Translations under genes and position numbers: made by a program
Shown: positions 1-64,000 of the stretch, one piece after another
Position numbering within the stretch: position 1 is the first letter of the stretch
Layout of the letters: every line of letters begins with the position of its first letter
The notes under the pieces: generated by a model
Told to the model about the DNA's origin: nothing
What the model saw: only the letters and a program-made list of their open reading frames with translations
The model's database searches: none
DNA from: Patescibacteria group bacterium
GTDB taxonomy: Bacteria > Patescibacteriota > Minisyncoccia > Phycocordibacterales > UBA12079
Reading direction: 5' to 3'
DNA length: 64,000 nucleotides
Assembly: GCA_018817595.1 (NCBI GenBank)
Contig: JAHITU010000007.1
Coordinates: 8,775 to 72,774 of the forward strand

Positions 1-164
1 CTGCATCAGTCATTTTCTTCCCCTAAAAAAAGATTTACATTATTTTTCTAAATAAAAGTATATCATTAAATATACAATATGTCAATAACAAGAGCTGAAT
101 CAATCTTTGAATTTTCCACTGACTTTATAGACTTTATGGACTTTTGACTTTATACTTATATCCA

Positions 165-2471
165 ATGTATCTAAAATCTTTAGAAATAGTCGGTTTTAAA
201 TCCTTTGGTAAAAAGGCAAATTTGGAATTCAATTCTGATGTCTCTGCTATTGTGGGACCTAATGGTTCAGGAAAATCAAATGTGGCTGAAGCTTTTCGTT
301 TTGTTTTAGGTGAGCAATCCATTAAATCCATGCGAGGAAAAAGAGGAGAAGACCTAATCTTTAACGGGTCTCAAACAATTCCTCGAGGTAACCGAGCCAG
401 TGTCAAAATAGTTTTTGATAATTCTAAGAGATTTTTGAATCTGGATTTTGATGAAGTAATTATAGAAAGACATGTTCATAGAGATGGAACTAATCAATAT
501 TTTATCAATCGCTCTTCTGTGCGATTAAAAGATGTTTCAGAATTATTGGCAGGGGCTAATATTGGTTCTTCAGGTCATCATATGATTTCACAAGGAGAAG
601 CCGACAGAATTTTGAATGTTAATCCTAAGGAAAGAAGAATGATGATTGAGGAAGCTTTGGGCTTGAAAATCTATCAATATAAAAGAATCGCCAGTGAAAA
701 GAAATTAGACAAGGTTAAAGAAAATATTGATTCTGTGCAGGCTCTGAGAAAAGAAAATGCCCCTCATTTGAAATTCCTGAAAAGACAAATTGGTAAAATG
801 GAAAAGACTTTGGAAATGAGAAAAGAGTTAGGCACCTTATATCGTGAATATTTTAAAAGAGAAAGTGCTTATTTAAAATATTGGAGTGATAAAATCACCA
901 ATGAAAAAAATCCATTAATCGAAAAATTAAAAGATTTAGAACATAGGTCTCAAGAAGCTAAAGCTATTTTGGAAAAATCCCGTGCTGAAGATAAAAGACC
1001 TTTTGAATTAACAGATTTAAAAAACCAGCTGAATTCTCTAAGGAGAGAAAAAGATCAATTTACTTTTAAATTAGGCAGGGTAGAGGGGGTAATTTATGCC
1101 TTAGAGAATAAACCTAAGAAAATAGAAGAGGTTGATAATACAAAGATTTCCTTAAATAAAATTAAAGAATTAGAGTCCGTCATAAACGACCAGATAGAAA
1201 TCGCTTCTAATTTAGAAGAAGTAAACCAAATTAAAGGTATTTTAAATAGAATCAAAGAATCTTTTACTCAATTTATAGTTAAACACTCAATGGCTCAACA
1301 TCCGCCAGCTGGCGGAGAGCTGTTGAATAACGAGATTGATGAAAACTCTAAAAAGATTGAAGAGTTGAAAAATGAAAAGAAGCAAATAGAAGATTCAATA
1401 AAAGAGATAGAAAATAAAGAAGACATTGTTTTAGGGAAATATAACACTCTTAAATCAGAAATAGAACAGGATAAAAACTCAAACCAAGAAGCAGAATTGG
1501 CTGTTTTAGAAATTATGGCTCACCAGACTGAAAGTCGTTCTCAACTAAACTCTCTAGAAATGAAAGAGATTCAAATTGTTTCAGCTCAAGAGAATTATAA
1601 AAAAGAAATGAACGAATCATATATTTTGGCGGGTAGAGATGCTGTGCAATTTAAGGATTTAGATTTACATAATTCTGCAGGAGTAGTTTTGAGCGAGGAA
1701 GAAATTCTGAAAGAAGATAGACAATATCAAAATGAGAGATTGAAAAAAATAGAAAGAATCAAAATTCTTATCGAGGACTCAGGAACTCTTTCTAGTGAAG
1801 ATGTGGTTAAAGAATATGAAGAAGCCTCAAAAAGAGATGAGCACTTATCTAATGAGATTGAAGATTTAGAGAAATCAGCCGAATCATTATTAACTTTGAT
1901 TGAAGAGTTAAAGAAAAAATTAGATATTGAATTCAGAAACGGTTTAGAAAAGATTAATGCTCAATTTAAAGAGTTCTTTATTTTAATGTTTGGAGGAGGA
2001 AGAGCTAATTTAGATTTAGTAAAGGAAAAAGTAACTAGAAAAAAGAAAGACGATTTGAATATGAGTGAGGAAGACTTGGTTAATGAAGTTGAAAACGCAG
2101 ATGGAGAAGACAATGAGATGGGGATTGAAGTAGATGTGTCCTTACCTAATAAAAAAGTAAAAGGTTTACAAATGTTATCAGGCGGGGAGAGGTCTTTGAC
2201 TTCAATTGCTTTGTTGTTTGCTATGTCTCAAGTCACTCCACCCCCCTTTATTATTCTTGATGAAACCGATGCTGCCTTAGATGAAGCCAACTCTAGAAAA
2301 TACGGAGATATGATTGAAAGACTTTCCTCTCATTCACAGTTAATTTTAATTACTCATAATCGAGAAACCATGGCGCGAGCTAATATACTATACGGAGTAA
2401 CCATGGGTTCTGACGGAATCTCAAAATTACTTTCTGTTGAATTTGCCGAAGCAGTAAAGGTAGCAAAATAA
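165..2471 (+). CDS. smc: SMC-like chromosome segregation ATPase (short form)
   Basis: N-terminal Walker A GPNGSGKSN, long coiled-coil middle, C-terminal ABC signature LSGGERSLTSIALLFA and Walker B ILDETDAALD. The ORF opens at 144 but the conserved MYLKSLEIxGFKSF start is at 165. Confidence 0.8.
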   Translation: MYLKSLEIVGFKSFGKKANLEFNSDVSAIVGPNGSGKSNVAEAFRFVLGEQSIKSMRGKRGEDLIFNGSQTIPRGNRASVKIVFDNSKRFLNLDFDEVIIERHVHRDGTNQYFINRSSVRLKDVSELLAGANIGSSGHHMISQGEADRILNVNPKERRMMIEEALGLKIYQYKRIASEKKLDKVKENIDSVQALRKENAPHLKFLKRQIGKMEKTLEMRKELGTLYREYFKRESAYLKYWSDKITNEKNPLIEKLKDLEHRSQEAKAILEKSRAEDKRPFELTDLKNQLNSLRREKDQFTFKLGRVEGVIYALENKPKKIEEVDNTKISLNKIKELESVINDQIEIASNLEEVNQIKGILNRIKESFTQFIVKHSMAQHPPAGGELLNNEIDENSKKIEELKNEKKQIEDSIKEIENKEDIVLGKYNTLKSEIEQDKNSNQEAELAVLEIMAHQTESRSQLNSLEMKEIQIVSAQENYKKEMNESYILAGRDAVQFKDLDLHNSAGVVLSEEEILKEDRQYQNERLKKIERIKILIEDSGTLSSEDVVKEYEEASKRDEHLSNEIEDLEKSAESLLTLIEELKKKLDIEFRNGLEKINAQFKEFFILMFGGGRANLDLVKEKVTRKKKDDLNMSEEDLVNEVENADGEDNEMGIEVDVSLPNKKVKGLQMLSGGERSLTSIALLFAMSQVTPPPFIILDETDAALDEANSRKYGDMIERLSSHSQLILITHNRETMARANILYGVTMGSDGISKLLSVEFAEAVKVAK

Positions 2472-2526
2472 TTTTCAAAAATTTATTTATTATTATTAAA
2501 TAATAATAAATAAAATAATCAATTAA

Positions 2527-2564
2527 ATTATATTATACGATTATATATAATCGTATAATATAAT
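2527..2564. promoter_or_regulatory. perfect palindrome ATTATATTATACGATTATATATAATCGTATAATATAAT upstream of the ArsR paralog; putative operator
   Basis: Dyad symmetry checked base by base. The 30-bp core recurs exactly at 2903-2932, downstream of the gene. Confidence 0.5.
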
Positions 2565-2598
2565 AAATAATAATTATTAAAATAATAAATAAATTAGT

Positions 2599-2892
2599 AT
2601 GAAATTTACAGGGAAACAAATAAAATTGCTAGAGCTTTTTTCAAAAGCTCTAGCAAACAAAAATAGAATTAAAATTTTAATTTTAATAAATGAAAAACCG
2701 AAACTAAATGTGGTGAGTATAGCTGATAATTTAAAAATGAATTATCAATCAGTAGCTGTTCACACTCAGAGATTAGAAAAGGTAGGTTTTATACATAAAA
2801 GATATAAAGGTTTGTTAATGGAACATATAATTACTGAAAGAGGAAAACATTTTTTGATTTCATTTCAAAAAGTTTTAAATCTAAAATCTTAA
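2599..2892 (+). CDS. ArsR/SmtB-family winged-HTH transcriptional regulator (paralog 1)
   Basis: 97 aa, HTH core like the second paralog at 28340-28633. Flanked by two copies of a perfect 30-bp palindrome. Confidence 0.7.
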   Translation: MKFTGKQIKLLELFSKALANKNRIKILILINEKPKLNVVSIADNLKMNYQSVAVHTQRLEKVGFIHKRYKGLLMEHIITERGKHFLISFQKVLNLKS

Positions 2893-2902
2893 CATAAGTA
2901 TT

Positions 2903-2932
2903 TATTATACGATTATATATAATCGTATAATA
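2903..2932. promoter_or_regulatory. second copy of the 30-bp palindrome TATTATACGATTATATATAATCGTATAATA
   Basis: Exact repeat of the core at 2531-2560. Confidence 0.5.
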
Positions 2933-3069
2933 GGTTTTTCAATAAATTTAAAAAACAAAGAAACAAATCTAATATTTTTTCAATTGTATTTATGGTTTTT
3001 TTATGATATTTTGAGGGTCAGGATGTTATTTAACTATTTTGAGTAAAAAACTTATAAAGGAGGTCAAGA

Positions 3070-3564
3070 ATGACCAATAACACATGTAGTGACGCAGGAA
3101 AAAAGGCAGGAGTGATTCGCGAGCTTTCAACTATAAATTCTCTGGATGAAAGAAGAACCAATATTCTTTTAGCTTTGATTAAGTATATCAAAGCCGGTTA
3201 TCCCATGGAAAATGGAAAAACATGGAAAAGGTTTTTTGGAAAGATCAGAGAGTGTTGGTTTTCTGAAAATCCTCTTAAAGTTTGGAAAAAACTTCTCACT
3301 AGCTCCAATTTCAAAAAATTGGATATCTGTGAAAGAAGACTTGTTCAGGAATCTTCACCTTTTGCTGATTGTTTCTTTATTTCTGTGGGGGATACTGTAG
3401 AGGGTTCAGCTCTAAGAGAAAATCTTCTCTGTTTTGCTGAACCTATTCTTGTTGAAGAAGTGAACGGTCACGGGAATAAACATTGCAATTTGAACGAATT
3501 GGTTTTTGTTGTTTCTGAAGATAATTTTGAAGGGAGTTTTTTAAATGTTACTCTTTTCATTTAA
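3070..3564 (+). CDS. hypothetical Cys-containing protein
   Basis: 164-aa ORF with strong RBS AAAGGAGGTCAAGAATG. No family recognised. Confidence 0.5.
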   Translation: MTNNTCSDAGKKAGVIRELSTINSLDERRTNILLALIKYIKAGYPMENGKTWKRFFGKIRECWFSENPLKVWKKLLTSSNFKKLDICERRLVQESSPFADCFFISVGDTVEGSALRENLLCFAEPILVEEVNGHGNKHCNLNELVFVVSEDNFEGSFLNVTLFI

Positions 3565-3575
3565 GTTTTTAGTCA

Positions 3576-3620
3576 AAAAGCACTGGTTACCGTTGTTACG
3601 GAACCAGTGCTTTTTATTTT
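3576..3620. terminator. bidirectional rho-independent terminator hairpin between the 3070 gene and rnr
   Basis: GCACTGGTTACCG...CGGAACCAGTGC stem followed by a T-run. Confidence 0.6.
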
Positions 3621-3626
3621 ATATTT

Positions 3627-5618
3627 TTATTCTGAAATCAATTCAAAATCGATTACTTGTTTGTCTAAATCAGTTTTGACTAATTTTACTCTAACCTTGT
3701 CTCCTAGGGTATGCTTTACCCTTGTTTTTTGTCCCACTAGGCGATAATGCTTAGTATCTAATTCATAGTAATCATCCTGAAGAGAACGAACACTAATCAT
3801 TCCTTCAGCTCCGTTTTCTGCTTGGACATACACACCCCATTTTGTAATTCCAGAAATAATTCCTTCGAATTCCTGACCAATTTTACTCGACATTAACTCT
3901 GTGAACTTATATTTCGTAGAAGCTCTTTCGGCTGTTACGGCTGCAATTTCTTGTTGAGTGGATTTGCTGGTTAATTCTTTGTATTTTTTAATAGAACGAG
4001 GAGAAAGATTTTTCCCTGCTAAATAATTTTTCATCAAACGATGCACCATCATATCAGGGTAACGACGAATAGGTGAAGTGAAGTGAGTATAATGTTTGAA
4101 TCCTAAACCAAAATGCCCAATATTTTGAGTCGAGTAAATTGCCTTTGCCATTGATTTAAGCATAGCCGTAGCAATCAAATCTTCTTCTGGCAAACCTTCA
4201 ATTTTCATTAATAAATCATTCAATTCTTTTGAAGAAACTTTATTATCTTTGATTTTTAAATTGAATCCAATAGTTTTTAGGAACTCTGACAATTCTTTCA
4301 ATTGTTCTGTTTTAGGTACATCGTGAATTCTATAAACAAAAGGTAATTGAATCTTCAGTTTTTCTTCTTGATGACTTATATATTGGGCTACTTCGCGATT
4401 AGCTAAAAGCATAAAGTCTTCAATTAACTCATTAGTATCCATCATTTGCTTTTCGTAAACATCAATAGCCTTTCCGGTTTTGTCCAAAATAAATTTGTAT
4501 TCGTTTGATCCAAAGGAAATAGAACCTTTTTCGGTTCTGTCAGCTCGGAGAATTAGAGCCAATTCATTCAAGGTATTTAATTCCTTATAGAATTCACCAG
4601 CTTTATTATCCAAGGTTTCTTGAGCATTTTTGTAGGTGAATCTTTTGTCAGAATGAATAATAGTTTCTCCAAACCATCTAGCTTTTACTTGTGCATTTTT
4701 ATCTATTATGAAAACAGCAGAATAAGTCAATTTGTCTTCATTAGGATTAAGAGAACATAGGTTATTAGAAAGCACTTCAGGAAGCATCGGAATCGTACGG
4801 TCTATTAGATAAACAGAGGTACATCTAACAGTAGCTTCACGGTCTATTGGGGAGTCAATAGGAACATAGTGGGTTACATCAGCGATATGAACTCCAATTT
4901 CATAATCCCCATTTTCTAATTCTTTGAACGATAAAGCATCATCAAAATCCTTGGCGTCATCAGGGTCGATAGTAAAAGTAATTCTGTCTCGCATATCCTT
5001 TCTCTTAGGAATTTCTTGAGCGAAGTCTTTTAGAGCTTGTTTGGATATAACTTCGGCTTCAGCTTCGACACCTTCTGGAAAATCAGGTTCAAAACCTTTT
5101 TCATAAAGAATAGCTTGCATTTCAGTTTCATTGTCACCCTTATGTCCGATTACTTTAATTATTTTTCCTTGAGGATTTTTCTTTGGGTCATTCCATTCAG
5201 ACATTTCAGCTACGATTTTTACATCATGGCTGGGGATTTCTCCATCACTAAGGTCTAGGTCTAAACGGGGGTAAAATTTAATATCATCGGCAACTAAAAA
5301 ATAACCTTCATTATCTTTTCCTAAGGTTCCTACAAATTTAGTTTTAACTCTGTTTAATATTTCAGTAACTTTGGCTATTTTAGTCCCTGCCTGCCGAGAG
5401 GCATGGTTTCCTCTTTTAGCTACTTTGATTTTTACTATATCTCCATTTAGAGCAGTATTCAAATCAAAGTCAGAAATTTCAAAATCTCCGTGTTCGGTTT
5501 TCAAGAAACCACGCTTTCTTGTGGTTACTATAATATTACCTTCATAAAATTCTTGCTCTTTATCTTGAGATTTTTTATGTTTCTTTTCATATGTCTTGTT
5601 TTTCTTCATACCCCACAT
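3627..5618 (-). CDS. rnr: ribonuclease R (RNB-domain 3'-5' exoribonuclease with C-terminal S1 domain)
   Basis: 663 aa. RNB catalytic core and a C-terminal S1-like segment GIISGITKWGVYVQ...GMISVRSL. Confidence 0.85.
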   Translation of the reverse strand: MWGMKKNKTYEKKHKKSQDKEQEFYEGNIIVTTRKRGFLKTEHGDFEISDFDLNTALNGDIVKIKVAKRGNHASRQAGTKIAKVTEILNRVKTKFVGTLGKDNEGYFLVADDIKFYPRLDLDLSDGEIPSHDVKIVAEMSEWNDPKKNPQGKIIKVIGHKGDNETEMQAILYEKGFEPDFPEGVEAEAEVISKQALKDFAQEIPKRKDMRDRITFTIDPDDAKDFDDALSFKELENGDYEIGVHIADVTHYVPIDSPIDREATVRCTSVYLIDRTIPMLPEVLSNNLCSLNPNEDKLTYSAVFIIDKNAQVKARWFGETIIHSDKRFTYKNAQETLDNKAGEFYKELNTLNELALILRADRTEKGSISFGSNEYKFILDKTGKAIDVYEKQMMDTNELIEDFMLLANREVAQYISHQEEKLKIQLPFVYRIHDVPKTEQLKELSEFLKTIGFNLKIKDNKVSSKELNDLLMKIEGLPEEDLIATAMLKSMAKAIYSTQNIGHFGLGFKHYTHFTSPIRRYPDMMVHRLMKNYLAGKNLSPRSIKKYKELTSKSTQQEIAAVTAERASTKYKFTELMSSKIGQEFEGIISGITKWGVYVQAENGAEGMISVRSLQDDYYELDTKHYRLVGQKTRVKHTLGDKVRVKLVKTDLDKQVIDFELISE

Positions 5619-5742
5619 TATATGATAAAACTTTAAAATTGTCGCCTCATCGGCGACCCGCCGATGAGGCGGGAAAGAAAATAAAAAATGATTATTACTT
5701 ACAAAGTTTTGTGGTAAAATATAAAAAAATTAAAAAATAGAT

Positions 5743-6174
5743 ATGAGTGATAATAAAAAAATTAAATTACAGGTTGGAGTAAAAATATTTTTAAAAAATA
5801 AAAATAATAAGTACTTAATTTTACATAGAAATATAGAAAAGTACCCTGATAACGATGGAAACTGGGATATAGTAGGAGGGAGGATTGATCGTGGTATTTC
5901 ACTTTTAGAAAATTTACAAAGAGAGGTAAAGGAAGAAACTCAATTAGATTTAGAAAATAATCCTCAACTTATAGGCGCTCAAGATATCTTACGAGTAAAA
6001 GGACTCCATGTAGTAAGACTAACTTATATTGCTAATATAGAAGGAGACCCCACTTTAAGTGATGAACATGATAGATTTAAATGGCTTTCCATTGAGGGTA
6101 TAAAAAAACTTATTGCTGAGAACAGAATGGATATTTATTCTAAAGAATTGATAGAAAAAGGGTTGTTAAAATAA
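5743..6174 (+). CDS. NUDIX hydrolase
   Basis: Nudix box GGRIDRGISLLENLQREVKEETQL. Confidence 0.75.
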   Translation: MSDNKKIKLQVGVKIFLKNKNNKYLILHRNIEKYPDNDGNWDIVGGRIDRGISLLENLQREVKEETQLDLENNPQLIGAQDILRVKGLHVVRLTYIANIEGDPTLSDEHDRFKWLSIEGIKKLIAENRMDIYSKELIEKGLLK

Positions 6175-6190
6175 TTTATATAATTTTATA

Positions 6191-6226
6191 AAAAACTATG
6201 GACGTACTACGTCCATAGTTTTTTAA
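6191..6226 (+). terminator. rho-independent terminator after the NUDIX gene
   Basis: AAAAAACTATGGACGTACTACGTCCATAGTTTTTT. Confidence 0.65.
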
Positions 6227-6299
6227 TTTAAAATCTAAAATTTAAAATTTATAATTCCGACTTTTTTAATAAAAAAAAGTCGGCTGTGGATAACTATGT

Positions 6300-6360
6300 T
6301 TGCTCAGTGGGACAGAGTGTTATAGAATATGCACCAGGTGGTAGAAAGTGGGAAGTTAGA
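6300..6360 (+). promoter_or_regulatory. putative MraZ operator (GTGGG-type direct repeats) upstream of mraZ
   Basis: GTGGGA ... GTGGTA -10 bp- GTGGGA direct repeats about 80-130 bp upstream of mraZ. Resembles known MraZ boxes. Confidence 0.35.
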
Positions 6361-6436
6361 AATAAAGAAAAACTTGCTTTAGCAAATTTTTACCTAAAAG
6401 CTAAGTTTACCTAACCTACTAACCCCCTAAAACATT

Positions 6437-6871
6437 ATGTTAATCGGAGAATATACACACACATTAGATCCAAAGAAGCGGGTATCATTACCGGCTAAAT
6501 TTCGAGCTGTTTTGGGAAAATCTATGGTGATTACTCGTGGTCTAGATCATTGTATTTATATTTATACTCAAAATGAATGGAAAAAAGTTTTAGAGCAACT
6601 TTCTAATCTATCAATGCTACAAGCGGATTCTCGTTCATTTAAAAGATTTATGATTTCAGGAGCTGAAGAAATTTCTGTTGATTCAGTAGGAAGAATATTA
6701 GTACCAGACTTTTTGAAAAATTATGCAAAATTGAAAACTAAAGTCGTTTTGGCAGGAGTGAATGATCACATTGAAGTTTGGGATGAAAAGACATGGAAGA
6801 TTTACAAAGAAAAGGTTGAAAATTCAGCAGATGTATTGGCAGAAAAATTAGGTGAGATAGGAATAATTTAA
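6437..6871 (+). CDS. mraZ: transcriptional regulator MraZ
   Basis: MLIGEYTHTLDPKKRVSLPAKFR start. Two MraZ domains. Confidence 0.85.
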   Translation: MLIGEYTHTLDPKKRVSLPAKFRAVLGKSMVITRGLDHCIYIYTQNEWKKVLEQLSNLSMLQADSRSFKRFMISGAEEISVDSVGRILVPDFLKNYAKLKTKVVLAGVNDHIEVWDEKTWKIYKEKVENSADVLAEKLGEIGII

Positions 6872-6874
6872 ATT

Positions 6875-7777
6875 ATGACTATTCACAAACCAGTTCTTTT
6901 AAAAGAAGTGATAGAAGGATTAGATATCCAAGTCGGTGATGTTGTTATAGATGGCACGGTTGGCGGCGGAGGATATCTTATAGGCATTTGTTCTCATTTA
7001 GGCAAAGGGGGAATTATGATTGGTTTGGACCAAGATAATTCAGCCCTAGAAAGAGTCAAAAAAAAACTTTCTTTTCAAAATATTGTTTGTAAAACACATT
7101 TAGTAAATGCAAACTTTAGGAATCTAGATTCTGTTTTAAAGGATTTAAATTTAGAGAAAGTAGATAAAGTTGTCTTTGATTTAGGAATTAGTTCAGATCA
7201 GTTAGATAACTCAGGTAGAGGTTTTTCCTTTCAAAAGGATGAACCATTGATAATGTCTTTGAAAAAAGATTTAACTGAAGACGATTTGACTGCCTCTGAG
7301 ATAGTAAATAATTGGGATGAAGATAATTTAGCTGACATTATTTTTGGCTACGGAGAAGAAAAGTTTTCTCGAAAAATTGCCAAAGAAATTTGTGAAGCTC
7401 GAAAAGAGAAAAAAATTGAGACTACTTTTGAGTTAGTTGAAATAATAGAGAGAGCAGTTCCCAAATGGTATTTATTTAAAAAAACCCATTTTGCTACCAA
7501 GACTTTTCAGGCATTAAGGATTACTGTAAACGACGAAATTGAATCTTTAAGAGAAGGTATGCAAAAAGCATATGACGCTTTAAATTCAGATGGAAGATTA
7601 GCAATAGTATCTTTTCATTCAAGAGAAGACCGAATTATTAAAAGGTTTTTTAGAGAAATGAAAAATGAGAAAAAAGGAATTTTAGTAAATAAAAAACCTA
7701 TCAGTCCAAGCCCAGAAGAGTTAAAGACAAATCCTCGTTCACGTTCTGCAAAATTAAGAATTATTCAAAAGATTTAA
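6875..7777 (+). CDS. rsmH: 16S rRNA (cytosine1402-N4)-methyltransferase RsmH
   Basis: HKPVLLKEV...DGTVGGGGY SAM motif, directly after mraZ. Confidence 0.9.
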   Translation: MTIHKPVLLKEVIEGLDIQVGDVVIDGTVGGGGYLIGICSHLGKGGIMIGLDQDNSALERVKKKLSFQNIVCKTHLVNANFRNLDSVLKDLNLEKVDKVVFDLGISSDQLDNSGRGFSFQKDEPLIMSLKKDLTEDDLTASEIVNNWDEDNLADIIFGYGEEKFSRKIAKEICEARKEKKIETTFELVEIIERAVPKWYLFKKTHFATKTFQALRITVNDEIESLREGMQKAYDALNSDGRLAIVSFHSREDRIIKRFFREMKNEKKGILVNKKPISPSPEELKTNPRSRSAKLRIIQKI

Positions 7778-7945
7778 GAATTAAGATTTAAGATTTAGGA
7801 ATTAAAAATAATGAAGAAAAATTTGCGACTAAAACATTTTAAAAAATGTTCGTCCAACCAAAACTGTGTTTTGGTTTAGGAAGCAAATTCTTCTTCAAAA
7901 AGCTAACACCTAATCCGCCAGCTGGCGGACTAAACAACTAATAAA

Positions 7946-8266
7946 ATGACAGAAGCAATAGTATTAAAAATAAATAATATAAATAAAAAGAAAATCTTTA
8001 TTTCTTTGATTTTTGCATTGGCTTTTTTCTCTTGTTCTTATATTTATTTGATTCTTCAAACAACAATGAACATAACTACATATCAAGACATTAAACAAGA
8101 AATAATAGAATTAGATTCACAAATCGGTGATCTTGAATTTGAATATATGTTCCTGAAAAAAAATATCAATTTAGAAATGGCTAAGACTTTGGGTTATGTC
8201 GAAGCTTCTAATATTAATTTCATAGATAAAGATATCGTAACTAATAAACTTTCTTTAAAAGACTAA
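7946..8266 (+). CDS. ftsL: FtsL-like small bitopic cell-division protein
   Basis: 106 aa, one TM then a coiled-coil. Sits between rsmH and ftsI. Confidence 0.5.
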   Translation: MTEAIVLKINNINKKKIFISLIFALAFFSCSYIYLILQTTMNITTYQDIKQEIIELDSQIGDLEFEYMFLKKNINLEMAKTLGYVEASNINFIDKDIVTNKLSLKD

Positions 8267-8278
8267 TATTGAATTTAA

Positions 8279-10012
8279 ATGAAAAAATCAAGTTTTTTAT
8301 TTAGAATAAAATTTTTGTATGCAGGTTTATTCCTGTTTTTCTTTATTTTAGTTGGTCAATTATATATGATTCAAATAGTTAAGGGTGATGAATATAGTGA
8401 AAAAGCCGACAATCAATATATTAAACCTCAGTATATTTTCAATCGAGGAAATATTTATTTTGAAGATAAAAATGGAAAAAGAATTTCTGCTGCTATGACT
8501 CGCTCAGGTTTCCAATTAACTATTAATCCTTCTTTGATTGAGGATGCAGAAGGCACCTTTAACAAATTATCTCAAATAATAGAAATAGACAAAGAAGACT
8601 TTATGTATCGAGCTGGGAAAAAAGATGATACTTATGAGGTAATAAAAAGACAAATTATAGACGATAAAATATCAAAACAAATAAAAGATTTAAAATTAAA
8701 AGGGGTTACTCTTGAATTAGATAAGTGGCGTTTCTACCCAGGAGATAAATTAGCTTCTCATGTTTTAGGTTTTGTTGGTTACAACGAAGATTCTCTTGAA
8801 GGAATTTATGGAGTGGAAAAATATTATAATTATATATTAAACAGAGAATCAAAAAATCTTTTTGTGAACTTTTTTGCAGAGATTTTTTTGAATGTGAATT
8901 CTGTTATTGATGGAGACGACTCAAAAAAAGAAGGAGATATTGTTTTAACTATAGAACCTACTGTGCAAGAATACTTAGAAACTACATTAGAAGACTTGGA
9001 AGAAAAATGGAGTACTGATTTGGCAGGTGGAATTATAATAGACCCCAATAACGGAGAAATAATCGCTATGGGTTTTTCTCCTTCTTTTGATCCAAATAAT
9101 TTTTCTAAAGCTAAAGATGGAGTGCTTTTTGGAAATCCTATGGTGGAATCTGTATATGAAATGGGTTCTATTATTAAAGCCTTGACCATGGCTATTGGTT
9201 TAGACACTGGTGTGGTTACTGCAGAGACCACCTACAATGACACTGGTTTTAAAACCTTGAATGGAAAGACTTTTTATAATTATGATGGAAAAGCCAGAGG
9301 GGTGGTTCCTATGCAAGAAGTTCTAAATCAGTCTTTGAATATTGGCGCAGCCTTTGTCGAAAACAAAATAGGAAATGAAAGATTTGCAAAATACCTTTTG
9401 GATTTAGGTATCGGGGAAGAAACGGGAATTGATTTACCTAATGAAACTTATGGTTTGGTTTCTAATTTAGAATCCACTCGAGATATTGAATATGCTACTG
9501 CGTCATTTGGACAAGGAATAGCTATGACTCCAATAGAGACAGTTAAAGCTTTATCAGCTTTGGCTAATGGAGGAGTCCTAATAACTCCGCATTTAGTTAA
9601 AGAAATAAAATATAGTGTTTTATCTTCTGATGAAATATCGTATGATGATAATGAAAGGATTTTTAAAGAAGAGACTTCTGATGAAATCAGTCGAATGTTA
9701 GTTCAGGTTGTGGATGAAGCATTGTTAGGAGGAACAGTAAAATCTGAAGATTATACTATCGCCGCTAAGACAGGAACCGCTCAGATGGCAAAGGAAGACG
9801 GAAGAGGGTATTATGATGATAAGTATCTACACAGTTTTTTCGGCTATTTCCCAGCTACTCGTCCTGAGTTTTTAACATTTTTATATGTTGTGGACCCAAA
9901 GAATGTAAATTATGCCTCTCATACTTTAACACAGCCCTTTATGGACATTTTTAAATTTTTAGTTAATTATTATGAAGTGGTACCCGACAGAGTCGGAGTC
10001 GAAAGTCTGTAA
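8279..10012 (+). CDS. ftsI: penicillin-binding protein 2/3 transpeptidase (FtsI-like)
   Basis: SXXK (SIIKAL), SFGQG and KTGTA motifs. N-terminal TM. Confidence 0.85.
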   Translation: MKKSSFLFRIKFLYAGLFLFFFILVGQLYMIQIVKGDEYSEKADNQYIKPQYIFNRGNIYFEDKNGKRISAAMTRSGFQLTINPSLIEDAEGTFNKLSQIIEIDKEDFMYRAGKKDDTYEVIKRQIIDDKISKQIKDLKLKGVTLELDKWRFYPGDKLASHVLGFVGYNEDSLEGIYGVEKYYNYILNRESKNLFVNFFAEIFLNVNSVIDGDDSKKEGDIVLTIEPTVQEYLETTLEDLEEKWSTDLAGGIIIDPNNGEIIAMGFSPSFDPNNFSKAKDGVLFGNPMVESVYEMGSIIKALTMAIGLDTGVVTAETTYNDTGFKTLNGKTFYNYDGKARGVVPMQEVLNQSLNIGAAFVENKIGNERFAKYLLDLGIGEETGIDLPNETYGLVSNLESTRDIEYATASFGQGIAMTPIETVKALSALANGGVLITPHLVKEIKYSVLSSDEISYDDNERIFKEETSDEISRMLVQVVDEALLGGTVKSEDYTIAAKTGTAQMAKEDGRGYYDDKYLHSFFGYFPATRPEFLTFLYVVDPKNVNYASHTLTQPFMDIFKFLVNYYEVVPDRVGVESL

Positions 10013-10040
10013 GGTCTATAAAGTCAAAAGTAACAAATTT

Positions 10041-10190
10041 TTACTTCGTAAAAATTCGTAGACGAAAAGCTAAAGCTTTTCGTCTTTGCGAGGAGTGTAG
10101 CGTAGCGAAATGACGAAGCAATCTCTTTACGTTCGTCTCTGCGAGGAGCGGAACGCAGTGGAGCGATGTGGCAGTCCAGAAATAATAAAT
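10041..10190. repeat. MITE-like repeat, tandem pair, with conserved termini CGTCTYTGCGAGGA ... GACGAAGCA(G/A)TC
   Basis: CGTCTTTGCGAGGA...GACGAAGCAATCTC, then CGTCTCTGCGAGGA...GGCAGTCCAGAAAT. Same termini as the copies at 13339, 26521, 41033 and 42575. Confidence 0.55.
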
Positions 10191-10388
10191 TTATTATAAA
10201 ATATGATAAAGTAATATATACAAAAAAATACAGCCCAGAATTCAATTGTTACATTGAATTCCGGACTGGTTGAAACTCAGGGTTCCTTCTAAAAATTCCT
10301 ATTTTGCAAAGAATTTCCGATCCATAAGATCTTTCAGAACACCCTAATCCTCTCGAGAACTAATATTATTTTAATATAAATAAACAAC

Positions 10389-11729
10389 TTGTCAAGTAAT
10401 ATCATGAAAAACATATTCAAAAAAATAATAGTTTCAATTCTTCAATTTGAAGCCAAATTAGTATTGAAGAAATATAAACCAAAGATTGTGGCTGTGACTG
10501 GTTCAGTAGGAAAGACCACTACCAAAGATGCAATTTACACAGTTTTAAATTCAGCTTTTTATGTTAGAAAATCTGAGAAATCTTTTAATAGTGAAATTGG
10601 TGTACCTCTAACTATTTTAGGTTGTGAAAATGCTTGGAGTAACCCTTTTCTTTGGGTTAAAAATATCTTTATAGGTTTAGGAGTTATTTTATTAAAAAAT
10701 CATTATCCAAAATGGTTAATTTTAGAAGTTGGTGCTGATGCTCCGGGAGACATAAAGAGGTCAGCTAAACTATTAAGACCAAACATTGTGGTTATGACTC
10801 AATTTGCTAAAGTCCCTGTTCATGTTGAATTTTTTAAATCCCCTCAAGATTTAATGGATGAAAAAAAGAAGTTAGCTAAATATATGAGAAGAAATGGAAT
10901 TTTAGTTTTTAATTATGATGATGAAGATATGGCTTCCATTAAAATTCCAACTGATGCCCAAAAAATATCTTTTGGTTACAAAGATGGAGCAGATATTCAA
11001 GGAATGAATGATGAAATATTATATAAGGATGGAGCTCCTGTAGGACAAATGTTTAGAGTCGAATATGCTGGAGCTTCAGCCCCTATGAAATTAAATGGTG
11101 TTATAGGAAAAGCTCATAGTTTTTCAGCCTTAGCAGCTATTGCTGTGGGAGCCTCACAAAATTTAAACGTCGCTCAGATTTCAGAAGCTTTAGCTAAAAA
11201 TTATAGAACTCAACCAGGAAGAATGAGAGTTCTAAAAGGAATAAAGAAAACTACATTAATCGATGATTCATATAATGCTTCTCCTATTGCTGTGCAAAAA
11301 GCTGTAGAAACTATGGGAATGCTAAGGGTTAAAGAAGAGGGGGTTGATCCTGAAGAACATCACGGTCGCAAAATAGTGGCTTTAGGTGATATGCTCGAGC
11401 TTGGAAAATTCTCAGCAGAAGAGCATAAAAAAATAGGGGAGTTAGTTGCTAAGAATGCAGATGTTTTAGTAGCTGTTGGTCTGCGAGCTCAACAACATAT
11501 TGTAGAAGGAGCTTTGATTGGTGGCATGAGTGAAAAAAATATTTTTTCATTTGAAAAATCAGATGAAGCTGGAAAATTTTTACAGAATGAAATTCACGAA
11601 AACGATATTGTTTTAATAAAAGGTTCTCAGTCAATTCGTATGGAAAAAATTACCGGAGAAATAATGGCAGAACCAGAAAAAAAGAGGGAATTGCTAGTGA
11701 GACAAGAAGCCGAATGGCTGCTGCGCTAA
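10389..11729 (+). CDS. murF: Mur ligase, UDP-MurNAc-pentapeptide synthetase (MurF-like, lacking the N-terminal domain)
   Basis: VAVTGSVGKTTTKD P-loop and C-terminal DDSYNASP motif. Confidence 0.75.
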   Translation: MSSNIMKNIFKKIIVSILQFEAKLVLKKYKPKIVAVTGSVGKTTTKDAIYTVLNSAFYVRKSEKSFNSEIGVPLTILGCENAWSNPFLWVKNIFIGLGVILLKNHYPKWLILEVGADAPGDIKRSAKLLRPNIVVMTQFAKVPVHVEFFKSPQDLMDEKKKLAKYMRRNGILVFNYDDEDMASIKIPTDAQKISFGYKDGADIQGMNDEILYKDGAPVGQMFRVEYAGASAPMKLNGVIGKAHSFSALAAIAVGASQNLNVAQISEALAKNYRTQPGRMRVLKGIKKTTLIDDSYNASPIAVQKAVETMGMLRVKEEGVDPEEHHGRKIVALGDMLELGKFSAEEHKKIGELVAKNADVLVAVGLRAQQHIVEGALIGGMSEKNIFSFEKSDEAGKFLQNEIHENDIVLIKGSQSIRMEKITGEIMAEPEKKRELLVRQEAEWLLR

Positions 11730-11961
11730 AAATGATTAGGGGTCGTTCCTCTTAATAAAGATAATTGTAATCTTTAGGCAAAAATTAAAAAGCTAAGATA
11801 ACCGAGGTGCGACCCCTAATTTAAATTTTAAATTATGAAGTCCGATTTCTGTCTGCCCCTGCGCGCCGGCAGGCGTGGGCATAGGCAGGGGTTGGGGTGT
11901 TCAAATGGCTAAAACCTTAATAATAAATAGCCCAACCGGTTGGGCTATTTAATTTACTTCA

Positions 11962-12001
11962 ATTTCTATTATAGTATTATGCATAATACTATAATAGAAA
12001 T
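11962..12001. repeat. perfect 40-bp AT-rich palindrome ...TTTCTATTATAGTATTATGCATAATACTATAATAGAAA...
   Basis: Dyad symmetry verified. Shares the TTATGCATAA core with the palindromes flanking the ArsR paralog at 28340. Confidence 0.5.
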
Positions 12002-12293
12002 AGAAATATAAAAACAAAAACCGCTCAAACAAAACTGAGCGGTTTTTGTTTGAGCGGGTTATCTTGTCACGATTATTTTTTTGCCGTGTATATGGTATAT
12101 TTCCTTATTTATTTTTCCACCACTTAGCCCTGTTCTGTGCTTTGTCTTTATAAATCCATCTTGTTGGGGTAAGTTTTCTTTCGGTACTTTATTTTTTTCT
12201 TCTTTTTTCGAATCCTTTTCCATTTTGAACCTCTTTTTTTATAGATTAACAACTATAATCAGTATATAATTTTTTATACTTTTGTAAAGTGAT

Positions 12294-13160
12294 TTAACCC
12301 CTAACCCTAATCTTTCCTAAAGATTGAGAAATTAATCCTTTGATTTCCATTGAGGATAGAAGAATATTTATTTGGCTAGTGGGTAAATTCAATTCTTGAA
12401 TTAACTCATCCCTCGTTTTAGGTTCACGGATATTTTCTAAGATAAGCTTTTCTTCTTTTGAGCAATCGTTAAACCTCATTTCTAATTGCTGAGAGGTGTC
12501 TAATAAATCAAAGCCCAAAACTTGGAGTAAGTCCTGACTAGAATTAATAGGAGTGGCTCCTTCGTTTAATAATCGATTAGAACCCTTGGAGTAAAGGGAA
12601 AAAACAGAATTAGGCACAGCGCAAAGTTCTCGATTATAATCCAATGCCAGACGAGCAGTAATTAAAGTGCCTGATTTTTCGGTGGCTTCAATAACCAAAG
12701 TGGCTTTAGCTAAGCCAGCCATAATTCTATTTCTTTGAGGAAAAGTCCACGGTGCCGCTCCTTGGTTTGGTTCGTATTCTGATAATAAAGTCCCTCCTGA
12801 TTTCAATATTTTTTCAGCCAAGGGTAGATTCGATTTTGGATAAAGAACTTTTCTATCCAACCCTGACCCAGGTACAGCCATAGTATTCAGTCTATTTTCT
12901 AGGGCCGAGTTATGAGCAATAGCATCAATGCCTAAAGCCAAACCAGAAACAATCGTAATATCGTAGCCTTTTAGCCCTGCAATTAATTTCTCACAAACTT
13001 CTTTTCCGTATTGAGAATATTTACGAGAACCCACCACAGTTAAAAAAACAGAATCCCAATTAGGTTTCATTCCAATATAATACAATTGCTCAGGAGCATC
13101 GTTCATTTCCAAAATATTCTCTGACCAATCTTCTTTTTTTAATTTTAATATTTCTTCCAC
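12294..13160 (-). CDS. dprA: DNA processing protein DprA (Smf)
   Basis: GSRKYSQYG...VSGLALGIDAIAH Rossmann-like DprA core. Confidence 0.85.
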   Translation of the reverse strand: MEEILKLKKEDWSENILEMNDAPEQLYYIGMKPNWDSVFLTVVGSRKYSQYGKEVCEKLIAGLKGYDITIVSGLALGIDAIAHNSALENRLNTMAVPGSGLDRKVLYPKSNLPLAEKILKSGGTLLSEYEPNQGAAPWTFPQRNRIMAGLAKATLVIEATEKSGTLITARLALDYNRELCAVPNSVFSLYSKGSNRLLNEGATPINSSQDLLQVLGFDLLDTSQQLEMRFNDCSKEEKLILENIREPKTRDELIQELNLPTSQINILLSSMEIKGLISQSLGKIRVRG

Positions 13161-13338
13161 TGAATATATTTTAACATATTATATCCCACCTCTTTTTATT
13201 TTATTTGTTGATAAATGCCATACTAGTCCAATCGATTGGAATATTCCAATCGATTGGACTATTTTTTTGTTTATTATTTTGTTTACTTTTTTAATTTTAA
13301 TATTTCTGCTAATATTATAGTAACGCACAACCTCATAA

Positions 13339-13417
13339 CGTCTCTGCGAGGAAGCCTGCACTATTTTTGAAAATTAGAATTTTCAAAAATAGTGCTGGGT
13401 GACGAAGCAGTCCAGAG
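13339..13417. repeat. MITE-like repeat CGTCTCTGCGAGGA-[hairpin]-GACGAAGCAGTCCAGAG
   Basis: Conserved termini. Internal 18-bp hairpin GCACTATTTTTGAAAATT/AATTTTCAAAAATAGTGC. Confidence 0.55.
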
Positions 13418-13633
13418 TTATAAGCAAGCGATTTTTAATGAAAATGTTTTTAAATTATAACAAAAGAATAAATTCAGCTTCAAAAAGCCCTAAACCTTTA
13501 AGCAAAAAGGTTTAGGGCTAATTCCAGACTCGGAAAATTGTTAATTAATAAGCCAACGGAAAAGAGTTTGAGAAATTTGCAAAGAAAATTTCTCCCTAAC
13601 AACCTAATTCCTAAAAGCTAACCTACTAAAAAA

Positions 13634-15223
13634 ATGTTAGATATAAAATTTATAAGAGATAATAAAGAAGCTGTGCAAATGGGTGCTAAGAAAAAGCACA
13701 TTGATTTTGATGTAGAAAGATTATTAAAAGTAGATGATGAAAGAAAAGGAGCAGTGGCTTCTGTGGAAAGACTTAGAACTGAACAAAATATAATTTCAGA
13801 CAGAGTAGCCAAAACAGAACAATTTGCTCAAAAGGAATTGTTGATTGAACAATCTCAAAAACTAAAAGCCGAATTACAAAAATCAGAAGAGGAATTGAAA
13901 GACATAATGAATCGTTGGAAATTATTGATGCTACAAGTGCCCAATATTCCAGATATGTCAGTGCCAGAAGGAGAGTCAGATGAAGAAAATCAAGAAATCA
14001 AAGCTTGGGGAGAAAAAACATCTTTTGATTTTGAAGCCAAAGACCATGTTCAAATTATGAATGATTTGGAAATGGTAGATTTTGAAAGAGGAACAAAGAT
14101 TCATGGATTCAGAGGTTATTATCTTATAGGAGACGGAGCCAGACTTTCTTGGGCTATTTGGAATTATGCCAATGACTTTTTTGGAGCCAAAGGTTTTGTT
14201 CCAATGATTCCTCCTGCTATTGTGCGAAAAGAAAATCTTTATGGAACAGGACATTTACCTAATGATGCTGATGATGTTTATCAAACTCAAGACGAAGACT
14301 ATTTAATTGGAACAGCTGAAATTCCAGTAACAGGTTTCCATTCAGGAGAAATTTTAAAGGATACAGATTTACCTAAAAAATATTTAGGATTTTCTCCTTG
14401 TTTTAGAAGAGAGGCTGGAAGCCACGGCAGAGACACCAAAGGACTTATCCGAGTAAATGAATTTTTTAAAGTAGAACAAGTTATTCTGTGTGAAGCCAGT
14501 CACGAAGAGTCAGTTAAATGGCATGAATGGATAAATAGAAATACAGAAGAATTTATTGAGTCTTTAGGGATTCCTTATCATACAGTGATTAACTGTGGAG
14601 GGGACCTAGGACAAGGTCAGGTTAAAAAATACGATGTTGAATTATGGGTTCCAGGAGAACAAAAATATCGAGAAATTTCTTCAGCTTCATATTTTCATGA
14701 TTTTCAAGCCAGAAGATTTAACATTCGCTATAAGAAAGGCGAGGAGAAGGCCAAGTATGTGCATACTCTGAATTGTACTGCTATACCAACTCCTAGAATT
14801 TTAGTTTCTTTAGTGGAAAACTTTCAACAAGCTGATGGCTCTGTAAAGATTCCAGAAGCTCTTCAAAAATATATGGGAGGAAGAGAAGTAATTAAAAAAG
14901 AAATTCTTGAAGATAAAAAAGAAAAAATCGAAGAAAAACCTGTGCTTGATAATGAAGATATTCAAACCACTCAGCCAAAAGTTGTCGAAGAAATAACTCA
15001 AGAACAAAAACCTTTTGTAGAAGAACCAATTCAAAGACAGAAACAAGTAGAAATTCAAGAAAATAATACTGAAGAAAAACCTGTGTTTGATAATGAAGAT
15101 ATTCAAACAACTGATTTTGTTCAACAAAATCCGTCTATTGAAGAAGTCGAACAAACTCCAAATATAGAATTACCAATTCAAGAGGAAAATAAACCAGAAG
15201 ACTCAGAACAACTAAGATATTAA
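13634..15223 (+). CDS. serS: seryl-tRNA synthetase with repetitive acidic C-terminal extension
   Basis: N-terminal coiled-coil arm and class II core. About 110 extra C-terminal residues carry the direct repeats EEKPVLDNEDIQTT / EEKPVFDNEDIQTT. Confidence 0.9.
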   Translation: MLDIKFIRDNKEAVQMGAKKKHIDFDVERLLKVDDERKGAVASVERLRTEQNIISDRVAKTEQFAQKELLIEQSQKLKAELQKSEEELKDIMNRWKLLMLQVPNIPDMSVPEGESDEENQEIKAWGEKTSFDFEAKDHVQIMNDLEMVDFERGTKIHGFRGYYLIGDGARLSWAIWNYANDFFGAKGFVPMIPPAIVRKENLYGTGHLPNDADDVYQTQDEDYLIGTAEIPVTGFHSGEILKDTDLPKKYLGFSPCFRREAGSHGRDTKGLIRVNEFFKVEQVILCEASHEESVKWHEWINRNTEEFIESLGIPYHTVINCGGDLGQGQVKKYDVELWVPGEQKYREISSASYFHDFQARRFNIRYKKGEEKAKYVHTLNCTAIPTPRILVSLVENFQQADGSVKIPEALQKYMGGREVIKKEILEDKKEKIEEKPVLDNEDIQTTQPKVVEEITQEQKPFVEEPIQRQKQVEIQENNTEEKPVFDNEDIQTTDFVQQNPSIEEVEQTPNIELPIQEENKPEDSEQLRY

Positions 15224-15310
15224 AATTAAAAACGGAGAGGTTGAACCTCTCCGTTTTTAATTTGGATTGAATCTAAACCTGAAGTCAGAATTTTTGTATA
15301 TGAGATCCGA

Positions 15311-15403
15311 CCCAGCACTTTGTTGCAATAGTATAAATATAGTTTATAAGAAATAAATATTATTTTTTAAATAAAAATAAGTAATTTAATTCAAAGTGCT
15401 GGG
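15311..15403. repeat. inverted-repeat element CCCAGCACTTTG-[AT-rich 69 bp]-CAAAGTGCTGGG
   Basis: 12-bp perfect inverted arms. Same arms at 18750-18950 and 41046-41139. Confidence 0.55.
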
Positions 15404-15520
15404 TCGTACCTCTAAATTATTGATAAGTTTAATCTAAATTTGAAATCTAACTCCGCTTAACGGTAGTCTTTACAGACTTTTGACTTTCGACTTTAGACTG
15501 GTTGATGCTATAATATTTTC

Positions 15521-16516
15521 ATGTTAAGAAAATTTAGATCAGAAGAAATTGCTAAAAAACATAAGAGAATTTTTTGGTTAAAATTCACCTTGTTTTGGAT
15601 TTTGTTGTTCGCTTTGGTTTATTCACTTTCCTATGCTTCTAAACAAGAAAAAATAAATATTCAGAATATAAATATAAACGGAAACAAAGTAATTCAAGAA
15701 GAAGAAATCCTAAAAATAGTAAACGAAAATTTAGAAGGTAATTATCTATGGTTGTTTCCTAAATCAAATATTTTTATCTACCCAAAATCTAAAATAAAAG
15801 AAGATTTATTAAATTCTTTTTTGAGGATAAAAGAATTAATGGTGACTTTTAATGATTTACAAAGCATAGATATAAATATAGAAGAAAGAACCCCCTTCGC
15901 CTTATATTGTGAAAAAAAAGACACTAACTTGGCAGTTGAACTGCCAAGTGAGGAATTAGAGCAAAATGATGAAATAAATAATGAAATTAATAATGAAATA
16001 GCTACTTCAACTAATTTCGCAACCAAGTTGCCAAATGATTCGGGTTTTGTCGATTTAGGAGAAATAAATGAAGAAGAATGTTATTTTATGGATAATGAAG
16101 CTTATATTTATGCAAAAGCAATGAGCTTTACCGATGATGTTTACTTTAAATATGAACAGGAATCATTAAAAACAAATAACTTGGGGGTAACACTCCCAAG
16201 TGATGGTAGAATATTAGGAAGAACTTATTTATCAGAATCTCCAGAAAGACATTTTGAAAAAATAAATTTATTTATTCGTTTTTTGAAGGATATTAATATC
16301 GATGTTTATAGATTGTTAGTAAAAGAAAACGGAGACTATGAACTAAGTTTTGATAATGGTTCGTTATTAATATTTGATGAAAAACAGGACTTTGATGTAT
16401 TATTAGAAAATCTCCAAGCCGTATTAATAGATCTTGGAGATTTAGAAGATAAAAAATTCGAATATATAGATTTAAGGTTTGATAATAAGGTACTCTATAA
16501 GTTTAAAGAGAAATGA
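15521..16516 (+). CDS. ftsQ: FtsQ/DivIB-like cell-division protein (POTRA)
   Basis: N-terminal TM, POTRA-like INIQNINIxGNKVIQEEEI segment, beta-rich C-terminus. Confidence 0.6.
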   Translation: MLRKFRSEEIAKKHKRIFWLKFTLFWILLFALVYSLSYASKQEKINIQNININGNKVIQEEEILKIVNENLEGNYLWLFPKSNIFIYPKSKIKEDLLNSFLRIKELMVTFNDLQSIDINIEERTPFALYCEKKDTNLAVELPSEELEQNDEINNEINNEIATSTNFATKLPNDSGFVDLGEINEEECYFMDNEAYIYAKAMSFTDDVYFKYEQESLKTNNLGVTLPSDGRILGRTYLSESPERHFEKINLFIRFLKDINIDVYRLLVKENGDYELSFDNGSLLIFDEKQDFDVLLENLQAVLIDLGDLEDKKFEYIDLRFDNKVLYKFKEK

Positions 16517-16606
16517 TTCTAAATTTAAAAACTTTGCCACCTCTTTATTTAAAAAGGTGACAAAGTTTTAACAAACGTTAGTGATATTTTATTCAATTTT
16601 TCGAGT

Positions 16607-16891
16607 TTAAAGTTTAAAATTCTCAAGACTTTTCGCGAACATAACTTCTTCTTGATTATTTTTACACCCCCAAATAACAATAGTTTCAGGATCTAGCCTT
16701 TTACAACAATGGCAAAATCCTTGTTGTTCACCTACAGGAGCTACCCCTAGAATTTTAAAATTTAATCCGTTTTTATGGGTTAAAATATCTCCACTTTTCA
16801 AACTAAATAATAGATTGGTTTCAAATTGTTTAAAGCACCCAGGAGAATTATCTATCTCAATTGATGTCCCAATTATTGTTGTTACATTCAT
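16607..16891 (-). CDS. small hypothetical protein (CxxC-containing)
   Basis: Start moved to the internal Met, which has an AAGGAG RBS. The longer ORF to 17065 overlaps dus and has no RBS. Confidence 0.45.
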   Translation of the reverse strand: MNVTTIIGTSIEIDNSPGCFKQFETNLLFSLKSGDILTHKNGLNFKILGVAPVGEQQGFCHCCKRLDPETIVIWGCKNNQEEVMFAKSLENFKL

Positions 16892-16941
16892 TTCACATCT
16901 CCTTATTATAAAAAGATTTTTATTGATACAAACTACTAAAA

Positions 16942-18102
16942 ATGATATTATCAAAAAATAATAAAATATGCAATATGTCAAATTTTTGGAAAAAAATAAA
17001 AGAAAACAAAAACTCCTCCTTCGCTGAAGCTTCGGCGAACAGGCCTTTTTTTGCATTGGCACCAATGTTGGATGTGACTGATTCGGCTTTTAGAGAAATA
17101 GTGGCTAAATATGGCAAACCAGATGTTTTGTGGACTGAGTTTGTTTCTTGTGATGGTATGTGTTCTGAGGGAAAAGAAAAATTAATGCACCTTTTGCATT
17201 ATACAGAAAAACAAAGACCGATTGTGGCTCAATTATTTGGGTCTAATCCAGAAAATTTTAAAAAAACTGCTCGCATTGTGGCTGAATTAGGATATGACGG
17301 AATTGATATAAATATGGGTTGTCCTCAAAAAACTATTCTTAAACAAGGAGCAGGGGCGTGTTTAATCTCCACTCCAGATTTAGCTCGAGAAATTATTAGA
17401 GCCACCAAGAAAGGAGCAGGGGATTTACCTGTGTCAGTCAAAACTAGAATTGGATATAAAGAAGACACATTAGAAGAATGGTTACCTGTAATTATAGAAG
17501 AAAAACCAGTGGCTATTACTGTTCATGGAAGGACTCAAAAAGAAATGTCTCAGGTGCCTGCTCGTTGGGATAGAATTAAAAAAGCAGTAGAAATGGCAAA
17601 AGGAACTGGGATTATAATGATTGGAAATGGAGATGTTAAATCTATTGAGGAGGGAATTGAGCGAGCCAAAGAATCAGGAGTGGACGGAGTAATGATTGGT
17701 CGCGGAATCTTCGGCAACCCATGGTTATTTAGTAGAAAATGCGGACAGGACGCTGATATATACAGAATTAACGCGGAAAAATTTGTAGGTACCGAGTACC
17801 TACAAATAGATAATGACTTGGACACCGGGTGTCCAAGTATTGAAGAAAAGTTAGGGGTTTTGATTGAACATATCGAATTGTATGAGAAATATTATGCTAA
17901 AGAATACAAAGAAGGGGATTGGGTCTTTAAGTCTTCTCGCTCTGATGGGCGAATAAAACCTTTTAATATGATGAAAAAACATATAGGAGCTTATGTAAAA
18001 GAATTCAAAGGAGCCAAAGAGCTAAGAATGGAATTAATGGAAACAGAAAGTGAAAAAGAAGCGGTAGATATTTTAAAAAAATATCTAAGATTTAAGATTT
18101 AA
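16942..18102 (+). CDS. dus: tRNA-dihydrouridine synthase
   Basis: ALAPMLDVTDSAFR FMN-binding TIM-barrel signature and catalytic Cys region. Confidence 0.85.
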   Translation: MILSKNNKICNMSNFWKKIKENKNSSFAEASANRPFFALAPMLDVTDSAFREIVAKYGKPDVLWTEFVSCDGMCSEGKEKLMHLLHYTEKQRPIVAQLFGSNPENFKKTARIVAELGYDGIDINMGCPQKTILKQGAGACLISTPDLAREIIRATKKGAGDLPVSVKTRIGYKEDTLEEWLPVIIEEKPVAITVHGRTQKEMSQVPARWDRIKKAVEMAKGTGIIMIGNGDVKSIEEGIERAKESGVDGVMIGRGIFGNPWLFSRKCGQDADIYRINAEKFVGTEYLQIDNDLDTGCPSIEEKLGVLIEHIELYEKYYAKEYKEGDWVFKSSRSDGRIKPFNMMKKHIGAYVKEFKGAKELRMELMETESEKEAVDILKKYLRFKI

Positions 18103-18345
18103 GAATTATGATTTAAGAACGAATTTTACTCTGCAAAATAAATGAAAAGCCTGCGGACAGCCTGCCCACTCCTGCCGGCGCGCAGGGGCGGACAGGCGAC
18201 TTGAGGTGTTGGATTTCAACAATTTGGGCTTGATTTTTGGAGTAATGTCAGATATTCTAATTTAAAGAATAGTTCTGTTTTTCAATGTAATTTTTTAATT
18301 ATGTTGAAAATGTAATTTAACCTAGTAAATTAGAGGAGAGTATTT

Positions 18346-18582
18346 ATGGTTGGTTTATGTTGCTCTGGTAAGAAAAGAGGTGATAAGGGTGAGGGTTTAG
18401 GTTCTCATCCAGTTAGGCTTGATAAAAGTGAGGGTCGTTTGGTTGTTCTAAAAAGTCCAAATGGAACTTACACAGAATTCTTCAACCCTGATATTGCAAA
18501 ACCTATAGCTCAAACAGAAAGAAGAAAGGGGCAAGTTGGTCCAAATAGAGGACGAAGGTCTTTAGACCATCTTCAGATTTAA
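18346..18582 (+). CDS. small hypothetical protein (78 aa, basic, CC motif)
   Basis: Strong RBS GAGGAGAGTATTTATGG. Followed by a terminator at 18593-18629. Confidence 0.45.
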   Translation: MVGLCCSGKKRGDKGEGLGSHPVRLDKSEGRLVVLKSPNGTYTEFFNPDIAKPIAQTERRKGQVGPNRGRRSLDHLQI

Positions 18583-18749
18583 GAATCAAACAAAAAGCCC
18601 GTCAGCTGTGGTTAAGCTGACGGGATTTTATTATGTTCTTTTATATCTATAAGCCGGATTCTGTTATCATCCGATCATTAAAAATGATTTAGGATAATAG
18701 ATAGTTATTTATCTGGATATATTGTCGCCAATATATCTCAAGCGGCACC

Positions 18750-18950
18750 CCCAGCACTTTGAGCATAAGCTCAAAAATTTTCAATTTACAATTTACAATT
18801 TTCAACCAATGAAATAATTTTCAATTTACAATGACGAATTTTGGCAGAGCCAAAATTCGTAAACATTGAACATTTAATCATTGAAAATTCATTGAGAATT
18901 GAAAATTGATTATTGGAAATTCTTTGTTTGCTTACAAACAAAGTGCTGGG
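18750..18950. repeat. inverted-repeat element CCCAGCACTTTG ... CAAAGTGCTGGG (201 bp) with internal TTTTCAATTTACAAT direct repeats
   Basis: Same 12-bp arms as at 15311 and 41046. Confidence 0.55.
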
Positions 18951-19058
18951 TACGGCCTTGCATTTGGGTAAGGATTTAGCCGTTTCAATCTTCAAGTTTC
19001 CATGAAGCTAATCCCGAAGGATTCTGATTTTCTTTCGATTGTCAGCGTCTCTGTTCGC

Positions 19059-19375
19059 ACCTCAGAAGCACCTCGCTATCGCTCGTTGCAGATTTAAGAA
19101 TATAGATTTAAGATTTAAGAGAAAAAATCACAAAGTGATTCTTCTGTTATCTTAATTCCTAATTCTTAAATCATAAATCTGTATCTCACGATAGTGAGAT
19201 GCTCCGACAGGTATTACCTGCTACCATTTTAACTAAGCACCTCGCTATCGCTCGTTGCAGATTTAAGAATATAGATTTAAGATTTAAGAGAAAAAATCAC
19301 AAAGTGATTTTTTATTTTCTTAATTCCTAATTCTTAAATCATAAATCTGTATCTCACGATAGTGAGATGCTTAAG
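19059..19375. repeat. tandem duplication (about 180-bp unit x2) in a 1-kb non-coding region
   Basis: AGCACCTCGCTATCGCTCGTTGCAGATTTAAGAATATAGATTTAAGATTTAAGAGAAAAAATCACAAAGTGATT...TCTCACGATAGTGAGATGCT occurs twice. Confidence 0.7.
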
Positions 19376-19546
19376 TAAATGTCCGGACTTTCCTCCAAAT
19401 TTTTATAAATAAAAACTCGGCAACTATCCGATATAAAAGAACATAATCACATTATACAATAAAATATAATATTTAGCAAAAGTTCATAAAAACTAAGTTG
19501 TGGATAATAAAATAACCATATATTCCAATATGTAGTATAATTGTTT

Positions 19547-19585
19547 AGGAAGTTAGGAAGTTAGGAAGTTAGGAAGTTAGGAATT
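19547..19585. repeat. microsatellite (AGGAAGTT)4
   Basis: Direct octamer repeats just upstream of ftsW. Confidence 0.8.
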
Positions 19586-19663
19586 AGTTAATTAGGAAAA
19601 AATTTACTTCGTAAATTTTTTAGCTAAAAACTAATAAGCTAACCCCTAATTAGCTAAACATTT

Positions 19664-20767
19664 ATGTCTAATAAAATAAAAACAGATAAAATATTCGCAT
19701 TTATAGTATTCCTACTGATTTCTTTTGGGTCTTTTTTATTCTTATCTGCTTCTATGGGTTTATTAGCAAAAGATAATGGAAATTTTCTTAATGTTTTTTT
19801 GAAACAAATTGGTTTTGGTCTAGGTGGGGGTTTAATTCTAATGTTTTTTTTGTCTAGATTAGATTATAGAAAATATAAAAAATATGCTTTTTATATTTTT
19901 CTCGGTTCTCTAATTATGTCCTGCCTAGTTTTTGTTCCAGGGATTGGTTTCGAACATGGAGGAGCGAAAAGATGGCTAGATATATTTGGTTTTTCTTTTC
20001 AACCTGCGGAATTATTAAAAATATCTTTTGTAGTATATTTTGCTGCTTTCTTATCTGCTTTTAAATCAAAATTGAATGATTGGAAGTATAGCATTTTACC
20101 TATTTTAATTTTATTATCTTTTGTTGCAGCTTTATCTTTTTTTCAACCAGATTACGGAACCTTAGTAATTATTATTATTACAGCCTTTGGAATGCTTTTG
20201 ACAGCTGAAGTTAATTTTAAACATCTAAGTATTATTATTGGTTCGGCAACATTGGCAGTTATCCCACTAGCTTTATATAAAACCTATATAATAGAAAGGT
20301 TATTAACTTTCCTAAGACCTGCTCAAGATGCTTTAGGGGCCTCTTATCAAATAAACCAATCATTAGTAGCTATTGGATCTGGAGGTTTTTGGGGAAAAGG
20401 TTTTGGTAAATCTGTTCAAAAGTTTGGGCTTTTACCAGAACCAATGGGTGATTCTATTTTCGCTGTGACTGCTGAGGAATGGGGTTTTGTAGGTTGTTTG
20501 TTTTTGATAACATTATTTTTATTGTTTGCAATAAGAGGTTTAAGGATTGCCACTCATTCAACAGATGTTTTTGGTAGACTATTAGCTATAGGTATTGTTA
20601 TACTAATAGTATCCCAGTCATTTATAAACATAGCCTCCATGTTAGGAATCTTCCCGATGATTGGAATGCCGTTAATTTTTGTTAGTCAGGGAGGAACGGC
20701 TTTGTTGTTTGCTTTGGCCGAGGTAGGTATTTTATTAAATATATCGAAATATAGTAAACAAAAATAA
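19664..20767 (+). CDS. ftsW: SEDS-family peptidoglycan polymerase FtsW/RodA
   Basis: 10-TM SEDS protein with conserved GGAKRWL and QPAELxK motifs. Confidence 0.85.
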   Translation: MSNKIKTDKIFAFIVFLLISFGSFLFLSASMGLLAKDNGNFLNVFLKQIGFGLGGGLILMFFLSRLDYRKYKKYAFYIFLGSLIMSCLVFVPGIGFEHGGAKRWLDIFGFSFQPAELLKISFVVYFAAFLSAFKSKLNDWKYSILPILILLSFVAALSFFQPDYGTLVIIIITAFGMLLTAEVNFKHLSIIIGSATLAVIPLALYKTYIIERLLTFLRPAQDALGASYQINQSLVAIGSGGFWGKGFGKSVQKFGLLPEPMGDSIFAVTAEEWGFVGCLFLITLFLLFAIRGLRIATHSTDVFGRLLAIGIVILIVSQSFINIASMLGIFPMIGMPLIFVSQGGTALLFALAEVGILLNISKYSKQK

Positions 20768-20875
20768 ACTTCGTTTATTTTTGAATTCGAAATTATAAAT
20801 TGTAGATTTTAAATTTTAAATTTTTCTAAACTTTAAACTTTAAAAACTTTACAAACTTTTAACTAATCTAATATT

Positions 20876-22012
20876 ATGAAAATTATATTAACAGGTGGAG
20901 ATAGCGGAGGACATTTTTATCCATTGATATCCGTTGCTCAAGAAATAAATAATATAGTAATTGAAAAGAAGTTACTAAAACCTAAAATGTATTTTCTTTC
21001 CAATAGTCCATACGATAAAAAAAAGCTTTTTGAAAACGGAATTGAATTCAGAAAAATTTCAGCAGGAAAGTTAAGAAGAAATTTTTCTATTTTAAATTTT
21101 TTTGGTTTGTTTAAAACAGCTTGGGGTTTTATTAAATCTCTTTTTATAGTTTTTAATATTTTTCCAGATATTATTTTTAGTAATGGAGGAAATGTGGCTT
21201 TTCCAGTATTACTCAGTGCTAAACTGTTAAAAATCCCAGTATTCATTCATATTTCTGATTCAGTCCCTGGAAGGACAAATAAATGGGCTTCCAGCTTCGC
21301 TAAAAGAATTTCTTTAGGTTTCCCTGACGCTATTGAATATTTAAAAGTAGATAAAAAGAAAGTGGCTTTATTAGGGAACCCTGTTCAAAAGGAATTAACC
21401 ATTCCTTTAAAAGAAGGAGCAGCTGAATTTTTACATTTAGAAAAAGATATACCAACTATTTTGGTTTTAGGTGGTTCAAGTGGGGCTATGACTATAAATG
21501 ATAATTTAATTGATATTCTCCCTAAATTAACTGAAAAATATCAAATTATTCATCAAACAGGTGTAAAACTATTTGAGGATGTTCAAGGACGAGCAAGAGT
21601 GGTCCTAGGTCAATCTGAAAATAAAGACCGTTACAGAGCTTTCCCGTATTTAGACACACTAGCTATGAGAATGTCAGCTGGTATTTCTGATTTGGTAATT
21701 TCTCGAGCAGGAGCCGGGTCTATTTCAGAGATATCTGTTTGGGGTAAACCAAGTATTATAATTCCTATTCCTAAAGAAGTTAGCGGTGATCAAAGAAAGA
21801 ATGCATTCGCTTATGCCCGAGCAGGAGCTTGTGTGGTTGTAGAACAAGAGAATTTAACTCCTCAATTATTTTTGGCAGAAATTAACCGTTTAATGGAAGA
21901 TAAAGAAAAAATGCAACAATTAAGTGAAAAAGCCAAAGCCTTTTCAGATACAGAAGCAGCAAATAAAATTGCCAATGAATTATTGGATGTAATAATTGAA
22001 CAAAATGAATAA
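20876..22012 (+). CDS. murG: undecaprenyldiphospho-MurNAc-pentapeptide beta-N-acetylglucosaminyltransferase MurG
   Basis: LTGGDSGGHFYPLISVAQE N-terminal signature. GT28 fold. Confidence 0.85.
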   Translation: MKIILTGGDSGGHFYPLISVAQEINNIVIEKKLLKPKMYFLSNSPYDKKKLFENGIEFRKISAGKLRRNFSILNFFGLFKTAWGFIKSLFIVFNIFPDIIFSNGGNVAFPVLLSAKLLKIPVFIHISDSVPGRTNKWASSFAKRISLGFPDAIEYLKVDKKKVALLGNPVQKELTIPLKEGAAEFLHLEKDIPTILVLGGSSGAMTINDNLIDILPKLTEKYQIIHQTGVKLFEDVQGRARVVLGQSENKDRYRAFPYLDTLAMRMSAGISDLVISRAGAGSISEISVWGKPSIIIPIPKEVSGDQRKNAFAYARAGACVVVEQENLTPQLFLAEINRLMEDKEKMQQLSEKAKAFSDTEAANKIANELLDVIIEQNE

Positions 22013-23363
22013 AGAAATAACAGAAAAAATAATAACACGATTACCTCCATCACCTACGGGTTTGTTTCATATCGGAACTGCTCGAACAGCTTTGTTTAAC
22101 TATCTTTTTGCTCGCCAGAACAATGGACAAATGCTTTTTCGTTTGGAAGATACAGATAAAGAAAGATCAAAAAAGGAATTTGAAGTAAATATTATTTCAG
22201 GATTAGAATGGTTGGGTCTAGATTATGATGGAGAAATCACAAAACAATCTGAAAGAACAGAAGTTTACAAAAAATATTTAGAAAAAATGATTGAAGGTGG
22301 GTTAGCGTATATTTCAGAAGAAGAAATAAAAAAAGAAGGTCAAAGAGGTTCTGTTATACGTTTTAAAAATCCAAATAAGGAGGTTATTTTTAAAGACTTA
22401 ATAAGAGGGGATGTAAAATTTGATACCACAGAATTAGGTGATTTTGTAATTGCTAAGTCTTTGGAAGAACCTCTTTACCATTTAACAGTGGTTGTGGATG
22501 ATTTTGAAGGTGAAATAACCCATGTTATTAGAGGAGAAGACCATATTTCAAACACTCCTCGACAAATTTTAATCCAAGAAGCTATCGGAGCAGAAAGACC
22601 TATCTATGCTCACCTGCCTTTGATATTGTCACCAGACAGATCAAAAATGTCTAAAAGACACGGAGCTACTTCCGTTGATGATTACAAGGAAAAGGGATAT
22701 TTGCCCGAGGCTATTATTAATTACTTGGCTTTAATGGGTTGGAATCCAGGAACAGAAGAAGAGATTTTTACTTTGAGTGAATTACTAGAAAAATTTGATA
22801 TCAAAAAAGTAAACAAAGGTGGAGCAATCTTTAACATCGAAAAATTGAATTGGATAAACAAAGAACATATCAAATTAATGCCAGAAGAGGACTTCAAAGA
22901 AAAAGTTTTGGAATTTTCTTCAGAAGAATTAAAAGAAAAATTTGTAAAATACCCTCGAGTTTTTGAAGAGATATTACCAATCATAAAAGAAAGAATTGAA
23001 AAATTTGAAGATGTCACAAAGATGTGTACTGATGGAGAATTTGATTATTATTTCTTTCAACCAGAATACGAGTTAGAAAAAATATTTTGGAAAGATGAAA
23101 ATGATCCATTCGTACTCCGACTACGAATGGAAAAAATTATAGAAATATTAAATTCCGTAGGAGAATTTACAGCTGAAAAAATTAAAGAAGCCCTTTGGGA
23201 TTATGCGACCGAAGAAGGAAGAGGTTCTGTATTATGGCCTTTGCGATACCTTTTGTCAGGCAGAGATAAATCTCCAGACCCTTTTACCTTGTCAGAAATT
23301 TTAGGAAAAGAAGAAACTATCAAAAGAATTAACTATGCTATTGAAAAAATTCAAAAATCTTAA
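21996..23363 (+). CDS. gltX: glutamyl-tRNA synthetase
   Basis: Class I HIGH-like PTGLFHIGTARTALFNY and KMSKRHG (KMSK) motifs. Confidence 0.9.
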   Translation: MNKMNKEITEKIITRLPPSPTGLFHIGTARTALFNYLFARQNNGQMLFRLEDTDKERSKKEFEVNIISGLEWLGLDYDGEITKQSERTEVYKKYLEKMIEGGLAYISEEEIKKEGQRGSVIRFKNPNKEVIFKDLIRGDVKFDTTELGDFVIAKSLEEPLYHLTVVVDDFEGEITHVIRGEDHISNTPRQILIQEAIGAERPIYAHLPLILSPDRSKMSKRHGATSVDDYKEKGYLPEAIINYLALMGWNPGTEEEIFTLSELLEKFDIKKVNKGGAIFNIEKLNWINKEHIKLMPEEDFKEKVLEFSSEELKEKFVKYPRVFEEILPIIKERIEKFEDVTKMCTDGEFDYYFFQPEYELEKIFWKDENDPFVLRLRMEKIIEILNSVGEFTAEKIKEALWDYATEEGRGSVLWPLRYLLSGRDKSPDPFTLSEILGKEETIKRINYAIEKIQKS

Positions 23364-24663
23364 AAAAACAACCTTTTGGAAATACTATGTCCAAATGGTT
23401 TGTGTGATTTTGTTTGTGGGATTAATTTTCCCTTATGGTTTTAGTAATGCTGCTGATATAGAAGAATTGAAATCTAAAATAACAGAAAAGTCTAACGAAA
23501 TGCAGAAACTAGAACAAGAAATTCAAAAATGGGAAGGTGAATTAGAAGTAGTCGGAAAAGAGAAAAAATCATTAAATAACGAAATCTATTATCTTGATAC
23601 CACTGAAAAAAAATTAAAAACAAATATTAATTTAACTAATAATCAAATTTATAGTACTAGTCTAAAGATTGAAAAGTTAGGTATAGAAATTGATGAAAAA
23701 GAAGATGGGATTGAAAAAAATTCCAAAGCCTTAGCCGAAGCAGTTCGTTCTATTCACGAACAGGAATCCTATACTATTTTAGAAACAGTTTTAAAAAATA
23801 AAACAATGTCAGATTTTTGGAATGACTTAGAAGGTTTGCAGAAAGTTCAGTCAGAAATTCAAATAAAAACCAACGAACTTAAAAAATTAAAAGAAGGATT
23901 AGAAACTGATAAAAAAAGTTCAGAAATTCAAAAAAATAATCTATCAAATTACAAAGTTGAGTTAGATGACAGAAAAGTGATAGTAGAAAACACAAAAGAA
24001 GTTAAAAATGAATTATTAGAAGATACTAAAAACAAGGAATCAAATTACCAAAAGATTTTAGCTGAAAAGTTAGCTTTGAAAAAAGCTTTCGAAGCCGAAT
24101 TGGCTCAGTACGAAGAGGCTTTAAGAATAGCTGTTGATCCTCAAAGTATTCCAAATGCCAATAATACTATTTTGGCTTGGCCTCTGGATTCTATCCGAAT
24201 TACTCAATATTTTGGGAATACTCCCTTTGCCACACAGAATCCACAGGTTTATGGTTCAGGAAGTCACAATGGAATTGATTTTGGAGCAAGTACAGGAACA
24301 AAATTAAAAACAGCTTTAAGTGGAATCGTTACAGCTACAGGAAACACCGATGCAGATTGCCCCGGAGCTTCATACGGTAAATGGGTTTTGATTAAACATA
24401 ATAATGGACTTTCAACTCTGTATGCTCATATGTCATTAATTAAAGTAAGTTCTGGGCAAACTGTAGTAACGGGGGATACTATTGGTTATACGGGAAATAC
24501 AGGCTATTCAACAGGACCTCATTTACATTTTACTGTTTATGCAACTCAAGGGGTGAGAGTTCAAAATTATAATTTTAGATCCTGTTCCGGAAAGTCTACA
24601 ACAATGCCTTTAGCTCCTAAAGAAGCTTATTTAAATCCACTTTCTTATCTACCTGAATACTAG
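23335..24663 (+). CDS. M23-family peptidase with N-terminal coiled-coil (EnvC-like murein hydrolase activator/endopeptidase)
   Basis: Signal anchor, long coiled-coil, C-terminal M23 motifs HNGIDFGA and GNTGYSTGPHLHF. Confidence 0.8.
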   Translation: MLLKKFKNLKKTTFWKYYVQMVCVILFVGLIFPYGFSNAADIEELKSKITEKSNEMQKLEQEIQKWEGELEVVGKEKKSLNNEIYYLDTTEKKLKTNINLTNNQIYSTSLKIEKLGIEIDEKEDGIEKNSKALAEAVRSIHEQESYTILETVLKNKTMSDFWNDLEGLQKVQSEIQIKTNELKKLKEGLETDKKSSEIQKNNLSNYKVELDDRKVIVENTKEVKNELLEDTKNKESNYQKILAEKLALKKAFEAELAQYEEALRIAVDPQSIPNANNTILAWPLDSIRITQYFGNTPFATQNPQVYGSGSHNGIDFGASTGTKLKTALSGIVTATGNTDADCPGASYGKWVLIKHNNGLSTLYAHMSLIKVSSGQTVVTGDTIGYTGNTGYSTGPHLHFTVYATQGVRVQNYNFRSCSGKSTTMPLAPKEAYLNPLSYLPEY

Positions 24664-24902
24664 TCTTTTGACTTTAAGGACTTTCGACCTTATACTTGTG
24701 CATATGTTCGATCAAAAAAATCAAAAAAGAATAAAAATCGTTTGGGCAATTTTAGGAATACTAGTAGCAGTCAGTATGGTTCTCGTTTATATACCATTCT
24801 AAATTTTAGATTTTAAATTTAAAAATTTACTTTGTAAATTTTTCCTAACACCTAAACCTGCCTGCTGGCAGGCAGGTAGCTAACACCTAACAACCTAATA
24901 AA

Positions 24903-25298
24903 GTGTCTTATCTAAATAATAAAAAGAAAAAAACTTACACAAAGCTTTATTCTTGGCTTATTATTTTTGTTTTGTTTGTAATCGTTTTATTTTTAACTAA
25001 AAATGTTTACGGAGTTTTGCAAGGGGAAAGAAAATCTCAGTTAAACAGAGAACAATCAGAAGCTATTCTTAGAGAATTGGAAGAAAAAAGAGATTCCATT
25101 TCTTCAGAGATAGAATATTTAAAAACTGAAAAAGGAGTGGAGACAGAATTAAGAGATAAATTTAGAATAGTAAAACAAGGTGAAGAAATGGCTGTTATTA
25201 TAAATCCTGAAAATGAAGATAAAGATTTATATATTAACGAAAAACAAGGTTTTTTTATCAAAATTAAAGATTTTTTTGGAGATTTAATCAAAAAGTAG
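24903..25298 (+). CDS. septum formation initiator family protein (FtsB/DivIC-like)
   Basis: N-terminal TM then a coiled-coil (LRELEEKRDSISSEIEYLKTEKG). Confidence 0.6.
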   Translation: MSYLNNKKKKTYTKLYSWLIIFVLFVIVLFLTKNVYGVLQGERKSQLNREQSEAILRELEEKRDSISSEIEYLKTEKGVETELRDKFRIVKQGEEMAVIINPENEDKDLYINEKQGFFIKIKDFFGDLIKK

Positions 25299-25463
25299 TA
25301 GAATAGTACAATGAGTCGAAAGTCTATAAAGCCTGCCTGCCGGCAGGCAGGTCCGTAAAGTCAAAAGTTATGAATTTTACTTTGTAAAATTCATTTTTGT
25401 CTGACGGCAAGTAATGGTTATAAAAAATTTTTTATATTAATAATTTAATAAAATATAAATAGT

Positions 25464-25697
25464 ATGACAAAAGTAAAAATGTATTCAACTCCAACTTGTG
25501 GTTATTGTAATATGGCCAAAGATTTTCTTGAAGAAAAAGGAGTAGAAGTAGAAGTTTTTGATGTCTCAGTTGATGAAGACAAAAGAAAAGAATTAGTTGA
25601 TAAAAGTGGTCAAATGGGAGTTCCTGTTTTGGAAATAGGAGATGAAATAGTTATCGGTTTTGATCAATCAAGAATTTCTCAACTTTTAAATCTTTAA
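25464..25697 (+). CDS. glutaredoxin-like protein (NrdH/Grx family)
   Basis: CGYC active site near the N-terminus, about 77 aa. Confidence 0.7.
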   Translation: MTKVKMYSTPTCGYCNMAKDFLEEKGVEVEVFDVSVDEDKRKELVDKSGQMGVPVLEIGDEIVIGFDQSRISQLLNL

Positions 25698-25701
25698 AAT
25701 A

Positions 25702-25733
25702 AAAAATACAGACACCCGGTGTCTGTATTTTTT
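25702..25733 (+). terminator. terminator hairpin ATACAGACACCCGGTGTCTGTAT + T-run
   Basis: Palindrome whose core GACACCCGGTGTC also occurs in the 59-61 kb leaders and inside dus. Confidence 0.6.
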
Positions 25734-25736
25734 AAT

Positions 25737-25840
25737 GCCCTTGTAGTTCAATGGATAGTCGCCTCATCGGCGACCCGCCGAAGAGGCGGGAACAAGACTT
25801 CTTTGAATTCATAATTTAAAGTATCTTCTTACTAAAATTT
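25737..25840 (+). repeat. partial 5' copy of tRNA-Arg (nt 1-22) fused to a GC-rich hairpin and a copy of nt 23-31, immediately upstream of the intact tRNA
   Basis: GCCCTTGTAGTTCAATGGATAG equals the first 22 nt of the tRNA at 25841. The hairpin CGCCTCATCGGCG ACC CGCCGAAGAGGCG also occurs at 5641-5675. Confidence 0.6.
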
Positions 25841-25912
25841 GCCCTTGTAGTTCAATGGATAGAACAAGACACTCCTAACGTCTAGATCTAGGTTCGATTC
25901 CTGGCAAGGGCA
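25841..25912 (+). tRNA. tRNA-Arg (anticodon CCT)
   Basis: Cloverleaf folded by hand: acceptor GCCCTTG/CAAGGGC, D-stem GTTC/GAAC, anticodon loop CTCCTAA, T-loop TTCGATT, no encoded CCA. Confidence 0.85.
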
Positions 25913-26116
25913 CAAAAGGAGAAATCAGTAGCGATCTAGCTACTGATTTTTCTTTTCTTTTGTAGGTCTTGCCAGGAATCGAAAGACGGAGGCGCGAAGC
26001 CAATTTGTGAGCTTGCGAACAAATTGAAGCCGAGTTCGGGTCGAAGGTTCTTATTAAAATTTGAGCTTACGAAAAATTTTAATTAGAAACCTGTGACCGA
26101 TTCCTGGCAAGGGCAC
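25913..26116 (+). ncRNA. conserved structured element trailing tRNA-Arg; ends in a direct copy of the tRNA 3' end and holds an inverted copy internally
   Basis: Terminator hairpin, inverted CTTGCCAGGAATCG, conserved CGAAAGACGGAGGCGCGAAGCC...GCCGAGTTCGGGTCGAAG...TTTGAGC...GAAAAA...AATTAG core, then GACCGATTCCTGGCAAGGGCAC. The same architecture follows the Phe, Glu and Gln tRNAs. Confidence 0.6.
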
Positions 26117-26189
26117 TGTAAACAATTATTAAATCAAGATATACACAAATTTTATACTATCAAATGTTCTAATATGCTAAAATTTAAGT

Positions 26190-26504
26190 ATGGATTTAGA
26201 AGACAAAAAAATAATAAGAGAAAATCTTGAGATAGCTAAAGAAAATCAACAGATGATTAAAAAGATGCGTCGTAGCATGTTTTTAAGCAGTCTAACTCGA
26301 GTAATTTATTGGGTTATTATTATAGGGGCCTCTTTTGGAGCTTATTATTTTTTCCAACCTTATTTAGATATGGCAAAAGATACTTATGGACAAATTCAAA
26401 GTGGAGCCGAAGTGGTTACTGGTGGAGTGACAACTACTACTCAAAACACCACTCAAGCCGTTACATCTTTTTTAGATTTTTTTAAAGATTTAGCTGATTT
26501 TTAA
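26190..26504 (+). CDS. hypothetical small membrane protein
   Basis: 104 aa with a central TM segment. No family recognised. Confidence 0.5.
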   Translation: MDLEDKKIIRENLEIAKENQQMIKKMRRSMFLSSLTRVIYWVIIIGASFGAYYFFQPYLDMAKDTYGQIQSGAEVVTGGVTTTTQNTTQAVTSFLDFFKDLADF

Positions 26505-26520
26505 GAATTAATTCTATTTC

Positions 26521-26640
26521 CGTCTCTGCGACTCAGCACTTTGAATTTTATTACTTACCTTCTTATTATAAATAAATGTTTATTTACATAAACTTTGTTT
26601 ACATTGTTTTAACAAAGTGATGGGGAAGCAGTCCAGAGAA
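26521..26640. repeat. MITE-like repeat CGTCTCTGCGAC-TCAGCACTTTG ... CAAAGTGATGGGG-AAGCAGTCCAGAG
   Basis: Same termini as 13339 and 41033. Abuts the tRNA-Phe trailing element. Confidence 0.55.
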
Positions 26641-26645
26641 TTTAA

Positions 26646-26936
26646 AAAACAGCTAAAAAGCTGTTTTTTATTTTGTGCTGAGGGGCGGGCTCGGTCACGA
26701 ATCACTAAGTCTTTTATTTCGCCCTGCCTACCCCTGCGCGCCGGCAGGCGTGGACAGGCGTGGGCAGGCAGGTTCGCTCATAAAAAACAAAGTGTTCTCA
26801 ACCCCGTCTCGGCTTTTTCTTTTGCTTCGCTCCAGAAAATAGACCTGTGACTTTCGAGCCCGCACGAAAGCAAAGAAGTTTGCTTTCTCCTTCATCCCAA
26901 AATAAAAAAACAGCTAAAAAGCTGTTTTTTATTTTG
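26646..26936 (-). ncRNA. tRNA-Phe trailing structured element (minus strand) carrying an extra GC-rich repeat insert
   Basis: On the minus strand it reads tRNA, terminator, conserved core (GCCGAGACGGGGTTGAGAACACTTTG...ACTTAGTGATTCGTGACCGAGCCCGCCCCTCAGCACA), then a second copy of the terminator hairpin. It contains the GCCCCTGCGCGCCGGCAGG-type GC-rich block. Confidence 0.6.
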
Positions 26937-27009
26937 TGCTGAGGGGCGGGCTCGAACCGCCGACCCTTCGCTCTTCAGGCGAATGCTCTACCAACTGAGC
27001 TACCTCAGC
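26937..27009 (-). tRNA. tRNA-Phe (anticodon GAA)
   Basis: The reverse complement folds as GCTGAGG TA GCTC AGTTGGTA GAGC A TTCGC CTGAAGA GCGAA ... TTCGAGC ... CCTCAGC A. Confidence 0.9.
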
Positions 27010-27232
27010 ATATTTTATTTTTCTACCTACTGAGCCTGTCTGCCGGTGAGACAGGCAACCTCAGCATATTGATATTTATATATCATACCTTATTTATAGA
27101 TTTTTTCAATAATATTTACAAAAATTACATTTGCAAAAAATTTGAAAAAGTTATATTCTAAAAACTAGAAAATAACTTGTAAATTTACATAGACCAAATA
27201 ATCAGATTCTTAGAATTTGAGAGGAGGTTGTT

Positions 27233-27784
27233 ATGTCTAAAAATAATAGGAATGGATTCTATGGATTATGTCCAGCCTGTATGTCTCGTGGCATTTTTAC
27301 TATCAATAAATTAGTTAAGCAACCTATTTTTCCTCCAAAATTTTACGGAAAAAATAAACCTTTTTTGTTTGTTTGCACAAGGTGTGCTAAAGAATTAAAT
27401 TTAATTTTAAACGAAAAGAAAAATAATGTTAAACATACTTATGATTTAACTAAAAAATTTGTTCGGGGAGGACTTTTTAATATTCCTTGGCTAAAGGGTA
27501 AAAATAGCAAGGGGAGAATAGGAAATATTTGTTCTCGATGTTTTAACGCAGGAATAATTCAAAAACACCATGTTCTTCCAATGGAACATTTTGGAAACAA
27601 TCAGTTTGTTTTATATATAGACAAAGATTGTCACGAATTAATTACTAGGGTAATAAATTCAATAGGAAAAATATCAGAAGAACAATATTTTGAACTGCAT
27701 AGAATATTTTTAATTGAAAAATCAGAAAAAGTTCTTTTTGAAACTGCTTCTAGAATGGAAAGAGAGAATTCTATTGCTGCTTAA
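27233..27784 (+). CDS. zinc-ribbon + HNH-like nuclease domain protein
   Basis: CPAC...CTRC zinc ribbon at the N-terminus. C-terminal CSRCFNAGIIQKHHVLPMEHFGNNQFVLYIDKDCH resembles the HNH CxxC...HH...N...CH motif. Strong RBS GAGAGGAGG. Confidence 0.5.
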   Translation: MSKNNRNGFYGLCPACMSRGIFTINKLVKQPIFPPKFYGKNKPFLFVCTRCAKELNLILNEKKNNVKHTYDLTKKFVRGGLFNIPWLKGKNSKGRIGNICSRCFNAGIIQKHHVLPMEHFGNNQFVLYIDKDCHELITRVINSIGKISEEQYFELHRIFLIEKSEKVLFETASRMERENSIAA

Positions 27785-28263
27785 ATTAACTCTTCAACAA
27801 CCTTTTTAACCAAAGCGCCGTCGACGTCTTCGCCGGTGCTTTTTATTTGTCCTAGTATTGCCCCGATTAAAATTCCCGCTCCTGCCTTGCCGGCAGGCAG
27901 GTTAGTTGCATCTTCTATACCTAATTCTGCTTTTTTAGCAATAGCTATTTCTCTTATTTTTTCTTCACTCATCATTTCAGGTAGGTATTTTTCTAGAATT
28001 TCTAGTTCTGCTTTTTCACTCGCCACTAAATCTTCTCGACCACCTTTTCCATATTGTTCAATAGAATCTTTTCTTTGCTTAACAGCCTTTTTAATTACAT
28101 TTAAAGCGTCTTTATCTTCAATAGGTTCTTGAGGTTTCTTACCTAAAGATATTAATTCATTAGTAAAACCAGCGATAAGACTTTTTAAAACCATTAATCT
28201 AACCTCTTCACGATTTTTCATGGCTTCTTTTAACTCCTCTCTTATTTTTTCTTGTATTTTCAT
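27781..28263 (-). CDS. yqeY: GatB/YqeY domain protein
   Basis: 160 aa with the YqeY-like helical fold (MKNREEVRLMVLKSL...). Confidence 0.75.
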   Translation of the reverse strand: MKIQEKIREELKEAMKNREEVRLMVLKSLIAGFTNELISLGKKPQEPIEDKDALNVIKKAVKQRKDSIEQYGKGGREDLVASEKAELEILEKYLPEMMSEEKIREIAIAKKAELGIEDATNLPAGKAGAGILIGAILGQIKSTGEDVDGALVKKVVEELI

Positions 28264-28294
28264 TTTTATTTAATAATTAATTTTAATAATATCA

Positions 28295-28322
28295 ATTATG
28301 TTATTATGCATAATAACATAAT
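28295..28322. promoter_or_regulatory. perfect 28-bp palindrome ATTATGTTATTATGCATAATAACATAAT (downstream side of ArsR paralog 2)
   Basis: Exact second copy at 28672-28699, inside the 48-bp near-perfect palindrome 28662-28709. Confidence 0.5.
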
Positions 28323-28339
28323 ACTTTTATTCTTATAAT

Positions 28340-28633
28340 TTATTCTTTTAAATTTAAAATTTTTTCAAAAGAAAGTAAAAAGTGTATACCTTTTTTTGTA
28401 ATTATATGCTCCACAGCAAGTCCATTATATCTTTTATATATAAGACCAACTTTTTCTAATCTTTGAATATGAACAGCTCCTGTTGAGTAATTTATTTTTA
28501 AAATATTTAGAATTTCTTCGACATTTAATTTAGGTTTTTGATTAATAAGAATTAAAATTCTTATTCTTGTTTTGTTGGCAGTAGCTTTTGAAAATAACTC
28601 CAATAATTTTATTTGTTTCCCTGTGAAATTCAT
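28340..28633 (-). CDS. ArsR/SmtB-family winged-HTH transcriptional regulator (paralog 2)
   Basis: 97 aa, paralog of the 2599-2892 product. Divergent from the P-type ATPase gene. Confidence 0.7.
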   Translation of the reverse strand: MNFTGKQIKLLELFSKATANKTRIRILILINQKPKLNVEEILNILKINYSTGAVHIQRLEKVGLIYKRYNGLAVEHIITKKGIHFLLSFEKILNLKE

Positions 28634-28661
28634 ATTTTATTGTAAATTAATTTGTAATAAA

Positions 28662-28709
28662 AATATTAACAATTATGTTATTATGCATAATAACATAATA
28701 GTTAATATT
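28662..28709. promoter_or_regulatory. 48-bp near-perfect palindrome in the divergent ArsR/P-type ATPase intergenic region; putative operator
   Basis: AATATTAAC-A-ATTATGTTATTATGCATAATAACATAAT-A-GTTAATATT with one central-arm mismatch. Confidence 0.5.
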
Positions 28710-28797
28710 ATAAAAACTTTTAAACAACTTCCACAGAAACATTTTGAGATATATGTTAAAATTATATTAATTTAACAAATCAACTATTATTTGAAGT

Positions 28798-31416
28798 ATG
28801 ATAAATTCACAACAAATTTGGTATGGTCTTAATCAAAAGGATTTAGAAGAAAAACTAGATTCTGATATGGATAATGGATTATCAAATGAGCAGGTTTTTG
28901 AAAACCGCAGGAAATACGGTAAGAATGTTTTGTCCAAAAAAACTGAAATAGGTATTTTAAGAAAAATATTTAACAGTTTAAAAAGTCCTCTTAATCTTAT
29001 TTTAATAATTGCGGGGGCCACAGCTTTCTTTTTAGGTTCTACTGTGGATGCCTCTGTTGTATTTTTTGCTGTAATTATAAATGTGGTTGTAGGAATAATA
29101 CAGGAAGACAAGGCGGATAAAGCTTTTGAAAAATTAAATGTAGCTCAACATAAAAGTGCTACTGTAATCAGAGAAGGAAAACAAAAAGTTATTTCTGCCA
29201 AAGATTTAGTTCTTGGAGATTTAGTTATTCTCAGGGCTGGAATGTATATTCCCGCTGATATCCGTTTAATAGAAGATAAAGATCTCTTAGCTAACGAATC
29301 AGTTTTGACTGGAGAATGGATGGGTGTTATCAAAAAATCAGATATTTTAGAAGACAAGGATTTACCTTTAACTAGTCAAACTAATATGTTGTGGATGGGA
29401 ACTGTAGTTTCTGCTGGTTACGGAAAAGGTTTGGTTGTTAAAATTGGTAAAGATACTGAATTGGGGAAAATTTCAAAATCACTTTCTGATTATGAAAGGA
29501 TTACGCCGATGAAAAGAAAAATGGATAGACTGGTTCGCTTTTTGATGATAACTGTTTTGTCTGCTACGGCTGTGATTTTTATCCTAGGGGTTGCTAAAGG
29601 GGAGTCTTATGTTGATATGCTTCTTATTGCTATCGCTGTTGCAATTGCAGTTATACCTGAAGGTTTACCTATTGCTACCACTTCTGTTTTAGCAGTAGGA
29701 ATGAAAGAAATATTAAAAAAAGGAGGTTTGGTGAAAAATCTTTTAGCTTCAGAGACACTAGGAAATGTTTCTGTTATTTTAACTGATAAGACTGGAACTA
29801 TTACAGAAGCCAAGATGAAATTAGCTGAGGTTATAACCTTAACAAACTCTAAAGAAGATAATCACGAAGCCTTAAAAAAAGGGGTATTGAGTTCAGATGC
29901 TTTTGTTGAAGTAGGAAGAAAATCAGAAGTCATTGTACAAGGACGCCCCTTAGAGAAAGCCATAGTTTCAGCAGGTTTAGAAGCAGGAATTTCTCAAAGT
30001 GAACTAGAAACAGAAAATAAAAGACTAGATTTATTATTATTTTCTTCAAAAAATGGATATGCAATTTCCTTAAATAAACTTGAGGGAGATAAACGCAGGG
30101 AATACATTGGGGGACGTCCAGAAAGGATTTTAGAAAAGTCTAAATATATTTTTGAAAATGGAAATAAAAGAGAAATCACTGAAAAAGATAAAAAGTATTT
30201 TTTACAAATTTTAACTGAAAAAACTGATTTAGGTATGAGATTAACAGCTCAAGCTTATAGAGATGTCAAAAAAGATAAAATACTTGATGAATCTCTAGAA
30301 AATTTAGTCTTTGTGGCTTTATTTGCTTTTGATGATCCTGTTAGAAAAGGGGTAAAGGAATCTATTGAAACTACTAAAAAGTTAGGAGTGAGAACTATTA
30401 TGTTAACAGGGGATTATGCAGGAACTGCTAGAAATATTGCTGAGGAAGTTGGTATTATAGAAAAGGGAGGAAGGGTATTAAGAGGAGAGGATATTGATAA
30501 AATGAATGATGAAGAATTAGAAGAAGTATTAAAAGAAGTAAATGCTTTTGCTCGAATGGATCCTAGTCAAAAATTGCGAATTTCTAAGAAATTAAAAGCT
30601 ATGGGAGAAATCATTGCTATGACTGGGGACGGAATAAATGATGCTCCTGCTCTAAGAAATGCTGATGTGGGTATGGCCGTGGAATCAGGCACAGAAGTAG
30701 CTAAGGAATCGGCTGATTTGATTCTCTTAGATAATTCTTTTTCGGTTATAGTCTTTGCAGTAGAGGAAGGTAGAAGAATTATTGATAATTTGAAAAAAAT
30801 TACTGCTTATCTTTTATCCACTTCTTTTTCAGAAGTTTTCATTGTAGCCGGTTCTTTGTTTTTTGGTTTACCTTTACCTATTTTAGCTTCTCAAATTTTG
30901 TGGATAAATATTATTGAAGAAGGTTTTATGAATTTTGCCTTTGTCTTTGAACCAAAAGAGGTTTATTTAAAAAGTAAAAAAGACAGAACTCATAATGTTG
31001 AAATCTTAACCCCTCGTTTGAGAAATATGATAACAATGATTGCAGTGATTACAGGTTCATTTTTGATAGTTTTCTATTATATTTTGATAAAATTAGAATT
31101 ACCTATGGATGAAATTCGCACTATTATGTTTGTAGCTCTTTCTATTGATTCTTTGTTTTTTGCCCTTTCTCTTAAATCATTACATAAGCCTATTTGGAAG
31201 ATAAATATTTTTTCAAATAAATATTTGATAATTTCTTGGGTTTTGAGCTTGTCTCTTATTTTAGCAGGTATCTATGTGCCTTTCTTGCAATTTATTTTGC
31301 ATACAGTCCCATTAAATATTTTTGACTTTTGGATTATGATTTTACTCGGAATTTTCAACCTAGCATTAATTGAAGGAGCTAAATATATATTTTTTGAGAA
31401 AGGAAATAACTCATAA
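28798..31416 (+). CDS. P-type cation-transporting ATPase (P2-type, Ca2+/Mg2+-like)
   Basis: Phosphorylation site DKTGTITE, hinge MTGDGINDAPAL, N-terminal cation-ATPase domain, 10 TM helices. Confidence 0.85.
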   Translation: MINSQQIWYGLNQKDLEEKLDSDMDNGLSNEQVFENRRKYGKNVLSKKTEIGILRKIFNSLKSPLNLILIIAGATAFFLGSTVDASVVFFAVIINVVVGIIQEDKADKAFEKLNVAQHKSATVIREGKQKVISAKDLVLGDLVILRAGMYIPADIRLIEDKDLLANESVLTGEWMGVIKKSDILEDKDLPLTSQTNMLWMGTVVSAGYGKGLVVKIGKDTELGKISKSLSDYERITPMKRKMDRLVRFLMITVLSATAVIFILGVAKGESYVDMLLIAIAVAIAVIPEGLPIATTSVLAVGMKEILKKGGLVKNLLASETLGNVSVILTDKTGTITEAKMKLAEVITLTNSKEDNHEALKKGVLSSDAFVEVGRKSEVIVQGRPLEKAIVSAGLEAGISQSELETENKRLDLLLFSSKNGYAISLNKLEGDKRREYIGGRPERILEKSKYIFENGNKREITEKDKKYFLQILTEKTDLGMRLTAQAYRDVKKDKILDESLENLVFVALFAFDDPVRKGVKESIETTKKLGVRTIMLTGDYAGTARNIAEEVGIIEKGGRVLRGEDIDKMNDEELEEVLKEVNAFARMDPSQKLRISKKLKAMGEIIAMTGDGINDAPALRNADVGMAVESGTEVAKESADLILLDNSFSVIVFAVEEGRRIIDNLKKITAYLLSTSFSEVFIVAGSLFFGLPLPILASQILWINIIEEGFMNFAFVFEPKEVYLKSKKDRTHNVEILTPRLRNMITMIAVITGSFLIVFYYILIKLELPMDEIRTIMFVALSIDSLFFALSLKSLHKPIWKINIFSNKYLIISWVLSLSLILAGIYVPFLQFILHTVPLNIFDFWIMILLGIFNLALIEGAKYIFFEKGNNS

Positions 31417-31497
31417 AAATTTAAAAGAGCATTTAACCTATTGGTTAAATGCTCTTTTGCAAATATATTTTTTTCAACATCAGCTCAGCTCCGCAAT

Positions 31498-32478
31498 TTA
31501 GTCTTTATCTTCAGGTTTCCAACCGTCCATTTCTTGGATCCTTTCGGTTTGTGCCTTTAAGGATTTCAAAGCTTCTTCCATCGTAGTCATCAATTCTGTG
31601 AATGTCGTTTTTTGGCTATGAAGAGATTCAGCTGTTTCGTTCTCAATAAATTTGATTTCAGTACCAAGACTTTTACAGATACGAATGACAGCTCTCATGG
31701 TTTGTTCTGTCGATGAAAGTTGTCTTTTCTGACCGCCTCTTCTAGAACGTCTTTTAATTCCGTGTTTTTCAGCAGCGGCTGTGAAAATTCTATTTAGAAA
31801 ATTTGGATGAAGCTTAATTGTTTCAGCCTTTTTTCCTAATTCCTCGGCTTTATCTTTACGGACTTCTAACCACAGATCATACATCATATCTTGATGATTT
31901 TCTTTAAAAGCAGCAATCATTAGAGCGATTCCATTATCAAGTTCCTCTGTTATAACCTTTTTTCTTAGAGATTCTTTTAGACGTAAAAGTTTAAGAGTAT
32001 TGCTTACAAACCCTTGGCTAAAACCAGAAACTTCTGCTACTTCGGATTGGTTTAAATTATAATCTTTCATTAATTGTTCAAAACCAATTGCAATTTCCAT
32101 TAAGGACATATCTGTCCTTTGTGTATTTGCTATAAAGCTTCTTTTATATACTTCTTTGTCTTCCATTTGGGGTTTGATAAGGCAAGAAATTTTAGTAAAG
32201 TTGTTTATCTTTGCTCCTCTAAAACGACATTCTCCATCAATAATCAGAACAAAACCATCACGTACGGTTACATTAATAGGAATTTCAACATCCCCTGCAT
32301 CCTTCATAGAATTTGCTTTCTTTTGCAGTTCACTTAACTTGAATTCTTTTCGGGGTTGCTCAGAGTTCCTTTTAATTAACCGAATTGGTATTTCAACAAC
32401 CATCCCTGGTTTGAGAGAATCTAAAAATTTCTGATCTTCTCTTCTCTGTTTTTCTGTATTTATTGCCACGACATTCAT
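31498..32478 (-). CDS. ParB/Spo0J-like nuclease-domain + HTH protein (no adjacent ParA)
   Basis: ParB N-domain (IRLIKRNSEQPRK ... DGECRFRGA) and HTH (SQSEVAEVSGFSQGFVSN). Start set at the internal Met with a GGAG RBS. Confidence 0.7.
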   Translation of the reverse strand: MNVVAINTEKQRREDQKFLDSLKPGMVVEIPIRLIKRNSEQPRKEFKLSELQKKANSMKDAGDVEIPINVTVRDGFVLIIDGECRFRGAKINNFTKISCLIKPQMEDKEVYKRSFIANTQRTDMSLMEIAIGFEQLMKDYNLNQSEVAEVSGFSQGFVSNTLKLLRLKESLRKKVITEELDNGIALMIAAFKENHQDMMYDLWLEVRKDKAEELGKKAETIKLHPNFLNRIFTAAAEKHGIKRRSRRGGQKRQLSSTEQTMRAVIRICKSLGTEIKFIENETAESLHSQKTTFTELMTTMEEALKSLKAQTERIQEMDGWKPEDKD

Positions 32479-32611
32479 TTTTATCTCCTTTAAATTCGTT
32501 AAAAATATATTTATCAAAATTACTTCCAAAAGTAATTATTACTCACTTTCTACCTTAGATAATAGTTTAAATATTTTTATTGTCAATTAATTTTTATGGT
32601 ATAATGGTTTT

Positions 32612-33721
32612 ATGAATACAACACTTATATATGTTTTTATTATTGTCTTTTTAGTTTTAGTAAACGGAGTTTTCCTGTGGTTTATTTATAATCTTGTAAA
32701 AAAAGGACAGGAAGATAAAAATGAAGGGCAAAACGAAAATGCTTTTTCGCTTTTACAAAACCAAATGAACGAATTGAATAAAACTCTTGATTCAAAGATA
32801 GGGGAGTCTTCAAAATTGATGAGCGAATCAGTTAAAACTCAGTTTGGGGAATCTCAAAGATTGATGAATGACATAGCAAATAATTCACAAAAAATTATCA
32901 AAGATGTAACCGAGAAAATGACAGAAATTAAAGAAACCAATAAACAAGTTTTTGGAATGACTGAACAGCTTCAGAATTTGGAAAAAGTTTTAAAAAATCA
33001 AAAACAAAGAGGAAGTTTAGGGGAAGCTGGTTTAGATTTAATTTTAAGTAATATTCTTCCTCCTACTGCTTATCAAATGCAATATTCTTTTGCAGATGGA
33101 GATATCGTAGACGCCGTAATACACACAAAGGACGGCATTATTCCTGTAGATGCAAAATTTTCTTTAGATAATTATAATCGAGTAGTTAATGAGGATGATG
33201 AAAATAGAAAATTAATTTTAGAAAAAGAATTTACCAATGATTTAAAAAAGAGGATTGATGAGACTTCAAAATATATAAAAATAAAAGAAGGAACTTTGCC
33301 TTTTGCTATTATGTATATTCCAGCCGAAGCTATTTACTATGACTTATTAGTGAATGAGGTAGGTTCTATAAAAATAAATACAAAGTCTCTTATTGAATAC
33401 GCCTATAGAGATAGAAAAGTAATTATCGTTTCCCCTACAACTTTTGTGGCTTATTTAAATACAATTTTGCAAGGGTTCAAGGCTTTTAAAGTTGAAGAAT
33501 CAGCTAAAGAAATAATTAAAAATGTAGAAAAATTACAGGCTCATATTAAAGCTTACGATTCTTACCATACAAAATTAGGAGCTTCCTTGGCGACTACAGT
33601 AAATCACTTTAATACTTCTCGTAAAGAATTAGGAAAGATAGATAAAGATGTTTATAGAATTACAGGGGATTCTGCTGAAATTGAGCCTTTATTGATAGAA
33701 AAGCCTGATAAGGAAGAGTAA
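32612..33721 (+). CDS. rmuC: DNA recombination protein RmuC
   Basis: N-terminal TM, coiled-coil, C-terminal RmuC nuclease-like domain. Confidence 0.8.
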   Translation: MNTTLIYVFIIVFLVLVNGVFLWFIYNLVKKGQEDKNEGQNENAFSLLQNQMNELNKTLDSKIGESSKLMSESVKTQFGESQRLMNDIANNSQKIIKDVTEKMTEIKETNKQVFGMTEQLQNLEKVLKNQKQRGSLGEAGLDLILSNILPPTAYQMQYSFADGDIVDAVIHTKDGIIPVDAKFSLDNYNRVVNEDDENRKLILEKEFTNDLKKRIDETSKYIKIKEGTLPFAIMYIPAEAIYYDLLVNEVGSIKINTKSLIEYAYRDRKVIIVSPTTFVAYLNTILQGFKAFKVEESAKEIIKNVEKLQAHIKAYDSYHTKLGASLATTVNHFNTSRKELGKIDKDVYRITGDSAEIEPLLIEKPDKEE

Positions 33722-33825
33722 AACGCGGACTAAATGCGGATTAAACGCAAAATTAATACAGAAAAGATTTAAATAAAAACCACCCCTTGTCATTGTAAGT
33801 AATACAACGACAAGGGGTTTTTGGT

Positions 33826-34185
33826 TTAGGCAGCTACGGGAACTTTCACTTTTTCATTTTCTTTGGCTGGTTTCCCACAGCCCAGAAGATAGGAAAAAGA
33901 AGAGTAGTTTTCCCAAAGGATTGATTTTCCTTCTCTGGCCTCTTCAATCAAGTTTGAAATAACAAACTCAACTGTTTCCAGAGAGATTTTGGAAAAGTTT
34001 GCTTCTGTGATTCTTACCAGATCGGCAGTTCCACCAAATTGAACTAATACTAATTCAGAAGCTCTTTTGTTGGAATAGACTCCCAACAAAAACGGTAATT
34101 TCGTCAATCCGATCTTGACGAAATCTGTCTTTGCTTTTTTCCAGAAGTCTTTCTCTTCCTTTACTGTCATTTTTGTGAATTTCAT
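33826..34185 (-). CDS. hypothetical protein
   Basis: 119-aa ORF with an RBS. No family recognised. Confidence 0.45.
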   Translation of the reverse strand: MKFTKMTVKEEKDFWKKAKTDFVKIGLTKLPFLLGVYSNKRASELVLVQFGGTADLVRITEANFSKISLETVEFVISNLIEEAREGKSILWENYSSFSYLLGCGKPAKENEKVKVPVAA

Positions 34186-34422
34186 CTTTCACCTCCTAGT
34201 TTAAGTTACAATTTTTTACTGTTAAAATTATACAATAGCAATTATAAATATGCAAGTTTTTTAAATTTGACTAAATCTACCATAAGAATATAATTAAACA
34301 AAGGTTTTATTATTAATAATAAATAGAATATAAAGTATGGAAAGTGAAAAAAATATAAAAATTGAAAAATAATTTTTATCTTTATGGACTTTCGACTTTA
34401 TAGACTTTTGACTAATATACAT

Positions 34423-34743
34423 ATGGATAAAAAAATAAAAGAAAATAAAATAATTCCTTTAGCTGATAGAGTTTTAATTCGTCCTCTTACAGAAAAGGAA
34501 ATGGAGAAAAAAAGTAATTTTGGTATTATAATCCCAGATACTATTGATAAAGAAAAAACTCGTGATCAAGGAGTAGTCGTAGCCGTAGGAGAAGGTAAAT
34601 ATAGTGATGGAAAATTAATCAAAATGAATGTAAAAATAGGAGACAAGGTTCTATTTTCAAAATATGCCTATGATGAAGTAAAAATAAACGAAGAAGATTT
34701 TTTTATATTAAAAGAAGAAAACATCTTAGCGATTATAAATTAG
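34423..34743 (+). CDS. groES: co-chaperonin GroES
   Basis: IPLADRVLIRPL...GEGKYSDGKL motif. Start set at MDKKIKE. Confidence 0.9.
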   Translation: MDKKIKENKIIPLADRVLIRPLTEKEMEKKSNFGIIIPDTIDKEKTRDQGVVVAVGEGKYSDGKLIKMNVKIGDKVLFSKYAYDEVKINEEDFFILKEENILAIIN

Positions 34744-34898
34744 AAAGTTGAAATTTGAGGTCCGATCTCTGAATTAAAATAATAATGATCTTTAGTAATT
34801 TGCTTGGTTTTACCAGTGCTGAGATCGTACCTCTAAATTATTTTAATGAAGCAACCCAGAAAAAATTATAAGCTAAAAAATAACTAAACTATAACTAT

Positions 34899-36542
34899 AT
34901 GAGTAAAATAATTAAATTTAATTCAGAAGCTCGTGAGGCTTTAAAAGCGGGAATTGACAAAGTAGCTGATGCCGTAAAAACTACTATTGGACCAAGAGGT
35001 AAAAATGTTGTTTTAGAAAGAAGTTATGGCGCTCCTACAATTACTAATGACGGAGTAACCATTGCTAAAGACATTGTTTTAAAAGACAAGTTCGAAAACA
35101 TGGGGGCTGATATTCTTAAAGAAGTAGCTTCAAAGACTAACGATTTGGCAGGTGACGGAACAACTACTTCTATGGTTATTGCTCAAGCCATAATTGAAGA
35201 AGGAATGAAAAAAACAACCATGGGTGTAAATGCTATGGGTATTAAAGCTGGAATTGAAAAAGCAACAGAGGAAGTTGTTAAGGAATTAAAGTTAATGGCA
35301 AAGCCTATAAATAATAAAAAAGAAATTCAACAAGTAGCAACTATTTCGGCTGAGTCAGAAGAAATTGGAAAAATTATTGCAGATACTATTGAGAAAGTAG
35401 GAAAAGACGGAGTGGTAACAGTAGAAGAATCTCAATCATTTGGAGTTGAATCAGAAGTGGTTAAAGGGATGGAATTCAATAATGGATACATTTCTCCATA
35501 TATGATTACTAACACAGAAAGAATGGAATCAGAATTTAATGATACTCCTATTTTGCTAGTAGACAAAAAGATTTCAACTATTAAAGAAATTTTACCAGTT
35601 TTAGAAAAATTAGCAGAGACAGGAAAAAAAGATTTAGTGATTATTGCAGAGGATGTGGACGGAGAAGCTTTAGCTACTTTTGTAGTGAATAAAATAAGAG
35701 GTGCATTTAATATTTTAGCTATTAAAGCCCCAGGCTTCGGAAATAATAAGAGTGAAATAATGGAGGACATCGCTGTTATGGTTGGTGCCAAAGTTGTTTC
35801 AGAAAAGACTGGAATGAAATTAGAGAATACAGAATTAGATGTTTTAGGTAAAGCTAATAAAGTATTATCTACCAAAGACCGAACAATTATTGTTGATGGA
35901 AAAGGTAAAAAGTCTCAAATAGAAAACAGGGTAGCTTCTTTGAAAGGACAATTTAATTCAACTAAATCAAAATTTGATAAAGAAAAATTACAAGAAAGAA
36001 TTGCAAAATTAACTGGAGGAATTGCTGTTATCAAAGTAGGTGCATCAACCGAAACAGAAATGAAGTATCTAAAATTAAAAATAGAAGATGCCGTTAATGC
36101 TACAAAAGCTGCTATTGAAGAAGGGATTATAATCGGTGGGGGATCAGCTTTGGTAAAGATTGCTCAAAAACTAGAAGGAAAAGTAATCAAATCAACTTTG
36201 AAGAACTTTGAATCAGAATTTAAAGTAGGTTTTGATATTTTAATCAAAGCATTAGAGGCTCCTTTGCGACAAATCGCCATTAATTCAGGAAAAGATGATG
36301 GATCAGTAATTGTGGATAAAGTTAAAAATATAAAAGGGAATGGTGGTTATGATGCATCTAGTGATATGATAATTGATGATATGTTTAAGGCTGGAATTTT
36401 GGACCCTGTAAAAGTAGCACGAAGTGGAATCCAGAATGCAGCTTCCTCAGCTGGAATTCTTTTAACTACAGAAGTGGCTATTGCCGATGAACCAAAAGAC
36501 GAATCAGAATTACAGCATGGACACGGAGGAGGAATGAATTAA
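34899..36542 (+). CDS. groEL: chaperonin GroEL
   Basis: Full-length Hsp60 with the AAVEEGIVPGGG-like motif and a C-terminal GGM tail. Confidence 0.95.
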
Positions 36543-36764
36543 ATGAGTCAAAAGTCCATAAAGTCTGTAAAGTCAAAAGTCACGAATTTTTACTTTGTAA
36601 AAATTTGTCTTTACGAGAAGATAAAATTTAATATTTAAAAAAAAGCTCAATAGAGCCAAAATAAATAGCCCATCCTGTTGGGCTATTTATTTCTTGCCTT
36701 TAAATAATTTTCGGCTATACTCAAAATAGCTGTTTAAATTTTATTTTAAAAAAAGGAGAGAATC

Positions 36765-37181
36765 ATGAAAAGTCTAATGTGGGAGATTTTAACTGAAGGT
36801 AAAGTAGATCTTTTTAAAGATGACTTTTACATTGGCCATGTTCTTCTTGGTGAAATGTTGTTGAAGGACATCTTGGCTTTAGACAAAGAATTAAAGGTGG
36901 ACGCCAGGTGCCATTTAATTGGCTGGCTAAATGAGATGTATTTTCGTGCCCAGCAGGTTTGTGCCAAAGAAGCTCTTGTTGGGAAGTGGATTTCACTTGA
37001 TAAAGCTTTTAAAAAGGAAGAATTAGGTTTTTCACATTCTAACTCGATGCGATTTTTCCCCGTTGCAACCCTCAAGGTTATTCATTCTGATAACCCAGAA
37101 GGTTTTTTGTTAAAAATTATCGATATGGATGGTAAATTTTTATCCATCGATACAAACACAACAATAAAAATCGCTCCATAA
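36765..37181 (+). CDS. hypothetical protein
   Basis: 138-aa ORF, RBS AAAGGAGAG, followed by a terminator hairpin at 37193-37232. Confidence 0.5.
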   Translation: MKSLMWEILTEGKVDLFKDDFYIGHVLLGEMLLKDILALDKELKVDARCHLIGWLNEMYFRAQQVCAKEALVGKWISLDKAFKKEELGFSHSNSMRFFPVATLKVIHSDNPEGFLLKIIDMDGKFLSIDTNTTIKIAP

Positions 37182-37288
37182 GGTTAAGGTCAAACAGGTT
37201 GGTGTATCTATAAGCACCAATCTGTTTTTTATTTTGTTTTACACAGTTTTTAATATATAAAAATCAGATAATAATGTATAATTGGTAA

Positions 37289-38044
37289 ATGTCGGGTAAA
37301 GAAAACTACAATGTAGTCACCGAGGTTTTTTCAGGACCTCTGGATTTACTTTTGCACTTGATTGAAAGCAAAAAAATGCACATTAGTGATATTTCATTGT
37401 CTAAAATAGCCGATGATTATATAAACTATTTGGACAAATTAGAGAAATTTTCTTTAAAATCTTCGGCCGATTTTATTTTAACAGCTTCAGTTTTAATGTT
37501 GATAAAATCAAAATCATTACTTCCAGAGTTAGATTTAACCTCTGAAGAAGAACAATCCATAGAGGAGTTAGAAGACCGATTAAAAGAGTATCAAAAAATA
37601 AAGAAATTAAGTGGAAATATTGAAAATATTTTTGGCAAAAGAATTGTTTTTTCTCGTCAGATAAATAGAAGAAAAGAAATTATATTTTCTCCTGACGAAA
37701 ATATAAAAAAAGAGAATTTGCTGTTTTTAATAAAAGATGTTATAAAACAAGTTCCTAAAAAAATTATATCTCCTAAAGCTGTTGTTGATAAGATAATTTC
37801 TTTAGAAGAAGTAATAGAAAACTTAAGTCAAAGGATACAGACTTCTTTGAAAATGAGTTTCAAAGAATACTCTGGATTAAATTCAAACACAAGTTTTTCT
37901 AGAGAAAAAAAAGTAAATATTGTTGTTAGTTTTCTCGCTATGCTTGAATTAGTTAAACAAGGAGTAATTAATGTTAAACAGGATAGTCAATTTGGGGATA
38001 TTGATATGGATACTCAAAAATTAAATACACCGAATTATATATAA
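37289..38044 (+). CDS. scpA: segregation and condensation protein A
   Basis: FSGPLDLLLHLIESKKMHISDISLSKI kleisin N-terminal signature. Confidence 0.8.
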   Translation: MSGKENYNVVTEVFSGPLDLLLHLIESKKMHISDISLSKIADDYINYLDKLEKFSLKSSADFILTASVLMLIKSKSLLPELDLTSEEEQSIEELEDRLKEYQKIKKLSGNIENIFGKRIVFSRQINRRKEIIFSPDENIKKENLLFLIKDVIKQVPKKIISPKAVVDKIISLEEVIENLSQRIQTSLKMSFKEYSGLNSNTSFSREKKVNIVVSFLAMLELVKQGVINVKQDSQFGDIDMDTQKLNTPNYI

Positions 38045-38188
38045 ACAAGTCAAAAGTCCATAAAGTCAAGAAAGTCCATAAAGTCAAAAAATTTGCAAAT
38101 GAATTTTTCACTTTCGATTTTCGACTTCTGCTGACAAGCAGATCTGACTTTTGAATTTAAGGACTTTACAGACTTTCAACTAATCGTA

Positions 38189-38743
38189 ATGTTAACACTT
38201 GAAGCAAAAATAGAAGCAATTTTATTCTATACAGGGGAACCTGTCTTAAAAACAAAATTGTCTAAAATACTTGAAAAAGATTTGGATGAAATTGAAGAAT
38301 CTTTAAATAGACTAAGAATCCTGTTAGAAGAAAGAGGGGTTGTTTTAATTATGAACGATGATTCAGCTTCCTTAGGGACCTCGCCAGAAGTTTCTGATAT
38401 AATAGAATCAATTAGTAAAGAAGAAATAAACAAAGATTTAGGAAAGGCTTCTCTTGAAACATTATCTATAGTACTATATAAGGGGCCTATTACTAGGGCA
38501 AAAATTGATTATATAAGAGGTGTTAACTCTAATTTTATTTTAAGAAATTTACATATTCGAGGTTTGATAGAAAAAGTTGAAAACCCTAATGATTCAAGAA
38601 GTTATCTTTATAAAGCTTCAATAGACTTACTATCATTTTTAGGACTATCTAGAATTGAAGACTTGCCTGAATATGGTGAAGTTAAAAAAGAAATAGAAAT
38701 TATTAATAACAAAGAGGAAGATGTTTTTCCTGAAAATAATTAA
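38189..38743 (+). CDS. scpB: segregation and condensation protein B
   Basis: EAILFYTGEPV tandem winged-helix ScpB signature. Confidence 0.8.
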   Translation: MLTLEAKIEAILFYTGEPVLKTKLSKILEKDLDEIEESLNRLRILLEERGVVLIMNDDSASLGTSPEVSDIIESISKEEINKDLGKASLETLSIVLYKGPITRAKIDYIRGVNSNFILRNLHIRGLIEKVENPNDSRSYLYKASIDLLSFLGLSRIEDLPEYGEVKKEIEIINNKEEDVFPENN

Positions 38744-38856
38744 TAAATAGCAAGTAGATAGTAGATAATAGTGGGTGGTAAAGTTTTTGCTCTGCAAAAA
38801 ATTATAAAAATCACATTCTACCTTTCACCTTCTATATACTAAATAACTAAATAATC

Positions 38857-39834
38857 ATGGATGAAGAAAAAGAATTTAAATTTACAAAAAAACAATTAAT
38901 TTTAGCTTTAGGGGTAGCTTTGGTTGCTGGTTGTTTTTTCCTGGCTGTCCAAGCTGTTTTGTATTTTAACTTGCAATATGAAAAATCTCTTATAGAGAAA
39001 AGGGATTTAACTGAAATGAGAGGAGCTATCAAGGAGGATGTTTTTAAAAATTTATCTTTGTCAGCTAGAGCTTACTTAGTTTGGGATACAAAAAGCCAAA
39101 AGATAATTACCTCAAAAAATGAAGAAATGCAATTACCTTTAGCTTCCTTAACTAAATTAATGACTGCATATATTGTTTTTAATGACATAAAAAACAATTC
39201 AACCTTAACCATTCAAAATAATAATTTAGAAAAAGAAGGGGATAATGGCCTTCTTTTAGGAGAACAGTGGAATTTATTAGATATGATTGATTTTGTTTTG
39301 ATGTCTTCGTCTAACGATGGAGCGAGTGCCTTAGCCTCAATGGTATCTTCTATCAAAGGAAAAGCCCCTGAAGACTTTATTCAAGAAATGAATAACAAAG
39401 CAAGAGAATTGGGGATGACCCAGTCTTTTTTTCTAAATGAATCTGGTTTGGATTTAAATGAAACTATGAGTGGAGCCTATGGTTCAGTTAAGGATACTGT
39501 AATTTTAATGGAAAATATTTTAAAAGATAATAAAAATTTATTAGAAGCCAGCACTCAAAAAGAACAAGAAATGACTTCAGATACCTTAACTCATAAAGCG
39601 GTAAACACAAATATAATAATTGATAAGTTACCAGGAGTGATTGCTTCAAAAACAGGCTACACAGATTTAGCAGGAGGAAATTTAATTATGGCCTTTGATA
39701 TAGGAATTGGGCATAATATAATTATCTCTGTTTTAGGGTCAACAAAAGAGGAGAGATTCAGTGATTTGGAAAAATTATTTTGGGCAAGTGTAGAAGATCA
39801 ATATCAAAATTATGAATTAGGTATTAAAAATTAA
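38857..39834 (+). CDS. dacA: D-alanyl-D-alanine carboxypeptidase (S11, PBP5/6-like)
   Basis: SLTK (SXXK), SSND (SXN) and KTGYT (KTG) motifs. N-terminal TM anchor. Confidence 0.8.
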   Translation: MDEEKEFKFTKKQLILALGVALVAGCFFLAVQAVLYFNLQYEKSLIEKRDLTEMRGAIKEDVFKNLSLSARAYLVWDTKSQKIITSKNEEMQLPLASLTKLMTAYIVFNDIKNNSTLTIQNNNLEKEGDNGLLLGEQWNLLDMIDFVLMSSSNDGASALASMVSSIKGKAPEDFIQEMNNKARELGMTQSFFLNESGLDLNETMSGAYGSVKDTVILMENILKDNKNLLEASTQKEQEMTSDTLTHKAVNTNIIIDKLPGVIASKTGYTDLAGGNLIMAFDIGIGHNIIISVLGSTKEERFSDLEKLFWASVEDQYQNYELGIKN

Positions 39835-39905
39835 ACAAGTCTGTTAATCATCAAAATCAAAAAACTTTTGACTTTCGACTTTAAAGACTTTAGACTAGTT
39901 ACATT

Positions 39906-40961
39906 ATGTTATTAGATGTAGTAAAAATATTTGTGCCATGGACAGTTTCTTTCTTTATTGGCTTAGCTATTGCTCCTGCCTTAACCCACTACTTATACAA
40001 GCACAAAATGTGGAAAAAGACTTCTGGTAAACAAAAAGGCTTAGGTGGTGGAGGAACTCCTATTTTCAACAAATTACATAAAGAAAAAGACACAGGAACT
40101 CCTAGAATGGGGGGTATTGTTATTTGGATGAGTGTTTTGATTACTATCTTTATATTTTGGTTAATTTCTTGGCTTTACCCAACAGATTTTACTCAAAAAA
40201 TGGACTTTATGAGTCGAGGTCAAACTTGGTTGCCGTTATTTACTTTGATAGCTGGCTCTCTTGTCGGTTTATTTGATGACATTTTAGTTGTTTCAGGAAA
40301 GGGTAAATATATAGCAGGAGGATTATCTCTAAAAGCAAGAATTTTAATTGTCCTATGGATAGGATTAATCGGAGCTTTTTGGTTTTATTTTAAATTAGAT
40401 GTAACCAGTGTACTTATTCCTTTTATTGGGGAATGGTACTTAGGATTATTCTTTATCCCATTTTTTATGTTGGTTATGTTAGCACTTTTTGCTAGTGGGG
40501 TAATAGATGGGATTGATGGTTTATCGGGAGGGGTAATGGGAACTATTTTTTCAGCTTATGCAGGGATAGCTTTTTTTCAAAATCAAATCGACTTGGCCGC
40601 TTTCTGTGCCGTTATAGTAGGAGGAATTTTGGCTTTCCTTTGGTTTAATATTCCACCTGCTCGGTTTTATATGTCAGAAACAGGTATCTTGGGATTAACT
40701 GTAACCTTAACAGTGGTGGCTTTCCTAACAGGACAGGTTTTAGTTTTGCCTATTATTGCATTCCCACTTTTTGCTACAGTTTTAGGAAACATTATCCAAG
40801 TTGCCTCTAAAAAAATCAGAGGTAAAAAAGTATTTTTAGTAGCCCCGATTCATCATCATTTTGAGGCTTTGGGATGGCCTAGTTATAAAGTAGTAATGCG
40901 TTATTGGGTAATCAGTATCATTTTCGCCATTATGGGAATGGTCATTGCTTTGATAGGTTAG
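39906..40961 (+). CDS. mraY: phospho-N-acetylmuramoyl-pentapeptide transferase MraY
   Basis: Polytopic membrane protein with the DD(x)(x)D-type and HHHFE-like (PIHHHFE) MraY motifs. Confidence 0.8.
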   Translation: MLLDVVKIFVPWTVSFFIGLAIAPALTHYLYKHKMWKKTSGKQKGLGGGGTPIFNKLHKEKDTGTPRMGGIVIWMSVLITIFIFWLISWLYPTDFTQKMDFMSRGQTWLPLFTLIAGSLVGLFDDILVVSGKGKYIAGGLSLKARILIVLWIGLIGAFWFYFKLDVTSVLIPFIGEWYLGLFFIPFFMLVMLALFASGVIDGIDGLSGGVMGTIFSAYAGIAFFQNQIDLAAFCAVIVGGILAFLWFNIPPARFYMSETGILGLTVTLTVVAFLTGQVLVLPIIAFPLFATVLGNIIQVASKKIRGKKVFLVAPIHHHFEALGWPSYKVVMRYWVISIIFAIMGMVIALIG

Positions 40962-41032
40962 CGAGTCGAAAGTCAAAAGTCCATAACCTGCCTGCCGGCA
41001 GGCAGGAGTCGAAAGTTAAAAAATTTTAATTT

Positions 41033-41153
41033 TTCGTCTTTGCGACCCAGCACTTTGTTATAATCATATAAATAAAATTTATTAAAAATAAATAATAATT
41101 GTAAGATAAAAAATAAGTAATTTTATTCAAAGTGCTGGGGAAGCAATCTAGAA
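41033..41153. repeat. MITE-like repeat CGTCTTTGCGAC-CCAGCACTTTG ... CAAAGTGCTGGGG-AAGCAATCTAGAAA
   Basis: Conserved termini and 12-bp inverted arms. Lies immediately upstream of the Bro-N gene. Confidence 0.55.
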
Positions 41154-41176
41154 AAAGTTTTGATAAAATTTCTATA

Positions 41177-42001
41177 ATGAAAACTAATAAAAAAAATTTA
41201 AAAAAAATAAAGCCAATAATTTTTCAAGAAAAAGAGGTTCGAAGAATTTGGGATGAGAAAAAAGAGGAGTGGTATTTTTCTGTTATTGATATTGTTTCAA
41301 TTCTTACTGAACAAATTGATTTTAAAAAAGCTAAAAGTTATTGGACAACTCTTAAAAAACGATTAAAAGATGAAGGAAGTCAGTTGGTCACAGATTGTGA
41401 CCAACTGAAATTAAAATCTGCCGATGGGAAATTTTATTTAACAGATGTAGCAGACACAAGAACTATTTTTAGATTAGTTCAATCAATTCCTAGTAAAAAA
41501 GCAGAACCTTTTAAGTTATGGTTGGCTAAAGTTGGAAATGAAAGAATAAATGAAATTTATGATCCTGAAATAGCTATTAATCGAGCAATTAAAACATATC
41601 AAAGAAAAGGTTATGACGAAAAATGGATAAACCAAAGATTAAAATCAATTGAAATTAGAAAAGAATTAACTGATGAATGGAATAAACGAGGAGTAACCAA
41701 AGATGTGGAATACGCTATTTTAACTAATGAGATTTTAAAATCTTGGAGTGAGATGAATACTCAAGAATATAAGAAATTTAAGGGTTTAAAGAAAGATTCT
41801 TTGAAAGATAATATGACTAATTTAGAATTAGTTTTAAATATGTTAGCAGAAACTTCTACTACAGAAATTAGTAAGACAGAAAAACCACAAAATTTTAATG
41901 AAAATAAAAAAGTAGCTAAAAAAGGAGGAACTATAGCAAAAAAAGCAAAAATTGAGCTAGAAAAGAAGTTAAAAAGAAAGATATTAAAAGGTAAAAATTA
42001 A
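41177..42001 (+). CDS. Bro-N/KilA-N domain protein (DinD-like, phage antirepressor-type)
   Basis: N-terminal F..KEVRRIWDEKKEEWYFSVIDIVSIL Bro-N signature and a lysine-rich C-terminus. ORF start trimmed out of the upstream repeat. Confidence 0.65.
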   Translation: MKTNKKNLKKIKPIIFQEKEVRRIWDEKKEEWYFSVIDIVSILTEQIDFKKAKSYWTTLKKRLKDEGSQLVTDCDQLKLKSADGKFYLTDVADTRTIFRLVQSIPSKKAEPFKLWLAKVGNERINEIYDPEIAINRAIKTYQRKGYDEKWINQRLKSIEIRKELTDEWNKRGVTKDVEYAILTNEILKSWSEMNTQEYKKFKGLKKDSLKDNMTNLELVLNMLAETSTTEISKTEKPQNFNENKKVAKKGGTIAKKAKIELEKKLKRKILKGKN

Positions 42002-42116
42002 TAAGTGAACAACCTGTGGAAAAAAGAAGATGTTATTGATTTGTTAGCTTGATATCTTTAAAAAAGATTTAAGAAAAAGAGATACAAAAATAAAAAACTT
42101 TGATATAATATTTATT

Positions 42117-42569
42117 ATGGATAAAGAAACAAAAATAAGAAAAGAAGAAAGAGATAATTTCACTATTGTTTTGGAGGGTCTTCGTTCTGATTTCAAAATG
42201 TTTGGAGAGGGTCTTAGTGGTGTTAATGAGAGTCTAGGTAATAAAATAAATGAAGTTAATGAAAATCTAAGTAATAAAATAAATGTAGTTAATGAAAACC
42301 TAAGTAATAGATTAGATCATGTTGCGAAAAAAGTAGACATGAATTTTGAAGAGATTGGAAATATTAAAACAGAATTAAATGAAATAAATAATCATTTAGA
42401 TACTATAGATGGTCGTCTTGATAATATTGAAAAAGAAGTAGTATCTATAAGAAAAGATTTTGATTTTGTGAAAAATGAATTAAATTTAAAAGTTGATATT
42501 GATTATATAAAAGGTATTGAAAAACGATTAGAAAAAGTTGAAAAGCATTTAGAATTAAAAACAGCATAA
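42117..42569 (+). CDS. hypothetical coiled-coil protein
   Basis: 150 aa. Heptad-like repeats NEVNENLSNKINVVNENLSN. Confidence 0.5.
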   Translation: MDKETKIRKEERDNFTIVLEGLRSDFKMFGEGLSGVNESLGNKINEVNENLSNKINVVNENLSNRLDHVAKKVDMNFEEIGNIKTELNEINNHLDTIDGRLDNIEKEVVSIRKDFDFVKNELNLKVDIDYIKGIEKRLEKVEKHLELKTA

Positions 42570-42574
42570 CCTTA

Positions 42575-42649
42575 CTGTCTTCGCGAGGAATAAGTATTTT
42601 TTTTAATTTTTTAAAAAATAAAAAATACTTCTGACGAAGCGAACTATAG
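42575..42649. repeat. MITE-like repeat variant GTCTTCGCGAGGAA ... GACGAAGCGAAC
   Basis: Same terminal motifs. Lies immediately downstream of the coiled-coil gene. Confidence 0.45.
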
Positions 42650-42821
42650 TTATAAGTTTCAAAAAATAGGAAAAACCCATCGGGTCACTAGTGAGCTGAT
42701 AGGTTTTTTAATCTTTATTGCAGTTTAAAGGTTTTTTGAACAAGTTATTCACATTTTATGCATTGGTAAAGACAGTCTAAAAAGTTTATAATATAAGCAT
42801 TATAAGTAACAAAAACAAAAA

Positions 42822-45212
42822 ATGGATACAACAATAAGTTTAAATAAAACTTCTTCTTTAAAGAAGATACCTTTTTTGATAGGGGTGGTTCTATCATTTC
42901 TTTTGCCAATTTTTATTATTCCAGCGAATACATATTCTTTTGTTTTAGGAAAAAATGTGATTTTATTTTCATCTGTAGCCTTGCTATTTTTGCTTTGGGT
43001 TATTGAAAGAATTAAAAGCAAGGATTTCTTTTTATCAAAAAATCTTTTGGTAATATCCGCTTACTTGGTGCCTATTTCTTATTTACTATCAGCACTTTTC
43101 TCTGGTTCAATAATGGCTGGGTTGATTGGTTATGGATTTGAAACTAGCACTTTTGTATTTATAGGTTCTCTATTTGTGCTTATGTTTCTTACAGCTAGAG
43201 CCTTCAACAATAAACAGAAAGTGTTATATTTATATACTGGATTAATTTTGTCTTCAGTGATAATGGCGATTGTTCATATCCTAAGATTATTCTTTGGTGC
43301 TGATTTTCTTTCTCTAGGTTTGTTTAATACAACTACCTCAAACTTAATTGGGTCATGGAATGAGTTTAGTTTATTCTTTGGTTTGATTGCCTTGATTTCA
43401 CTTATCGCTAATGAATACTTGGGTAGAGATAAAATGACCAAAATATTAAGTTCAATATTGTTGGTAATTTCATTATTATTTGTTTGGTTAGTTAATTTCA
43501 ATTTAGTTTGGATGTTTTTGATGTTAGCTTCTCTATTCTTGGTTATTTACAGTCTTTTCTTAAATAAAAGACAAGAGGACTCAGTGGATTACAGCAAACT
43601 GTATAAAACACCTGCACCATATGTTTTTGTTATAACTCTACTATTTGTATTCTTACAAGGAACAATAGGAGGAATCTTACCCTCTATGTTCGGAATTTCA
43701 AACTACGAGGTAAGACCTACTATTTCTAGTACATTTTCTATCGCTATATCTAGCTTAAAAACTGATCCTCTATTGGGGGTAGGCCCAACAAAATTTATTA
43801 ATCAGTGGGTAGCTTATAAACCTCAAGGAGTAAATAATACAGAATTCTGGAATACTGATTTTAATACAGGAGCTGGATTTATTTTAACTTCATTAACTAC
43901 AGTTGGTTTACTAGGATTTATCTCTTGGATGTTATTTATTATTTCTTTTATCTATTTAGGTTTCAGATTGTTGAAAAAATCTAGAAATAATCAGTTAGAC
44001 CATTTTGTGGCTTTATCTCTGTTCCTATCAGCTGTATATTTAATCATGTTCTTAGTTTTCTATATTCCAGGGATAGTAATTTTAGGTTTAACTTTCTTGA
44101 TTCTTGGGGTTCTATTATCTTTCTTGAAACAAGATAATTTAGTAAAAGTGAATAAAATTTCTTTACTACATTCAAAATCAAAGTCTATAGGGCTTGTTAC
44201 TACAATGATAATATTCATAGGAGTAAATGGTTTTGGAGGATATTTGTTCACTCAAAAAGTATTGGCTTCTGTTCAATTTAACGAGGGAGTTCTAGCTATC
44301 AATGTTGATAACGATTTTAACAAAGGTTATGAAAAGATAGTTGGAGCAGTAAATAAATACCCTACTGATTTTTATTACAGAAATTTGACCGATTTGAACT
44401 TGATGCAATTACAAAATGTGTTCAATCAAAAAGATGTTTCAGAAGAAGATTTACAAAAACAATTCCAAGATGTATTTTCTGCTACTGTAGGGTCAGCTCA
44501 AAGAGCATTGCAGTTGGATATGAATAATTACCAAAACTGGGTGAACATAGCTAAAGTTTACGGAGCTGTTGTTCCGTTGAAATTAGAAAATTCATACGAG
44601 AGTGCCTTGCAGGCTTATTCAGAAGCCATTAGATTAAATCCTTCTAACCCTTTGTTAGTTTTGAATTTAGCTAATCTAGAAATTGCTAATGAAGACCTAG
44701 AAAAAGCTCGAGAATACATTGGAATTTCAATTCAAATGAAAAATAATTATTCAGATGCTTATTATTTGTTGTCTCAAATAGAATTAAACGCAGGAGATAA
44801 AGAAAAGGCAATTCAAGTGATTGAAGCTTTGGCAAATGTTTCTCCTAATGACCCACAGGTATTCCTACAATTAGGAGCTTTCAATTATGAAGAAAAGGAT
44901 TATGAAAGAGCTCAAGCCTTTCTAGAAAGAGCTGTTATTTTGAATCCTTATTACTCAGATGCTAAATATTTACTAGCCTTAACATACGATGTTATGGGTG
45001 AAAAAGAAAAAGCCCTTGGTCAATTTAGTGACCTAAAAATCTTAAATCCTAATGATGAAAACATAGATGCTATTTTGAAAAATGTAGAAGAGGGAAGAGA
45101 CCCATTCTATGGTTTTGAACAACAGGCATCTGCACCAGCGCCTGCACCTGCTGAGGATGTAACAACAGAAGAAGACAACACAGAAGTACCCGAAGAAGTA
45201 GTTGAAGAATAA
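42822..45212 (+). CDS. polytopic membrane protein (O-antigen ligase/Wzy-like) with C-terminal TPR repeats
   Basis: About 12 TM helices, then TPR-like repeats (AYSEAIRLNPSN, ALANVSPNDPQ, LERAVILNPYYSDA) and an acidic tail. Confidence 0.65.
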   Translation: MDTTISLNKTSSLKKIPFLIGVVLSFLLPIFIIPANTYSFVLGKNVILFSSVALLFLLWVIERIKSKDFFLSKNLLVISAYLVPISYLLSALFSGSIMAGLIGYGFETSTFVFIGSLFVLMFLTARAFNNKQKVLYLYTGLILSSVIMAIVHILRLFFGADFLSLGLFNTTTSNLIGSWNEFSLFFGLIALISLIANEYLGRDKMTKILSSILLVISLLFVWLVNFNLVWMFLMLASLFLVIYSLFLNKRQEDSVDYSKLYKTPAPYVFVITLLFVFLQGTIGGILPSMFGISNYEVRPTISSTFSIAISSLKTDPLLGVGPTKFINQWVAYKPQGVNNTEFWNTDFNTGAGFILTSLTTVGLLGFISWMLFIISFIYLGFRLLKKSRNNQLDHFVALSLFLSAVYLIMFLVFYIPGIVILGLTFLILGVLLSFLKQDNLVKVNKISLLHSKSKSIGLVTTMIIFIGVNGFGGYLFTQKVLASVQFNEGVLAINVDNDFNKGYEKIVGAVNKYPTDFYYRNLTDLNLMQLQNVFNQKDVSEEDLQKQFQDVFSATVGSAQRALQLDMNNYQNWVNIAKVYGAVVPLKLENSYESALQAYSEAIRLNPSNPLLVLNLANLEIANEDLEKAREYIGISIQMKNNYSDAYYLLSQIELNAGDKEKAIQVIEALANVSPNDPQVFLQLGAFNYEEKDYERAQAFLERAVILNPYYSDAKYLLALTYDVMGEKEKALGQFSDLKILNPNDENIDAILKNVEEGRDPFYGFEQQASAPAPAPAEDVTTEEDNTEVPEEVVEE

Positions 45213-45232
45213 TCATTTTAATTTAAGAAAAG

Positions 45233-46867
45233 ATGATAAAAAGAGTTTTCAATTTTTTAGATAAAGATATAAGCGGTCTGCATAGGGCCGCTTATGTTTT
45301 GGGTTTTTCAGCCCTTTTATCTCAATTATTAGCTCTGTTAAGGGACAGGATATTAGCCCATACATTTGGAGCTGGGGAAGTTCTCGATATCTATTATTCA
45401 GCTTTTAGAATTCCTGATTTTATTTTTATCACAGTAGCTTCGATTGTTTCTGTTTCTGTTCTAATTCCATTTCTATCACAGGAGAAGAGTGAAGAAAAAG
45501 CCAAGAACTTTATGAATGAAGTTTTTTCGGTTTTCTTTTTTCTGGTTTTAATAATATCTGCTATTACTTTTCTTTTAGTTCCTAAAATAATCCCTTTTGT
45601 TTTCCGAGGTTTTTCTGCTGATGTTTTAGAGCAAGTTATTCTCTTAACCAAGATAATGTTAATGTCTCCAATTCTCTTAGGTTTATCAAATTTCTTTACT
45701 TCTGTTATTCAAACTCAAAAAAAATTCTTTGTTTATGCTCTTAGTCCTTTGCTTTATAACATAGGTATAATTATCGGAATCTTGTGGTTTTACCCTTTGT
45801 GGGGTATTTCTGGGCTTGCCTTTGGGGTTGTAACAGGAGCTTTTCTGCATTTAGTTATTCAATTACCCTCTATTTACAAACTTGGTTTTATTCCTAAATT
45901 CACTTTCAAGATTCACATTAATAAAATAAAGGATTTAATGGCTTTATCTTTGCCTCGAACTCTCGCTGTTTCTGCTAGTTCTTTGGCTATCTTGGTTTTG
46001 ATTTCTATTGCTACTTATATGCGACAAGGTTCCATTGCTATCTTTAACTTTTCTTATGCCTTGCAATCCGTTCCCTTAACTATTATTGGGGTTTCATATA
46101 CTACTGCTGCTTTTCCTATGTTGTCTAAAATATCTAAGGAAAAGAGGGTTGAATTTATGGATCAAATTAGTATAACGGCTCGACATATTTTGTTCTGGAC
46201 TATTCCAGCTCTAGTTTTATTTTTTATATTAAGAGCCCAAATAGTGCGAACTGTTTTAGGCTCAGGAGAATTCACTTGGGTAGATACTCGTTTAACCGCG
46301 GCTTGTTTAGCGATTTTTGCTTTGTCTATTCCGGCTCAATCCTTGATTTTGTTTTTTGTCAGGAGTTATTATGCCGCAGGAATAACCAAGAGACCTGTTT
46401 TGATAAATGTAATTTCTTCAGTTTTTATTATAATTTCAGTTTTTTTGTTCAAATGGATTTTCACAAGCTTACCCATTCTTTTAAATTTGTTTGGCTATCT
46501 ATTAAAGATTCAAGACATTTCAGATATTCAAGTGATTATTTTACCTTTAAGCTTTACTATTGCTACTATTATAAATTTATTTTTGTTATTCTTTTTTATT
46601 CAAAAAGATTTTCAGTATTCATTAAAAGACTTATCACAAACTATTATTCAAATTTCTATTGCTTCAATTTTAATGGGAATAATCGCTTATTTCTCTTTGA
46701 AGATTTGGGATAATGTTTTTGATATCCAAACCCTAATCGGAGTTTTCCTACAAGGACTATTCTCTGGACTAACAGGCATAATTGTTTGGTTGATTACTCT
46801 AAAGTTTTTAGATAACGAAGAAATCAACACTATTATCTATGCAGTAAAAGACAGGGTAGGGAAATAA
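45233..46867 (+). CDS. murJ: lipid II flippase MurJ (MviN)
   Basis: 14-TM MOP-family protein. N-terminal LRDRILAHTFGAGEVLDIYYSAFRIPDF signature. Confidence 0.8.
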   Translation: MIKRVFNFLDKDISGLHRAAYVLGFSALLSQLLALLRDRILAHTFGAGEVLDIYYSAFRIPDFIFITVASIVSVSVLIPFLSQEKSEEKAKNFMNEVFSVFFFLVLIISAITFLLVPKIIPFVFRGFSADVLEQVILLTKIMLMSPILLGLSNFFTSVIQTQKKFFVYALSPLLYNIGIIIGILWFYPLWGISGLAFGVVTGAFLHLVIQLPSIYKLGFIPKFTFKIHINKIKDLMALSLPRTLAVSASSLAILVLISIATYMRQGSIAIFNFSYALQSVPLTIIGVSYTTAAFPMLSKISKEKRVEFMDQISITARHILFWTIPALVLFFILRAQIVRTVLGSGEFTWVDTRLTAACLAIFALSIPAQSLILFFVRSYYAAGITKRPVLINVISSVFIIISVFLFKWIFTSLPILLNLFGYLLKIQDISDIQVIILPLSFTIATIINLFLLFFFIQKDFQYSLKDLSQTIIQISIASILMGIIAYFSLKIWDNVFDIQTLIGVFLQGLFSGLTGIIVWLITLKFLDNEEINTIIYAVKDRVGK

Positions 46868-46906
46868 ATTTTGCTTTTTTATTTCAAATTGATATAATCC
46901 GAGCTA

Positions 46907-47263
46907 ATTGGCTCTATCGTCTAACGGTTATTGGAATTAAAAGCAAATTTCTTTGCTTTTAATCCGGTTCTGAGCGATAGCGAAGAAATGACCGATGTTT
47001 ACGAGGTCATAGGATAAGCCTTCGTTGAAGGCGATGTCTTTGAAATATAGCAGACAATGTTAATTTAAAATATAATATATAGTAATGGCCTTATCGTCTA
47101 ATGGTTATTGGAATTAAAAGCAAATTTCTTTGCTTTTAATCCGGTTCTGAGCGATAGCGAAGAAATGACCGATGTTTACGAGGTCATAGGATAAGCCTTC
47201 GTTGAAGGCGATGTCTTTGAAATATAGTAGACAATGTTAATTTAAAATATAATATATAGTAAT
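46907..47263 (+). repeat. two tandem 181-bp units, each starting with a copy of tRNA-Glu nt 1-22, directly upstream of the intact tRNA-Glu
   Basis: Units at 46907-47087 and 47088-47263 are about 98% identical. Each holds GGC(T/C)(C/T)TATCGTCTAA(C/T)GGTTA plus inverted copies of tRNA segments (GAAGGCGATGTC is the reverse complement of tRNA GACATCGCCTTC). Confidence 0.7.
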
Positions 47264-47335
47264 GGCCTTATCGTCTAATGGTTAGGACATCGCCTTCTCA
47301 AGGCGGCAATCCGGGTTCGATTCCCGGTAAGGTCA
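47264..47335 (+). tRNA. tRNA-Glu (anticodon CTC)
   Basis: Acceptor GGCCTTA/TAAGGTC, D-stem GTCT/GGAC, anticodon loop TTCTCAA, T-loop TTCGATT. Confidence 0.85.
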
Positions 47336-47518
47336 CAAATCAAAAATAACAGTCTTTCTGACTGTTATTTTTTGATTCTAGTGAATCTCCTGTGGAGATA
47401 ATCGAAGGTCGGAAGAAAATCCGAGATTTTCTGAGACGGGGTCGAGAACACTTTGTAAAATTTGAGCAAAGCGAAAAATTTTACTTAGTGATTCGTGATC
47501 GATTCCCGGTAAGGTCAC
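47336..47518 (+). ncRNA. conserved structured element trailing tRNA-Glu; ends in a direct copy of the tRNA 3' end
   Basis: Terminator, CGAAGGTCGGAAGAAAATCC...GAGACGGGGTCGAGAACACTTTG...TTTGAGCAAAGCGAAAAA...ACTTAGTGATTCGTGATCGATTCCCGGTAAGGTCAC. Confidence 0.6.
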
Positions 47519-47811
47519 AAAAAACAAAAACCTACACTTTATCGACCGTCAATAAAGTGTAGGTTTTTGTTTTGTTTTGCAAAAAGTAGGGGTAGCACCC
47601 CTACTTTTTAAATTATAAGATATTGTTGAAAAACTTCATAATTTCTTTATTTTTTCTTTACTGAAACTTCATAATAAATATGTATAAATTTGTAATTAGT
47701 GTGTTCTTACAGAAATGAAAGGAGGTGATATACTATTCTTTTGAGAGTTATCTTAGTAAATATTTTTTCACTAAATTTAAACCTAAATTAAAAAAGACCT
47801 AGGAGGTCAAA

Positions 47812-48246
47812 ATGAAAACTAGAATTAGTTTGATAGTTGGAATTATCTTTTCACTATTGATGTTTGTTGGTGTGAGTTTTTTGCAAGCTGATGTTATTGC
47901 GGCTTATGATACCAATGTAGCCGTTCCTGGTTTAAGTTGGTTGGATCATACTTATGTATGTGTAGATAATTCTTCTAATTGTCGATCTTTTCCAAGTGGA
48001 AGTGCTACAACAGGTGGTTCTGTTGTGACAAGCGGATCTGCTACAGATTCCCAAGTATTAAATTCTTTATGTTATGCTGCGGGTAGTATGACTTATCTTG
48101 TTCAAGGAGTTTGTCATCAACACTCAAACCGTATGTTGTATCCTATTAATAAAGAGTTGGATTCTTCAGTTAATGGATACAGTACTAGTCGTTGGTTATA
48201 TGGTACTTACGGGACAAATTTTTGGTCAATTTACTGTAATTATTGA
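47812..48246 (+). CDS. secreted Cys-rich small protein (signal peptide)
   Basis: Strong RBS AGGAGGTCAAAATG, N-terminal signal peptide, 6 Cys, Gly/Ser/Thr-rich, higher GC than its neighbours. Confidence 0.6.
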   Translation: MKTRISLIVGIIFSLLMFVGVSFLQADVIAAYDTNVAVPGLSWLDHTYVCVDNSSNCRSFPSGSATTGGSVVTSGSATDSQVLNSLCYAAGSMTYLVQGVCHQHSNRMLYPINKELDSSVNGYSTSRWLYGTYGTNFWSIYCNY

Positions 48247-48281
48247 TATCTTCTAACTTATAATTTATAGGAAAAGAGAAA

Positions 48282-48851
48282 ATGTTTAAAATAAATCAAA
48301 TAGTATTTTTTTCAACAATGTTGTTTGTTATTCTTTTTGGTGGTGTTGCATTTGCTCAAAATCAACAATTAGAAATAAGAGATGGTGAGCTTTATCTTTT
48401 AGAAGGTTTAAAAGAAGATTCCAATATTGTTTTCAGAAGACAATATTACAGAGAACAAACAAGAAGTATTTATGAAAATAAAGAGTTGTTTGAGGATAAA
48501 GAACTTCTTCTTGTTAAAGATTTTAGTTTTGCTATAGATGAAGCTCTGGGAGTTGATTTTCCTACAAAAAAGAAAGAGCTTCTTCAGAAATATCAATACA
48601 ATATGTTAAAACAGAAAACTTCCTTTGATAAACTTTACGAAAACGGTTTATTAGATGAAAAGTTATATTTAAGATTTGTTTCTGATATTTTTGAACAAAG
48701 TTTACATGAATCAGCTTATGTTTTAAATGATGAGGAATTTTTCTTGTTATTTTGTATTAACAAAAATCAAATAGACGGACTTTTTTATGGAATTGCGAAT
48801 ATAGGGCGTCTTGATCATGAAAAGCTTGTTAATGATGAAAGAAAAAAATAA
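48282..48851 (+). CDS. secreted hypothetical protein
   Basis: Signal peptide and an RBS. Followed by a terminator at 48888-48910. Confidence 0.55.
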   Translation: MFKINQIVFFSTMLFVILFGGVAFAQNQQLEIRDGELYLLEGLKEDSNIVFRRQYYREQTRSIYENKELFEDKELLLVKDFSFAIDEALGVDFPTKKKELLQKYQYNMLKQKTSFDKLYENGLLDEKLYLRFVSDIFEQSLHESAYVLNDEEFFLLFCINKNQIDGLFYGIANIGRLDHEKLVNDERKK

Positions 48852-48907
48852 AATAAACATTTAATAAATTATTTTTTAACCTCTAGTGTTTGTAACACTA
48901 GAGGTTT

Positions 48908-49273
48908 TTAATCATTTGTAGAAAAACTTAATATAAAGCTCCCAATTATTATGAAAATTAAAGGTATTGTAATCATGACTATACCTATAGGAGATTTTGT
49001 AAATAAAAATAATATATTTTCTATACGAACATTCATAACAATTAAAGCGGATAATCCTGAAAAGATAAATATTTTACCGGCGAGACGAGGACTGTTTTTG
49101 ATAAAAAATAGTGCAATTATTGAAAAAAGTGAAATTATTAAAAATAATATTCCTGTGATAAATTCCTTTGTTTGAACACCCCCAGAAAAAGCATAATAAA
49201 ATAAGCTTTGGAGTGAGAAAATTAAAACACTAAGAATCCCAAATATATATATTAAAAATTTTTTATTTTTCAT
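48908..49273 (-). CDS. small 4-TM membrane protein
   Basis: 121 aa. Four hydrophobic helices. Confidence 0.55.
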   Translation of the reverse strand: MKNKKFLIYIFGILSVLIFSLQSLFYYAFSGGVQTKEFITGILFLIISLFSIIALFFIKNSPRLAGKIFIFSGLSALIVMNVRIENILFLFTKSPIGIVMITIPLIFIIIGSFILSFSTND

Positions 49274-49334
49274 CTAAATAAATTATAACACACATATAAA
49301 ATAGTTAAATATAATTATGGTATAATAAAATTTA

Positions 49335-50690
49335 ATGAAAAAGAGAATAATCATTTTAATATTTGCTATTATAATCCTATTTATTTCTTGGAATATGATA
49401 AGCAGAAATAGTGGTGTTAATTATATTGTTCAAAGTGAACAAATAAAATCATTAAATTGGAATAATGTCGTTCCAGATATAACAGAACCAGTATTTGAAG
49501 AAAGAGAGTTTTTAATAAAACCAGAAGAATATATTGAAATAACACTTTGTGGTAAAAAAGTAGAAGCTGAAAACGTTGTTTTTGGTGGTTTTAGTTTTAC
49601 TAAAGCTTTTGAGAGAATTGTTAAAGAAAATGTTGAGGCCAGTTTTTGTGGAAATGAAGGTAATTTGAATCTTGATTTTTATGATAGAGTTCTTGGTGTT
49701 ATAGTCAAAGAACAGAGATGGAATCAAATAGAAAATAATATTGATTATATTCCTGAAAAATACGGACCAACTAATATGTATGTTATGTCTTTATATTCTA
49801 AGTCTGACAAAAATCAATTGAGTGATTCTTTTAGTCGAACTAGTTTTGTTTATAAATTTGATTTTAATAAAAAAGAGGTTTTATTACAAATGGCTATTGA
49901 TGGAAGTTTCCGCAAAGTAGGTTTGATTAAAGAAAGTGATTTTAATGATTCATTAAAATCACTTTCAGTAGTTGATGAATTAAAAATTCGTTTCAAAAAT
50001 ATTGATAAAACATCAGATATTCAATCAGACCAATCAATTATTTGGTGGAATGATGAGAATGGTTATAATCTTAATTTTCCAGCCAATGAATCATTTTTTG
50101 TAGCAAAAGAAGAAAAGAATCATATTGACCAATCGCTTATTGCCTATGAATATTTTTATAAGGAATTGGCTTTAGTTAAACAAGTATTTACAAACAGAGG
50201 TTTTATTTTAAATAAAAACAATTCTTCTGATGATTTTACAGATAATCGTTTTTATGATTACATTCAAGCCTATGAAAGAGGAAATGAATTATGTGTTGTG
50301 TTGGTTAATTTAGATTGTACTTCATATAGAAGTGGTAATTATGACAAAGCTTGTCATTTAGTTTTGTCTTGTGGAAATTCTTTAGAGGAAGCCCAAATAG
50401 AACAAATCCCTCTTTTAAACGCCTTAGATTATAAAAATAGAAATAATATTGCTATGATTAGAAACCAATTAGGTGATTTTTATGAAGTAATTGTAAGTGG
50501 ACGGCGAGGGGGTTCAACAGCTATTATGAAAAAAGAAGGTGAGAATTACAGAGTTTTATATATAAGCCAAGAAGATCCATTTTGTAGTCTAATAGAAGAA
50601 GAAAATATACCCAATGAAGTTTTAAAAGCATTTGAAATAAATGGTTGTTTTGGTGATAATGGAAGTAATTATAAAAGATTTAATGAGTAG
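49335..50690 (+). CDS. large secreted/membrane-anchored hypothetical protein
   Basis: 451 aa, N-terminal signal anchor, several Cys. Confidence 0.55.
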   Translation: MKKRIIILIFAIIILFISWNMISRNSGVNYIVQSEQIKSLNWNNVVPDITEPVFEEREFLIKPEEYIEITLCGKKVEAENVVFGGFSFTKAFERIVKENVEASFCGNEGNLNLDFYDRVLGVIVKEQRWNQIENNIDYIPEKYGPTNMYVMSLYSKSDKNQLSDSFSRTSFVYKFDFNKKEVLLQMAIDGSFRKVGLIKESDFNDSLKSLSVVDELKIRFKNIDKTSDIQSDQSIIWWNDENGYNLNFPANESFFVAKEEKNHIDQSLIAYEYFYKELALVKQVFTNRGFILNKNNSSDDFTDNRFYDYIQAYERGNELCVVLVNLDCTSYRSGNYDKACHLVLSCGNSLEEAQIEQIPLLNALDYKNRNNIAMIRNQLGDFYEVIVSGRRGGSTAIMKKEGENYRVLYISQEDPFCSLIEEENIPNEVLKAFEINGCFGDNGSNYKRFNE

Positions 50691-50698
50691 AGAATAAA

Positions 50699-51025
50699 AT
50701 GAATTATTTAACTTTAATTGTCGTTGGAATAGCAGGGGTTATTGTAGGGTCTTATTTTGGAATGCAGAAAGGGAATGGTGGAAAGAAAAATATACTTTCA
50801 AAACAAGCTGAAGCTAAGATCGAGAACAAACAAAAAATTTTAGAATTTTTAAAAAATAACGAAAACCTGCCTGCCGGTGAGGCAGGAATCACTAACAATA
50901 ATGTTGAGGAATTATGTTCTGTTTCCAATGCCACAGCAGAAAGATATTTAGATGAGTTGGAAAGGGAAGAAAAATTAGTTCAACATGGTAAAATAGGGAC
51001 AGGTGTATTTTATACGTTAAAATAA
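50699..51025 (+). CDS. TM-anchored winged-helix DNA-binding protein
   Basis: N-terminal TM. C-terminal wHTH (ATAERYLDELEREEKLVQHGKIGTGVFYTL). Contains the in-frame GC-rich palindrome CCTGCCTGCCGGTGAGGCAGG. Confidence 0.5.
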   Translation: MNYLTLIVVGIAGVIVGSYFGMQKGNGGKKNILSKQAEAKIENKQKILEFLKNNENLPAGEAGITNNNVEELCSVSNATAERYLDELEREEKLVQHGKIGTGVFYTLK

Positions 51026-51112
51026 GAACACTTTAATCAATTAACTCAACGAGTTGAGTTAATTAAAAAGGGAAGGATAACTTAAAATATATTAAAAATG
51101 TTAAAATAAAAT

Positions 51113-51748
51113 ATGTTAGTTTTTATTGATGAATCCGGAGATCCAGGATTAAAAATGAATAGCGGTTCAAGTCGGTTTTTTACTATTGCTTTGGTAGTAT
51201 TTGAAGATTATGATGAGGCTACTAATTGTGATAGAAGAATTGAATTATTAAAGAAAGAATTAAGTTGGAGTGATAATTCAGAATTTCATTTTAAGAAAAA
51301 CTCTTTAAGAGTTAGGGATTCGTTTTTTAAAGCTGTTATGCCTTATAATTTTTTCTATTATGGTATTGTCATAAACAAAGATCCTAACAAACTTTATGGA
51401 GAAGGTTTCAAGAATAAATCTTCTTTTTATAAATATGCATGTAGTCTTGTTTTTGAGAATGCAAAAGATAAATTAAGTAAATCAATTGTTGTTATAGATA
51501 AAAATGGAAATAATGAATTTCGTAATCAATTAGCTAAATATTTAAGAAGAAAGATGAACATTGATAAAAAGAAGATTAGAAAAGTTAAGATGCAGAAATC
51601 TGAATCCAACAATTTGTTACAGTTGGTTGATTATGTTGCTGGGGCAATAAATAGATCTATTGTTAACTCAAGAAAAGATTCTCAGGTTTTTAGAAAAATG
51701 CTTAGTCGTAAAGAAATGTATGTTCAAGTGTGGCCAAAAAAAGAATAA
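51113..51748 (+). CDS. DUF3800 family protein
   Basis: N-terminal MLVFIDESGD and C-terminal LQLVDYVAGAI motifs, both characteristic of DUF3800. Confidence 0.65.
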   Translation: MLVFIDESGDPGLKMNSGSSRFFTIALVVFEDYDEATNCDRRIELLKKELSWSDNSEFHFKKNSLRVRDSFFKAVMPYNFFYYGIVINKDPNKLYGEGFKNKSSFYKYACSLVFENAKDKLSKSIVVIDKNGNNEFRNQLAKYLRRKMNIDKKKIRKVKMQKSESNNLLQLVDYVAGAINRSIVNSRKDSQVFRKMLSRKEMYVQVWPKKE

Positions 51749-51954
51749 AAGAAAACCACCGAACCTATCCTTGCGGAACGCAGTGATAAACACTACAGTT
51801 TGGTTCGGTGGCACTTCCTTAATTGAAACTATAACATTTTATATCAAAAAATCAAGTAAACTGTGGATAACTAAAACATTGTAAATAAAATTTAAATTAG
51901 CTCTAAAAGAGCAGAACGGCTCAACGACTTGAGCTATTTAAAATAAATGAAAAT

Positions 51955-52632
51955 ATGAAAAAAATATACTTAAAAATAATATTATGTTTGTTTATTTTTA
52001 TACCTTCTTTTTCTTTAATATCCGCTTCAAGCTTGAATGATTTTGACTTATTTTTAAGTAAAAAAATATATAATGACTGTAAAGACCAAAAAATCAATTT
52101 AAGATCTAATTCTACTTTAGGTATTTTATTAGTGGAATATTTTAATATAGAAAAGATAACACCTGATTTAGAATTTATTTCTATAGAACCTAAACAAACA
52201 AATATAAACACAGTAATAGAATGGATATCTAGATATAAACCTTATGCAACTTATATTAATTACCCCGAAAATCCACAATTATATGAAGGTCTTAATAAAT
52301 TAGGGTATAAATCAACACAGGGTAAAGAGTTTTCTTTTTATTCTGATGGGCTTAATATTTTTAATTGTGGAGGTAAAAATATGGATATTAATGGAACTCA
52401 ATATTTTTGGGATAAAGAACTTATTGAATTACCTAAGATAGAAAATTATTACGATAATAACTATACATTATTTGGTTTAAATATTATTCAAAATGGTGGA
52501 ATTACAATATTTGGAATTACTATTTTATCTTTTAGTATTGTGGGAGGTCTAACCTTTTTATCTATCGGATCACTACTTATTCCTTTTATTAGAAAAAAAT
52601 TTATAGTGATAATAAAACGAAAGGTAAATTAA
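51955..52632 (+). CDS. secreted protein with C-terminal TM anchor
   Basis: Signal peptide and a C-terminal hydrophobic anchor plus KKFIVIIKRK stop-transfer. Confidence 0.5.
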   Translation: MKKIYLKIILCLFIFIPSFSLISASSLNDFDLFLSKKIYNDCKDQKINLRSNSTLGILLVEYFNIEKITPDLEFISIEPKQTNINTVIEWISRYKPYATYINYPENPQLYEGLNKLGYKSTQGKEFSFYSDGLNIFNCGGKNMDINGTQYFWDKELIELPKIENYYDNNYTLFGLNIIQNGGITIFGITILSFSIVGGLTFLSIGSLLIPFIRKKFIVIIKRKVN

Positions 52633-52662
52633 AATAAAAATATAACACCTCAACGACTTGAG

Positions 52663-52875
52663 GTGTTAAAAATAACACAAATAACCCCAAAATCAGATGA
52701 AATTCGAGGAAGTGAGGGAAAATATTTTGAGTTTTTAAAAAGAGGTACGACTTCGGAATTGGTAAAACTAAACAAATTACTAAAGATTGCTGGTATACAC
52801 GTTAAGAAGTCGGACCTCGAAAACTTAAATATTTTCCAGAGGGCTGACGAAGAAGTTCGTTGGTTTTTAGATTAG
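52663..52875 (+). CDS. small hypothetical protein; a degenerate paralogous fragment follows at 52881-52960
   Basis: 70 aa. Downstream fragment ...SKLSEVRGGKKKYLE resembles ...KSDEIRGSEGKYFE. Confidence 0.4.
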   Translation: MLKITQITPKSDEIRGSEGKYFEFLKRGTTSELVKLNKLLKIAGIHVKKSDLENLNIFQRADEEVRWFLD

Positions 52876-53000
52876 GTTGTAAATAACTCAAAATTAAGTG
52901 AAGTTCGAGGAGGTAAGAAAAAATACCTTGAGTCGTATCGGGCATACGACGAAAGGTATTTTTTTGAAACCGACAATGAAATTCCTTAATTTTGGGTTAT

Positions 53001-56000
53001 TTACTTAAGTTCTTTTATTTTTTCGGCTAATAAAGATGTCTCATCATTCCTCTTCGAAATCTTCCCCTTAATCATCACACATTTTTCTTGTTCTAATAGT
53101 TCGGCGAATTCTTCATAGACTTTAGGGAAAACTACCACTTCTAATGACCCACTGAAATCAGACAGTCTCACAAAAGCCATTTTATCTTGTTTTTTCTTGG
53201 TTAAAATTACTTTGCATTCCTCAACTATACCTGCCACCACTGTGGTTACACCCTCTAGCATTTCCTTTTTAACTTTAGATAAATTACTTCGGCTCTTAGA
53301 AAGTTGTTGAGAGAATTTGTCTAAGGGGTGTCCTGAAATATACAAACCTAATAATTCTTTTTCCCAATTTAATTTTTCTTCCATAGTGGCTGATTCTGTT
53401 TTTTCAAGAGTGATTTCTGTCACACTGGTATCTGCTCCGAATAAGGAATCCTGTCCTTGAGGTTTAGAAGCAAAGTCTTTGGAGTATTGTAATAATTCAT
53501 ACATATTGTGAATTATTTGTTTTCTTTCACCCAGTTTATCCATCGCTCCGCACATAGTTAAGGCTTCAAGAGATCTTTTGTTCATATTTTTACCTTGCAC
53601 CCTCTCTAACAAATCTACCAAGGATTTGAATTTTCCGTTTTCTTTTCTTTCGGCAATTATTTCGTTAGCAATTCCTTCACCAAAGTTCTTTATTGTTTGC
53701 AGTCCAAAACGAATGGCTTCATTTCCAGATTCTCCTTTTACAATAGTAAAGTCAGTAAAGGACTCATTGATATCAGGCGGAAGCACCTCGATTTTCAAGC
53801 GTTTACATTCTGTAATTATTTCAGAAACTTTATCCACATCACCCGAATCCGCCATCAATAAGGCAGTCATATATTCAATAGGGAAGTTAGCCTTCATATA
53901 TGAAGTTTCGTAAGCTACTCGTCCATAGCTGGCTGAATGAGCTTTGTTGAATCCGTAGGCAGCGAAAGTTTCAATAGTCTCCCATAGCTTTTGTACAGTT
54001 TTTTGTTCGATACCATGATTAAGACAACCTTTAAAGAATTTTTCTTTTTCCTGTTGCATCATCTCTGGGATTTTCTTTCCCATCGCTTTTCGAAATTTGT
54101 CGGCTTCAGCCCAAGTATAACCAGCAAGGTTCACAGCAATAAGCATGACATCGTCTTGATAGATAATAATTCCATAGGTTGGTTTTAAAATAGCTTCAAG
54201 TTCAGGATGCAGATAGGTTACTTTAGAAGGGTTTTCCTTTCTCTCAATATAGTCAGGAATAAAAGCCATAGGTCCTGGGCGATATAAAGCTACCATCGCC
54301 ATGATGTCCCAAATATCTTTGGGTTTTAATTCCTTTAGATACTGAGTCATTCCTTGTCCGTTCAATTGGAAGGTCCCCAATGTTTCACCTCTGGCTAGCA
54401 TTTCGTAGGTTTTCTTATCTTGTAAATCAATATTATCAAAATCTACATCTATATTATGTATTTTTTTAACTAGCTTAGCTGCATTGGCTAAAATAGAAAG
54501 ATTCTTAATTCCCAAGATATCGAATTTAGGTAGATTAACCACCCCGTCACGATTACCTGTGTACATATCGTACTGAGTAATAATTTTTCCGTCTTTATCG
54601 ACTTGAATAGGGGTGTAATCATCAACTCGAGAAGGGGAGATAAGTACCCCTGCGGCATGGGTAGAAATATGACGGGCACAACCTTCAATTTTTTGAGCAT
54701 ACTTAATTATCTCTTGAACATCTTTATCTGATTTATGTAATTCTTGCAGGTCTTTTTCCATTTCTAAAGCCCGAGCGATTGTCATAGGAAAACCTTGGGA
54801 ACCCATCGGAATTAATTTGGCGATTTTATCTCCAAGGTCATAAGGGAAACCTAAAGCCCGAGTTACATCTCGCACAGAACCTCGAGCCGCCATAGTTCCA
54901 AAAGTCCCGATTTGAGCGACTGCTTTTTTACCGTATTTTTGTCGCATATAATCAATCACATCATCCCGACGAATATCGGCGATATCAACATCGATATCAG
55001 GGATTCCGGGGCGCCCAGGGTTCATAAATCGTTCAAAAGGAAGTTTTAATTCAAGAGGGTTAACCTTAGTAATAAAGTTTAAATAGGAAACTAGAGAACC
55101 AGCAGCTGAACCCCTAGTATTGGTAAAAATACCCACAGAACGAGAGTGATTAATTAAATCAGAAACAATTAAGAAATATGAAGAATACCCCTTGTCTTTA
55201 ATAATTTTTAATTCATATTCAATTCTATCCAAAACCTCTTTTGATTCTGGTAATCCTCTTTTAGAAATTCCTTCAAAAGTCTTTTTTCTTAAGTAGGAAT
55301 TGTAATTTTCTCCATCAGGAATATTTATATCAGGGAAATACCAAGAATCAATATCTAGTTCGACATTACATTTATCTACTATTTTAGAAATATTCTCTAA
55401 GGCTTCGGGAGTGTCTTTAAAATATTTATTAGCAGTTTCTTGATCAATAAAAGAAAAATCTTCTTCGTCATTTCTGTATTTTGAGTTAGAGGACTGGATA
55501 GACATTAAAATGTCTCGAGCTTTTTTATCGTCAGCATGCATATAGTAAACATCTTGGCAGGCTACCAATTCTAAATTCTCGTCCTTGGAAAAATCAATGA
55601 CTTTCTTTTTTAATTCTGTTTGACCTTCAATTTCTGGATGATGCACAATTTCCATATAGAAATTAGGGAAGGTTTTTCTGTACCAGTCTGTGCTTTCTTT
55701 GGCTTTTTCAACATCACCGTATTGCAGGGCTTTGAGGGCCTCTCCTCCAAATTGAGGCATTATACAAATTAGACCTTCTTTAAATTTTTCCATTAATTCT
55801 CGGTCTATTCTCGGTCGGTAATAAAAACCGTCAAGATATGACTTACTGACTAATTTAATTAGATTTTTGTAACCTTGCTCATTTTTGGCCAAAAGGATTA
55901 AACGGTTGGAACGATTGTCGATTCCAGGTCTTTTGTCATGTCGGGTTTTTAAAGCTACATAAAAGTCTACTCCTAAAATAGGTTTGATTTCTTGTTTGTG

Positions 56001-56165
56001 GCATTCTTGGTAAAACTCAATAGTCCCATACATATTCCCATTATCAGTAATGGCTAAAGCAGGCATATTATATTTTTTTGCTTGGGAAACCAATTCCTTT
56101 ATTTTGGGTAGTGCATTTAAAAGACTATAGTGACTGTGAGTGTGTAAATGAGAAAATTGTTTCAT
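53001..56165 (-). CDS. dnaE: DNA polymerase III alpha subunit
   Basis: PHP domain start MKQFSHLHTHSHYSLL, polymerase core, C-terminal OB fold. Start set at the second Met. Confidence 0.9.
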   Translation of the reverse strand: MKQFSHLHTHSHYSLLNALPKIKELVSQAKKYNMPALAITDNGNMYGTIEFYQECHKQEIKPILGVDFYVALKTRHDKRPGIDNRSNRLILLAKNEQGYKNLIKLVSKSYLDGFYYRPRIDRELMEKFKEGLICIMPQFGGEALKALQYGDVEKAKESTDWYRKTFPNFYMEIVHHPEIEGQTELKKKVIDFSKDENLELVACQDVYYMHADDKKARDILMSIQSSNSKYRNDEEDFSFIDQETANKYFKDTPEALENISKIVDKCNVELDIDSWYFPDINIPDGENYNSYLRKKTFEGISKRGLPESKEVLDRIEYELKIIKDKGYSSYFLIVSDLINHSRSVGIFTNTRGSAAGSLVSYLNFITKVNPLELKLPFERFMNPGRPGIPDIDVDIADIRRDDVIDYMRQKYGKKAVAQIGTFGTMAARGSVRDVTRALGFPYDLGDKIAKLIPMGSQGFPMTIARALEMEKDLQELHKSDKDVQEIIKYAQKIEGCARHISTHAAGVLISPSRVDDYTPIQVDKDGKIITQYDMYTGNRDGVVNLPKFDILGIKNLSILANAAKLVKKIHNIDVDFDNIDLQDKKTYEMLARGETLGTFQLNGQGMTQYLKELKPKDIWDIMAMVALYRPGPMAFIPDYIERKENPSKVTYLHPELEAILKPTYGIIIYQDDVMLIAVNLAGYTWAEADKFRKAMGKKIPEMMQQEKEKFFKGCLNHGIEQKTVQKLWETIETFAAYGFNKAHSASYGRVAYETSYMKANFPIEYMTALLMADSGDVDKVSEIITECKRLKIEVLPPDINESFTDFTIVKGESGNEAIRFGLQTIKNFGEGIANEIIAERKENGKFKSLVDLLERVQGKNMNKRSLEALTMCGAMDKLGERKQIIHNMYELLQYSKDFASKPQGQDSLFGADTSVTEITLEKTESATMEEKLNWEKELLGLYISGHPLDKFSQQLSKSRSNLSKVKKEMLEGVTTVVAGIVEECKVILTKKKQDKMAFVRLSDFSGSLEVVVFPKVYEEFAELLEQEKCVMIKGKISKRNDETSLLAEKIKELK

Positions 56166-56310
56166 ATCACTATTATATATCATTGATACAAAAAGTAGAA
56201 ATTTGATAAATGTTTATAAGATTAAAGAATAATAAGGCTCAAAAAACTTCATAATTTCTTTATCTTTTCTTTATTAAAAATTTATATGTAATTTATTAAA
56301 ATATAAGCAT

Positions 56311-56871
56311 ATGAAAAAACCTTTATTAATAATTCTTTTAGGTCCTGTCAGTGTAGGGAAAACTACTATTGGAGAAAAGGTATCTAAGGAATTAAATTTA
56401 CCCTTTATTAACAAGGATTCATTAAAGGAAGTGATTTTTGATACTAATGGGTGGAGGGATAAAGAATATTCTAGAGAAATTGGAAATACTGCTTATTCTA
56501 TTTTATATCATTTTACTAATTGTCTTTTGGGAAACTCCTCTGCTGTTATAGTAGAGGCTAATTTCTTACCTAAATATGCCAACAACAAATTAAACAATTT
56601 AATAAAAAAATATAATGCACATGCTATTCAATTAAATTGTTGGGCTCAAGAAGGTGTTTTAATAAAAAGATTTAAAGAGAGAAATAAATTAGGTTATAGA
56701 CATCCGGGACATTGTGAAGATTTTATTTTTAATGATATAAAAGATTCCTTGAATAGAGGAAGGGTTGAGAGTTTAGATATCGAGGGAGAGGTCTTAAATA
56801 TAGAAACAACTGATTTAAATAAAATTAATTATACAGATTTGATAAATCATATAAGTTCAAGAATTTATTAG
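56311..56871 (+). CDS. P-loop NTPase/kinase-like protein
   Basis: Walker A LLGPVSVGKTTIG. Small nucleotide-kinase fold. Confidence 0.55.
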   Translation: MKKPLLIILLGPVSVGKTTIGEKVSKELNLPFINKDSLKEVIFDTNGWRDKEYSREIGNTAYSILYHFTNCLLGNSSAVIVEANFLPKYANNKLNNLIKKYNAHAIQLNCWAQEGVLIKRFKERNKLGYRHPGHCEDFIFNDIKDSLNRGRVESLDIEGEVLNIETTDLNKINYTDLINHISSRIY

Positions 56872-56926
56872 AATCTTCACTAAAAACATTGCATTTTTTT
56901 TGAAATAGTCTATAATTCTAACCTAT

Positions 56927-57226
56927 ATGTCATCAAGAATGAGAATAACAAGTGGTAAAGCACGAACTCGTCGCTCTCACCACGGAATAGACGCTCCTAG
57001 ATTATCCACATGTGTAAAATGTGGTTCATTTCATTTGCGTCATAGAATGTGTGATACTTGTGGAACTTATAAAGATCGACAAGTTATCGATATTAATGCT
57101 AAAATAGAGAAGAAGAATGAAAGAAGAGTTGCTAAAATGAAATCTTTAGGTATTGACCCTAATGCTAAAGATAAAAAAGAAGCACCTCTAGATGTTAAGA
57201 AATTGTCTGAAAAGAAGAAAAAATAG
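56927..57226 (+). CDS. rpmF: ribosomal protein bL32 with Lys-rich C-terminal extension
   Basis: RRSHHG...C..CG..H..H..C..CG.Y zinc-ribbon L32 signature. Confidence 0.7.
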   Translation: MSSRMRITSGKARTRRSHHGIDAPRLSTCVKCGSFHLRHRMCDTCGTYKDRQVIDINAKIEKKNERRVAKMKSLGIDPNAKDKKEAPLDVKKLSEKKKK

Positions 57227-57317
57227 ACTTATTTATTAAAATATTAATAGGACACCTCCCGCATAGCTTTTTATGGATGAATGACTGCTATTTTGGAGGT
57301 GTTTTTAATTTTAAATT

Positions 57318-58235
57318 ATGTTAGATAGACATTTATTGAGATCAATAGCTTTACAGTCCCTTTTCGAATGGGATATTAGAAAGGATGAAAAAGAAAAAGA
57401 GGATATACAGGACATCCTTAGGAAAAATCTAAAAGATTTTGCTCAAACTGAAAATATTCCTCCTTTTATTGAAAAAATTATATCTTGTGTTTTTGAGAAA
57501 TTACAAGACGTAGATAATATTATTCAACAAGCTGCTCCTCAGTGGCCTATTGATAAAATTCCGGTAGTGGATAGAAATATTTTAAGAATTGGAATCTGTG
57601 AACTTTTGTTTTCTGATAGAGGAGAAGTTCCGCCCAAGGTCGCAATTAATGAAGCTATCGAATTAGCCAAAGCTTTTGGTGGGGAAAATAGTAGCAAATT
57701 TATTAGTGGAGTGATGGGGACTATTTATAAAGAATTAGGAGAACCTCAAAAACACGAGACTAGTGAATCCAGAAAGAAACAAATTGATACTGAAAATTTA
57801 CCATCCCATTATCTAGCTGGAGTAATGATTTATGCTAAGAATGAAGACCATTATGAAGTAATGATGGCTCACAATATTTTTGGTTACTGGACTTTATTAA
57901 AAGGGAAGGACGAAGAAGGGATGACTGCCAAAGAGAACATTATTACAAAAACAAAAAGAAAAACTGGTTTAGATATTAAACTTCAAGATAAAATTGGTGG
58001 AAATGAATATATTGCCTTTCATACAGAAAACGGACATATCAAGAAAAAATTAGATTATTATTTAGCTGAAACGGAATATCAAGAATTACATTTAGAGGAG
58101 GATTCAAAAGAAAAGAAAGGAATAGATGAGATTAAATGGTTTAAATTAGATGAAGTAGAAAAGCTAGAATTATATGATGATATGAAAGAAGTTATAAAAG
58201 AAGGGATTAAGGTCTTGAAAGTTAAAAAAGATTAA
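57318..58235 (+). CDS. nusB: NusB-like antitermination factor fused to a C-terminal domain of about 170 aa
   Basis: The N-terminal 135 aa match NusB (LRSIALQSLFEWD...DRNILRIGICELLF). The C-terminal half is an extra domain, possibly Nudix-like. Confidence 0.65.
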   Translation: MLDRHLLRSIALQSLFEWDIRKDEKEKEDIQDILRKNLKDFAQTENIPPFIEKIISCVFEKLQDVDNIIQQAAPQWPIDKIPVVDRNILRIGICELLFSDRGEVPPKVAINEAIELAKAFGGENSSKFISGVMGTIYKELGEPQKHETSESRKKQIDTENLPSHYLAGVMIYAKNEDHYEVMMAHNIFGYWTLLKGKDEEGMTAKENIITKTKRKTGLDIKLQDKIGGNEYIAFHTENGHIKKKLDYYLAETEYQELHLEEDSKEKKGIDEIKWFKLDEVEKLELYDDMKEVIKEGIKVLKVKKD

Positions 58236-58273
58236 GGCTTTACTTTTCCAAACTTAAACTATAAACTAACAAA

Positions 58274-58966
58274 ATGCCTGATTACGAAAAATTTGCCGAA
58301 AAAATAAATATCAAATTTAATAATATTAAATTACTACAAACTGCCTTTACTCACAGGTCTTATTTAAATGAGCATAAAGGAAAAGACTTAGAACATAACG
58401 AGAGATTTGAATTCTTAGGAGATGCAGTTTTAGAATTAGTTACAACTTATCATTTATTTGAAAAGTTTCCAGATGAAAAAGAAGGAGTCTTAACTTCTTA
58501 TCGTTCAGCTATAGTGAACACCACTTCTTTATTGAGAGTAGCCGAGGAATTAGGAGTAAATGATTATTTGTTATTATCAAAAGGGGAAGCAAAAGATACA
58601 GGAAGAGCTAGAAATTTTATTGTGGCAAATGTTATCGAAGCAATTATAGGAGCTATTTATATAGACCAAGGTTACGATTCCGCAGCTAAATTTATTGATA
58701 CATATTTCTTGTCTATTACTGATGATGTAGTAGAGAATTCATTATGGCAAGATGCCAAGAGTCATTTCCAAGAAAAAGCCCAAGAATTTGAAAAAGCGAC
58801 ACCAAGTTACGAAACAATAGAAGAAGTTGGACCTGATCATGATAAAAAATTCAAAGTAGGGGTATTCATTAGAAATAAACTTATCGCAGAGGGAAGTGGA
58901 GTTTCTAAACAAGAAGCCGAACAAATCGCAGCTAAGAATGCTTTAGAAGCGAAACAATGGCAGTAA
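58274..58966 (+). CDS. rnc: ribonuclease III
   Basis: RNase III signature ERFEFLGDAVLEL and a C-terminal dsRBD. Confidence 0.9.
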   Translation: MPDYEKFAEKINIKFNNIKLLQTAFTHRSYLNEHKGKDLEHNERFEFLGDAVLELVTTYHLFEKFPDEKEGVLTSYRSAIVNTTSLLRVAEELGVNDYLLLSKGEAKDTGRARNFIVANVIEAIIGAIYIDQGYDSAAKFIDTYFLSITDDVVENSLWQDAKSHFQEKAQEFEKATPSYETIEEVGPDHDKKFKVGVFIRNKLIAEGSGVSKQEAEQIAAKNALEAKQWQ

Positions 58967-58980
58967 AATAATTAAATAAA

Positions 58981-59010
58981 AAACTACAAGCAAAAAGCTT
59001 GTAGTTTTTT
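58981..59010 (+). terminator. rho-independent terminator after rnc
   Basis: AAACTACAAGCAAAAAGCTTGTAGTTTTTT. Confidence 0.7.
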
Positions 59011-59220
59011 ATTTAATTATTTTAGTATTAAGTATTATGTAGTAAGTATTATGGAGGCCCGACTCCTGCTTATGGCAGGTTCAGGAAAATATTTTTCATC
59101 GTATGCTCGATACGACTCAAAATATTTTCCTGCTCTTCCTCGAACTGTATTCAATTTTGGGATTATTTAAAAAATTAAGCAATTAACTTTAAGGTCGGCA
59201 TTACCGACCTTTTTAAATTA

Positions 59221-59638
59221 TTCATTACAGCGCTCCAAGCGCTGTAATCATGTCGCAAAATTACTTGGACACCCGGTGTCCAAGTGGTTTTAATTTCTAG
59301 AAATTCTGATTGCGTCAAAATTAATCACAGTTCGCTAAAGGTGAACCATCTCTTTGAGCCTGTCCGTCTCAGATGTGGTGATAGCGAAACTATAACTATA
59401 GATGGTTACAAAATCAATCCAGAATCCATTCAACGAAGCAAGTCAGAAAATAATTTAAACTATTCCAATTGATTGGAATAGTTAAAAAATATCGCAAAAT
59501 TACTTGGACACCCGGTGTCCAATGATTCTAATTTTTAGAAATATTGATTTTTCTTGCTAATTCCTTAAATTTAATGTATAAAATCAACAGAAGTTTGGAT
59601 GAAAATTGAATAAATATTAAATAAAAAGGGGAGTAAAG
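59221..59638 (+). promoter_or_regulatory. conserved ~420-bp leader module, copy 1 (structured, with two palindromic operator-like sites overlapping promoter-like hexamers)
   Basis: Hairpin TTACAGCGCTCCAAGCGCTGTAA. ACTTGGACACCCGGTGTCCAAGT at 59263-59285 and 59502-59522. TTGGAC-17-TTTAAT geometry. Nearly identical to 60645-61106. Confidence 0.6.
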
Positions 59639-60592
59639 ATGAAAGCTTTAAAACCGAAAAGTTCAGAATTGTTTGTAGATTCTGTTAAAAGTAAAAAGGA
59701 ATGGATTATGAAAATAATTCTCTTTATTTTGGGAATTTTTATTTTGTTCTGTCTTTGGTGTGTCGGAACTGAGGCTGTGGCTGGAATAACCCAGCAAGAA
59801 ATAACCAATGACGGGGTAAACTCAGGAATGGGCGAAATCCCACAGATTTATAAAAAGGATGGAAAATTCTTTATTCATAAATCTCCAGCGGATATGGTTG
59901 TTGATGAGGCTCCAAAAGAATGGGGGATTTCGTCAGAAGATCAAGAGTCATTGGCTCTTGGTAAAAAGAGTTTTGTCTCTGTTTCTTCAAAGAAAATTGA
60001 ATTTATTTTTTGGGGAAAGTGGATCCCTGAAACCTTGACCGTTATTTACAAAAAAATAGTTAGAATTGAGGATGGAAAATTTTTTCTTTATCATCTTGAT
60101 CCTGTTATGGAACCTAAAATCCAATTTGTACTTCTAACCCTATCCTTCTTTGTCTTTAGTTGTGGTCTGGTTAATGGAAGATTTGCAGGTGTAAATAATG
60201 GTGGATTCTTATGGATTCCTCTTTTTTTATTAGGTCCTATAATTGTGTTGTTAATTATTTTCCTAATTCCATTAATTAATAAAATAATTTTAGAATTCGA
60301 AATTATTTTATTAGCAATTATTTTTTGTTTTATTTTATTATATTACTTATTCCATAAAAACAAAAAAAAAATAGTAACAACTAATGTAATTTCAATTTCA
60401 ATAATCATAATAATAATTGCAGTTTCATTTTTTTCTTGCAATTATTTACAGAATTTTTACTATTTTTTCCTTTTATATTTTCTTTCATATTTTATTTCTT
60501 TTTTCTTTACTCGAAGAAAAGAAGTAAAAGAAAAGAGGAAAGACATGAATTTTTCAAGAATAAGTGGAGTAGGGGGTTCTAAAAAAAATTAA
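59639..60592 (+). CDS. hypothetical polytopic membrane protein (paralog A)
   Basis: N-terminal signal anchor, soluble domain of about 110 aa, several TM helices. Paralog of the 61107-61877 product. Confidence 0.6.
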   Translation: MKALKPKSSELFVDSVKSKKEWIMKIILFILGIFILFCLWCVGTEAVAGITQQEITNDGVNSGMGEIPQIYKKDGKFFIHKSPADMVVDEAPKEWGISSEDQESLALGKKSFVSVSSKKIEFIFWGKWIPETLTVIYKKIVRIEDGKFFLYHLDPVMEPKIQFVLLTLSFFVFSCGLVNGRFAGVNNGGFLWIPLFLLGPIIVLLIIFLIPLINKIILEFEIILLAIIFCFILLYYLFHKNKKKIVTTNVISISIIIIIIAVSFFSCNYLQNFYYFFLLYFLSYFISFFFTRRKEVKEKRKDMNFSRISGVGGSKKN

Positions 60593-60644
60593 TCAGTGAA
60601 TACAACCCCAACCGGTGAGCCTTGTGCCCACCGGTTGTTTTATT

Positions 60645-61106
60645 TATTACAGCACTCCGAGCGCTGTAATCATGTCGCAAAATTACTTGGACACCCGGTG
60701 TCCAAGTGGTTTTAATTTATAGAAATTCTGATTTCGTCAAAATTAATCACAGTTCGCTAAAGGTGAACCATCTCTTTGAGCCTGTCCGTCTCAGATGTGG
60801 TGATAGCGAAACTATAACTATAGATGGTTACAAAATCAATCCAGAATCTATTCGTCTTTGAGAGGTGAATGGATTTTTGGTTTTTGTAAAAACCAAAAAT
60901 CCATTCAACGAGGCAAGTCAGAAAATAATTTAAACTATTCCAATTGATTGGAATAGTTAAAAAATGTCACAAAATTACTTGGACACCCGGTGTCCAATGA
61001 TTCTAATTTTTAGAAATTTAATATTTCTTGCTAATTCCATAAATTTAATGTATAAAATCAACAGAAGTTTGGATGAAAATTGAATAAATAATTTATAAAA
61101 AGGGGA
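60645..61106 (+). promoter_or_regulatory. conserved leader module, copy 2 (with a 52-bp hairpin insertion at about 60849-60906)
   Basis: >95% identical to 59221-59638. Palindromes at 60685-60707 and 60977-60997. Extra perfect inverted repeat GAATGGATTTTTGGTTTTTGTAAAAACCAAAAATCCATTC. Confidence 0.6.
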
Positions 61107-61877
61107 TTGAAGATGAAAACTTTAAAGTTTAAGGGCTCGGATTTGTTCGTGGATTCCATGAGAAACAACAAAAAAGTTTTGATAAAAACCTTTTTGATCA
61201 TACTGGGCTTGTTTATTTTATTTTGTATTTGTTGTGCTATTTGTGAAGCAAATGAGCAAGTATCGAATTTAAATCAGCAGGGGATTTTCTCTTCTGAAAT
61301 CTCTGAGGTTAAAAATGTTTTTAAAACAAGGACGGGGTGGGTAGTGTATAATGATTACCCTGACCAGGTTTTCATAGACCCTTTGGCCGATTGGGATTAT
61401 ATGAGAATTGATCCTAATTATCATAAAGAATTAAAAAAGGTAATCTTAGGCCAAGAAAGTTGTTATTCTGCCACTAAATTAAAAAGATATGTTGTTTTCT
61501 GGGGAAAATTAGTTCCGGAAGTGAGGAGTAAAACCATTTATCGAAAAATTTTTGTAAGGGATGGACAATGGGGTATTGTTGAATCTAATCCTTTTCACAG
61601 TAATGAAACCAATGCTTTCTTTTTATTGGTTCCTTTATTTGTGATTTTATTGGGAATTGTAACATGGATTTTTTTTAAGGATGACAGTCGAATAGGATTA
61701 TCGTTTTTTATATTGATAATTTCAGCTATGTCATATATTTTTAGTTTAGATTATTGGATGAACAGTTTATATTTTTTAATTTTTATTTCTTTGGGATTTT
61801 TCTTAGGCCTTCTGAACGAAAAGAAAAATAAAAAACCTTATTCAAAAACAGGCTCAACTCAAAGTGCTGAGTTGTAG
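61107..61877 (+). CDS. hypothetical polytopic membrane protein (paralog B)
   Basis: Same architecture as paralog A. The sequences are strongly diverged, unlike their leaders. Confidence 0.6.
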   Translation: MKMKTLKFKGSDLFVDSMRNNKKVLIKTFLIILGLFILFCICCAICEANEQVSNLNQQGIFSSEISEVKNVFKTRTGWVVYNDYPDQVFIDPLADWDYMRIDPNYHKELKKVILGQESCYSATKLKRYVVFWGKLVPEVRSKTIYRKIFVRDGQWGIVESNPFHSNETNAFFLLVPLFVILLGIVTWIFFKDDSRIGLSFFILIISAMSYIFSLDYWMNSLYFLIFISLGFFLGLLNEKKNKKPYSKTGSTQSAEL

Positions 61878-61920
61878 TTGAAAACACAAACCCCAACCGG
61901 TGAGCCTTGTGCCCACCGGT

Positions 61921-61990
61921 TGTTTTATTTATTACAGCACTCCGAGCGCTGTAATCATGTCGCAAAATCACTTGGGAATCCAATTTCCAA
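61921..61990 (+). promoter_or_regulatory. partial third copy of the leader 5' module upstream of dnaX
   Basis: ATTACAGCACTCCGAGCGCTGTAATCATGTCGCAAAAT + CACTTGGGAATCCAATTTCCAAGTG, a variant palindrome with the same arms. Followed by a TATAAT-like -10. Confidence 0.5.
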
Positions 61991-62046
61991 GTGGATTTAT
62001 TTTTGTAAAAATTACCTAATCTATTATTTTTTGATATAATATTTCC

Positions 62047-63084
62047 ATGGATAAAAATAACTTAGTTTTATATAGAAAATACCGTCCTTCAAAATTCTCT
62101 GAGGTTTTAGGACAAGATCATATTGTGGATACATTACAAAAAGCTATTTCCTTAGGGAATATTGCCCACGCTTATTTGTTTTCTGGTACTCGAGGAACTG
62201 GCAAAACTTCTATTGCTAGACTTTTGGCTCAAGAAATAAAATGCTCAGCCAACGATTTAAATGAAATTGATGCTGCTTCCAATCGTGGAATTGATGATAT
62301 TCGGGAACTGCGAGAAGCTGTGACAGTTTTGCCTTTTGAATCTCCCTACAAAGTTTATATTATCGACGAAGTTCATATGCTTACCAAAGAGGCTTTCAAT
62401 GCTCTTTTGAAAACATTAGAAGAACCACCTAAACATGTTGTTTTTGTTTTGGCGACAACTGAGTTAGAGAAAATCCCTGATACAATTATGTCCCGTTGCC
62501 AGACCTTTAATTTTAAAAAACCTTCTCTAGAAATTCTTAAAAAAGCCATCCTAGATATTTGTAAAAAGGAAAAACTTGAATTAGAAAATGGAGCCGAGGA
62601 TTTGATTGCTTTACTAGGTGATGGTTCTTTTAGAGATACTTTAGGAATTTTACAAAAAGTAATTTCAGCTTCTAAGGATTCAAAAATATCTACCAAAGAA
62701 GTAGAAAAAATTACAGGAGCTCCAAAAGGGGAGTTGGTAAATGATTTTATTTCAGCTATTTCAGAAAAGGATTTAGATAGGGGATTAAAGGCTGTGCAAC
62801 AAGCCAGTGAAGACTCTATTGATGCCCAATTGTTCTTAAAATTGATTTTACACAAGCTTAGAGCGATTCTGTTGGTAAGATTTGCCAAAGATATGTTAAA
62901 GACTGTAAGGGATGATTTTTCAGAAATAGATTTTGAATTTATACAGGAATTAGCCAATCGTAATGATTCAAACCTAAACTCTAAAACACTGGTTTCACTA
63001 ATTGAATCCTCTTCTTTAATTAAACAATCTTATATTTCTCAATTACCATTAGAATTGGCATTGATGGAATTGATTGAAAATTAA
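62047..63084 (+). CDS. dnaX: DNA polymerase III gamma/tau subunit (short form)
   Basis: YRPSKFSEVLGQDHIV...AYLFSGTRGTGKTSIARLLA clamp-loader AAA+ signature. Confidence 0.85.
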   Translation: MDKNNLVLYRKYRPSKFSEVLGQDHIVDTLQKAISLGNIAHAYLFSGTRGTGKTSIARLLAQEIKCSANDLNEIDAASNRGIDDIRELREAVTVLPFESPYKVYIIDEVHMLTKEAFNALLKTLEEPPKHVVFVLATTELEKIPDTIMSRCQTFNFKKPSLEILKKAILDICKKEKLELENGAEDLIALLGDGSFRDTLGILQKVISASKDSKISTKEVEKITGAPKGELVNDFISAISEKDLDRGLKAVQQASEDSIDAQLFLKLILHKLRAILLVRFAKDMLKTVRDDFSEIDFEFIQELANRNDSNLNSKTLVSLIESSSLIKQSYISQLPLELALMELIEN

Positions 63085-63136
63085 TTTAGTTGAAAAAAAA
63101 CTAAAAAAAGGTAGAATGTATGTCAACGCATTAATT

Positions 63137-63207
63137 TGCCGGATCGTCTAATGGTAGGACACTGGTTTTTGGTACCAGCGATCGGGGTTCGAGTCCCTGT
63201 CCGGCAA
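63137..63207 (+). tRNA. tRNA-Gln (anticodon TTG)
   Basis: Acceptor TGCCGGA/TCCGGCA, D-stem GTCT/GGAC, anticodon stem CTGGT/ACCAG with loop TTTTGGT, T-loop TTCGAGT. Confidence 0.8.
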
Positions 63208-63612
63208 CTATAAAAATAAAGACACTAGAATGAATATTCTAGTGTCTTTATTTTTATTTGTCCGGCAGGGGCTCGAAAGACGAAGGCTGCGAAGCCAGTT
63301 TTTCGAAGAAAAACTGTAGCCGAGTCGGGGTCGCGAGTACTTATTATTTTTGAGTGCGAAGCACGAAAAAAATAATTAGTAACTCGTGACCGAGTCCCTG
63401 TCCGGCAACATATAAAATATAGACCCTAAAGCACTAGCTTTAGGGTCTATATTTTATTTGTCGGACAGGGACTTGAAACGAGCGAAATATATTTTTCTGA
63501 AGCGTTAGCGGAAGAAAAATTTGAGTGAGCAGGGTCGCGAGTTCTTAATAGAATTGAGTCCGTAGGACGAAAATTATATTTAGAACTGGAGACCGAGTCC
63601 CTGTAAAACAAC
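63208..63612 (+). ncRNA. two tandem copies of the tRNA-trailing structured element, each ending in a copy of the tRNA-Gln 3' end
   Basis: Copy 1 runs to about 63409 (…AATTAGTAACTCGTGACCGAGTCCCTGTCCGGCAAC). Copy 2 runs to about 63612 (…GAGACCGAGTCCCTGTAAAACAAC). Each has a terminator hairpin and an inverted TGTCCGGCAGGGGCTCG / TGTCGGACAGGGACTTG. Confidence 0.6.
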
Positions 63613-63846
63613 ATGATTAAATAACCCTAAAGCACTAGCTTTAGGGTCTATATTTAATATCCATCTACTATCACAGGTTCGAACCTGTGTGATGTTTAAT
63701 ATGGTTGGGTAGGGAATAGGTTTTGAAAACTAGTTAGTTAAAGAGAAATTATTGCATTAAATTTTAAAATGCGTTGCTATTTTTTTAGTAAGAGTGTATT
63801 TTATTAATAGATAGTTCGTTCAAATAAATCACTTAAGAGGTGTCCT

Positions 63847-64000
63847 ATGTTAAAAAATAAAGTTTTGTGTCGTTGGGAACCTTCTTTGAAAAAAATTCTT
63901 TTTTCATTTAATGGTTCTCTTAGAGCAATAGAAATGAGCGATATTATAGAATCTGGTTTAGAAAACTTTTTTTTAGTTAATAAAGATAAGCGTTTTGATA
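63847..64000 (+). CDS. partial ORF running off the window end (hypothetical)
   Basis: RBS AAGAGGTG 6 nt upstream of the ATG. Only 51 codons visible. Confidence 0.3.
   Translation, partial: MLKNKVLCRWEPSLKKILFSFNGSLRAIEMSDIIESGLENFFLVNKDKRFD

Follow-up and report, generated by a model that had tools for sequence, protein, structure and literature searches.

Two paralogous genes on a Patescibacteria contig, each encoding a winged-helix protein, are each bracketed by two copies of their own palindrome, and all of these palindromes are variants of one 28-bp motif that recurs in the intergenic regions of related genomes. We infer that the proteins bind these dyads, and we consider it probable that they are autoregulated repressors whose operator specificities have diverged and whose operators lie at both ends of the regulator gene. 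The dyad has the look of a binding site for autoregulatory repressors that form a lineage-wide family; it resembles neither a metal switch nor a hairpin repeat scattered at random. It is unusual for a putative operator to be conserved on both sides of the gene for its own regulator, and the literature that we searched contained no description of this regulator-dyad system. Members of the Patescibacteria, or candidate phyla radiation, are largely uncultured and carry tiny genomes; the family offers a testable entry to their gene regulation.

Five dyads in the window share one motif

The window, a 64,000-nt stretch of contig JAHITU010000007.1, contains five long palindromes (Table 1). The initial annotation had described each of two regulator genes as bracketed by a palindrome pair of its own; the coordinates and sequences were confirmed, and the case is stronger than first noted. 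All five dyads fit the motif ATTAT-N3-ATTAT-NN-ATAAT-N3-ATAAT (13-2-13), and types A, B and C differ solely in N3 (ACG, GTT and AGT, respectively) and in the centre (AT, GC and GC). The third palindrome had been correctly reported as related to the others and as having no regulator beside it, but that all three types are variants of a single motif had been missed. The 48-bp palindrome around the upstream copy of dyad B is present as described, but it is imperfect, with one mismatched pair (28671/28700).

Table 1. Dyads, regulator genes and neighbouring genes in the window
Feature	Position	Strand	Description
Dyad A, upstream copy	2527-2564		Perfect 38-bp palindrome; TATTATACGATTATATATAATCGTATAATA copy at 2531-2560; 28-bp core at 2532-2559, ATTAT-ACG-ATTAT-AT-ATAAT-CGT-ATAAT
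Paralog 1 (P0001)	2599-2892	+	97-aa winged-helix protein; AT-centre class; recognition helix NYQSVAVHTQRLEKVG; no Cys
Dyad A, downstream copy	2903-2932		Perfect 30-bp palindrome, TATTATACGATTATATATAATCGTATAATA
164-aa ORF	3070-3564	+	Strong AAGGAGG ribosome-binding site
Orphan dyad C	11962-12001		Perfect 40-bp palindrome (the 38-mer quoted earlier is 11963-12000); core ATTAT-AGT-ATTAT-GC-ATAAT-ACT-ATAAT
yqeY-like gene	27781-28263	-	Start codon 31 nt from downstream dyad B
Dyad B, downstream copy	28295-28322		Perfect 28-bp palindrome, ATTATGTTATTATGCATAATAACATAAT; 17 nt past paralog 2 stop codon; core ATTAT-GTT-ATTAT-GC-ATAAT-AAC-ATAAT
Paralog 2 (P0017)	28340-28633	-	97-aa winged-helix protein; GC-centre class; recognition helix NYSTGAVHIQRLEKVG; no Cys
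Dyad B, upstream copy	28662-28709		48-bp palindrome enclosing the 28-bp core ATTATGTTATTATGCATAATAACATAAT at 28672-28699
P2-type cation ATPase	28798-31416	+	Divergent from paralog 2

Chance is excluded as the origin of the palindromes, because Markov shuffles of the window never produced perfect arms longer than 10 nt (14-20 here) and the shared pattern ATTATNNNATTATNNATAATNNNATAAT had five matches at ≤2 mismatches, all of them exact, with 0 expected from 100 shuffles. The half-site ATTATNNNATTAT occurred 10 times in the window, always inside the five dyads, compared with 1.3 expected. The dyads had also been described as far longer than typical SmtB/ArsR operators. This did not hold for the 28-bp core, since the classic 12-2-12 operator, located at or near promoters, measures 26 bp (PMC8790569); only locus-specific extensions reach 38-48 bp.

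Outward-facing -10-like hexamers (TATAAT or CATAAT) lie on both strands of the dyad, and the upstream dyad A core carries two TATAAT hexamers per strand. This core ends 39 nt before the ATG of paralog 1. The downstream copy starts 11 nt past the stop codon and precedes GGTTTTTC. The 164-aa ORF, its candidate target, for which a family search returned no match, begins 138 nt beyond this copy. For dyad B, the upstream copy is separated by 38 nt from the ATG of paralog 2 and by 98 nt from that of the divergent ATPase gene, its candidate target; the yqeY-like gene is the candidate target of the downstream copy. Both the regulator-ATPase arrangement and the regulator-then-yqeY order are kept in the related loci L001 and L048. 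A ParB-like gene (31498-32529) lies beyond the ATPase gene.

The genes on either side of orphan dyad C, Mur ligase and dprA, are convergent, and two terminator-like hairpins (11924-11951 and 12012-12051) flank the dyad. Its own flanks are symmetric and of the upstream type (ATTTCT...AGAAAT), as in L003. A third paralog or pseudogene beside it was ruled out, as tblastn of the window with all 29 family proteins recovered only the two known genes; the additional 7.4 kb of the contig contained no further dyad.

The paralogs form part of an uncharacterised winged-helix family

Paralogs 1 and 2 are 72% identical, and NCBI names one of them ArsR and the other MarR. The AF2 model (pLDDT 93) has helices at residues 5-32, 38-45 and 49-61, strands at 65-70 and 73-78, and a helix at 80-94, and shows the α1-α5 winged helix with β-wing of ArsR/SmtB proteins. 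SmtB and CzrA are among its Foldseek matches, and the best PDB matches by sequence and fold were HlyU, SmtB, CzrA, SlyA and AspA. Only winged-helix Pfam families match the paralogs. For HTH_5 (cutoff 22), paralog 2 scored above the cutoff (26.7) and paralog 1 below it (19.2). The Pfam MarR scores (26.7 and 27.4) were marginally above the cutoff of 24.6 and covered only the HTH at residues 20-68, and the MarR and HTH_24 models score the paralogs as well as the ArsR/SmtB models do. With the NCBIfam ArsR/SmtB model NF033788, both paralogs reached 35 bits, against a cutoff of 55.

MarR proteins are ~140-150 aa long, and N- and C-terminal helices on either side of their winged helix make up a dimerisation domain. 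Membership of that family was rejected on the basis of the 97-aa length and of Foldseek alignments covering <50% of MarR/SlyA targets (TMt 0.45-0.50). The earlier designation of the paralogs as ArsR-family holds as a fold-level label only, and the NCBI names are themselves split. We assign them to an uncharacterised Patescibacteria (Paceibacteria-class) winged-helix family with an ArsR/SmtB-like or AspA-like fold, comprising ~277 clusters at 50% identity with proteins of ~90-100 aa.

Bracketing is conserved and dyads are dispersed between genes

Of 25 homolog loci that could be assessed, 24 are bracketed by the motif, including homologs with as little as ~35% protein identity; one dyad precedes the regulator ATG by 6-85 nt, and the second stands at or just past the stop codon. 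The flanking copies are spaced 281-457 bp apart, and in short homologs the downstream dyad overlaps the last 9 codons. In Nomurabacteria-type homologs the upstream dyad ends only 6-7 nt before the ATG, a leaderless geometry that fits a -10 element within the dyad. This conserved bracketing supports the palindromes as specific elements tied to the regulators. The expectation that each paralog has its own variant was likewise borne out, with residue 51 (Ser or Thr) matching the AT or GC centre.

In Patescibacteria loci, 69 of 75 dyads (92%) are intergenic, compared with 16.5% of bases. The initial annotation would have been contradicted by palindromes scattered at random without regulators. Half of that picture was found, as 60 of the 75 dyads have no adjoining regulator; yet the dyads are not random hairpins, because of their intergenic location and a genome-specific consensus in N3: GAT in JALVDV01 and WGDO01, GAC in MFTJ01 and GTA.GC in JBDRMF01. 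Some genomes of family members hold at least 13-14 copies (genome-collection scan), and the window's clade has several dyad types and several paralogs per genome. N3 varies among the seven dyads of the single locus L001 and thus does not strictly determine specificity. The four fixed pentamers are conserved in distant Patescibacteria lineages. In other genomes, a third regulator subtype (P0008 and P0018) is bracketed by a dyad with exactly the core of orphan dyad C. Contig L005 starts with a 76-bp perfect palindrome, probably an assembly fold-back artefact, which was left out.

Many dyads lie 2-120 nt upstream of gene starts, and the genes downstream include mnmA, miaA (twice), yqeY, the ATPase gene, PIF1, Map and the genes for a release factor and GluRS. 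The site thus recurs upstream of housekeeping and translation-linked genes (mnmA, miaA, yqeY, release factor, GluRS). Dyad neighbours of ~540 aa had suggested GroEL and hence a heat-shock regulon, which was rejected: these proteins are PIF1 helicases, Mur ligases and members of an unknown family, and GroEL occurs upstream of a dyad once only.

Protein similarity follows dyad type and suggests autoregulation

Among 11 related sequences, protein identity was higher within than between dyad-centre classes (80.1% versus 75.4%, permutation p = 0.003) and was not higher within synteny slots (p = 0.44). A neighbour-joining tree agrees with the dyad-class clades at a bootstrap of only 43-55%, and our claim rests on the permutation test rather than on the tree. 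A single alignment column fully discriminates the classes: residue 51, where the recognition helix begins, is Ser with AT-centre and Thr with GC-centre dyads. Ser/Thr51 is a single candidate residue paired with the central base pair, and the system is a compact natural case of putative paralogous repressors diverging in operator specificity.

A site adjoining a regulator's own gene is the standard comparative-genomics basis for assigning sites to regulators. Here, as for autoregulated factors in general, sites occur both at the regulator's own gene (24/25 loci) and dispersed between genes (69/75). From the sequence data, the paralog-specific dyads and class-wise protein similarity fit autoregulation through cognate operators, possibly with looping. 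SmtB binds its 12-2-12 sites as a pair of dimers, and each paralog would most likely bind its 13-2-13 dyad as a homodimer or a pair of dimers. Because the dyad carries outward -10-like hexamers, bound protein would block transcription starting at or passing the site. The upstream copy would provide negative autoregulation of each regulator gene, and that of dyad B would also control the divergent P2-type ATPase gene. The copy past the stop codon may control or insulate the next unit, yqeY for paralog 2 and the 164-aa ORF for paralog 1, and the two copies may cooperate through a ~280-460 bp loop around the regulator gene. The two paralogs would have arisen by duplication followed by divergence in operator specificity, giving the Ser51/AT-centre and Thr51/GC-centre pairs. 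Orphan dyad C would be an operator of the third subtype, whose cognate regulator is bracketed in relatives and absent from the 71 kb examined.

Several observations count against reading the proteins as repressors. Orphan dyad C has nothing obvious to regulate, as it lies between convergent genes and two terminators; in L009 and L132 an RNase R gene converges on the downstream dyad; the covariation is drawn from 11 related sequences, with low bootstrap support for the dyad-class clades; N3 varies within L001; and the copy-specific symmetry beyond the core is not predicted by a pure protein-recognition model. In a scan with the sigma-70 consensus, -35/-10 promoters that would use the dyad hexamers did not exceed chance. 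A protein other than the regulators could also be the dyad binder.

Alternative explanations

The bracket might instead mark a recombining cassette, one of the readings offered by the initial annotation, in which a dyad-gene-dyad unit moves among dyad sites. Recombination between the flanking direct copies would remove the gene together with one dyad, leaving a solo dyad; re-integration at another solo dyad would rebuild the bracket, and the dyads could still be operators. Three slots (ATPase/yqeY, transketolase/mnmA and SMC/RNase R) hold either protein class across genomes, with protein similarity tracking dyad class and not slot, and the flanking copies within one locus are usually identical. 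At positions where other genomes have a bracketed gene, L123 and L026 have a solo dyad, upstream of mnmA and of miaA, respectively; the relative CAZAKQ01 contains orphan dyads that match A and B exactly. In L009 the bracket is retained next to a convergent gene. However, no recombinase is associated with the unit. No homolog was found in viral contigs, and a phage or mobile-element origin was rejected on that ground. Phylogenetic support is weak, and the slots are accounted for just as well by differential loss of ancient paralogs. The two symmetric upstream-type flanks of the orphan, which match those of the L003 copy, are not the hybrid of a deletion scar, and that origin for the orphan was also rejected. 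No close filled/empty genome pair was found; the comparison of L123 with L006 was dropped because at ~70% nucleotide identity they are too divergent. On balance we regard the cassette as unlikely. More doubtful again is the specific proposal that a repressor relocates among its own operator sites without a transposase, in an operator-bounded cassette. If true, it would explain the near-universal bracket, which short homologs keep within their last codons, as well as the identical copies per locus, the solo dyads at shared slots and the tracking of protein lineage with dyad type instead of slot.

The dyads could also be structural repeats, REP-like hairpin or cruciform elements that serve mRNA ends, stability or termination and are not bound by the winged-helix protein, or else products of a palindrome-perfecting mutational process; taken together, we judge these two versions improbable. 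Predicted RNA hairpins of -9.7 to -20.4 kcal/mol (z-scores down to -8.5), the many copies located a few nt past stop codons and the position of the orphan between convergent genes are consistent with such elements. Symmetry also continues past the core (mean 2.25 bp versus 0.69 in controls, significant within core types), and the clade's intergenic regions hold several other long perfect palindrome families. Pairing does not account for the conservation of the sequence itself, with its four fixed pentamers, across distant Patescibacteria lineages, nor for dyad variants that are genome-specific and co-vary with the protein; one protein family, moreover, is tied to the dyads at 24 of 25 loci. 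Intrinsic terminators consist of a GC-rich stem-loop followed by a T-run. T-runs are inconsistent after the dyads, and the terminator-like sites that we examined are GC-rich hairpins; in L009, a separate GC-rich terminator follows the downstream dyad, which itself comes after the stop codon. The terminator scan did not call the dyads, and T5 follows only downstream dyad A. Dyads as standard sigma-70 promoters or as intrinsic terminators were both rejected, with consensus scans returning nothing above chance. True REP/RAYT units in the group also differ, L123 having a Y1 transposase gene with GC-rich hairpins.

The initial annotation had interpreted the ATPase pairing as a metal-responsive switch, with the paralogs as metal-sensing ArsR/SmtB repressors and paralog 2 controlling the divergent gene as in ZiaR/ZiaA or CadC/CadA. 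The fold and best family matches are of the ArsR/SmtB type, and a 12-2-12-like dyad lies between divergent regulator and P-type ATPase genes in an arrangement kept in L001 and L048. Metal ligands in ArsR/SmtB proteins are provided by an α3N Cys motif (ELCVCDL type) or by an α5 Asp/His/His/Glu site. Neither paralog contains Cys, none is conserved across the family, and we found no α3 CXC or α5 D/H-x-H...H-x2-E pattern in the paralogs. They also lack a ligand domain. The only invariant His residues of the family, H55 in the recognition helix and H76 in the wing, are probably non-ligands, judging from their positions. The ATPase has Cation_ATPase_N and Cation_ATPase_C domains, and its top matches are Ca PMR1/SERCA types, not P1B heavy-metal pumps. 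It is linked to the regulator in just one of at least three or four regulator gene neighbourhoods, and most family members adjoin mnmA, miaA, RNase R or PIF1, not transporters. With the score of 35 bits against the NCBIfam cutoff of 55, these findings do not sustain the metal switch, which we consider quite improbable.

A centromere or nucleoid role, in which the protein spreads or bridges DNA from dyads like archaeal AspA instead of acting as a gene-specific repressor, is consistent with the best local superposition (pNOB8 AspA, rmsd 0.8-1.6 Å over 71-76 aligned columns), with AspA among the top sequence matches, with dyad clusters (7 in L001, 7 in L142) and with some dyads at non-promoter positions, but is highly improbable given that no parA or parB partner adjoins the regulators (the ParB-like gene lies past the ATPase), that copies are scattered singly on chromosomes, mostly just upstream of gene starts, and that paralog-specific dyad variants argue for specific recognition.

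Comparison with known systems

Repressors that loop DNA, such as GalR (OE/OI), LacI (O1/O2/O3) and lambda CI (OL/OR), offer a functional analogy for two identical operators a few hundred bp apart around the controlled unit, the dyad copies here being 281-457 bp apart. They belong to unrelated protein families, however, and the putative loop here would enclose the regulator's entire gene, with a spacing that is not phased to the DNA helical repeat. In REP/RAYT systems (REPtrons), palindrome copies likewise stand on both sides of a gene and recur in intergenic regions, but that gene encodes an HUH Y1 transposase rather than a 97-aa DNA-binding protein; relative L123 contains a genuine Y1_Tnp gene with flanking GC-rich hairpins, in contrast to the units described here.

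AspA, encoded by the Sulfolobus plasmid pNOB8, shares the minimal winged helix with a C-terminal helix, is the closest local superposition and recognises a palindrome that precedes the aspA gene. It differs in acting with ParB and ParA and in spreading from one site, whereas the regulators here have no partition partners and their sites are dispersed, paired and paralog-specific. In place of an aspA-parB-parA operon, the regulators have no ParA beside them; their neighbours are yqeY and the ATPase gene, SMC/RNase R, or transketolase and mnmA.

HlyU, the best PDB sequence match (E ~1e-5), and the SdpR autorepressor family, among the NCBIfam matches below cutoff, have the ArsR fold and do not sense metal. 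HlyU senses redox state through Cys, which the paralogs lack. To our knowledge, bracketing operators have not been described for HlyU, SdpR or other non-metal ArsR-like regulators.

Metal-sensing SmtB/ArsR repressors (SmtB, CzrA, ZiaR-ZiaA, AzuR) share with the paralogs a ~100-aa winged-helix protein with the same helix-wing-helix order, a palindromic operator of near-equal size and layout near promoters (12-2-12, compared with 13-2-13) and autoregulation, predicted here; the pairing of paralog 2 with a divergent P-type ATPase also resembles ziaR/ziaA. Unlike them, the paralogs lack metal-ligand residues and score below the curated threshold, and the ATPase is of the Ca-type P2 class. The operator layout is analogous, but the sequence differs from the TGAACA-type consensus: the dyads described here are perfect, are built of AT-only pentamers and stand at both ends of the regulator gene, inside the last codons in short homologs, with many further copies genome-wide.

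Two paralogous regulators are bracketed by variants of one palindrome

The two paralogs share 72% identity and match known protein families weakly and without specificity. Pfam returned marginal winged-helix matches to HTH_24, MarR, and HTH_5, the NCBIfam ArsR/SmtB model (cutoff 55 bits) gave 35 bits, and in the NCBI annotation one paralog is called ArsR, the other MarR. A confident AlphaFold model with 23 homologs as input (pLDDT 93) has a beta wing and a C-terminal helix in addition to the helix-turn-helix; among solved structures, those closest in sequence or fold are HlyU, SmtB, CzrA, SlyA, and archaeal AspA. The name "ArsR-family" used in the initial annotation suits the winged-helix, SmtB-like fold, but not the NCBIfam score or the split labels.

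When the sequence was re-read, every previously listed element was present at its position in the window. Dyads A and B, which bracket paralogs 1 and 2, and the orphan are all one motif that had been overlooked, ATTAT-N3-ATTAT-NN-ATAAT-N3-ATAAT (the ATTAT dyad), and differ only in N3 (ACG, GTT, AGT) and centre (AT, GC, GC). With up to two mismatches allowed, the motif matches the window exactly five times, all without mismatch, where none are expected; a search of the window found no half-site outside these five dyads. Although the window is 31% G+C, AT-richness does not explain the dyads, since perfect palindrome arms never exceeded a length of 10 in first-order Markov shuffles of the window, compared with 14-20 here. 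The observation is real and non-random. No Rfam match at gathering score was found for the GC-rich stretch in the spacer beside the orphan.

Features in the window and in loci of related genomes (L numbers)
Feature	Location	Remark
Paralog 1	window 2599-2892(+)	97 aa
Paralog 2	window 28340-28633(-)	97 aa
Dyad A, 30 bp	window 2531-2560, 2903-2932	upstream copy a perfect 38-bp palindrome, 2527-2564
Dyad B, 28 bp	window 28295-28322, 28672-28699	second copy within 48-bp palindrome 28662-28709, one mismatched pair
Orphan (dyad C)	window 11962-12001	perfect 40-bp palindrome
GC-rich stretch	window ~11840-11905	upstream of orphan, in otherwise AT-rich spacer 11730-11960
54-aa ORF	window 12059-12223(-)	public annotation
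TAGTCCAATCGATTGGAATATTCCAATCGATTGGACTA	window 13224-13261	perfect 38-bp palindrome, two copies of CCAATCGATTGG; divergent dprA/serS spacer
CCAATCGATTGG, 12-mer	L019:3699, L019:3750, L034:7693	CAZAKQ01; 20-70 bp from ATTAT dyads; L034 copy within a perfect 42-bp palindrome
CCTGCCTGCCGGCAGGCAGG	window 25332-25351, 40987-41006; L001:3489; L003:1607, 5949	identical GC-rich palindromes
TCCGCCAGCTGGCGGA	window 1301-1316, 7914-7929; L003, L038, L064, L097	one window copy inside SMC ORF
DUF3800-IX RNA	window 51751-51812(-)	Rfam, 47 bits; directly after DUF3800-like ORF 51113-51748
Downstream dyad over last nine codons	L042 7245-7272; L069 4441-4468; L091; L104 3275-3302; L146 ~800-827	short homologs
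Dyad array	L001 3707-4397	five copies upstream, two downstream of regulator
42-bp tandem duplication	L001 3835-3917	within the array
Seven dyads in 3.6 kb	L142 796-4401	
76-bp perfect palindrome	L005 1-76	centred on dyad C, at very start of short contig; probably an assembly fold-back artefact
Y1_Tnp gene (IS200/RAYT-like)	L123 3585-4280	231 aa; transketolase-mnmA slot

Bracketing is conserved among homologs

When 1.84 billion representatives were searched with a profile, 277 clusters passed E<=1e-10, almost all of them ~90-100 aa long; the close family is small, and all its members are from Patescibacteria. Genomic context was retrieved for 27 distinct homologs. The same motif brackets the gene in 24 of the 25 loci with both flanks assessable, down to ~35% protein identity. 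The upstream copy ends no more than 85 nt before the ATG (24/25 loci), the start of the downstream copy falls anywhere from 27 nt before to ~100 nt past the last base of the stop codon, and the dyad centres lie 281-457 bp apart without phasing to the helical repeat. In Nomurabacteria-type homologs (91-95 aa), 6-7 nt separate the upstream dyad from the ATG, and the downstream dyad extends over the final nine codons, encoding a terminal IMTLCRML and stop. Among the short homologs (78-95 aa), the C-terminus encoded by the palindrome reads IMTLCRML, IIKLLRII, or IITLCKML before the stop. The orphan core is identical to the dyads bracketing homologs P0008 in GCA_900089805.1 (L003) and P0018 (L134), and its six-bp symmetric extension also occurs in L003.

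Dispersed copies resemble a regulon

A motif scan of one genome per GTDB species matched at least 111 stretches; 61 of the 111 listed were taken as Patescibacteria-type MAGs, partly by gene content. Several genomes hold the motif many times over, with at least 13 copies in CAZAKQ01, at least 14 in JALVDV01, and at least 8 in WGDO01. Among the matches listed, 60 of 75 dyads are in loci without a family member, and 69 of 75 are intergenic by crude ORF calls, against 16.5% intergenic bases. N3 has a genome-specific consensus (GAT, GAC, GTA.GC, AAC.AT, and others), and in the window's clade the genomes have several dyad types; CAZAKQ01 holds orphans identical to dyads A and B. Orphan dyads closely precede the starts of mnmA, miaA (twice), yqeY, and genes for a P2 ATPase, PIF1 helicase, release factor, GluRS, methionine aminopeptidase, M16 peptidase, and MazF, among others. 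Judged by these positions, the dispersed dyads look like a regulon. The initial annotation would have read palindromes scattered without regulators as generic hairpins; many copies do lie away from regulators, but their intergenic placement and genome-specific N3 argue against random hairpins.

Five cyanobacterial loci (L036, L062, L076, L092, and L096; Trichodesmium, Dapis, and others) share the identical 28-mer ATTATTTAATTATTAATAATTAAATAAT, which fits the search pattern yet appears to be an unrelated repeat family.

Suggestive covariation of protein and dyad classes

Across 11 close homologs, proteins with the same dyad-centre class are more similar (80.1% versus 75.4% identity, permutation P = 0.003), whereas sharing a genomic slot has no such effect (77.5% versus 77.5%, P = 0.44). 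Only one alignment column fully separates the classes: residue 51, where the recognition helix begins, is Ser with AT centres and Thr with GC centres. The neighbor-joining topology agrees with this split at 43-55% bootstrap support, and we consider the covariation suggestive. N3 is not a strict specificity determinant, as the seven L001 dyads differ in it.

Other repeats

A second regulator may use the TAGTCCAATCGATTGGAATATTCCAATCGATTGGACTA/CCAATCGATTGG palindrome as its operator. Copies of CCTGCCTGCCGGCAGGCAGG lie downstream of genes with short AAGTC-type repeats on their flanks, and look like a REP-like or terminator repeat family common to related genomes. The Y1_Tnp gene of L123 is flanked by GC-rich hairpins TCCGGAGGTCCGACCTCCGGA and GGGAGGTTGAACCTCCGG and followed by a solo ATTAT dyad upstream of mnmA; gene and hairpins look like a genuine REP/RAYT-type unit, in contrast to the bracketed regulators.

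A putative autoregulated repressor and its alternatives

Outward-facing TATAAT or CATAAT hexamers can be read on both strands of each dyad, which favours a repressor predicted to bind over the -10 region and regulate its own gene. At the dyads, simple sigma-70 scans gave no promoter beyond chance expectation. In this model, the upstream copy would serve as operator for the regulator gene and, with paralog 2, for the divergent ATPase as well. Control or insulation of the following unit (yqeY, or ORF 3070-3564) would fall to the downstream copy, and the two copies may cooperate through looping. Binding, control, and looping are all inferred. The model poorly suits the orphan, which sits amid convergent genes and two terminator-like hairpins, and L009 and L132, where an RNase R gene converges on the downstream dyad. 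Dyads as terminators were ruled out; terminator-like sites called in the scanned regions are GC-rich hairpins, and in L009 a separate GC-rich hairpin with a T-run directly follows the dyad.

A recombining cassette, in which dyad-gene-dyad moves among dyad sites, is compatible with the repressor model but unlikely. Either protein class occupies the same slots in different genomes, in two places that hold the bracketed gene in other genomes, ahead of mnmA (L123) and of miaA (L026), there is a solo dyad, and both copies of one locus are usually identical; however, no recombinase is associated with the unit, no homologs were found in viral contigs, and no closely related filled/empty genome pair was found. 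We consider a purely structural repeat improbable: palindromic symmetry runs past the core in partly copy-specific sequence and the clade has other long perfect palindrome families, but the pentamers are conserved and dyad variants covary with the protein. The metal-responsive switch proposed in the initial annotation is very unlikely. The ATPase beside paralog 2 has Cation_ATPase_N and Cation_ATPase_C domains, and its best matches are Ca-type P2 pumps (PMR1, SERCA) rather than P1B heavy-metal pumps; both paralogs lack Cys as well as the ligand patterns (alpha3N, alpha5) of ArsR/SmtB proteins that sense metals, and invariant His residues in the family alignment are confined to the recognition helix and wing. 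An AspA-like segregation or nucleoid role, suggested by fold, is highly improbable, as partition partner genes are not adjacent to the regulators.

Comparison with ArsR/SmtB systems

The dyads had been described as far longer than typical operators, which is true only of their locus-specific extensions; the conserved core (13-2-13, 28 bp) essentially matches the classic SmtB/ArsR operator in size and layout (12-2-12, 26 bp; PMC8790569). The finding extends to a whole family of uncharacterised Patescibacteria regulators and its putative operator motif. In kind, these proteins would be ArsR/SmtB-like autoregulated repressors, but without a sensor site. They would differ further in an all-AT four-pentamer operator, in the conserved placement of one operator at each end of the regulator gene, in operator variants specific to each paralog, and in a putative regulon of dispersed sites.

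Follow-up and report, generated by a model that had tools for sequence, protein, structure and literature searches.

CGTC-tagged DNA hairpin repeats in a Patescibacteria contig probably belong to a widespread variant class of Ssn-related motifs

Two lines of work describe the repeats that most resemble those reported here. Di Nocera, De Gregorio and Rocco (2013; BMC Genomics 14:522, PMC3733652) grouped a set of bacterial repeats as CGTC-tagged REPs, with families CGTC-1 to -4, which include Neisseria dRS3 and Rickettsia RPE-4 and RPE-6. Such a repeat was defined by an unpaired CGTC (TGTC/CCTC) tag, a stem of 8–9 bp starting from A/T pairs, a loop of 4–5 nt and an unpaired tail of approximately CCA (PMC3733652). 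The repeats were recorded in five phyla, for the most part after ORFs, and their usual form was a dimer whose tags face outward (HH); they ‘apparently lack a dedicated transposase’, and no dedicated enzyme was found (PMC3733652).

Chenal et al. (2025; Nat Commun 16:2388, PMC11893778) subsequently characterised Neisseria SsnA, a 94-aa GIY-YIG protein that binds the repeat NTS (CGTCATTCCCGCGMAVGCGGGAATCYRG), which is a superset of dRS3. SsnA, a member of family cd10448, binds NTS only as single-stranded DNA and on one strand only, cuts a few nucleotides upstream, and is inactive on dsDNA and RNA (PMC11893778). Homologues of SsnA are found across phyla, flanked by ‘Ssn-related motifs’ (SRM), and the NTS-ssnA-NTS layout resembles an insertion sequence (PMC11893778). 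In Neisseria the system reduces transformation by DNA that carries NTS (PMC11893778).

The DNA analysed here, referred to as the window, is a 64-kb stretch that forms part of a 74-kb metagenome contig, and its proteins are closest to those of Patescibacteria / ‘Pacebacteria’ MAGs. The GC content of the window is ∼ 31% and its GC skew is positive throughout. Six copies of a tagged repeat (A to F), all on the + strand and all at places listed in an original prediction made from the sequence, were located at 10081, 10134, 13339, 26521, 41035 and 42576. A search for the 5′ end, CGTCTYTGCGAGGA, gave five matches at up to two mismatches versus 0.17 expected by chance, and none of 100 shuffles reached five. 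These matches lie at 10081, 10134, 13339 and 42576, with one doubtful site besides, and a looser search adds 26521 and 41035. The outer ends of the copies read CGTCTYTGCGA at the 5′ side and GAAGCARTCYAG at the 3′ side, with variants, and the part common to all copies is GCGA...GAAGC(A/G)(A/G). Conserved termini had been proposed at both sides; this holds for the 5′ end and does not hold for the full 3′ end, since GACGAAGCAGTCCAGAG matches exactly in copy C only and at two mismatches in copy D. The tag is CGTC in copies A to E and TGTC in copy F, which also has the variant GCGAAC; copies B, C and D have TCCAG as their tail and copy E has TCTAG.

The copies differ mainly in what lies between these ends. 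Copy A (10081–10126, + strand) has the minimal form CGTCTTTGCGAG-GAGTGTAGCGTAGCGAAATGA-CGAAGCAATCTCT, with the mini-hairpin GCGTAGC at its tip, and begins 68 nt past the ftsI stop codon; the palindrome AGACGAAAAGCTAAAGCTTTTCGTCT (10060–10085) overlaps its CGTC tag. Copy B (10134–10179, + strand) stands head-to-tail in tandem with A and has the tip ACGCAGT, an intact 5′ half and a decayed 3′ half (GATGTGGCAGTCCAG). Copy C (13339–13417, + strand) consists of CGTCTCTGCGAGGA, a 17-bp AT-rich hairpin and TGACGAAGCAGTCCAGAG, and occupies the divergent spacer between dprA and serS. Its parts follow one another as CGTC tag, CTGC/GCAG stem, GA/GAA loop, G-C pair, GA/GA loop, 17-bp AT-rich hairpin and CCAGAG tail, and the arms of this hairpin resemble the CCCAGCAC element. 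Copy D (26521–26638, + strand) has an outer CGTCTCTGCGA...GAAGCAGTCCAGAG built around a 93-bp inner palindromic element, and lies 16 nt past the stop codon of ORF 26190–26504 and 5 nt before a separate intrinsic terminator at 26643–26670. Copy E (41035–41151, + strand), 73 nt past the mraY stop codon and directly before a Bro-N gene, has the outer motif around a 94-bp inner element. Copy F (42576–42645, + strand) comprises TGTCTTCGCGAGGA, an AT-rich hairpin and TGACGAAGCGAACT, and starts 6 nt past the stop codon of a coiled-coil gene.

Overall, the window holds five solo copies and one head-to-tail pair, all on one strand, which is also the strand of most genes. The predicted preference for gene 3′ ends and a divergent spacer is borne out: A, D, E and F lie 6–73 nt past stop codons and C lies in the dprA-serS spacer, so that five of the six tagged copies follow a + strand gene, B only as the tandem behind A. 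A possible tag-less relative was also seen at 7820–7889 (+ strand), where AATTTGCGA, two small hairpins and GAAGCAAATT follow one another and the CGTC tag is missing.

The inner elements of copies D and E form a repeat of their own. Their 12-nt arm, CCCAGCACTTTG, has nine matches in the window versus 0.14 expected, and occurs as inverted pairs at 15311/15403, 18750/18950, 26532/26624 and 41046/41139, which bears out the inverted 12-bp-arm elements predicted at 15311–15403, 18750–18950 and 41046–41139. In copy E the element (41046–41139) has perfect 12-bp arms, CCCAGCACTTTG/CAAAGTGCTGGG, and the same orientation as the copy at 15311; repeat search and alignment placed it in copy D (26532–26624) in the orientation opposite to that seen at 15311 and 41046. 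At 15311–15403 the same inner element sits within an unrelated hairpin, with outer GAGATCCGA...TCGTACCTC (15302–15412), directly after serS. A longer palindromic element of 201 bp (18750–18950) shares these 12-bp arms and provides a third context. A further hairpin family, GAGGTCCGA...TCGTACCTC, was treated as a separate repeat. The flank that is truly shared is TCGTACCTCTAAATTATT, at 15404 and 34825; the string GATCGTACCTCTAAATT, given previously for 15404 and 34812, occurs only at 34823. The presence of the inner element in the tips of D and E in opposite orientations, and in an unrelated hairpin as well, indicates a separate DNA unit that ended up in hairpin tips. The CCCAGCACTTTG element therefore behaves as an insertable palindrome in its own right, and its presence in these tips may reflect either insertion or an inversion between its arms.

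The distribution of the outer motif was examined with an exact-pattern scan, CGTCTYTGCGA-N5-35-GAAGCARTC (20 fixed bases), over one genome per species. The scan gave at least 119 loci in at least 15 phyla. The matches listed include Bacteroidota, Alpha-, Beta- and Gammaproteobacteria, Chloroflexota, Planctomycetota, Nitrospirota, Acidobacteriota, Omnitrophota, Firmicutes, five Patescibacteria MAGs and others. Among the matches listed, lengths peak sharply at 27 nt (50/135); chance matches would spread evenly over the allowed gap, and since the lengths are far from uniform almost all matches are taken to be real. The consensus of the foreign copies is CGTCTTTGCGAG-CGNAG-CGAAGCAATCCAG with a CCAG tail, and the CGTC tag is invariant in an alignment of 50 copies. 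A covariance model, R1, built from 50 foreign copies only, found copy A (10073–10131, E 4.5e-4) and copy C (13331–13420, E 3.3e-3) in the window, matched copy B weakly (E 2.6) and did not recover copies D, E and F, which have long tips or variant ends.

Alignment of the window copies shows a short stem, YYGC/GCRR, followed by an asymmetric purine loop, GA versus GAA. The stem is CTGC/GCAG in B, C and D and TTGC/GCAA in A and E, and it covaries to TTCGC/GCGAA in F. Copies A, C and F close the tip with a G-C pair, and copies D and E with a C-G pair; in B the 3′ half is decayed. A second loop, of GA/GA type, is frequent (‘GGA...TGAC’ in A, C and F, with the GGA side alone in B). In the class as a whole the stem comprises 4–5 Watson–Crick pairs plus the GA/GAA mismatch loop, and the tip ranges from 3 nt to ∼ 90 nt. 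The first stem position has T opposite T in CTTT forms and A-T in CATT forms. The search pattern largely fixes the stem and leaves only the Y-R pair free to vary; among the matches listed this pair varies coherently, as T-A, C-G and a few T-G. The tip-closing pair, over 148 model matches among those listed, is G-C in 124, A-U in 16 and G-U in one.

Not every copy is a strong hairpin by calculation, as had been claimed for all cores. RNA folds clearly better than shuffles were obtained only for C (z −6.5), E (−6.8) and F (−2.9), with D borderline (−2.1); the DNA fold of copy C gave a z of −7.6. Copies A and B were no better than shuffles, either as RNA (−0.18 and −1.46) or as DNA (−0.26 and −0.42). 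Since the minimal forms fold no better than shuffles under nearest-neighbour rules, the case for their structure rests on covariation at a few positions. The tip sequence explains this low rating. In the commonest class, of 27 nt, the tip is GCGNAGC in 36/50 of the copies listed, with all four bases used at N, and C-GNA-G is found in 67/142 of the tips among the matches listed versus 12.4 in shuffled tips. DNA mini-hairpins of the sequence GCGNAGC melt at 70–76 °C, and the RNA version is far weaker (PMC13037366). This DNA-type GNA tip is an indirect hint that agrees with a role in single-stranded DNA. An alternative register suggested by DNA folding, CTTTGC/GCGAAG, was rejected, as the covariation of the tip-closing and Y-R pairs fits only the other register. 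Comparison by eye with the hammerhead, k-turn, sarcin–ricin loop, SRP domain IV and attC showed that none of them fits the 2 × 3 GA/GAA loop or the ends.

Clustering of the ORFs beside scan matches identified a companion gene, which encodes a GIY-YIG protein of ∼ 95–100 aa and was present in four unrelated genomes among the matches listed; the protein matches Pfam GIY-YIG at E 4e-14. When 80 metagenome loci were selected solely by a profile of this protein, the full motif was found within 400 nt of the gene in 77/80, usually on both sides with the tags outward. The commonest layout places a sense copy 3–150 nt upstream of the start codon and an antisense copy 0–30 nt after the stop codon, which gives a unit of ∼ 400 bp with the hairpins as its ends. 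The association of motif and GIY-YIG gene is already published (Chenal et al., 2025; PMC11893778). The tags-outside arrangement also prevails in the scan loci, where 76 dimers among the matches listed have their tags outside, 16 have them inside and 17 are tandem. Copies elsewhere are also found as gene-less pairs.

The label ‘Slx1-like/UPF0213’, suggested for the partner by a weak match to structure 1zg2 (E 4e-4; Dunin-Horkawicz 2006), was set aside because Chenal et al. put SsnA in the distinct family cd10448. Carriage by phage was judged unlikely, given that just one viral contig encodes a relative of the nuclease. Neither the window nor ∼ 150 kb of its relatives' loci contains a GIY-YIG gene, and Pfam maps showed no transposase or integrase in the window or in the loci of the relatives, and no TnpB in the window. 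The clustered flanking ORFs included no RAYT. A transposase, TnpB or IscB partner had been anticipated; the partner seen elsewhere is instead the gene for the ∼ 95-aa GIY-YIG nuclease.

The closest relative found, L004 (GCA_900089805.1; 82% MurE identity), shows that the copies are not confined to the window, since R1 finds two copies in it. Minimal 26-nt forms, CGTCTCTGCGAG-CTTG-CGAAGCAGTCC, lie at 5891 and 11386 in L004, which makes the long hairpins optional decorations of a small core. L004 carries copies at sites that are empty in the window, and the reverse is also seen. The genes ftsI and murE are separated by 376 nt in the window, where A and B lie between them, by 153 nt in L004 and by 35 nt in L008, and they abut in L006 (0 nt); the spacer of L004 has no CGTC copy and a different hairpin in its place. 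Copy C is missing from the dprA-serS spacer of L004, in which the downstream hairpin is conserved. Companion sequences recur at other sites too: 24/26 nt of the palindrome AGACGAAAAGCTAAAGCTTTTCGTCT are found at ∼ 5843–5866 of L004, where they precede a CGTC copy by ∼ 25 nt and the site is not orthologous, and a near-identical copy of the 7820–7889 relative lies at 6112–6191 of L004, again at a non-orthologous site. At E < 1, R1 found no copies in L006–L009 or L210–L212, and one weak match was seen in L209. This Paceibacteria lineage has recently gained or lost copies and, from these indels only, we infer that the repeats are mobile.

The spacer between mraY and the TPR gene provides a further example. 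Copies E and F were predicted to bracket a Bro-N / coiled-coil gene pair, and they do: the pair (41177–42569, + strand) comprises the Bro-N gene at 41177–42001 (Pfam Bro-N, E 9e-8) and the coiled-coil gene at 42117–42569. In L211 and L212 the TPR gene and murJ come immediately after mraY, with no Bro-N pair, and in L209/L210 three other genes occupy the mraY-TPR spacer, after a decayed F-like copy. The pair is absent from the former and replaced in the latter, so the Bro-N pair is an indel in a variable spot.

Several other explanations of the copies were weighed. The original prediction offered a MITE- or REP-like family, and of these the REP-like part stands, because the copies have the features of CGTC-tagged REPs and SRMs. 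A MITE family of this genome, consisting of deletion derivatives of one of its insertion sequences moved by that element's transposase, would account for conserved ends around varying cores, intergenic positions and indels between relatives, and the inner CCCAGCACTTTG element, with its 12-bp inverted arms in three contexts and two orientations, looks the part. It is nevertheless unlikely, as the outer motif recurs near base-for-base in at least 15 phyla, the outer ends are not inverted repeats of each other, no duplicated target site was seen on inspection of either the outer or the inner borders, and the companion gene elsewhere encodes a GIY-YIG nuclease while the window has no transposase, TnpB or integrase. 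The bracketing of an indel by E and F, in a spacer that has other genes in L209/L210, could also be explained if the copies were cassette recombination sites of the attC type from integrons, with the Bro-N module captured between two direct copies; variable-tip hairpins at gene 3′ ends in a single orientation would be in keeping with such sites. This is very improbable, given that the window encodes no integrase, that the copies have no RYYYAAC/GTTRRRY cores, that most of them stand behind housekeeping genes (ftsI, mraY), and that the known partner of the motif is a nuclease.

The remaining alternatives place the function of the copies in RNA. They follow genes and contain hairpins, as intrinsic transcription terminators do; but the terminator scan called none of them, a T run is missing behind every copy, D has a canonical terminator of its own next to it at 26643–26670 and C lies in a divergent spacer, so that this explanation is barely credible. 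A structured RNA acting in cis, as a 3′-UTR stabiliser, a processing site or a protein-binding motif, has more to commend it. In the window 7/7 copies are on the coding strand and five of them are 6–73 nt after a stop codon, the motif combines covariation in its pairs with conserved purines that stay unpaired, the window encodes both RNase R and RNase III, and the REP literature reports effects in 3′-UTRs. Elsewhere, however, the motif occurs mostly as inverted pairs, and solo copies among the matches listed show no clear strand bias (17 on the strand of the gene ending nearby, 11 on the opposite strand), which argues against a general RNA function. Moreover, the copies are absent from the same sites in close relatives, and the tip is a DNA-type GNA mini-hairpin in a class whose relative SsnA does not bind the RNA form of its repeat (PMC11893778). 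The original prediction would have been refuted by termini that belong to a conserved structured RNA; no copy matched any Rfam family, whether the gathering score or a threshold as loose as E 10 was applied. A primary role as a structured RNA is thus rather unlikely. In this genome the hairpins may nonetheless influence mRNA 3′ ends as a secondary effect: since all copies lie on the coding strand directly after genes, they would be transcribed and could serve as 3′-UTR hairpins.

Taken together, these data indicate that the copies are probably DNA hairpin repeats of the CGTC-tagged REP / Ssn-related-motif kind, in the form of a variant class. The class is not a lineage-specific MITE, and it is newly seen in this lineage. 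By comparison with the gene-flanking units of other genomes, we infer that the window copies are gene-less solo derivatives of an Ssn-type system. They would have spread, or would be cut, through an Ssn-type nuclease that is encoded elsewhere in the genome or was once present. That the copies are or were substrates of such a nuclease in this lineage is suggested by analogy with SsnA; it is a plausible proposal, to which we assign a little less than an even chance. In copies D and E the hairpin tip would have been colonised by a second palindromic element. The tagged strand is always the + strand, which is the one that codes and, as the GC skew indicates, also the template for lagging-strand synthesis, so the window cannot separate a mechanism linked to single-stranded DNA at replication from one linked to transcription.

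A broader proposal is made tentatively, and we regard it as less probable than not by some distance. The TTGCGAG/CGAAGCAA hairpin could be a separate and very widespread SRM class (at least 15 phyla) with its own GIY-YIG subfamily, invisible to the published search string and with a tip that accepts sequences from a GNA triloop up to a nested palindrome; in Patescibacteria the CCCAGCACTTTG-armed palindrome would specifically colonise hairpin tips, in either orientation. If this were true, insertion would be aimed at hairpin tips through some undescribed process acting on single-stranded DNA, and this in a phylum reliant on DNA uptake.

Placing the copies in this class changes how they are viewed, from an oddity of one small genome to members of a known and biochemically characterised repeat system with a site-specific ssDNA nuclease. 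It would also mean that the published SRM definition misses a class common across phyla. This has a bearing on the counting of repeats, on the search for new nuclease/site pairs, which are proposed ssDNA tools, and on the spurious small ORFs called on repeats. Patescibacteria, which possess dprA, are believed to subsist on DNA taken up from outside, and in their genomes the sites of a nuclease directed at incoming single strands might bear on the control of transformation.

The present class can be compared with described systems at several levels. The REPIN/RAYT and IS200/IS605 systems (Bertels and Rainey 2011; Ton-Hoang et al. 2012) resemble the present class in having short hairpin repeats that are often inverted doublets, with one small nuclease gene between two repeats and a hairpin read in single-stranded DNA. 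The REPIN/RAYT tag is GTAG, whereas that of the present class is CGTC, and its enzyme is an unrelated HUH tyrosine transposase. At the level of the tip, the d(GCGNAGC) mini-hairpins studied by Hirao and co-workers (reviewed in PMC13037366) are matched exactly by the GCGNAGC of the 27-nt form, and are represented in the window by GCGTAGC in copy A and ACGCAGT in copy B. These mini-hairpins are a physical-chemistry motif rather than a genetic element, and copies C to F have long AT-rich hairpins instead. The resemblance to CGTC-tagged REPs includes the unpaired CGTC/TGTC tag, the unpaired tail of CCA type, the presence in several phyla, the position after ORFs and, in other genomes, the prevalence of tags-outside dimers. 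The stem of the present class is imperfect and its tip variable, so that it falls outside the 8–9 bp stem and 4–5 nt loop of those REPs, and Patescibacteria are absent from the five phyla of Di Nocera et al.

A further close counterpart is the NTS/SRM-SsnA system, from which the present class also differs. Its stem is TTGCGAG/CGAAGCAA, whereas that of NTS is ATTCCCGC/GCGGGAAT, and it contains G-A type mismatches, one extra base and a tip of free length. The published SRM string, HGTCWYN(0-2)YYVSBRHN(0-5)WNVSBRGN(0-2)RNCYNB, matches Neisseria NTS but has no match in the window or at any of the 80 GIY-YIG loci (0/80), although two of its parts agree with this class, namely HGTCWY for the tag and RNCYNB for the tail. 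The window, moreover, is without an ssn gene, and a single strand carries all of its copies, which are solo. Against these differences stand the shared 5′ tag of CGTC followed by A/T and T, the 3′ tail AATCCAG, which fits ...RNCYNB, the hairpin between tag and tail, the directional motif with many intergenic copies and, for this class in other genomes, a single-domain GIY-YIG gene of ∼ 95 aa with the motif on both sides.

Besides the CGTC-tagged hairpin repeats, a second hairpin family of ∼ 77 nt was observed, with the ends GAGGTYCGA ... TCGYACCTC and, in some copies, the conserved core CCTCTTAATWAAGATARTTGTAATCTTTAG. Members of this family lie in the window at 34757-34833 and 15302-15412 (both on the plus strand), at 52742-52818 (minus strand) and at 11738-11816, and in the locus of the closest relative found, L004 (GCA_900089805.1), at 9854-9931 and 20202-20279. 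The spacer between ftsI and murE carries one such hairpin in L004, whereas in the window it carries the tandem CGTC copies A and B. The GAGGTYCGA family is without a match in Rfam.

A further hairpin, AAATTCAGCTTCA..AGCCCTAAAC..GTTTAGGGCTAATYCCAGAYTC, is located upstream of serS (window 13476-13540; L004 13385-13450). The hairpin itself is kept between the window and L004, whereas the spacer around it is not conserved, and the hairpin may represent a leader element of serS; a search of this hairpin for a T-box using Rfam found none.

The region 46909-52900 is probably an element integrated at a tRNA. A tandem duplication of 177 nt (46909-47262; 98% identical) abuts tRNA-Glu (47264-47336), and the repeat search of the window showed that copies of the tRNA-Glu 3' end recur at 47491, followed downstream by ∼ 5 kb of hypothetical genes together with a DUF3800 gene and a DUF3800-IX RNA (51751-51812). 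In the relatives L211 and L212 the murJ-dnaE interval contains only a single small gene. No integrase was recognised within this putative element.

The same search revealed several other repeats. Diverged copies of a 97 aa MarR/HTH gene, 78% identical, are present on opposite strands at 2531-2932 and 28288-28700 (genes at 2599-2892, plus strand, and 28340-28633, minus strand), and each gene copy is flanked on either side by a palindrome of ∼ 30 nt, for example TATTATACGATTATATATAATCGTATAATA. These palindromes could be operator sites, or the gene and its palindromes could together form a small mobile cassette. A block of ∼ 1.4 kb is arranged in tandem at 59182-62003, with 76–97% identity in pieces, and contains two paralogous ORFs (59639-60592 and 61107-61877) as well as the hairpins AATTACTTGGACACCCGGTGTCCAAGT. 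Many gene starts and ends, on both strands, carry runs of a repeat with a 9-nt period (AAAGTCNNN / GACTTTNNN; window 123, 9991, 15459, 24663, 34387, 36540, 38042, 39870 and 40960). L004 has such runs as well, at 5710-5740 and 13450-13540. In a genome of otherwise 31% GC, the window holds GC-rich palindromes (CCTGCCTGCCGGCAGGCAGG / CCCCTGCGCGCCGGCAGGCG type) at 11849, 18162, 25332, 26724 and 40987; the type also occurs in L004 (11795) and L038 and is shared with other Patescibacteria MAGs.

At the metagenome loci that encode the ∼ 95 aa GIY-YIG nuclease, the stop codon of the nuclease gene lies 0–3 nt from the antisense CGTC hairpin (...TGA|GATTGCTTCG...) in L170, L162, L172 and ∼ 20 other loci, so that the end of the gene is tightly coupled to that of the repeat. 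Some of these loci (L133, L143, L177, L193 and L195) contain long regular arrays in which sense and antisense copies of the motif alternate, with 10 to 18 copies within 1.6–3.3 kb, an arrangement similar to the repeat clusters that have been described in Neisseria and Wolbachia.

Follow-up and report, generated by a model that had tools for sequence, protein, structure and literature searches.

The window, the whole 64-kb stretch of DNA analysed here, has a GC content of ~31% along its full length. Its proteins assign it to Paceibacteria/Patescibacteria, and its wHTH protein matches an NCBI protein from a 'Patescibacteria group bacterium' MAG at 100% identity. A Pfam scan of its first 20 ORFs returned housekeeping genes (the dcw cluster, SMC, DprA, aaRS and others) and no mobilising enzyme. 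Set into this DNA are GC-rich palindromes of 20-21 nt related to the sequence P, CCTGCCTGCCGGCAGGCAGG. The load comprises two exact copies of P, one copy with a single mismatch and three derivatives of 21 nt, and P-type copies number seven in the 64 kb. Besides P, the window holds nested composites (family B), a hairpin family (family C) and a second palindrome, Q. Every palindrome copy placed by a first-pass annotation was found where it had been put, and extra copies came from scans of the window for GC-rich islands and P-like arms; the features at 1301, 5386, 7914 and 27034 are absent from that annotation. The features are listed below, with the strand where one is assigned.

1301-1316: Q, TCCGCCAGCTGGCGGA, within the SMC gene, read as PPAGGE
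5386-5405, minus strand: putative half-decayed P copy, CCTGCCTGCCGAGAGGCATG, inside the RNase R gene, read as HASRQAG
5641-5674, plus strand: family C hairpin with 13-bp arms CGCCTCATCGGCG and CGCCGATGAGGCG and an ACC loop, intergenic between the RNase R and NUDIX genes
7914-7929: Q, TCCGCCAGCTGGCGGA, intergenic between mraW and the next ORF, with flanking repeats of the same CTAACACCTAA type as at the P copy at 24857
11848-11891, plus strand: family B composite, P-like outer part CTGTCTGCC...GGCATAGGCAGG with the 20-nt GC-rich insert CCTGCGCGCCGGCAGGCGTG at the centre CC/GG
18148-18201, minus strand: family B composite in reverse orientation
24857-24876: P with one mismatch (central CCGG to CTGG), intergenic, CTAACACCTAA on each side
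25332-25351: exact P, CCTGCCTGCCGGCAGGCAGG, intergenic between a DivIC-like ORF and the glutaredoxin gene, with short repeats of the AAAGTC type around it
25738-25800, plus strand: partial tRNA-Arg(CCT) duplicate spanning nt 1-30, its D-loop interrupted after GGATA by a family C hairpin (25758-25793)
26719-26777, plus strand: family B composite, outer part the common P variant CCTGCCTACC..GGCAGGCAGG, inner insert 31 nt
27034-27054, plus strand: CCTGTCTGCCGGTGAGACAGG, within a tRNA-Phe 5′ fragment (27020-27072)
27881-27901, minus strand: the 21-nt form V, CCTGCCTGCCGGCAAGGCAGG, in frame within yqeY, read as LPAGKAG
40987-41006: exact P, 26 nt 3′ of the ORF 39906-40961, flanks GAGTCGAAAGTC and AGTCGAAAGT
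50866-50886, plus strand: 21-nt derivative CCTGCCTGCCGGTGAGGCAGG, in frame in a 108-aa wHTH/DUF977 gene, read as LPAGEAG

Comparison with syntenic loci (designated by L numbers) revealed that these elements come and go between relatives. Over 17-20 kb of syntenic DNA, relatives hold 0-2 GC-rich elements versus ~10 in the matching stretch of the window. The exact copy at 25332-25351, which folds into an 8-bp stem with a 4-nt loop, is missing from the syntenic spacer of L124 and L121. The copy at 24857 has a diverged ortholog, CTTACCTGCCGGTAGGCAGG, in the relative L123 between the same CCTAA-type flanks, and is missing from L121 and L124. L121 carries an exact P 5′ of a cation-ATPase gene, a place where the window, L123 and L128 have none. 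The ortholog search for the putative RNase R copy at 5386 gave no match. The copy at 27034 belongs to the GGTGAG subtype also seen at 50866, with an additional compensatory change of a C:G to a T:A pair, and the fragment that bears it lies directly 5′ of an intact tRNA-Phe gene on the minus strand (26936-27009). At the matching tRNA-Phe position, L126 has an exact P (GCTGAGGTA-P-GCTCAG).

The elements also land in one another. In family B, a P variant contains another GC-rich piece of 20-31 nt exactly at its centre, CC/GG, and the composite at 26719-26777 itself sits in the loop of an element derived from the 3′ end of tRNA-Phe. Nesting of P within P was also found in three unrelated genomes, and on one viral contig a 21-nt variant is repeated in tandem at least 10 times. 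The family C hairpin at 5641-5674 has a folding energy of -18.8 kcal/mol (z = -6.6); the copy at 25758-25793 differs from it by one T to A change, with the intact tRNA-Arg gene downstream at 25841-25913. L121 has the same family C hairpin after AATGGATAG, and both the tRNA-Arg fragment and the hairpin are missing from L126 and L127. Q or its core was present in 9 further loci, and Q was enriched only in the P-bearing loci fetched, which are mostly from CPR.

The two coding insertions could be aligned with empty sites. The B. subtilis YqeY structure 1NG6 leaves a 7-residue gap opposite part of the extra segment in the window protein. Among 29 close YqeY homologs, the segment is missing from most, including some at 78% identity; LPAGKAG is present in some others, and LPAGRQG in a clade that is further removed. 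These relatives are labelled Pacebacteria or Patescibacteria. At the nucleotide level, the empty site of L123 reads TCT AAA ATA GGA. The window, L121, L124 and L128 read TCT AA-CCTGCCTGCCGGCAAGGCAGG-A ATG GGA with an identical 21-mer, and L126 and L127 have at the same position TCA AA-CCTGCCTGCCGGCAGGCAGG-G-A ATG GG, that is, an exact P plus G, encoding LPAGRQG. The yqeY alleles are TCT AA/A ATG when empty versus TCT AA-[21 nt]-A ATG when filled. For the wHTH gene, L166 provides the empty site, GAA AAG ATA ACG, and the same place is occupied by V, CCTGCCTGCCGGCAAGGCAGG, in L164 (LPAGKAG), by exact P in L165 (LPAGRQ) and by V with two substitutions in the window, giving the alleles GAA AA/G ATA (empty) versus GAA AA-[21 nt]-A ATC (filled). 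No target duplication was found at the junctions of either insertion. The proposal in the first-pass annotation that the coding copies are genuine in-frame insertions is therefore upheld, the seven residues being missing from most YqeY and wHTH orthologs. Its contrary, that LPAG(K/E)AG is universal and merely encoded by unrelated codons, does not hold, because most orthologs lack the segment and the carriers encode it by the palindrome itself, with the same palindromic codons.

The codons of the YqeY insert are unusually uniform. In four YqeY genes they are identical at 7/7 positions in all six pairs, versus ~60% identical codons at conserved residues elsewhere, and they are GC-ending within an AT-rich genome. 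This identity reflects either a nucleotide-level constraint or young copies, the latter arising by re-insertion at a hot spot or by homogenisation. The presence of two variants at one site in both genes points to hot spots or rapid turnover, and these two-variant sites lead us to favour turnover at hot spots over constraint. Assemblies made independently in different studies share the in-frame 21-mer, and YqeY lineages pass it on by descent.

V differs from P by one extra A and was detected in at least 120 metagenome loci. Among the matches listed, 81 of the 119 V copies at ≤50% GC (68%) lie within long unambiguous ORFs, and the coding copies span 68 unrelated protein clusters; for the exact 20-nt P, also among the matches listed, the share in long ORFs is 18/98 (18%). 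Judged by the peptides that flank V, the host proteins look like DnaE, ribonucleotide reductase, SerRS, peptidyl-tRNA hydrolase, TatD, KsgA, DNA ligase, a methyltransferase, LpxK and others. Across long ORFs at all V loci listed, LPAGKAG is the frame used in 52 copies and PALPAGR in 14, with 21 copies distributed over four cysteine-containing frames. We read this frame use as selection on tolerated copies, not as frame-aware insertion. The first-pass annotation had suggested that the palindromes insert without breaking the reading frame; this stands in so far as the coding copies are in frame, but the basic unit of 20 nt would break the frame and the copies in genes are 21-nt derivatives. Frame preservation thus looks like a filter on variants instead of a property of insertion, given the contrast in coding share between the 20-mer and the 21-mer. 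V itself appears to be copied, because one specific 21-mer recurs and not many different solutions of the 'P + 1 nt' kind. RNA-level excision of frameshifting 20-mers was considered and gained no support: low-GC coding copies are in frame with P kept, and high-GC loci give spurious long frames.

An exact-match scan of 596 Gb of genomes, one per species, located the 20-mer P in at least 120 genome loci from many phyla; the chance expectation for a palindromic 20-mer in 596 Gb at even base composition is ~0.5 matches. Patescibacteria, Bacteroidota, Omnitrophota, Planctomycetota, Bdellovibrionales, Nitrospirota-type bacteria and others are represented among the matches listed, many sources being MAGs of which some taxonomic labels may be wrong. 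The P-bearing DNA among these matches is mostly below 50% GC, and the flanks are unrelated. Cultured Bacteroidota with P include Winogradskyella echinorum, Flagellimonas yonaguniensis, Longitalea luteola and a Flavivirga strain, and a complete Flagellimonas chromosome carries it. No cyanobacterial record was present among 80 genome titles listed with P. IMG/VR viral contigs contain P in at least 35 stretches, with 3-7 copies on some contigs, whereas two control palindromes of identical composition (arms swapped; A/T exchanged) gave 0 IMG/VR viral matches each. Q, searched in viral contigs as an 18-mer, gave 2 matches, equal to its control, and hairpin C gave 0, so that P alone is clearly cross-domain. 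Most genomes yielded one exact P per locus retrieved.

These data bear on two simple explanations. In 100 dinucleotide shuffles of the window, P found 0 matches at up to three mismatches, versus 4 observed, in agreement with the first-pass view that the copies are not due to chance. Although most sources are MAGs, it is scarcely credible that the copies are chance matches, assembly artefacts or ancient coding segments palindromic by accident: besides the shuffles, the same in-frame 21-mer is found in independent assemblies and inherited in YqeY, copies exist in cultured isolates and in the complete chromosome, and the majority of orthologs lack the segment. Extremely improbable, too, is a DNA uptake or species-identity signal, which had also been proposed. 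That proposal can point to a short over-represented motif and to the DprA encoded in the window. It is unlikely because the 20-mer spans many phyla and phages, is sparse in most genomes (the loci retrieved usually have a single copy), and is found within genes and tRNAs. An uptake signal is specific to its lineage and has hundreds of copies per genome, and P differs from DNA uptake sequences on both counts.

Transfer RNA genes are recurrent landing sites. In a phage tRNA-Met, P forms the long variable arm of the ARAGORN fold, and removal of P leaves a canonical 72-nt tRNA; another locus has a tRNA-Arg with P in the D-loop. A palindrome in a 5′ tRNA fragment or disrupted copy 5′ of the intact gene was seen in the window, in L126 and in four further loci, and the tRNA-Glu, tRNA-Gln and tRNA-Phe genes of the window are flanked by mini-elements that duplicate tRNA ends. 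Landing in such tRNA pseudo-fragments is probably harmless. When 20 loci were scanned with Rfam for P in other structured RNAs, tRNAs were the only matches.

Outside genes, P and V are often found embedded in tandem heptamer arrays, in phase with the repeat. Direct repeats of exactly 7 nt flank 12 of 128 V copies (~10%) and 5 of 174 P copies, with ~0 at 4-6 or 8-12 nt, and this pattern could equally reflect insertion into heptamer arrays. A uniform target duplication is ruled out at the coding insertions, and elsewhere the 7-nt subset alone was seen. The position directly before the element is strongly biased: V has a purine at -1 in 95% of 122 copies, and for P a purine occupies -1 on at least one strand in 93% of cases versus 70% at offset positions (p = 1e-13). 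Insertion is therefore polar. When V was examined for a replication-strand bias by comparing its orientation with local GC skew, the skew tracked gene orientation, and the non-coding copies split 7 versus 4 (11 with a clear sign).

Selection on a host function was an idea of the first-pass annotation, in the form of a recombinase or nuclease recognition site; nothing was found that shows such a role. More broadly, P could be the place where a conserved recombinase, nuclease or methyltransferase binds or cuts, a hairpin that stabilises RNA or ends transcription, or a signal for replication or segregation. The 7/7 codon identity among diverged YqeY genes and the identical 20-mer across phyla would fit such a function, as would the many copies directly 3′ of genes and the centre GCCGGC/CCGG, where the one CCGG to CTGG copy is as expected from methyl-cytosine deamination. 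We nevertheless regard a host-function site as quite improbable because copies have settled in tRNA loops, in defunct tRNA fragments and in proteins of 68 unrelated families. Close relatives lack copies at the same sites, copies are nested and arranged in tandem arrays, and most genomes yield a single exact copy. For a terminator in particular, a T-tract would be needed, but P is followed by tccgtaaag, agtcgaaag or tagctaaca and some copies lie in ORFs and tRNAs, whereas normal terminators here are AT-rich hairpins followed by T runs.

Instead, P and its relatives are probably copies of a 20-22 bp GC-rich palindromic, non-autonomous insertion element that reaches new non-homologous sites. Identical sequence is found at unrelated sites. 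Orthologous sites differ in presence and absence, their junctions being clean and mostly free of target duplication; copies are nested in copies, variants propagate, notably the 21-nt V, and the sequence is spread over phyla and phages. Insertion would be fairly promiscuous but polar, 3′ of a purine, and its preferred targets may be single-stranded or hairpin-loop DNA such as the tRNA D-loop and variable loop, palindrome centres and heptamer arrays. Selection would then act as a filter: the 20-nt form would persist between genes and in RNA loops, where it may merely add a helix, and the survivors in genes would be 21-nt (7-codon) derivatives, mostly in the cysteine-free frames LPAGKAG and PALPAGR and in tolerant loops. 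Transfer from one lineage to another could plausibly be by phages. At slightly less than even confidence, we further propose that P/V is a single pan-bacterial, phage-carried 20-bp lineage with hidden polarity, and that its coding-compatible 21-bp form occupies essential genes (DnaE, RNR, SerRS, Pth, GatB, YqeY and others) as a 7-residue loop.

Several observations go against an insertion element. The single exact copy per retrieved locus in most genomes is unlike typical REP or MITE families, and the synonymous-site identity of the YqeY 21-mer fits sequence-level selection or function equally. Identity of the 20-mer across phyla is hard to account for in a parasite without a conserved partner protein. 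The 7-nt direct repeat is found in ~10% of copies, hence there is no uniform transposition signature.

As to how the element might move, our preferred guess, a speculative one, is a trans-acting enzyme that would work at replication forks, handling single-stranded DNA hairpins much as HUH/RAYT enzymes handle REPs. Three observations speak for a hairpin-handling enzyme: one sequence is shared across phyla, a purine stands at -1, and the flanking repeats include a class of exactly 7 nt. CPR genomes have few transposases. No RAYT/Y1 transposase gene was found in the 20 scanned window ORFs or in the gene tables of relatives, and on a phage contig bearing at least 6 copies, ten ORFs yielded nothing beyond one weak sub-cut-off Pfam match, to a phage adaptor protein.

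Spread of a dispersed element without a dedicated enzyme is rather unlikely. In this view, replication would stall at the stable hairpin, 1-3 nt of microhomology would let the nascent strand jump to another copy as its template, and once the palindrome had been copied the strand would return, at times duplicating flanks and partial genes. The usual lack of target duplication is consistent with such template switching; so is the finding of no transposase in the small CPR genomes (gene tables of relatives, scanned window ORFs), and so are the common flanks AA-[V]-AAT of the YqeY and wHTH insertions. Partial tRNA duplications adjoin copies, and direct repeats of at least 7 nt flank 18% of copies versus 4% of controls, with inverted repeats enriched too. 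A generic hairpin process, however, predicts sequences of each lineage's own, yet one 20-mer spans phyla while matched controls have 0 viral matches; the strong purine preference at -1 and the exact 7-nt flanking repeat also look enzyme-like.

If the insertion-element reading is correct, the lower size limit of successful mobile or dispersed bacterial DNA would be ~20 bp, and one such sequence would have crossed phyla. It would account for the recurrent LPAGKAG, LPAGRQ and PALPAGR micro-insertions in protein alignments of CPR and other bacteria, and, in gene calls, for tRNA pseudo-fragments and for tRNAs that are interrupted or have a 'long arm'. The single pan-bacterial lineage, if real, would also imply an unrecognised machinery, widely conserved or phage-supplied, that inserts short DNA hairpins, and a general new source of micro-insertions in bacterial proteins and tRNAs. 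The polarity of V and its hundreds of independent sites make the mechanism testable, and co-occurrence statistics could point to the enzyme. P/V could serve as a polymorphic marker for strain tracking in metagenomes, and V offers a natural experiment on essential-protein loops that tolerate 7 added residues.

Among known repeats, we would file P/V with the very small palindromic mobile repeats, where its phylum and phage reach and its coding-adapted 21-nt form would be unusual. In the searchable literature we found no description of the P 20-mer or of the peptides LPAGKAG and LPAGRQ, and the results listed for a term search on REP and CPR included no account of such repeats in CPR. P/V resembles small dispersed repeats (SDRs), GC clusters, Rickettsia palindromic elements (RPEs) and REPs yet misses defining features of each, SDRs being set apart by description and not by sequence. 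The SDRs of Nostocaceae were reportedly described by Elhai et al. in 2008 as 'very small mobile repeated elements', and are said to occur also within tandem heptamer repeats. They are tens of nucleotides long, some 20 bp, dispersed, thought to be mobile and devoid of coding capacity (PMC2884548); SDR5 is found precisely inside another palindrome, HIP1 (PMC4390886), and SDRs have been reported only in Nostocaceae (PMC5861425). P/V is like them in being a dispersed short repeat (SDR ~21-27 nt) with insertion polymorphism between related genomes, in nesting at palindrome centres CC/GG and in sitting in phase in heptamer arrays. It differs in that P is identical across many phyla and phage contigs and that its 21-nt derivative is in frame in many proteins.

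Yeast mitochondrial GC clusters, such as GC42 (Wu & Hao 2015), are mobile, insertion-polymorphic GC-rich hairpins in very AT-rich DNA that merge, nest and shuffle, with horizontal transfer seen (PMC4478555). Their substitutions concentrate in loops, indicating hairpin constraint; GC42 has 42 nt and a putative AG target duplication, and the clusters are organellar and mostly intergenic (PMC4478555). P is likewise a mobile, nesting GC-rich hairpin unit in AT-rich DNA, but it has 20-21 nt, is borne by bacteria and phages, makes no AG duplication and is frequent in genes. RPEs, attributed to Ogata et al. 2000, reportedly lie in frame in protein and RNA genes of an AT-rich reduced genome, tolerated in permissive surface regions. 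They are said to be ~100-150 bp long, restricted to Rickettsia and to add 30-50 residues. P/V is similarly in frame in protein genes and missing from orthologs, but with 20-21 nt it adds 7 residues, and it crosses phyla.

MITEs have terminal inverted repeats around an internal region, are typically 50-500 bp and derive from a full-length IS. P/V differs from them in its 20-21 nt and in its lack of separated ends. A larger transposon with P half-sites as its ends was rejected on the same data: when 1.34 Mb of loci were searched for half-sites set apart on either side of an ORF, every isolated half-site proved to be a mutated full palindrome.

REPs and REPINs are GC-rich, non-autonomous palindromes of 20-40 bp mobilised by the RAYT (IS200/IS605-like HUH) transposase; their movement is thought to proceed through single-stranded hairpins and to leave no target duplication, and they are themselves targeted by other insertions (PMC3116915, PMC3733652). 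They are extragenic, species-specific, high in copy number and linked to RAYT (PMC3116915, PMC3733652), with GTAG or CGTC at one end (PMC3733652). P/V shares with REPs the form of a short palindrome, 20-21 nt, repeated in a genome. Neither GTAG nor CGTC occurs in P or V, however, and their flank profile shows the purine at -1 alone. Nor is P/V extragenic, given the 68% of V and 18% of P copies in long ORFs and, in the window, the copies in YqeY, wHTH and SMC. GTAG stands 5′ of P in one phage contig only.

A 21-nt variant of P, the recurrent 20-nt GC-rich palindrome, forms at least 10 tandem copies (CCATGCCTACCGGCAGGCAGG) at 3926-4142 of locus L162, which belongs to viral contig IMGVR_UViG_3300025106_000007. 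In another genome (locus L040), a larger, ~80-nt palindromic repeat (TTTACCCCGTGAAATA...TATTTCACGGGGT) has Q, the second, 16-nt palindrome, as its middle part; two copies of this repeat occupy 4430-4520 and 7280-7370. Mini-palindromes can therefore be the cores of larger repeats.

Within the window, P and Q copies are harboured by the repeat arrays that occur in most intergenic spacers (e.g. 18776-18921, 36551-36581, 38053-38176 and 39870-39891). The arrays read AAAGTC 3' of genes and GACTTT ahead of them, and other heptamer arrays (AATTTAC, AGATTTA and TAAGATT) form inverted arms flanking AT-rich terminator hairpins. AGATTTA arms also enclose a small hairpin in both copies of a ~169-nt unit that is directly repeated at 19060-19400; the surrounding region (18100-19660) is devoid of any ORF of at least 80 amino acids.

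The yqeY gene contains a further GC-rich stretch (27815-27836), which encodes GEDVDGA. At the matching position, the relative L126 carries a perfect 22-nt palindrome, CCGTCGGCGCTAGCGCCGACGG (1267-1288), that reads TVGASADG, and the relative L127 has a near-identical sequence with a single T to A change (2673-2695). YqeY of remoter orthologs is three residues shorter at this site. The stretch may be an in-frame palindrome of older date.

Repeated elements are also associated with tRNA genes. Those on the 3' side, ~130-200 nt in size, are located in the window as follows:

63255-63615, element downstream of tRNA-Gln
47340-47519, element downstream of tRNA-Glu
26640-26935, element downstream of tRNA-Phe

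All share GGGGTYGAGAACAC...AGTGATTCGTGAYCGA, and each terminates in a duplicate of the final ~20 nt of its own tRNA. In L121, one of the relatives with the same yqeY 21-mer as the window, a tRNA-Gly is followed by a comparable element. Together these elements are a mini-element family targeting tRNA 3' ends. On the 5' side of tRNA-Glu(CTC), two tandem 177-nt units with 98% identity (46915-47336) each consist of tRNA nucleotides 1-21 and a 156-nt insert, the tRNA portion breaking off in the D-loop after GGTTA. This arrangement looks like a miniature element that integrated in the D-loop and restored the tRNA 5' end.

Elsewhere, a DUF3800-IX RNA was matched in Rfam at 51751-51812 on the minus strand (47.2 bits against a gathering score of 36.8), directly downstream of the ORF at 51113-51748.

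Follow-up and report, generated by a model that had tools for sequence, protein, structure and literature searches.

The tRNA genes in this stretch of patescibacterial DNA are each followed by the same small non-coding element, which raises the question of what this element is and whether it serves the host or uses the tRNA gene as a site to occupy. Four tRNA genes were located in the window (the whole 64-kb stretch of DNA that was analysed) by ARAGORN and Rfam: tRNA-Arg(CCT) at 25841..25913 (forward strand; RF00005, 64.5 bits), tRNA-Phe(GAA) at 26936..27009 (reverse strand), tRNA-Glu(CTC) at 47264..47336 (forward strand) and tRNA-Gln(TTG) at 63137..63208 (forward strand). A preliminary description had placed the element behind all four, and this was borne out by a covariance model trained on 72 copies, among which the window is represented by Gln1 and Arg only. 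The model gave exactly five matches in the 64 kb, each 3′ of a tRNA gene, with a second tandem copy (Gln2) at tRNA-Gln. The scores were 107.5 bits for Gln1, 96.8 for Arg, 91.6 for Phe, 90.5 for Glu (Phe and Glu being outside the training set) and 47.8 for Gln2; the next-best match in the window, at 21.9 bits, was the reverse strand of Gln1. A two-block sequence pattern occurred three times in the window, compared with 0.00 occurrences expected from shuffles. We favour, with a probability of about 0.55, the reading that the element represents a family of very small, non-coding, non-autonomous mobile insertions homing to the 3′ region of tRNA and tmRNA genes. The hosts are Patescibacteria of Paceibacteria-type lineages.

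Layout of the unit in the window

The unit consists of X, a hairpin or terminator, X′, a conserved core of 105–115 nt ending in GTGAY, and a second, direct X. X is the 3′ segment of the tRNA that starts at a junction J, in most cases C56 (T-loop position 56), and extends to the 3′ end, and X′ is the exact reverse complement of X. The element is non-coding and about 180–215 bp long, roughly 190 bases being typical, and this narrow length range holds across more than 100 loci. Sequence inspection and alignments agreed with the earlier statement that hairpin, inverted copy, conserved blocks and direct copy follow each tRNA in a constant layout.

At tRNA-Arg, X comprises the last 18 nt of the gene, from T-loop C56 to the discriminator (25896-25913). 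It is followed on the same strand by a terminator-like hairpin of 18 pairs (25915..25956) and by X′ (CTTGCCAGGAATCG, 25968..25981), which complements tRNA-Arg positions 56-69 and is the 5′ strand of helix P1. The conserved core occupies 25982..26097 (covariance-model match 25970-26109, E = 4e-23) and contains, in order, the J1/2 segment AAAG, P2 (3 bp, an internal loop and a variable hairpin), GG, and a long irregular hairpin, P3, ending in GTGAC. The displaced 3′ segment, which starts at C56 and extends one base past the discriminator, lies at 26098..26116 and is identical to the original at 19 of 19 positions. Here the direct copy has the extent of about 20 nt that was originally described; at Phe and Gln2, however, the repeat continues through the terminator and reaches about 50–65 nt.

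The Phe copy lies on the reverse strand, with core and P1 at 26682..26866 according to the covariance model, the sequence and the alignment. Its P3 hairpin holds a G+C-rich insertion of ~50 nt (about 26720-26772), and the core is preceded by an optional hairpin, P0 (26867-26888). The direct copy (26644..26693) takes in the tRNA 3′ end, the trailer and the terminator, and its ~50 nt are identical to 26906-26955; a terminator listing showed both Phe terminators to be identical. At tRNA-Glu, core and P1 with a short P2 are found at 47393..47511 on the forward strand, followed by a 22-nt identical copy of the tRNA 3′ end (47500..47521) and then by a terminator differing from the first one.

The tandem units behind tRNA-Gln are on the forward strand. 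In the first, X (63190-63207), hairpin and X′ (63258-63275) form one long palindrome (63190..63275) that folds as RNA with -87.3 kcal/mol (z = -10.8). Such a continuous palindrome with the tRNA 3′ end is often seen, where the preliminary description had a terminator and a separate inverted copy. The Gln1 core (63276..63390; covariance-model match 63264-63402; fold z = -8.95) ends in GTGAC. The first direct copy (63391..63409) doubles as the X of the second unit, which is degenerate: its X′ lies at 63458-63475, its core and P1 at 63464..63605 (E = 2e-10), and its decayed direct copy, CGAGTCCCTGTAAAACAAC, at 63595..63613. A terminator at 63624-63647, 3′ of this copy, is a near-match to the terminator of unit 2.

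Fold of the core and origin of the inverted copy

The core folds into a three-way junction closed by P1 (X′ paired with X). In the 72-copy alignment, many invariant columns of which are a product of the search patterns themselves, 95.8% of paired cells were filled by pairs, compared with 29–40% when the partner strand was slid. The covariation score was 0.464, compared with 0.06–0.08 in the slid controls, and none of 500 shuffles was as high. Double changes were found at 19 of the 31 base pairs, in line with the compensatory hairpin changes noted at first reading. A G·U pair was invariant in 72 of 72 sequences, so the core folds on the tRNA strand only; a conserved folded element had likewise been proposed. 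The closing helix is dependable over about 8–12 bp only, shorter than the 14 bp suggested at first. Most apical loops are C-GNA-G triloops (GCGNAGC, 110 observed vs 8 expected), with no enrichment of GNRA loops on GC stems (5 vs 4.8) or of UUCG (3 vs 4.1); if the folded strand is DNA, these triloops predict unusual stability. As a candidate for a new family of structured RNA or single-stranded DNA, the core has strong support.

No known family accounted for it. At the gathering thresholds of Rfam 15, whose scope takes in self-cleaving ribozymes, group I and II introns, HEARO and IS605-orfB omega RNAs, the window yielded the tRNAs and an unrelated DUF3800-IX RNA only, and relaxed scans of the Arg/Phe and Gln regions yielded only noise. 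The hammerhead, the K-turn and group II domain V were set aside by eye, as the junction sequences and the internal loop of the core appear not to fit them. A group I intron in the T-loop was also rejected: the tRNA is uninterrupted, the terminal G is absent and RF00028 is unmatched. No description of the element was found in Rfam or in the papers searched.

The pairing of X′ with the tRNA 3′ strand falls from 83–100% at positions 56-63 to 49–21% at positions 71-74, the part that would bear the acceptor end. At G·U pairs of the tRNA stems, X′ carries the Watson-Crick complement in 25 of 28 cases, so identity wobbles such as G3·U70 of tRNA-Ala (locus L084) are not reproduced. In P1, moreover, the T-loop is replaced by the core, and in one class of junctions the core is followed by no more than about 4 nt of tRNA. 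The proposed mimicry of an acceptor/T-arm minihelix is therefore not supported as a conserved feature. The idea that the arms are tailored to each host tRNA, on the other hand, held across loci.

An X′ match of at least 9 nt was present at 54% of tRNAs with a core and at 23% of those without, and the inverted copy is thus part of the element; an ancestral long terminator was rejected as its source, being rare at tRNAs without a core. X′ is also not a direct copy of the tRNA 5′ strands, as from a collapsed tRNA gene, since at wobble pairs its sequence is that of the 3′-strand complement. A primer-binding site of retroviral type was dismissed, as was a copy of mature tRNA, because X′ runs on into the complement of the genomic trailer and not of CCA, and because CCA is no commoner after the downstream copy than after real genes. 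Snap-back at the terminator as a general origin is weakened by units that have no central hairpin and by the short X′ of many fresh copies. The length of X′ was not significantly related to how well the downstream copy is preserved (rho = -0.16, p = 0.14).

Distribution, junctions and neighbouring genes

The search for further copies, which the preliminary description had proposed, was extended beyond the window by two pattern scans, and these gave at least 237 further loci (at least 117 in genomes and at least 120 in metagenomes). All named genomes among the matches listed are Patescibacteria MAGs. The host genes comprise tRNAs of all 20 amino-acid types and tmRNA, the latter confirmed by Rfam, and 135 of 161 strong cores start no more than 150 nt from where a tRNA or tmRNA gene ends. 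Judged by the four of four window tRNAs and these further loci, a large share of Patescibacteria tRNA genes carries the element. The expectation that every tRNA carries one holds in the window, but not in other genomes, where it follows 14 of 73 additional tRNAs on the same loci (~19%).

The junction is fixed relative to the core, after GTGAY, and varies relative to the tRNA. It lies either in the T-loop, at about positions 54-59, or close to the acceptor end (about 70-72), and both types occur in tandem at one tRNA-Glu. Direct repeats of 19–22 identical nucleotides are present at many loci. Over all loci, repeats are as short as 4 nt and as long as about 65 nt; some downstream copies match at 22/22 positions, and others have decayed or are interrupted. 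The hairpins that follow the two X copies differ in most fresh copies. CCA follows the downstream copy in 9% of cases, the same as after real genes. Seventeen tandem arrangements were found, and the better-kept copy of an array may be the proximal or the distal one. These traits of integrating DNA (tRNA and tmRNA targets, the T-loop junction, direct 3′-end repeats, tandem accretion and decay of the displaced copy) make the earlier view of an element unrelated to att-type duplication too strong, although an integrase is indeed absent. The alternative of ordinary MITEs with duplications unrelated to the tRNA, which had also been raised, does not fit either, as the flanking repeats are tRNA sequence and the arms are host-specific.

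Cores within one genome, across tRNA types, had a similarity of 0.73 (12 pairs only), compared with 0.657 for the same tRNA type in other genomes and 0.638 for unrelated pairs (p = 3e-5). Clustering by genome and not by tRNA type may reflect retargeting, a signal that co-adaptation to a genome-specific factor could mimic. The within-genome value, from these 12 pairs, shows no sign of a recent burst. A look-up of one window protein led only to related contigs that were 100% identical to the window, with no empty/filled-site polymorphism of the element among them, and an all-against-all comparison of loci revealed no gain or loss of the element. The same comparison showed a different, polymorphic insertion of about 100 nt. 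A D-loop element on the 5′ side forms a further family.

Among the 2.9 million viral contigs of IMG/VR, no core was found: the 45 pattern matches were all chance matches inside coding sequence without a profile match, and a phage attP origin was rejected on this ground. No free or circular form of the element was found in the viral contigs scanned.

The element had been said to encode no recombinase, and ORF scans of the window and its neighbours agreed. The window ORFs of at least 120 aa are housekeeping genes, with no integrase, recombinase, transposase, reverse transcriptase (RT), TnpB, IscB or IS110 among them. In 134 neighbouring ORFs, integrase, transposase, RT and TnpB were not enriched and no candidate enzyme emerged. 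Large serine recombinase islands occupy the same T-loops at three loci (L048, L008 and L102). They have their own junction (ATAAGTTCGAA...) and their own decayed tRNA copy, lie upstream of a pre-existing mini-element and are therefore separate insertions; the large serine recombinase was rejected as parent or mobiliser of the mini-element. A few cores lie 0.6–6 kb from the tRNA with cargo in between. They were considered as cargo-bearing autonomous copies and rejected: the genes between tRNA and core at nine distant cores are unrelated (an 819-aa ATPase and others) and share no common enzyme.

A proposed mobile insertion, its alternatives and known systems

Tandem arrays, decayed downstream copies, tmRNA targets, varying junctions and the clustering of cores by genome together point to a non-autonomous mobile insertion, and a dedicated tRNA-processing module fits less well. 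We propose the following route. The free form would be a single strand of DNA or RNA in which X′ is paired with X, so that the molecule is a rod with the hairpin closing one end and the core closing the other. In sequence, the X′:X duplex would be identical to the part of the tRNA gene that is targeted, and strand exchange with the chromosomal gene at J, the exact base of the core, would insert the unit Campbell-fashion. The element-borne X and hairpin would then complete and terminate the tRNA, so that the gene remains functional, whereas the chromosomal X would be displaced downstream and decay. Repeated events would produce tandem arrays. Because the T-loop motif CGANTCC is universal, any tRNA or tmRNA gene would be open to insertion, with X and X′ re-copied from the new target and the enzyme supplied in trans.

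Several points weigh against a mobile insertion, among them the lack of an empty/filled-site polymorphism, a free or circular form and a candidate enzyme in the material scanned, the modest within-genome similarity of the cores and the invariant columns that stem from the search patterns. In addition, a 110-nt fold with an invariant wobble exceeds the needs of most mobile-element ends and fits a functional RNA as well, the occupation of all four window tRNAs could indicate host use, and conservative recombination into a new type of tRNA would first give a chimeric tRNA. The hypothetical re-templating step would avoid this last outcome. If the element is mobile, it is an example of a protein-less insertion surviving inside essential genes by means of a replacement 3′ end and a terminator, and it poses the question of how two arms that match the target are both changed when the element enters a new tRNA.

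A more specific and distinctly tentative version of the mobile insertion is a gene-less, rod-like single-stranded circle of ~190 nt, DNA or RNA. Its X′:X stem would copy the target duplex, strand transfer at GTGAY| would be catalysed by the core itself or by a housekeeping enzyme that the core recruits, and its arms would be rewritten by templated copying for each new tRNA. Patescibacteria genomes are tiny; if such a circle is real, these smallest of bacterial genomes would harbour a new class of replicon or insertion element that is programmable and homes to tRNA genes.

We regard as unlikely an RNA serving the host, in which read-through from the tRNA promoter would give a three-way junction, closed by X′:X, that acts in tRNA biology. 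It might be a decoy for processing or CCA addition, a tRNA-like substrate of RNase P or RNase Z, or a pairing switch between the real 3′ end and the downstream copy, as X′ is able to pair with either X. Such a role would suit the strong strand-specific covariation, the invariant G·U on the tRNA strand and the element at four of four window tRNAs. In some members, the P0 hairpin also occupies the point at which the D and anticodon arms of a tRNA would branch off. There is no separate promoter between terminator and core, so any core transcript would be tRNA read-through; however, a terminator stands between the tRNA and the core. The low occupancy of about 19% in other genomes, the tandem and degenerate copies, and the decay or interruption of the downstream copy at many loci also speak against host use. 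Within the fold, conservation of the helix is lowest in its acceptor-end part, the wobble identity pairs are lost, junctions of the acceptor-end class leave about 4 nt of tRNA past the core, and the apical loops are C-GNA-G triloops without enrichment of GNRA or UUCG.

A retroelement, with the core RNA copied by an RT encoded elsewhere and inserted by target-primed reverse transcription, appears quite unlikely. A precise first nick at J would set the 3′ junction, a variable second nick would give duplications of variable length, and X′ would be produced in the 3′ region of the tRNA, by snap-back or by a switch of template. The polarity of the unit is as expected, the precise boundary adjoining the 3′ end of the folded strand and the other one varying from 4 to about 65 nt; in the folded tRNA, J lies in a loop or at an end, and X′ is an exact complement of the polymerase type. 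At Phe and Gln2, the repeat stops at the end of the terminator, that is, at the 3′ end of the primary transcript. Against these points, no RT gene is near any copy (retrons and other RT-linked RNAs differ from the element in having one adjacent, which neither the window nor the neighbouring ORFs provided), and group II introns are reported to be absent from Patescibacteria (PMC13011429). CCA after the downstream copy is as frequent as after real genes and the repeat often takes in genomic trailer, so mature tRNA is not the template. The differing hairpins after the two X copies in most fresh copies are also not what a simple target duplication predicts.

A guide RNA of an RNA-guided enzyme encoded elsewhere would have the core as its scaffold, in the manner of the omega RNAs of TnpB and IscB or the bridge RNA of IS110, and X′ and X as programmable segments specifying the tRNA target. 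These RNAs are encoded at the end of an element that has the cognate nuclease or recombinase gene. As in them, a constant scaffold at an element end is joined directly to a target-matching segment, of about 18–20 nt, that varies with the tRNA. We consider this explanation very unlikely, as TnpB, IscB and IS110 are absent from the window and the 134 neighbouring ORFs, and the omega-RNA models of Rfam are unmatched (the best, IS605-orfB-I, scored 14 bits vs a gathering score of 94). Unlike in omega and bridge RNAs, the two target copies, one sense and one antisense, would pair and so be sequestered in P1; only about 4 nt follow the scaffold in the acceptor-end class, and point mutation could not reprogram 18-nt guides as often as the spread within genomes implies.

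Relics of integrase-borne islands, that is, attR-side arms of islands or prophages in tRNA genes deleted down to their att regions, are highly unlikely to be the answer: direct repeats from the T-loop, tmRNA targets, serine-recombinase islands in the same T-loops and the few cores separated from the tRNA by cargo would suit them, but those islands are separate insertions, the unit length is too uniform, the viral contigs hold no core, and protein-binding att arms show no base-pair covariation.

The mobile insertion that we favour resembles several known systems in part. Integrative elements that target tRNA and tmRNA genes have integrase-less derivatives, such as genomic islands and cis-mobilisable elements (CIMEs). 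Like these, the element inserts in the 3′ half of the gene with a T-loop junction and a direct repeat of the 3′ segment, keeps the gene intact by supplying a replacement 3′ end, and accretes in tandem. Unlike them, it measures about 190 bp without integrase or cargo, has a covarying core with an invariant wobble and an exact inverted copy of its target, and varies in junction (54-59 or about 70-72) and repeat length. MITEs and palindrome-associated elements are likewise small, non-coding, multi-copy, strongly self-folding and in need of an enzyme in trans. Compared with MITEs, however, the inverted repeats are not constant but derive from whichever tRNA is the target, target duplications have no fixed length, and only tRNA and tmRNA genes are targeted. 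Integron attC sites and the attP hairpin of CTX phage, which mimics dif, are folded single-strand recombination substrates. The element shares with them the conservation of structure over sequence, the folding of one strand, arrays of integrated units and a folded stem that reproduces a duplex recombination site, and differs in its tRNA-gene target and its additional three-way junction; it is not known to be linked to IntI or Xer. Kalilo and pAL2-1 are linear mitochondrial plasmids of several kb from eukaryotic organelles, with long inverted repeats and polymerases of their own; in these, too, insertion is accompanied by an inverted duplication of flanking target DNA. In the same phylum, selfish, protein-less structured nucleic acids are known at tRNA genes in the form of tRNA introns (PMC13011429). 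Those are self-splicing introns of the group I model at position 35/36 of the anticodon loop, whereas the element leaves the tRNA uninterrupted, is half their size and matches no intron model.

Should an enzyme or a catalytic activity be found, a scaffold that copies its target and has a fixed point of cleavage or joining would be of interest for programmable insertion. The core is suitable for addition to Rfam-type libraries, and the element accounts for partial 'pseudo-tRNA' 3′ fragments and long palindromes in Patescibacteria MAGs.

Element copies in the window

The element is a protein-less insertion of about 190 nt behind tRNA genes, in which the tRNA 3′ segment (X) is followed by a hairpin, an inverted copy of that segment (X′), a conserved core ending in GTGAY and a second X. 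The preliminary description had reported this layout behind the tRNAs, and both our reading of the sequence and an alignment of the five downstream regions bore it out. In the Arg unit, the hairpin (25915-25956) is followed by the inverted copy CTTGCCAGGAATCG (25968-25981), the core (25982-26097), which ends in GTGAC, and the direct copy (26098-26116), which runs from T-loop C56 to one base beyond the discriminator and is identical at 19/19 positions. The Phe (minus strand), Glu and Gln units follow the same plan, and a second, more degenerate unit (Gln2) lies in tandem behind tRNA-Gln. A two-block pattern built from the conserved blocks occurred three times, against 0.00 expected in shuffled sequence. 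All four tRNA genes, on which ARAGORN and Rfam agreed, had been said to carry the element; indeed, a covariance model search of the 64 kb gave exactly five matches, each directly behind one of these tRNAs (107.5, 96.8, 91.6, 90.5 and 47.8 bits), the model being trained on 72 copies of which only two (Gln1 and Arg) came from the window, with Phe and Glu outside the training set. The hairpin and the inverted copy are often continuous, the tRNA 3′ end, trailer, hairpin and inverted copy forming one long palindrome (in Gln1, −87 kcal/mol, z = −10.8). In Phe and Gln2, the direct repeat spans the entire terminator (about 50-65 nt). Directly behind the third tRNA-Gln 3′ copy, a perfect palindrome, CACAGGTTCGAACCTGTG, at 63672-63689 surrounds a T-loop-like GGTTCGAACC.

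The window has a G+C content of 31% and is bacterial chromosome with housekeeping genes including SMC, RNase R, PBP2, SerRS, GluRS, GroEL, MurJ and DnaE. It also encodes a clamp-loader subunit, Dus, DprA, RmuC, ParB and ScpAB. Scanning of the window ORFs of at least 120 aa revealed no integrase, transposase, reverse transcriptase, TnpB or HUH enzyme. DprA (12294-13160, minus strand), which acts in taking up and processing transforming DNA, and RmuC (32612-33721, plus strand), of a recombination-associated family, would be relevant if the element spreads by transformation and short-homology recombination. An Rfam match to DUF3800-IX RNA (51751-51812, minus strand; 47.2 bits, gathering score 36.8) is flanked by ORFs of 211 and 225 aa.

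Fold of the core and origin of the inverted copy

RNAalifold predicted a three-way junction for the core (72 distinct copies). P1 is formed by the inverted and direct copies (GGATTCG/CGAATCC and tRNA-specific pairs). P2 opens with three pairs, continues through an internal loop that is conserved and asymmetric (RNA opposite GA) and ends in a variable hairpin; two unpaired G separate it from P3, a long irregular hairpin (GGTCG-M-GAGTAC-TTAG ... CTTAG-TAACTC-G-TGACC) whose 3′ strand ends in a C that is also the first base of the downstream copy (C56). Standard pairs made up 95.8%, compared with 29-40% when the 3′ partner was slid by one to three columns. Two-sided changes occurred in 19 of the 31 pairs, for example AU 25, CG 24, GC 17 and UA 4 in one pair and UA 36 and CG 36 in another, and the covariation score was 0.464 versus 0.06-0.08 in the slid structures; the search pattern imposed several invariant columns (GGGTCG, TTAG, GTGAY and CGA..CC) and none of the covarying ones. 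None of 500 shuffles matched the observed values. The earlier proposal of a folded structure with compensatory changes is thus supported. One G.U pair is kept in 72/72 sequences and would be an A.C mismatch on the opposite strand, which confines the fold to the tRNA strand.

The apical loops are mostly C-GNA-G triloops (GCGNAGC 110 times in 210 cores, 8.3 expected; GCGAAGC 58 times, 2.2 expected), and neither GNRA loops closed by GC stems nor UUCG loops were enriched among them. Minihairpins of the d(GCGAAGC) type are exceptionally stable as DNA, and together with the triloop excess this stability may tip the choice of folding strand slightly towards DNA over RNA. The fold could also be that of a host-serving RNA read through from the tRNA, and no promoter-like site was found between the terminator and the core; we regard this reading as unlikely. 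In the hairpin between the two arms, a CTGC loop was present in 49 of 212 upstream regions, far above any other loop.

The inverted copy belongs to the element: 54% of tRNAs with a core and 23% of those without have 9 nt or more that match the last 18 nt of the tRNA in inverted orientation. It pairs better with the functional tRNA in 30 loci (perfectly, 19/19, in several) and with the downstream copy in 15, with 26 ties. Pairing is 83-100% at positions 56-63 and falls to 49-21% at 71-74. At G.U pairs of well-formed acceptor/T stems, the inverted copy is the Watson-Crick complement of the 3′ strand in 25/28 cases (43 to 1 in a looser count), so it is not a collapsed copy of the 5′ strands of the same tRNA. 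The preliminary description had proposed a minihelix mimic of the acceptor/T arm; this idea is not supported, since an exact complement also means that identity wobble pairs are not reproduced. Such a complement of the 3′ strand is the product expected of a polymerase. In some members, an additional hairpin, P0 (GCAAGCAAACTGCTTTGCTTGC-like), separates the acceptor complement from the T-stem complement.

Distribution, junctions and known elements

Two exact-pattern scans, whose counts are lower bounds and whose samples are skewed to consensus-like copies, found at least 117 loci in genomes (one per species) and at least 120 in metagenome contigs, where the base after GTGAY was required to be other than C. 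All displayed genome records were Patescibacteria-group MAGs; the carriers among the matches listed were, by their labels as deposited, Paceibacteria/Parcubacteria, Kaiser-, Yonath-, Nomura-, Taylor- and Lloydbacteria, others being labelled Saccharibacteria or only "bacterium". The window itself therefore almost certainly comes from a member of this phylum. Among the matches listed, the core is found some 100-130 nt downstream of a tRNA on the same strand, all 20 amino acids are represented, tmRNA genes (confirmed by Rfam) are also carriers, and the tRNA repeat from C56 after GTGAY is often 19-22 nt, sometimes 33-39 nt and decayed in other loci, with 180-215 nt between the two tRNA-segment copies. 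Of 161 strong cores among the same listed matches, 135 start no more than 150 nt from the end of a tRNA or tmRNA, 17 are second or third members of tandem arrays and 9 have 0.6-6 kb of unrelated genes between them and the tRNA; 14 of the 73 other tRNAs in these loci (excluding the one that triggered the hit) also carry the element. It was absent from the viral contigs scanned.

Among the listed metagenome matches, the junction is constant relative to the core and variable relative to the tRNA. One class lies in the T-loop at positions of about 54 to 59, numbered from ARAGORN coordinates and the T-loop motif (GTGAC|TTCGA, |TCGA, |CGA and |AAATCC), and another near the acceptor end (GTGAC|ACAA behind tRNA-Glu, |GACA behind tRNA-Lys and GTGAT|ACAC behind tRNA-Ala). 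The two occur in tandem behind one tRNA-Glu. In all classes, the bases directly preceding the core are the reverse complement of those after the junction.

In behaviour, the element most resembles tRNA-targeting integrative elements and the derivatives of these without an integrase, but an integrase defines the former and is lacking here. In size, it is closest to MITEs, although it has neither their constant terminal repeats nor their fixed target duplication. No Rfam family matched it, and full-text literature searches found no description of it; the closest publication (PMC13011429) describes group I introns, located at position 35/36 of tRNAs in Patescibacteria, and these are different objects. 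The element is probably a kind of tRNA-homing insertion.

Proposed mobility and other insertions at the same sites

We infer mobility from several features: targets confined to tRNA and tmRNA genes (classical integration targets), patchy tRNA occupancy, tandem arrays with the best-preserved copy proximal in some and distal in others, and displaced tRNA copies that decay or take further small insertions. The downstream tRNA-Gln copy of locus L040 (about 7880-7935, minus orientation) is split by 44 inserted nucleotides flanked by a 5-bp duplication (CCCTG), so some "decayed" copies are really interrupted. Core identity averaged 0.73 between different tRNA types within a genome (12 pairs), 0.657 for the same type across genomes (227 pairs) and 0.638 for unrelated pairs (p = 3e-5). 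In fresh copies, the hairpin after the element-side tRNA end usually differs from that after the displaced copy, and in some loci CCA follows the displaced copy and not the functional gene. A Campbell-type insertion bringing its own 3′ end and terminator would fit this pattern better than simple target duplication. Genes adjoining element copies are housekeeping genes (Mur ligases, EF-Tu, the CCA-adding enzyme, MiaA, the clamp loader and others). Neither a free form nor a mobilising enzyme was found, and no empty-site/filled-site polymorphism was seen in the loci compared or in contigs sharing the window's clamp-loader protein, which came from an ENA metagenome assembly and were 100% identical to the window.

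A non-autonomous integrating element is our preferred reading, with a probability of about 0.55. In its free form it would be a folded single strand, with X′ and X paired into a rod that is closed by the hairpin on one side and by the three-way junction on the other; this X′:X duplex would have the sequence of the targeted part of the tRNA gene. Chromosomal exchange, by an enzyme acting in trans, would take place directly 3′ of GTGAY, where the core has its base. The tRNA would then be completed and terminated by the X and hairpin of the element, and the old X would be displaced and decay. The universal T-loop sequence may allow entry into any tRNA or tmRNA, after which the new target would serve as template for re-copying the arms; the exactness of the complement and the likeness of cores on different tRNAs within a genome suggest this step. 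That it is a categorically new, gene-less and self-retargeting single-stranded element is a less likely, tentative proposal.

A target-primed retroelement would account for precise versus variable repeat boundaries, but no reverse transcriptase was found near any copy and the phylum is reported to lack group II introns (PMC13011429); we consider it rather improbable. A guide RNA serving an unlinked RNA-guided enzyme appears more doubtful still. Least credible are relics of integrase-borne islands. Large serine recombinase islands do occupy the T-loop of tRNA-Ser or tRNA-Asn at three loci (L048, at 119-1801 and 6170-7891, L008 and L102), between the tRNA and an older mini-element, but they leave their own junction ATAAGTTCGAA and then their own decayed tRNA 3′ copy upstream of it, and are therefore independent users of the site. 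Their recombinase reading frames extend antisense through the tRNA or core. Another island, of 3.6 kb, separates tRNA-Ser from two cores in tandem at L085 (minus orientation, 2391-4850); its gene for a P-loop ATPase of 819 aa may be of a defence type.

Partial copies of a tRNA's own 5′ end lie upstream of tRNA-Glu (47050-47228, taking in 35 nt of the promoter region), tRNA-Arg (25738-25840) and tRNA-Phe (27010-27070), and at L100, L194, L052, L198, L230 and L252 outside the window. Among the matches listed for an enlarged locus set, 34 of 288 tRNAs have such a copy. In Glu and Ser tRNAs, a second conserved element, some 95 nt long (...TCCGGTTCYGAGC...GAAATGRCCGRTG...GGYCATAGG), splits the D-loop of this pseudo-copy behind roughly position 21 and looks like a mirror-image, 5′-side family.

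A small AGCAAAYTNCTTTGCT-like hairpin (loop CTGC, CTTC or TTTC) recurs inside the Phe unit (26867-26888) and upstream of tRNA-Glu (47116-47137). It also lies within an insertion of about 100 nt at L250 (about 560-655) and L267, which is a recent event, since L252, otherwise 93-98% identical, lacks it. G+C-rich hairpin insertions are found in the D-loop of the upstream tRNA-Arg pseudo-copy (25760-25789), in the upstream tRNA-Phe fragment (27035-27057) and, with a length of about 50 nt, within P3 of the Phe unit (26720-26772). At L110, 5′ tRNA copies are split by similar CCTGCCTGCCGGCAGGCAGG hairpins.
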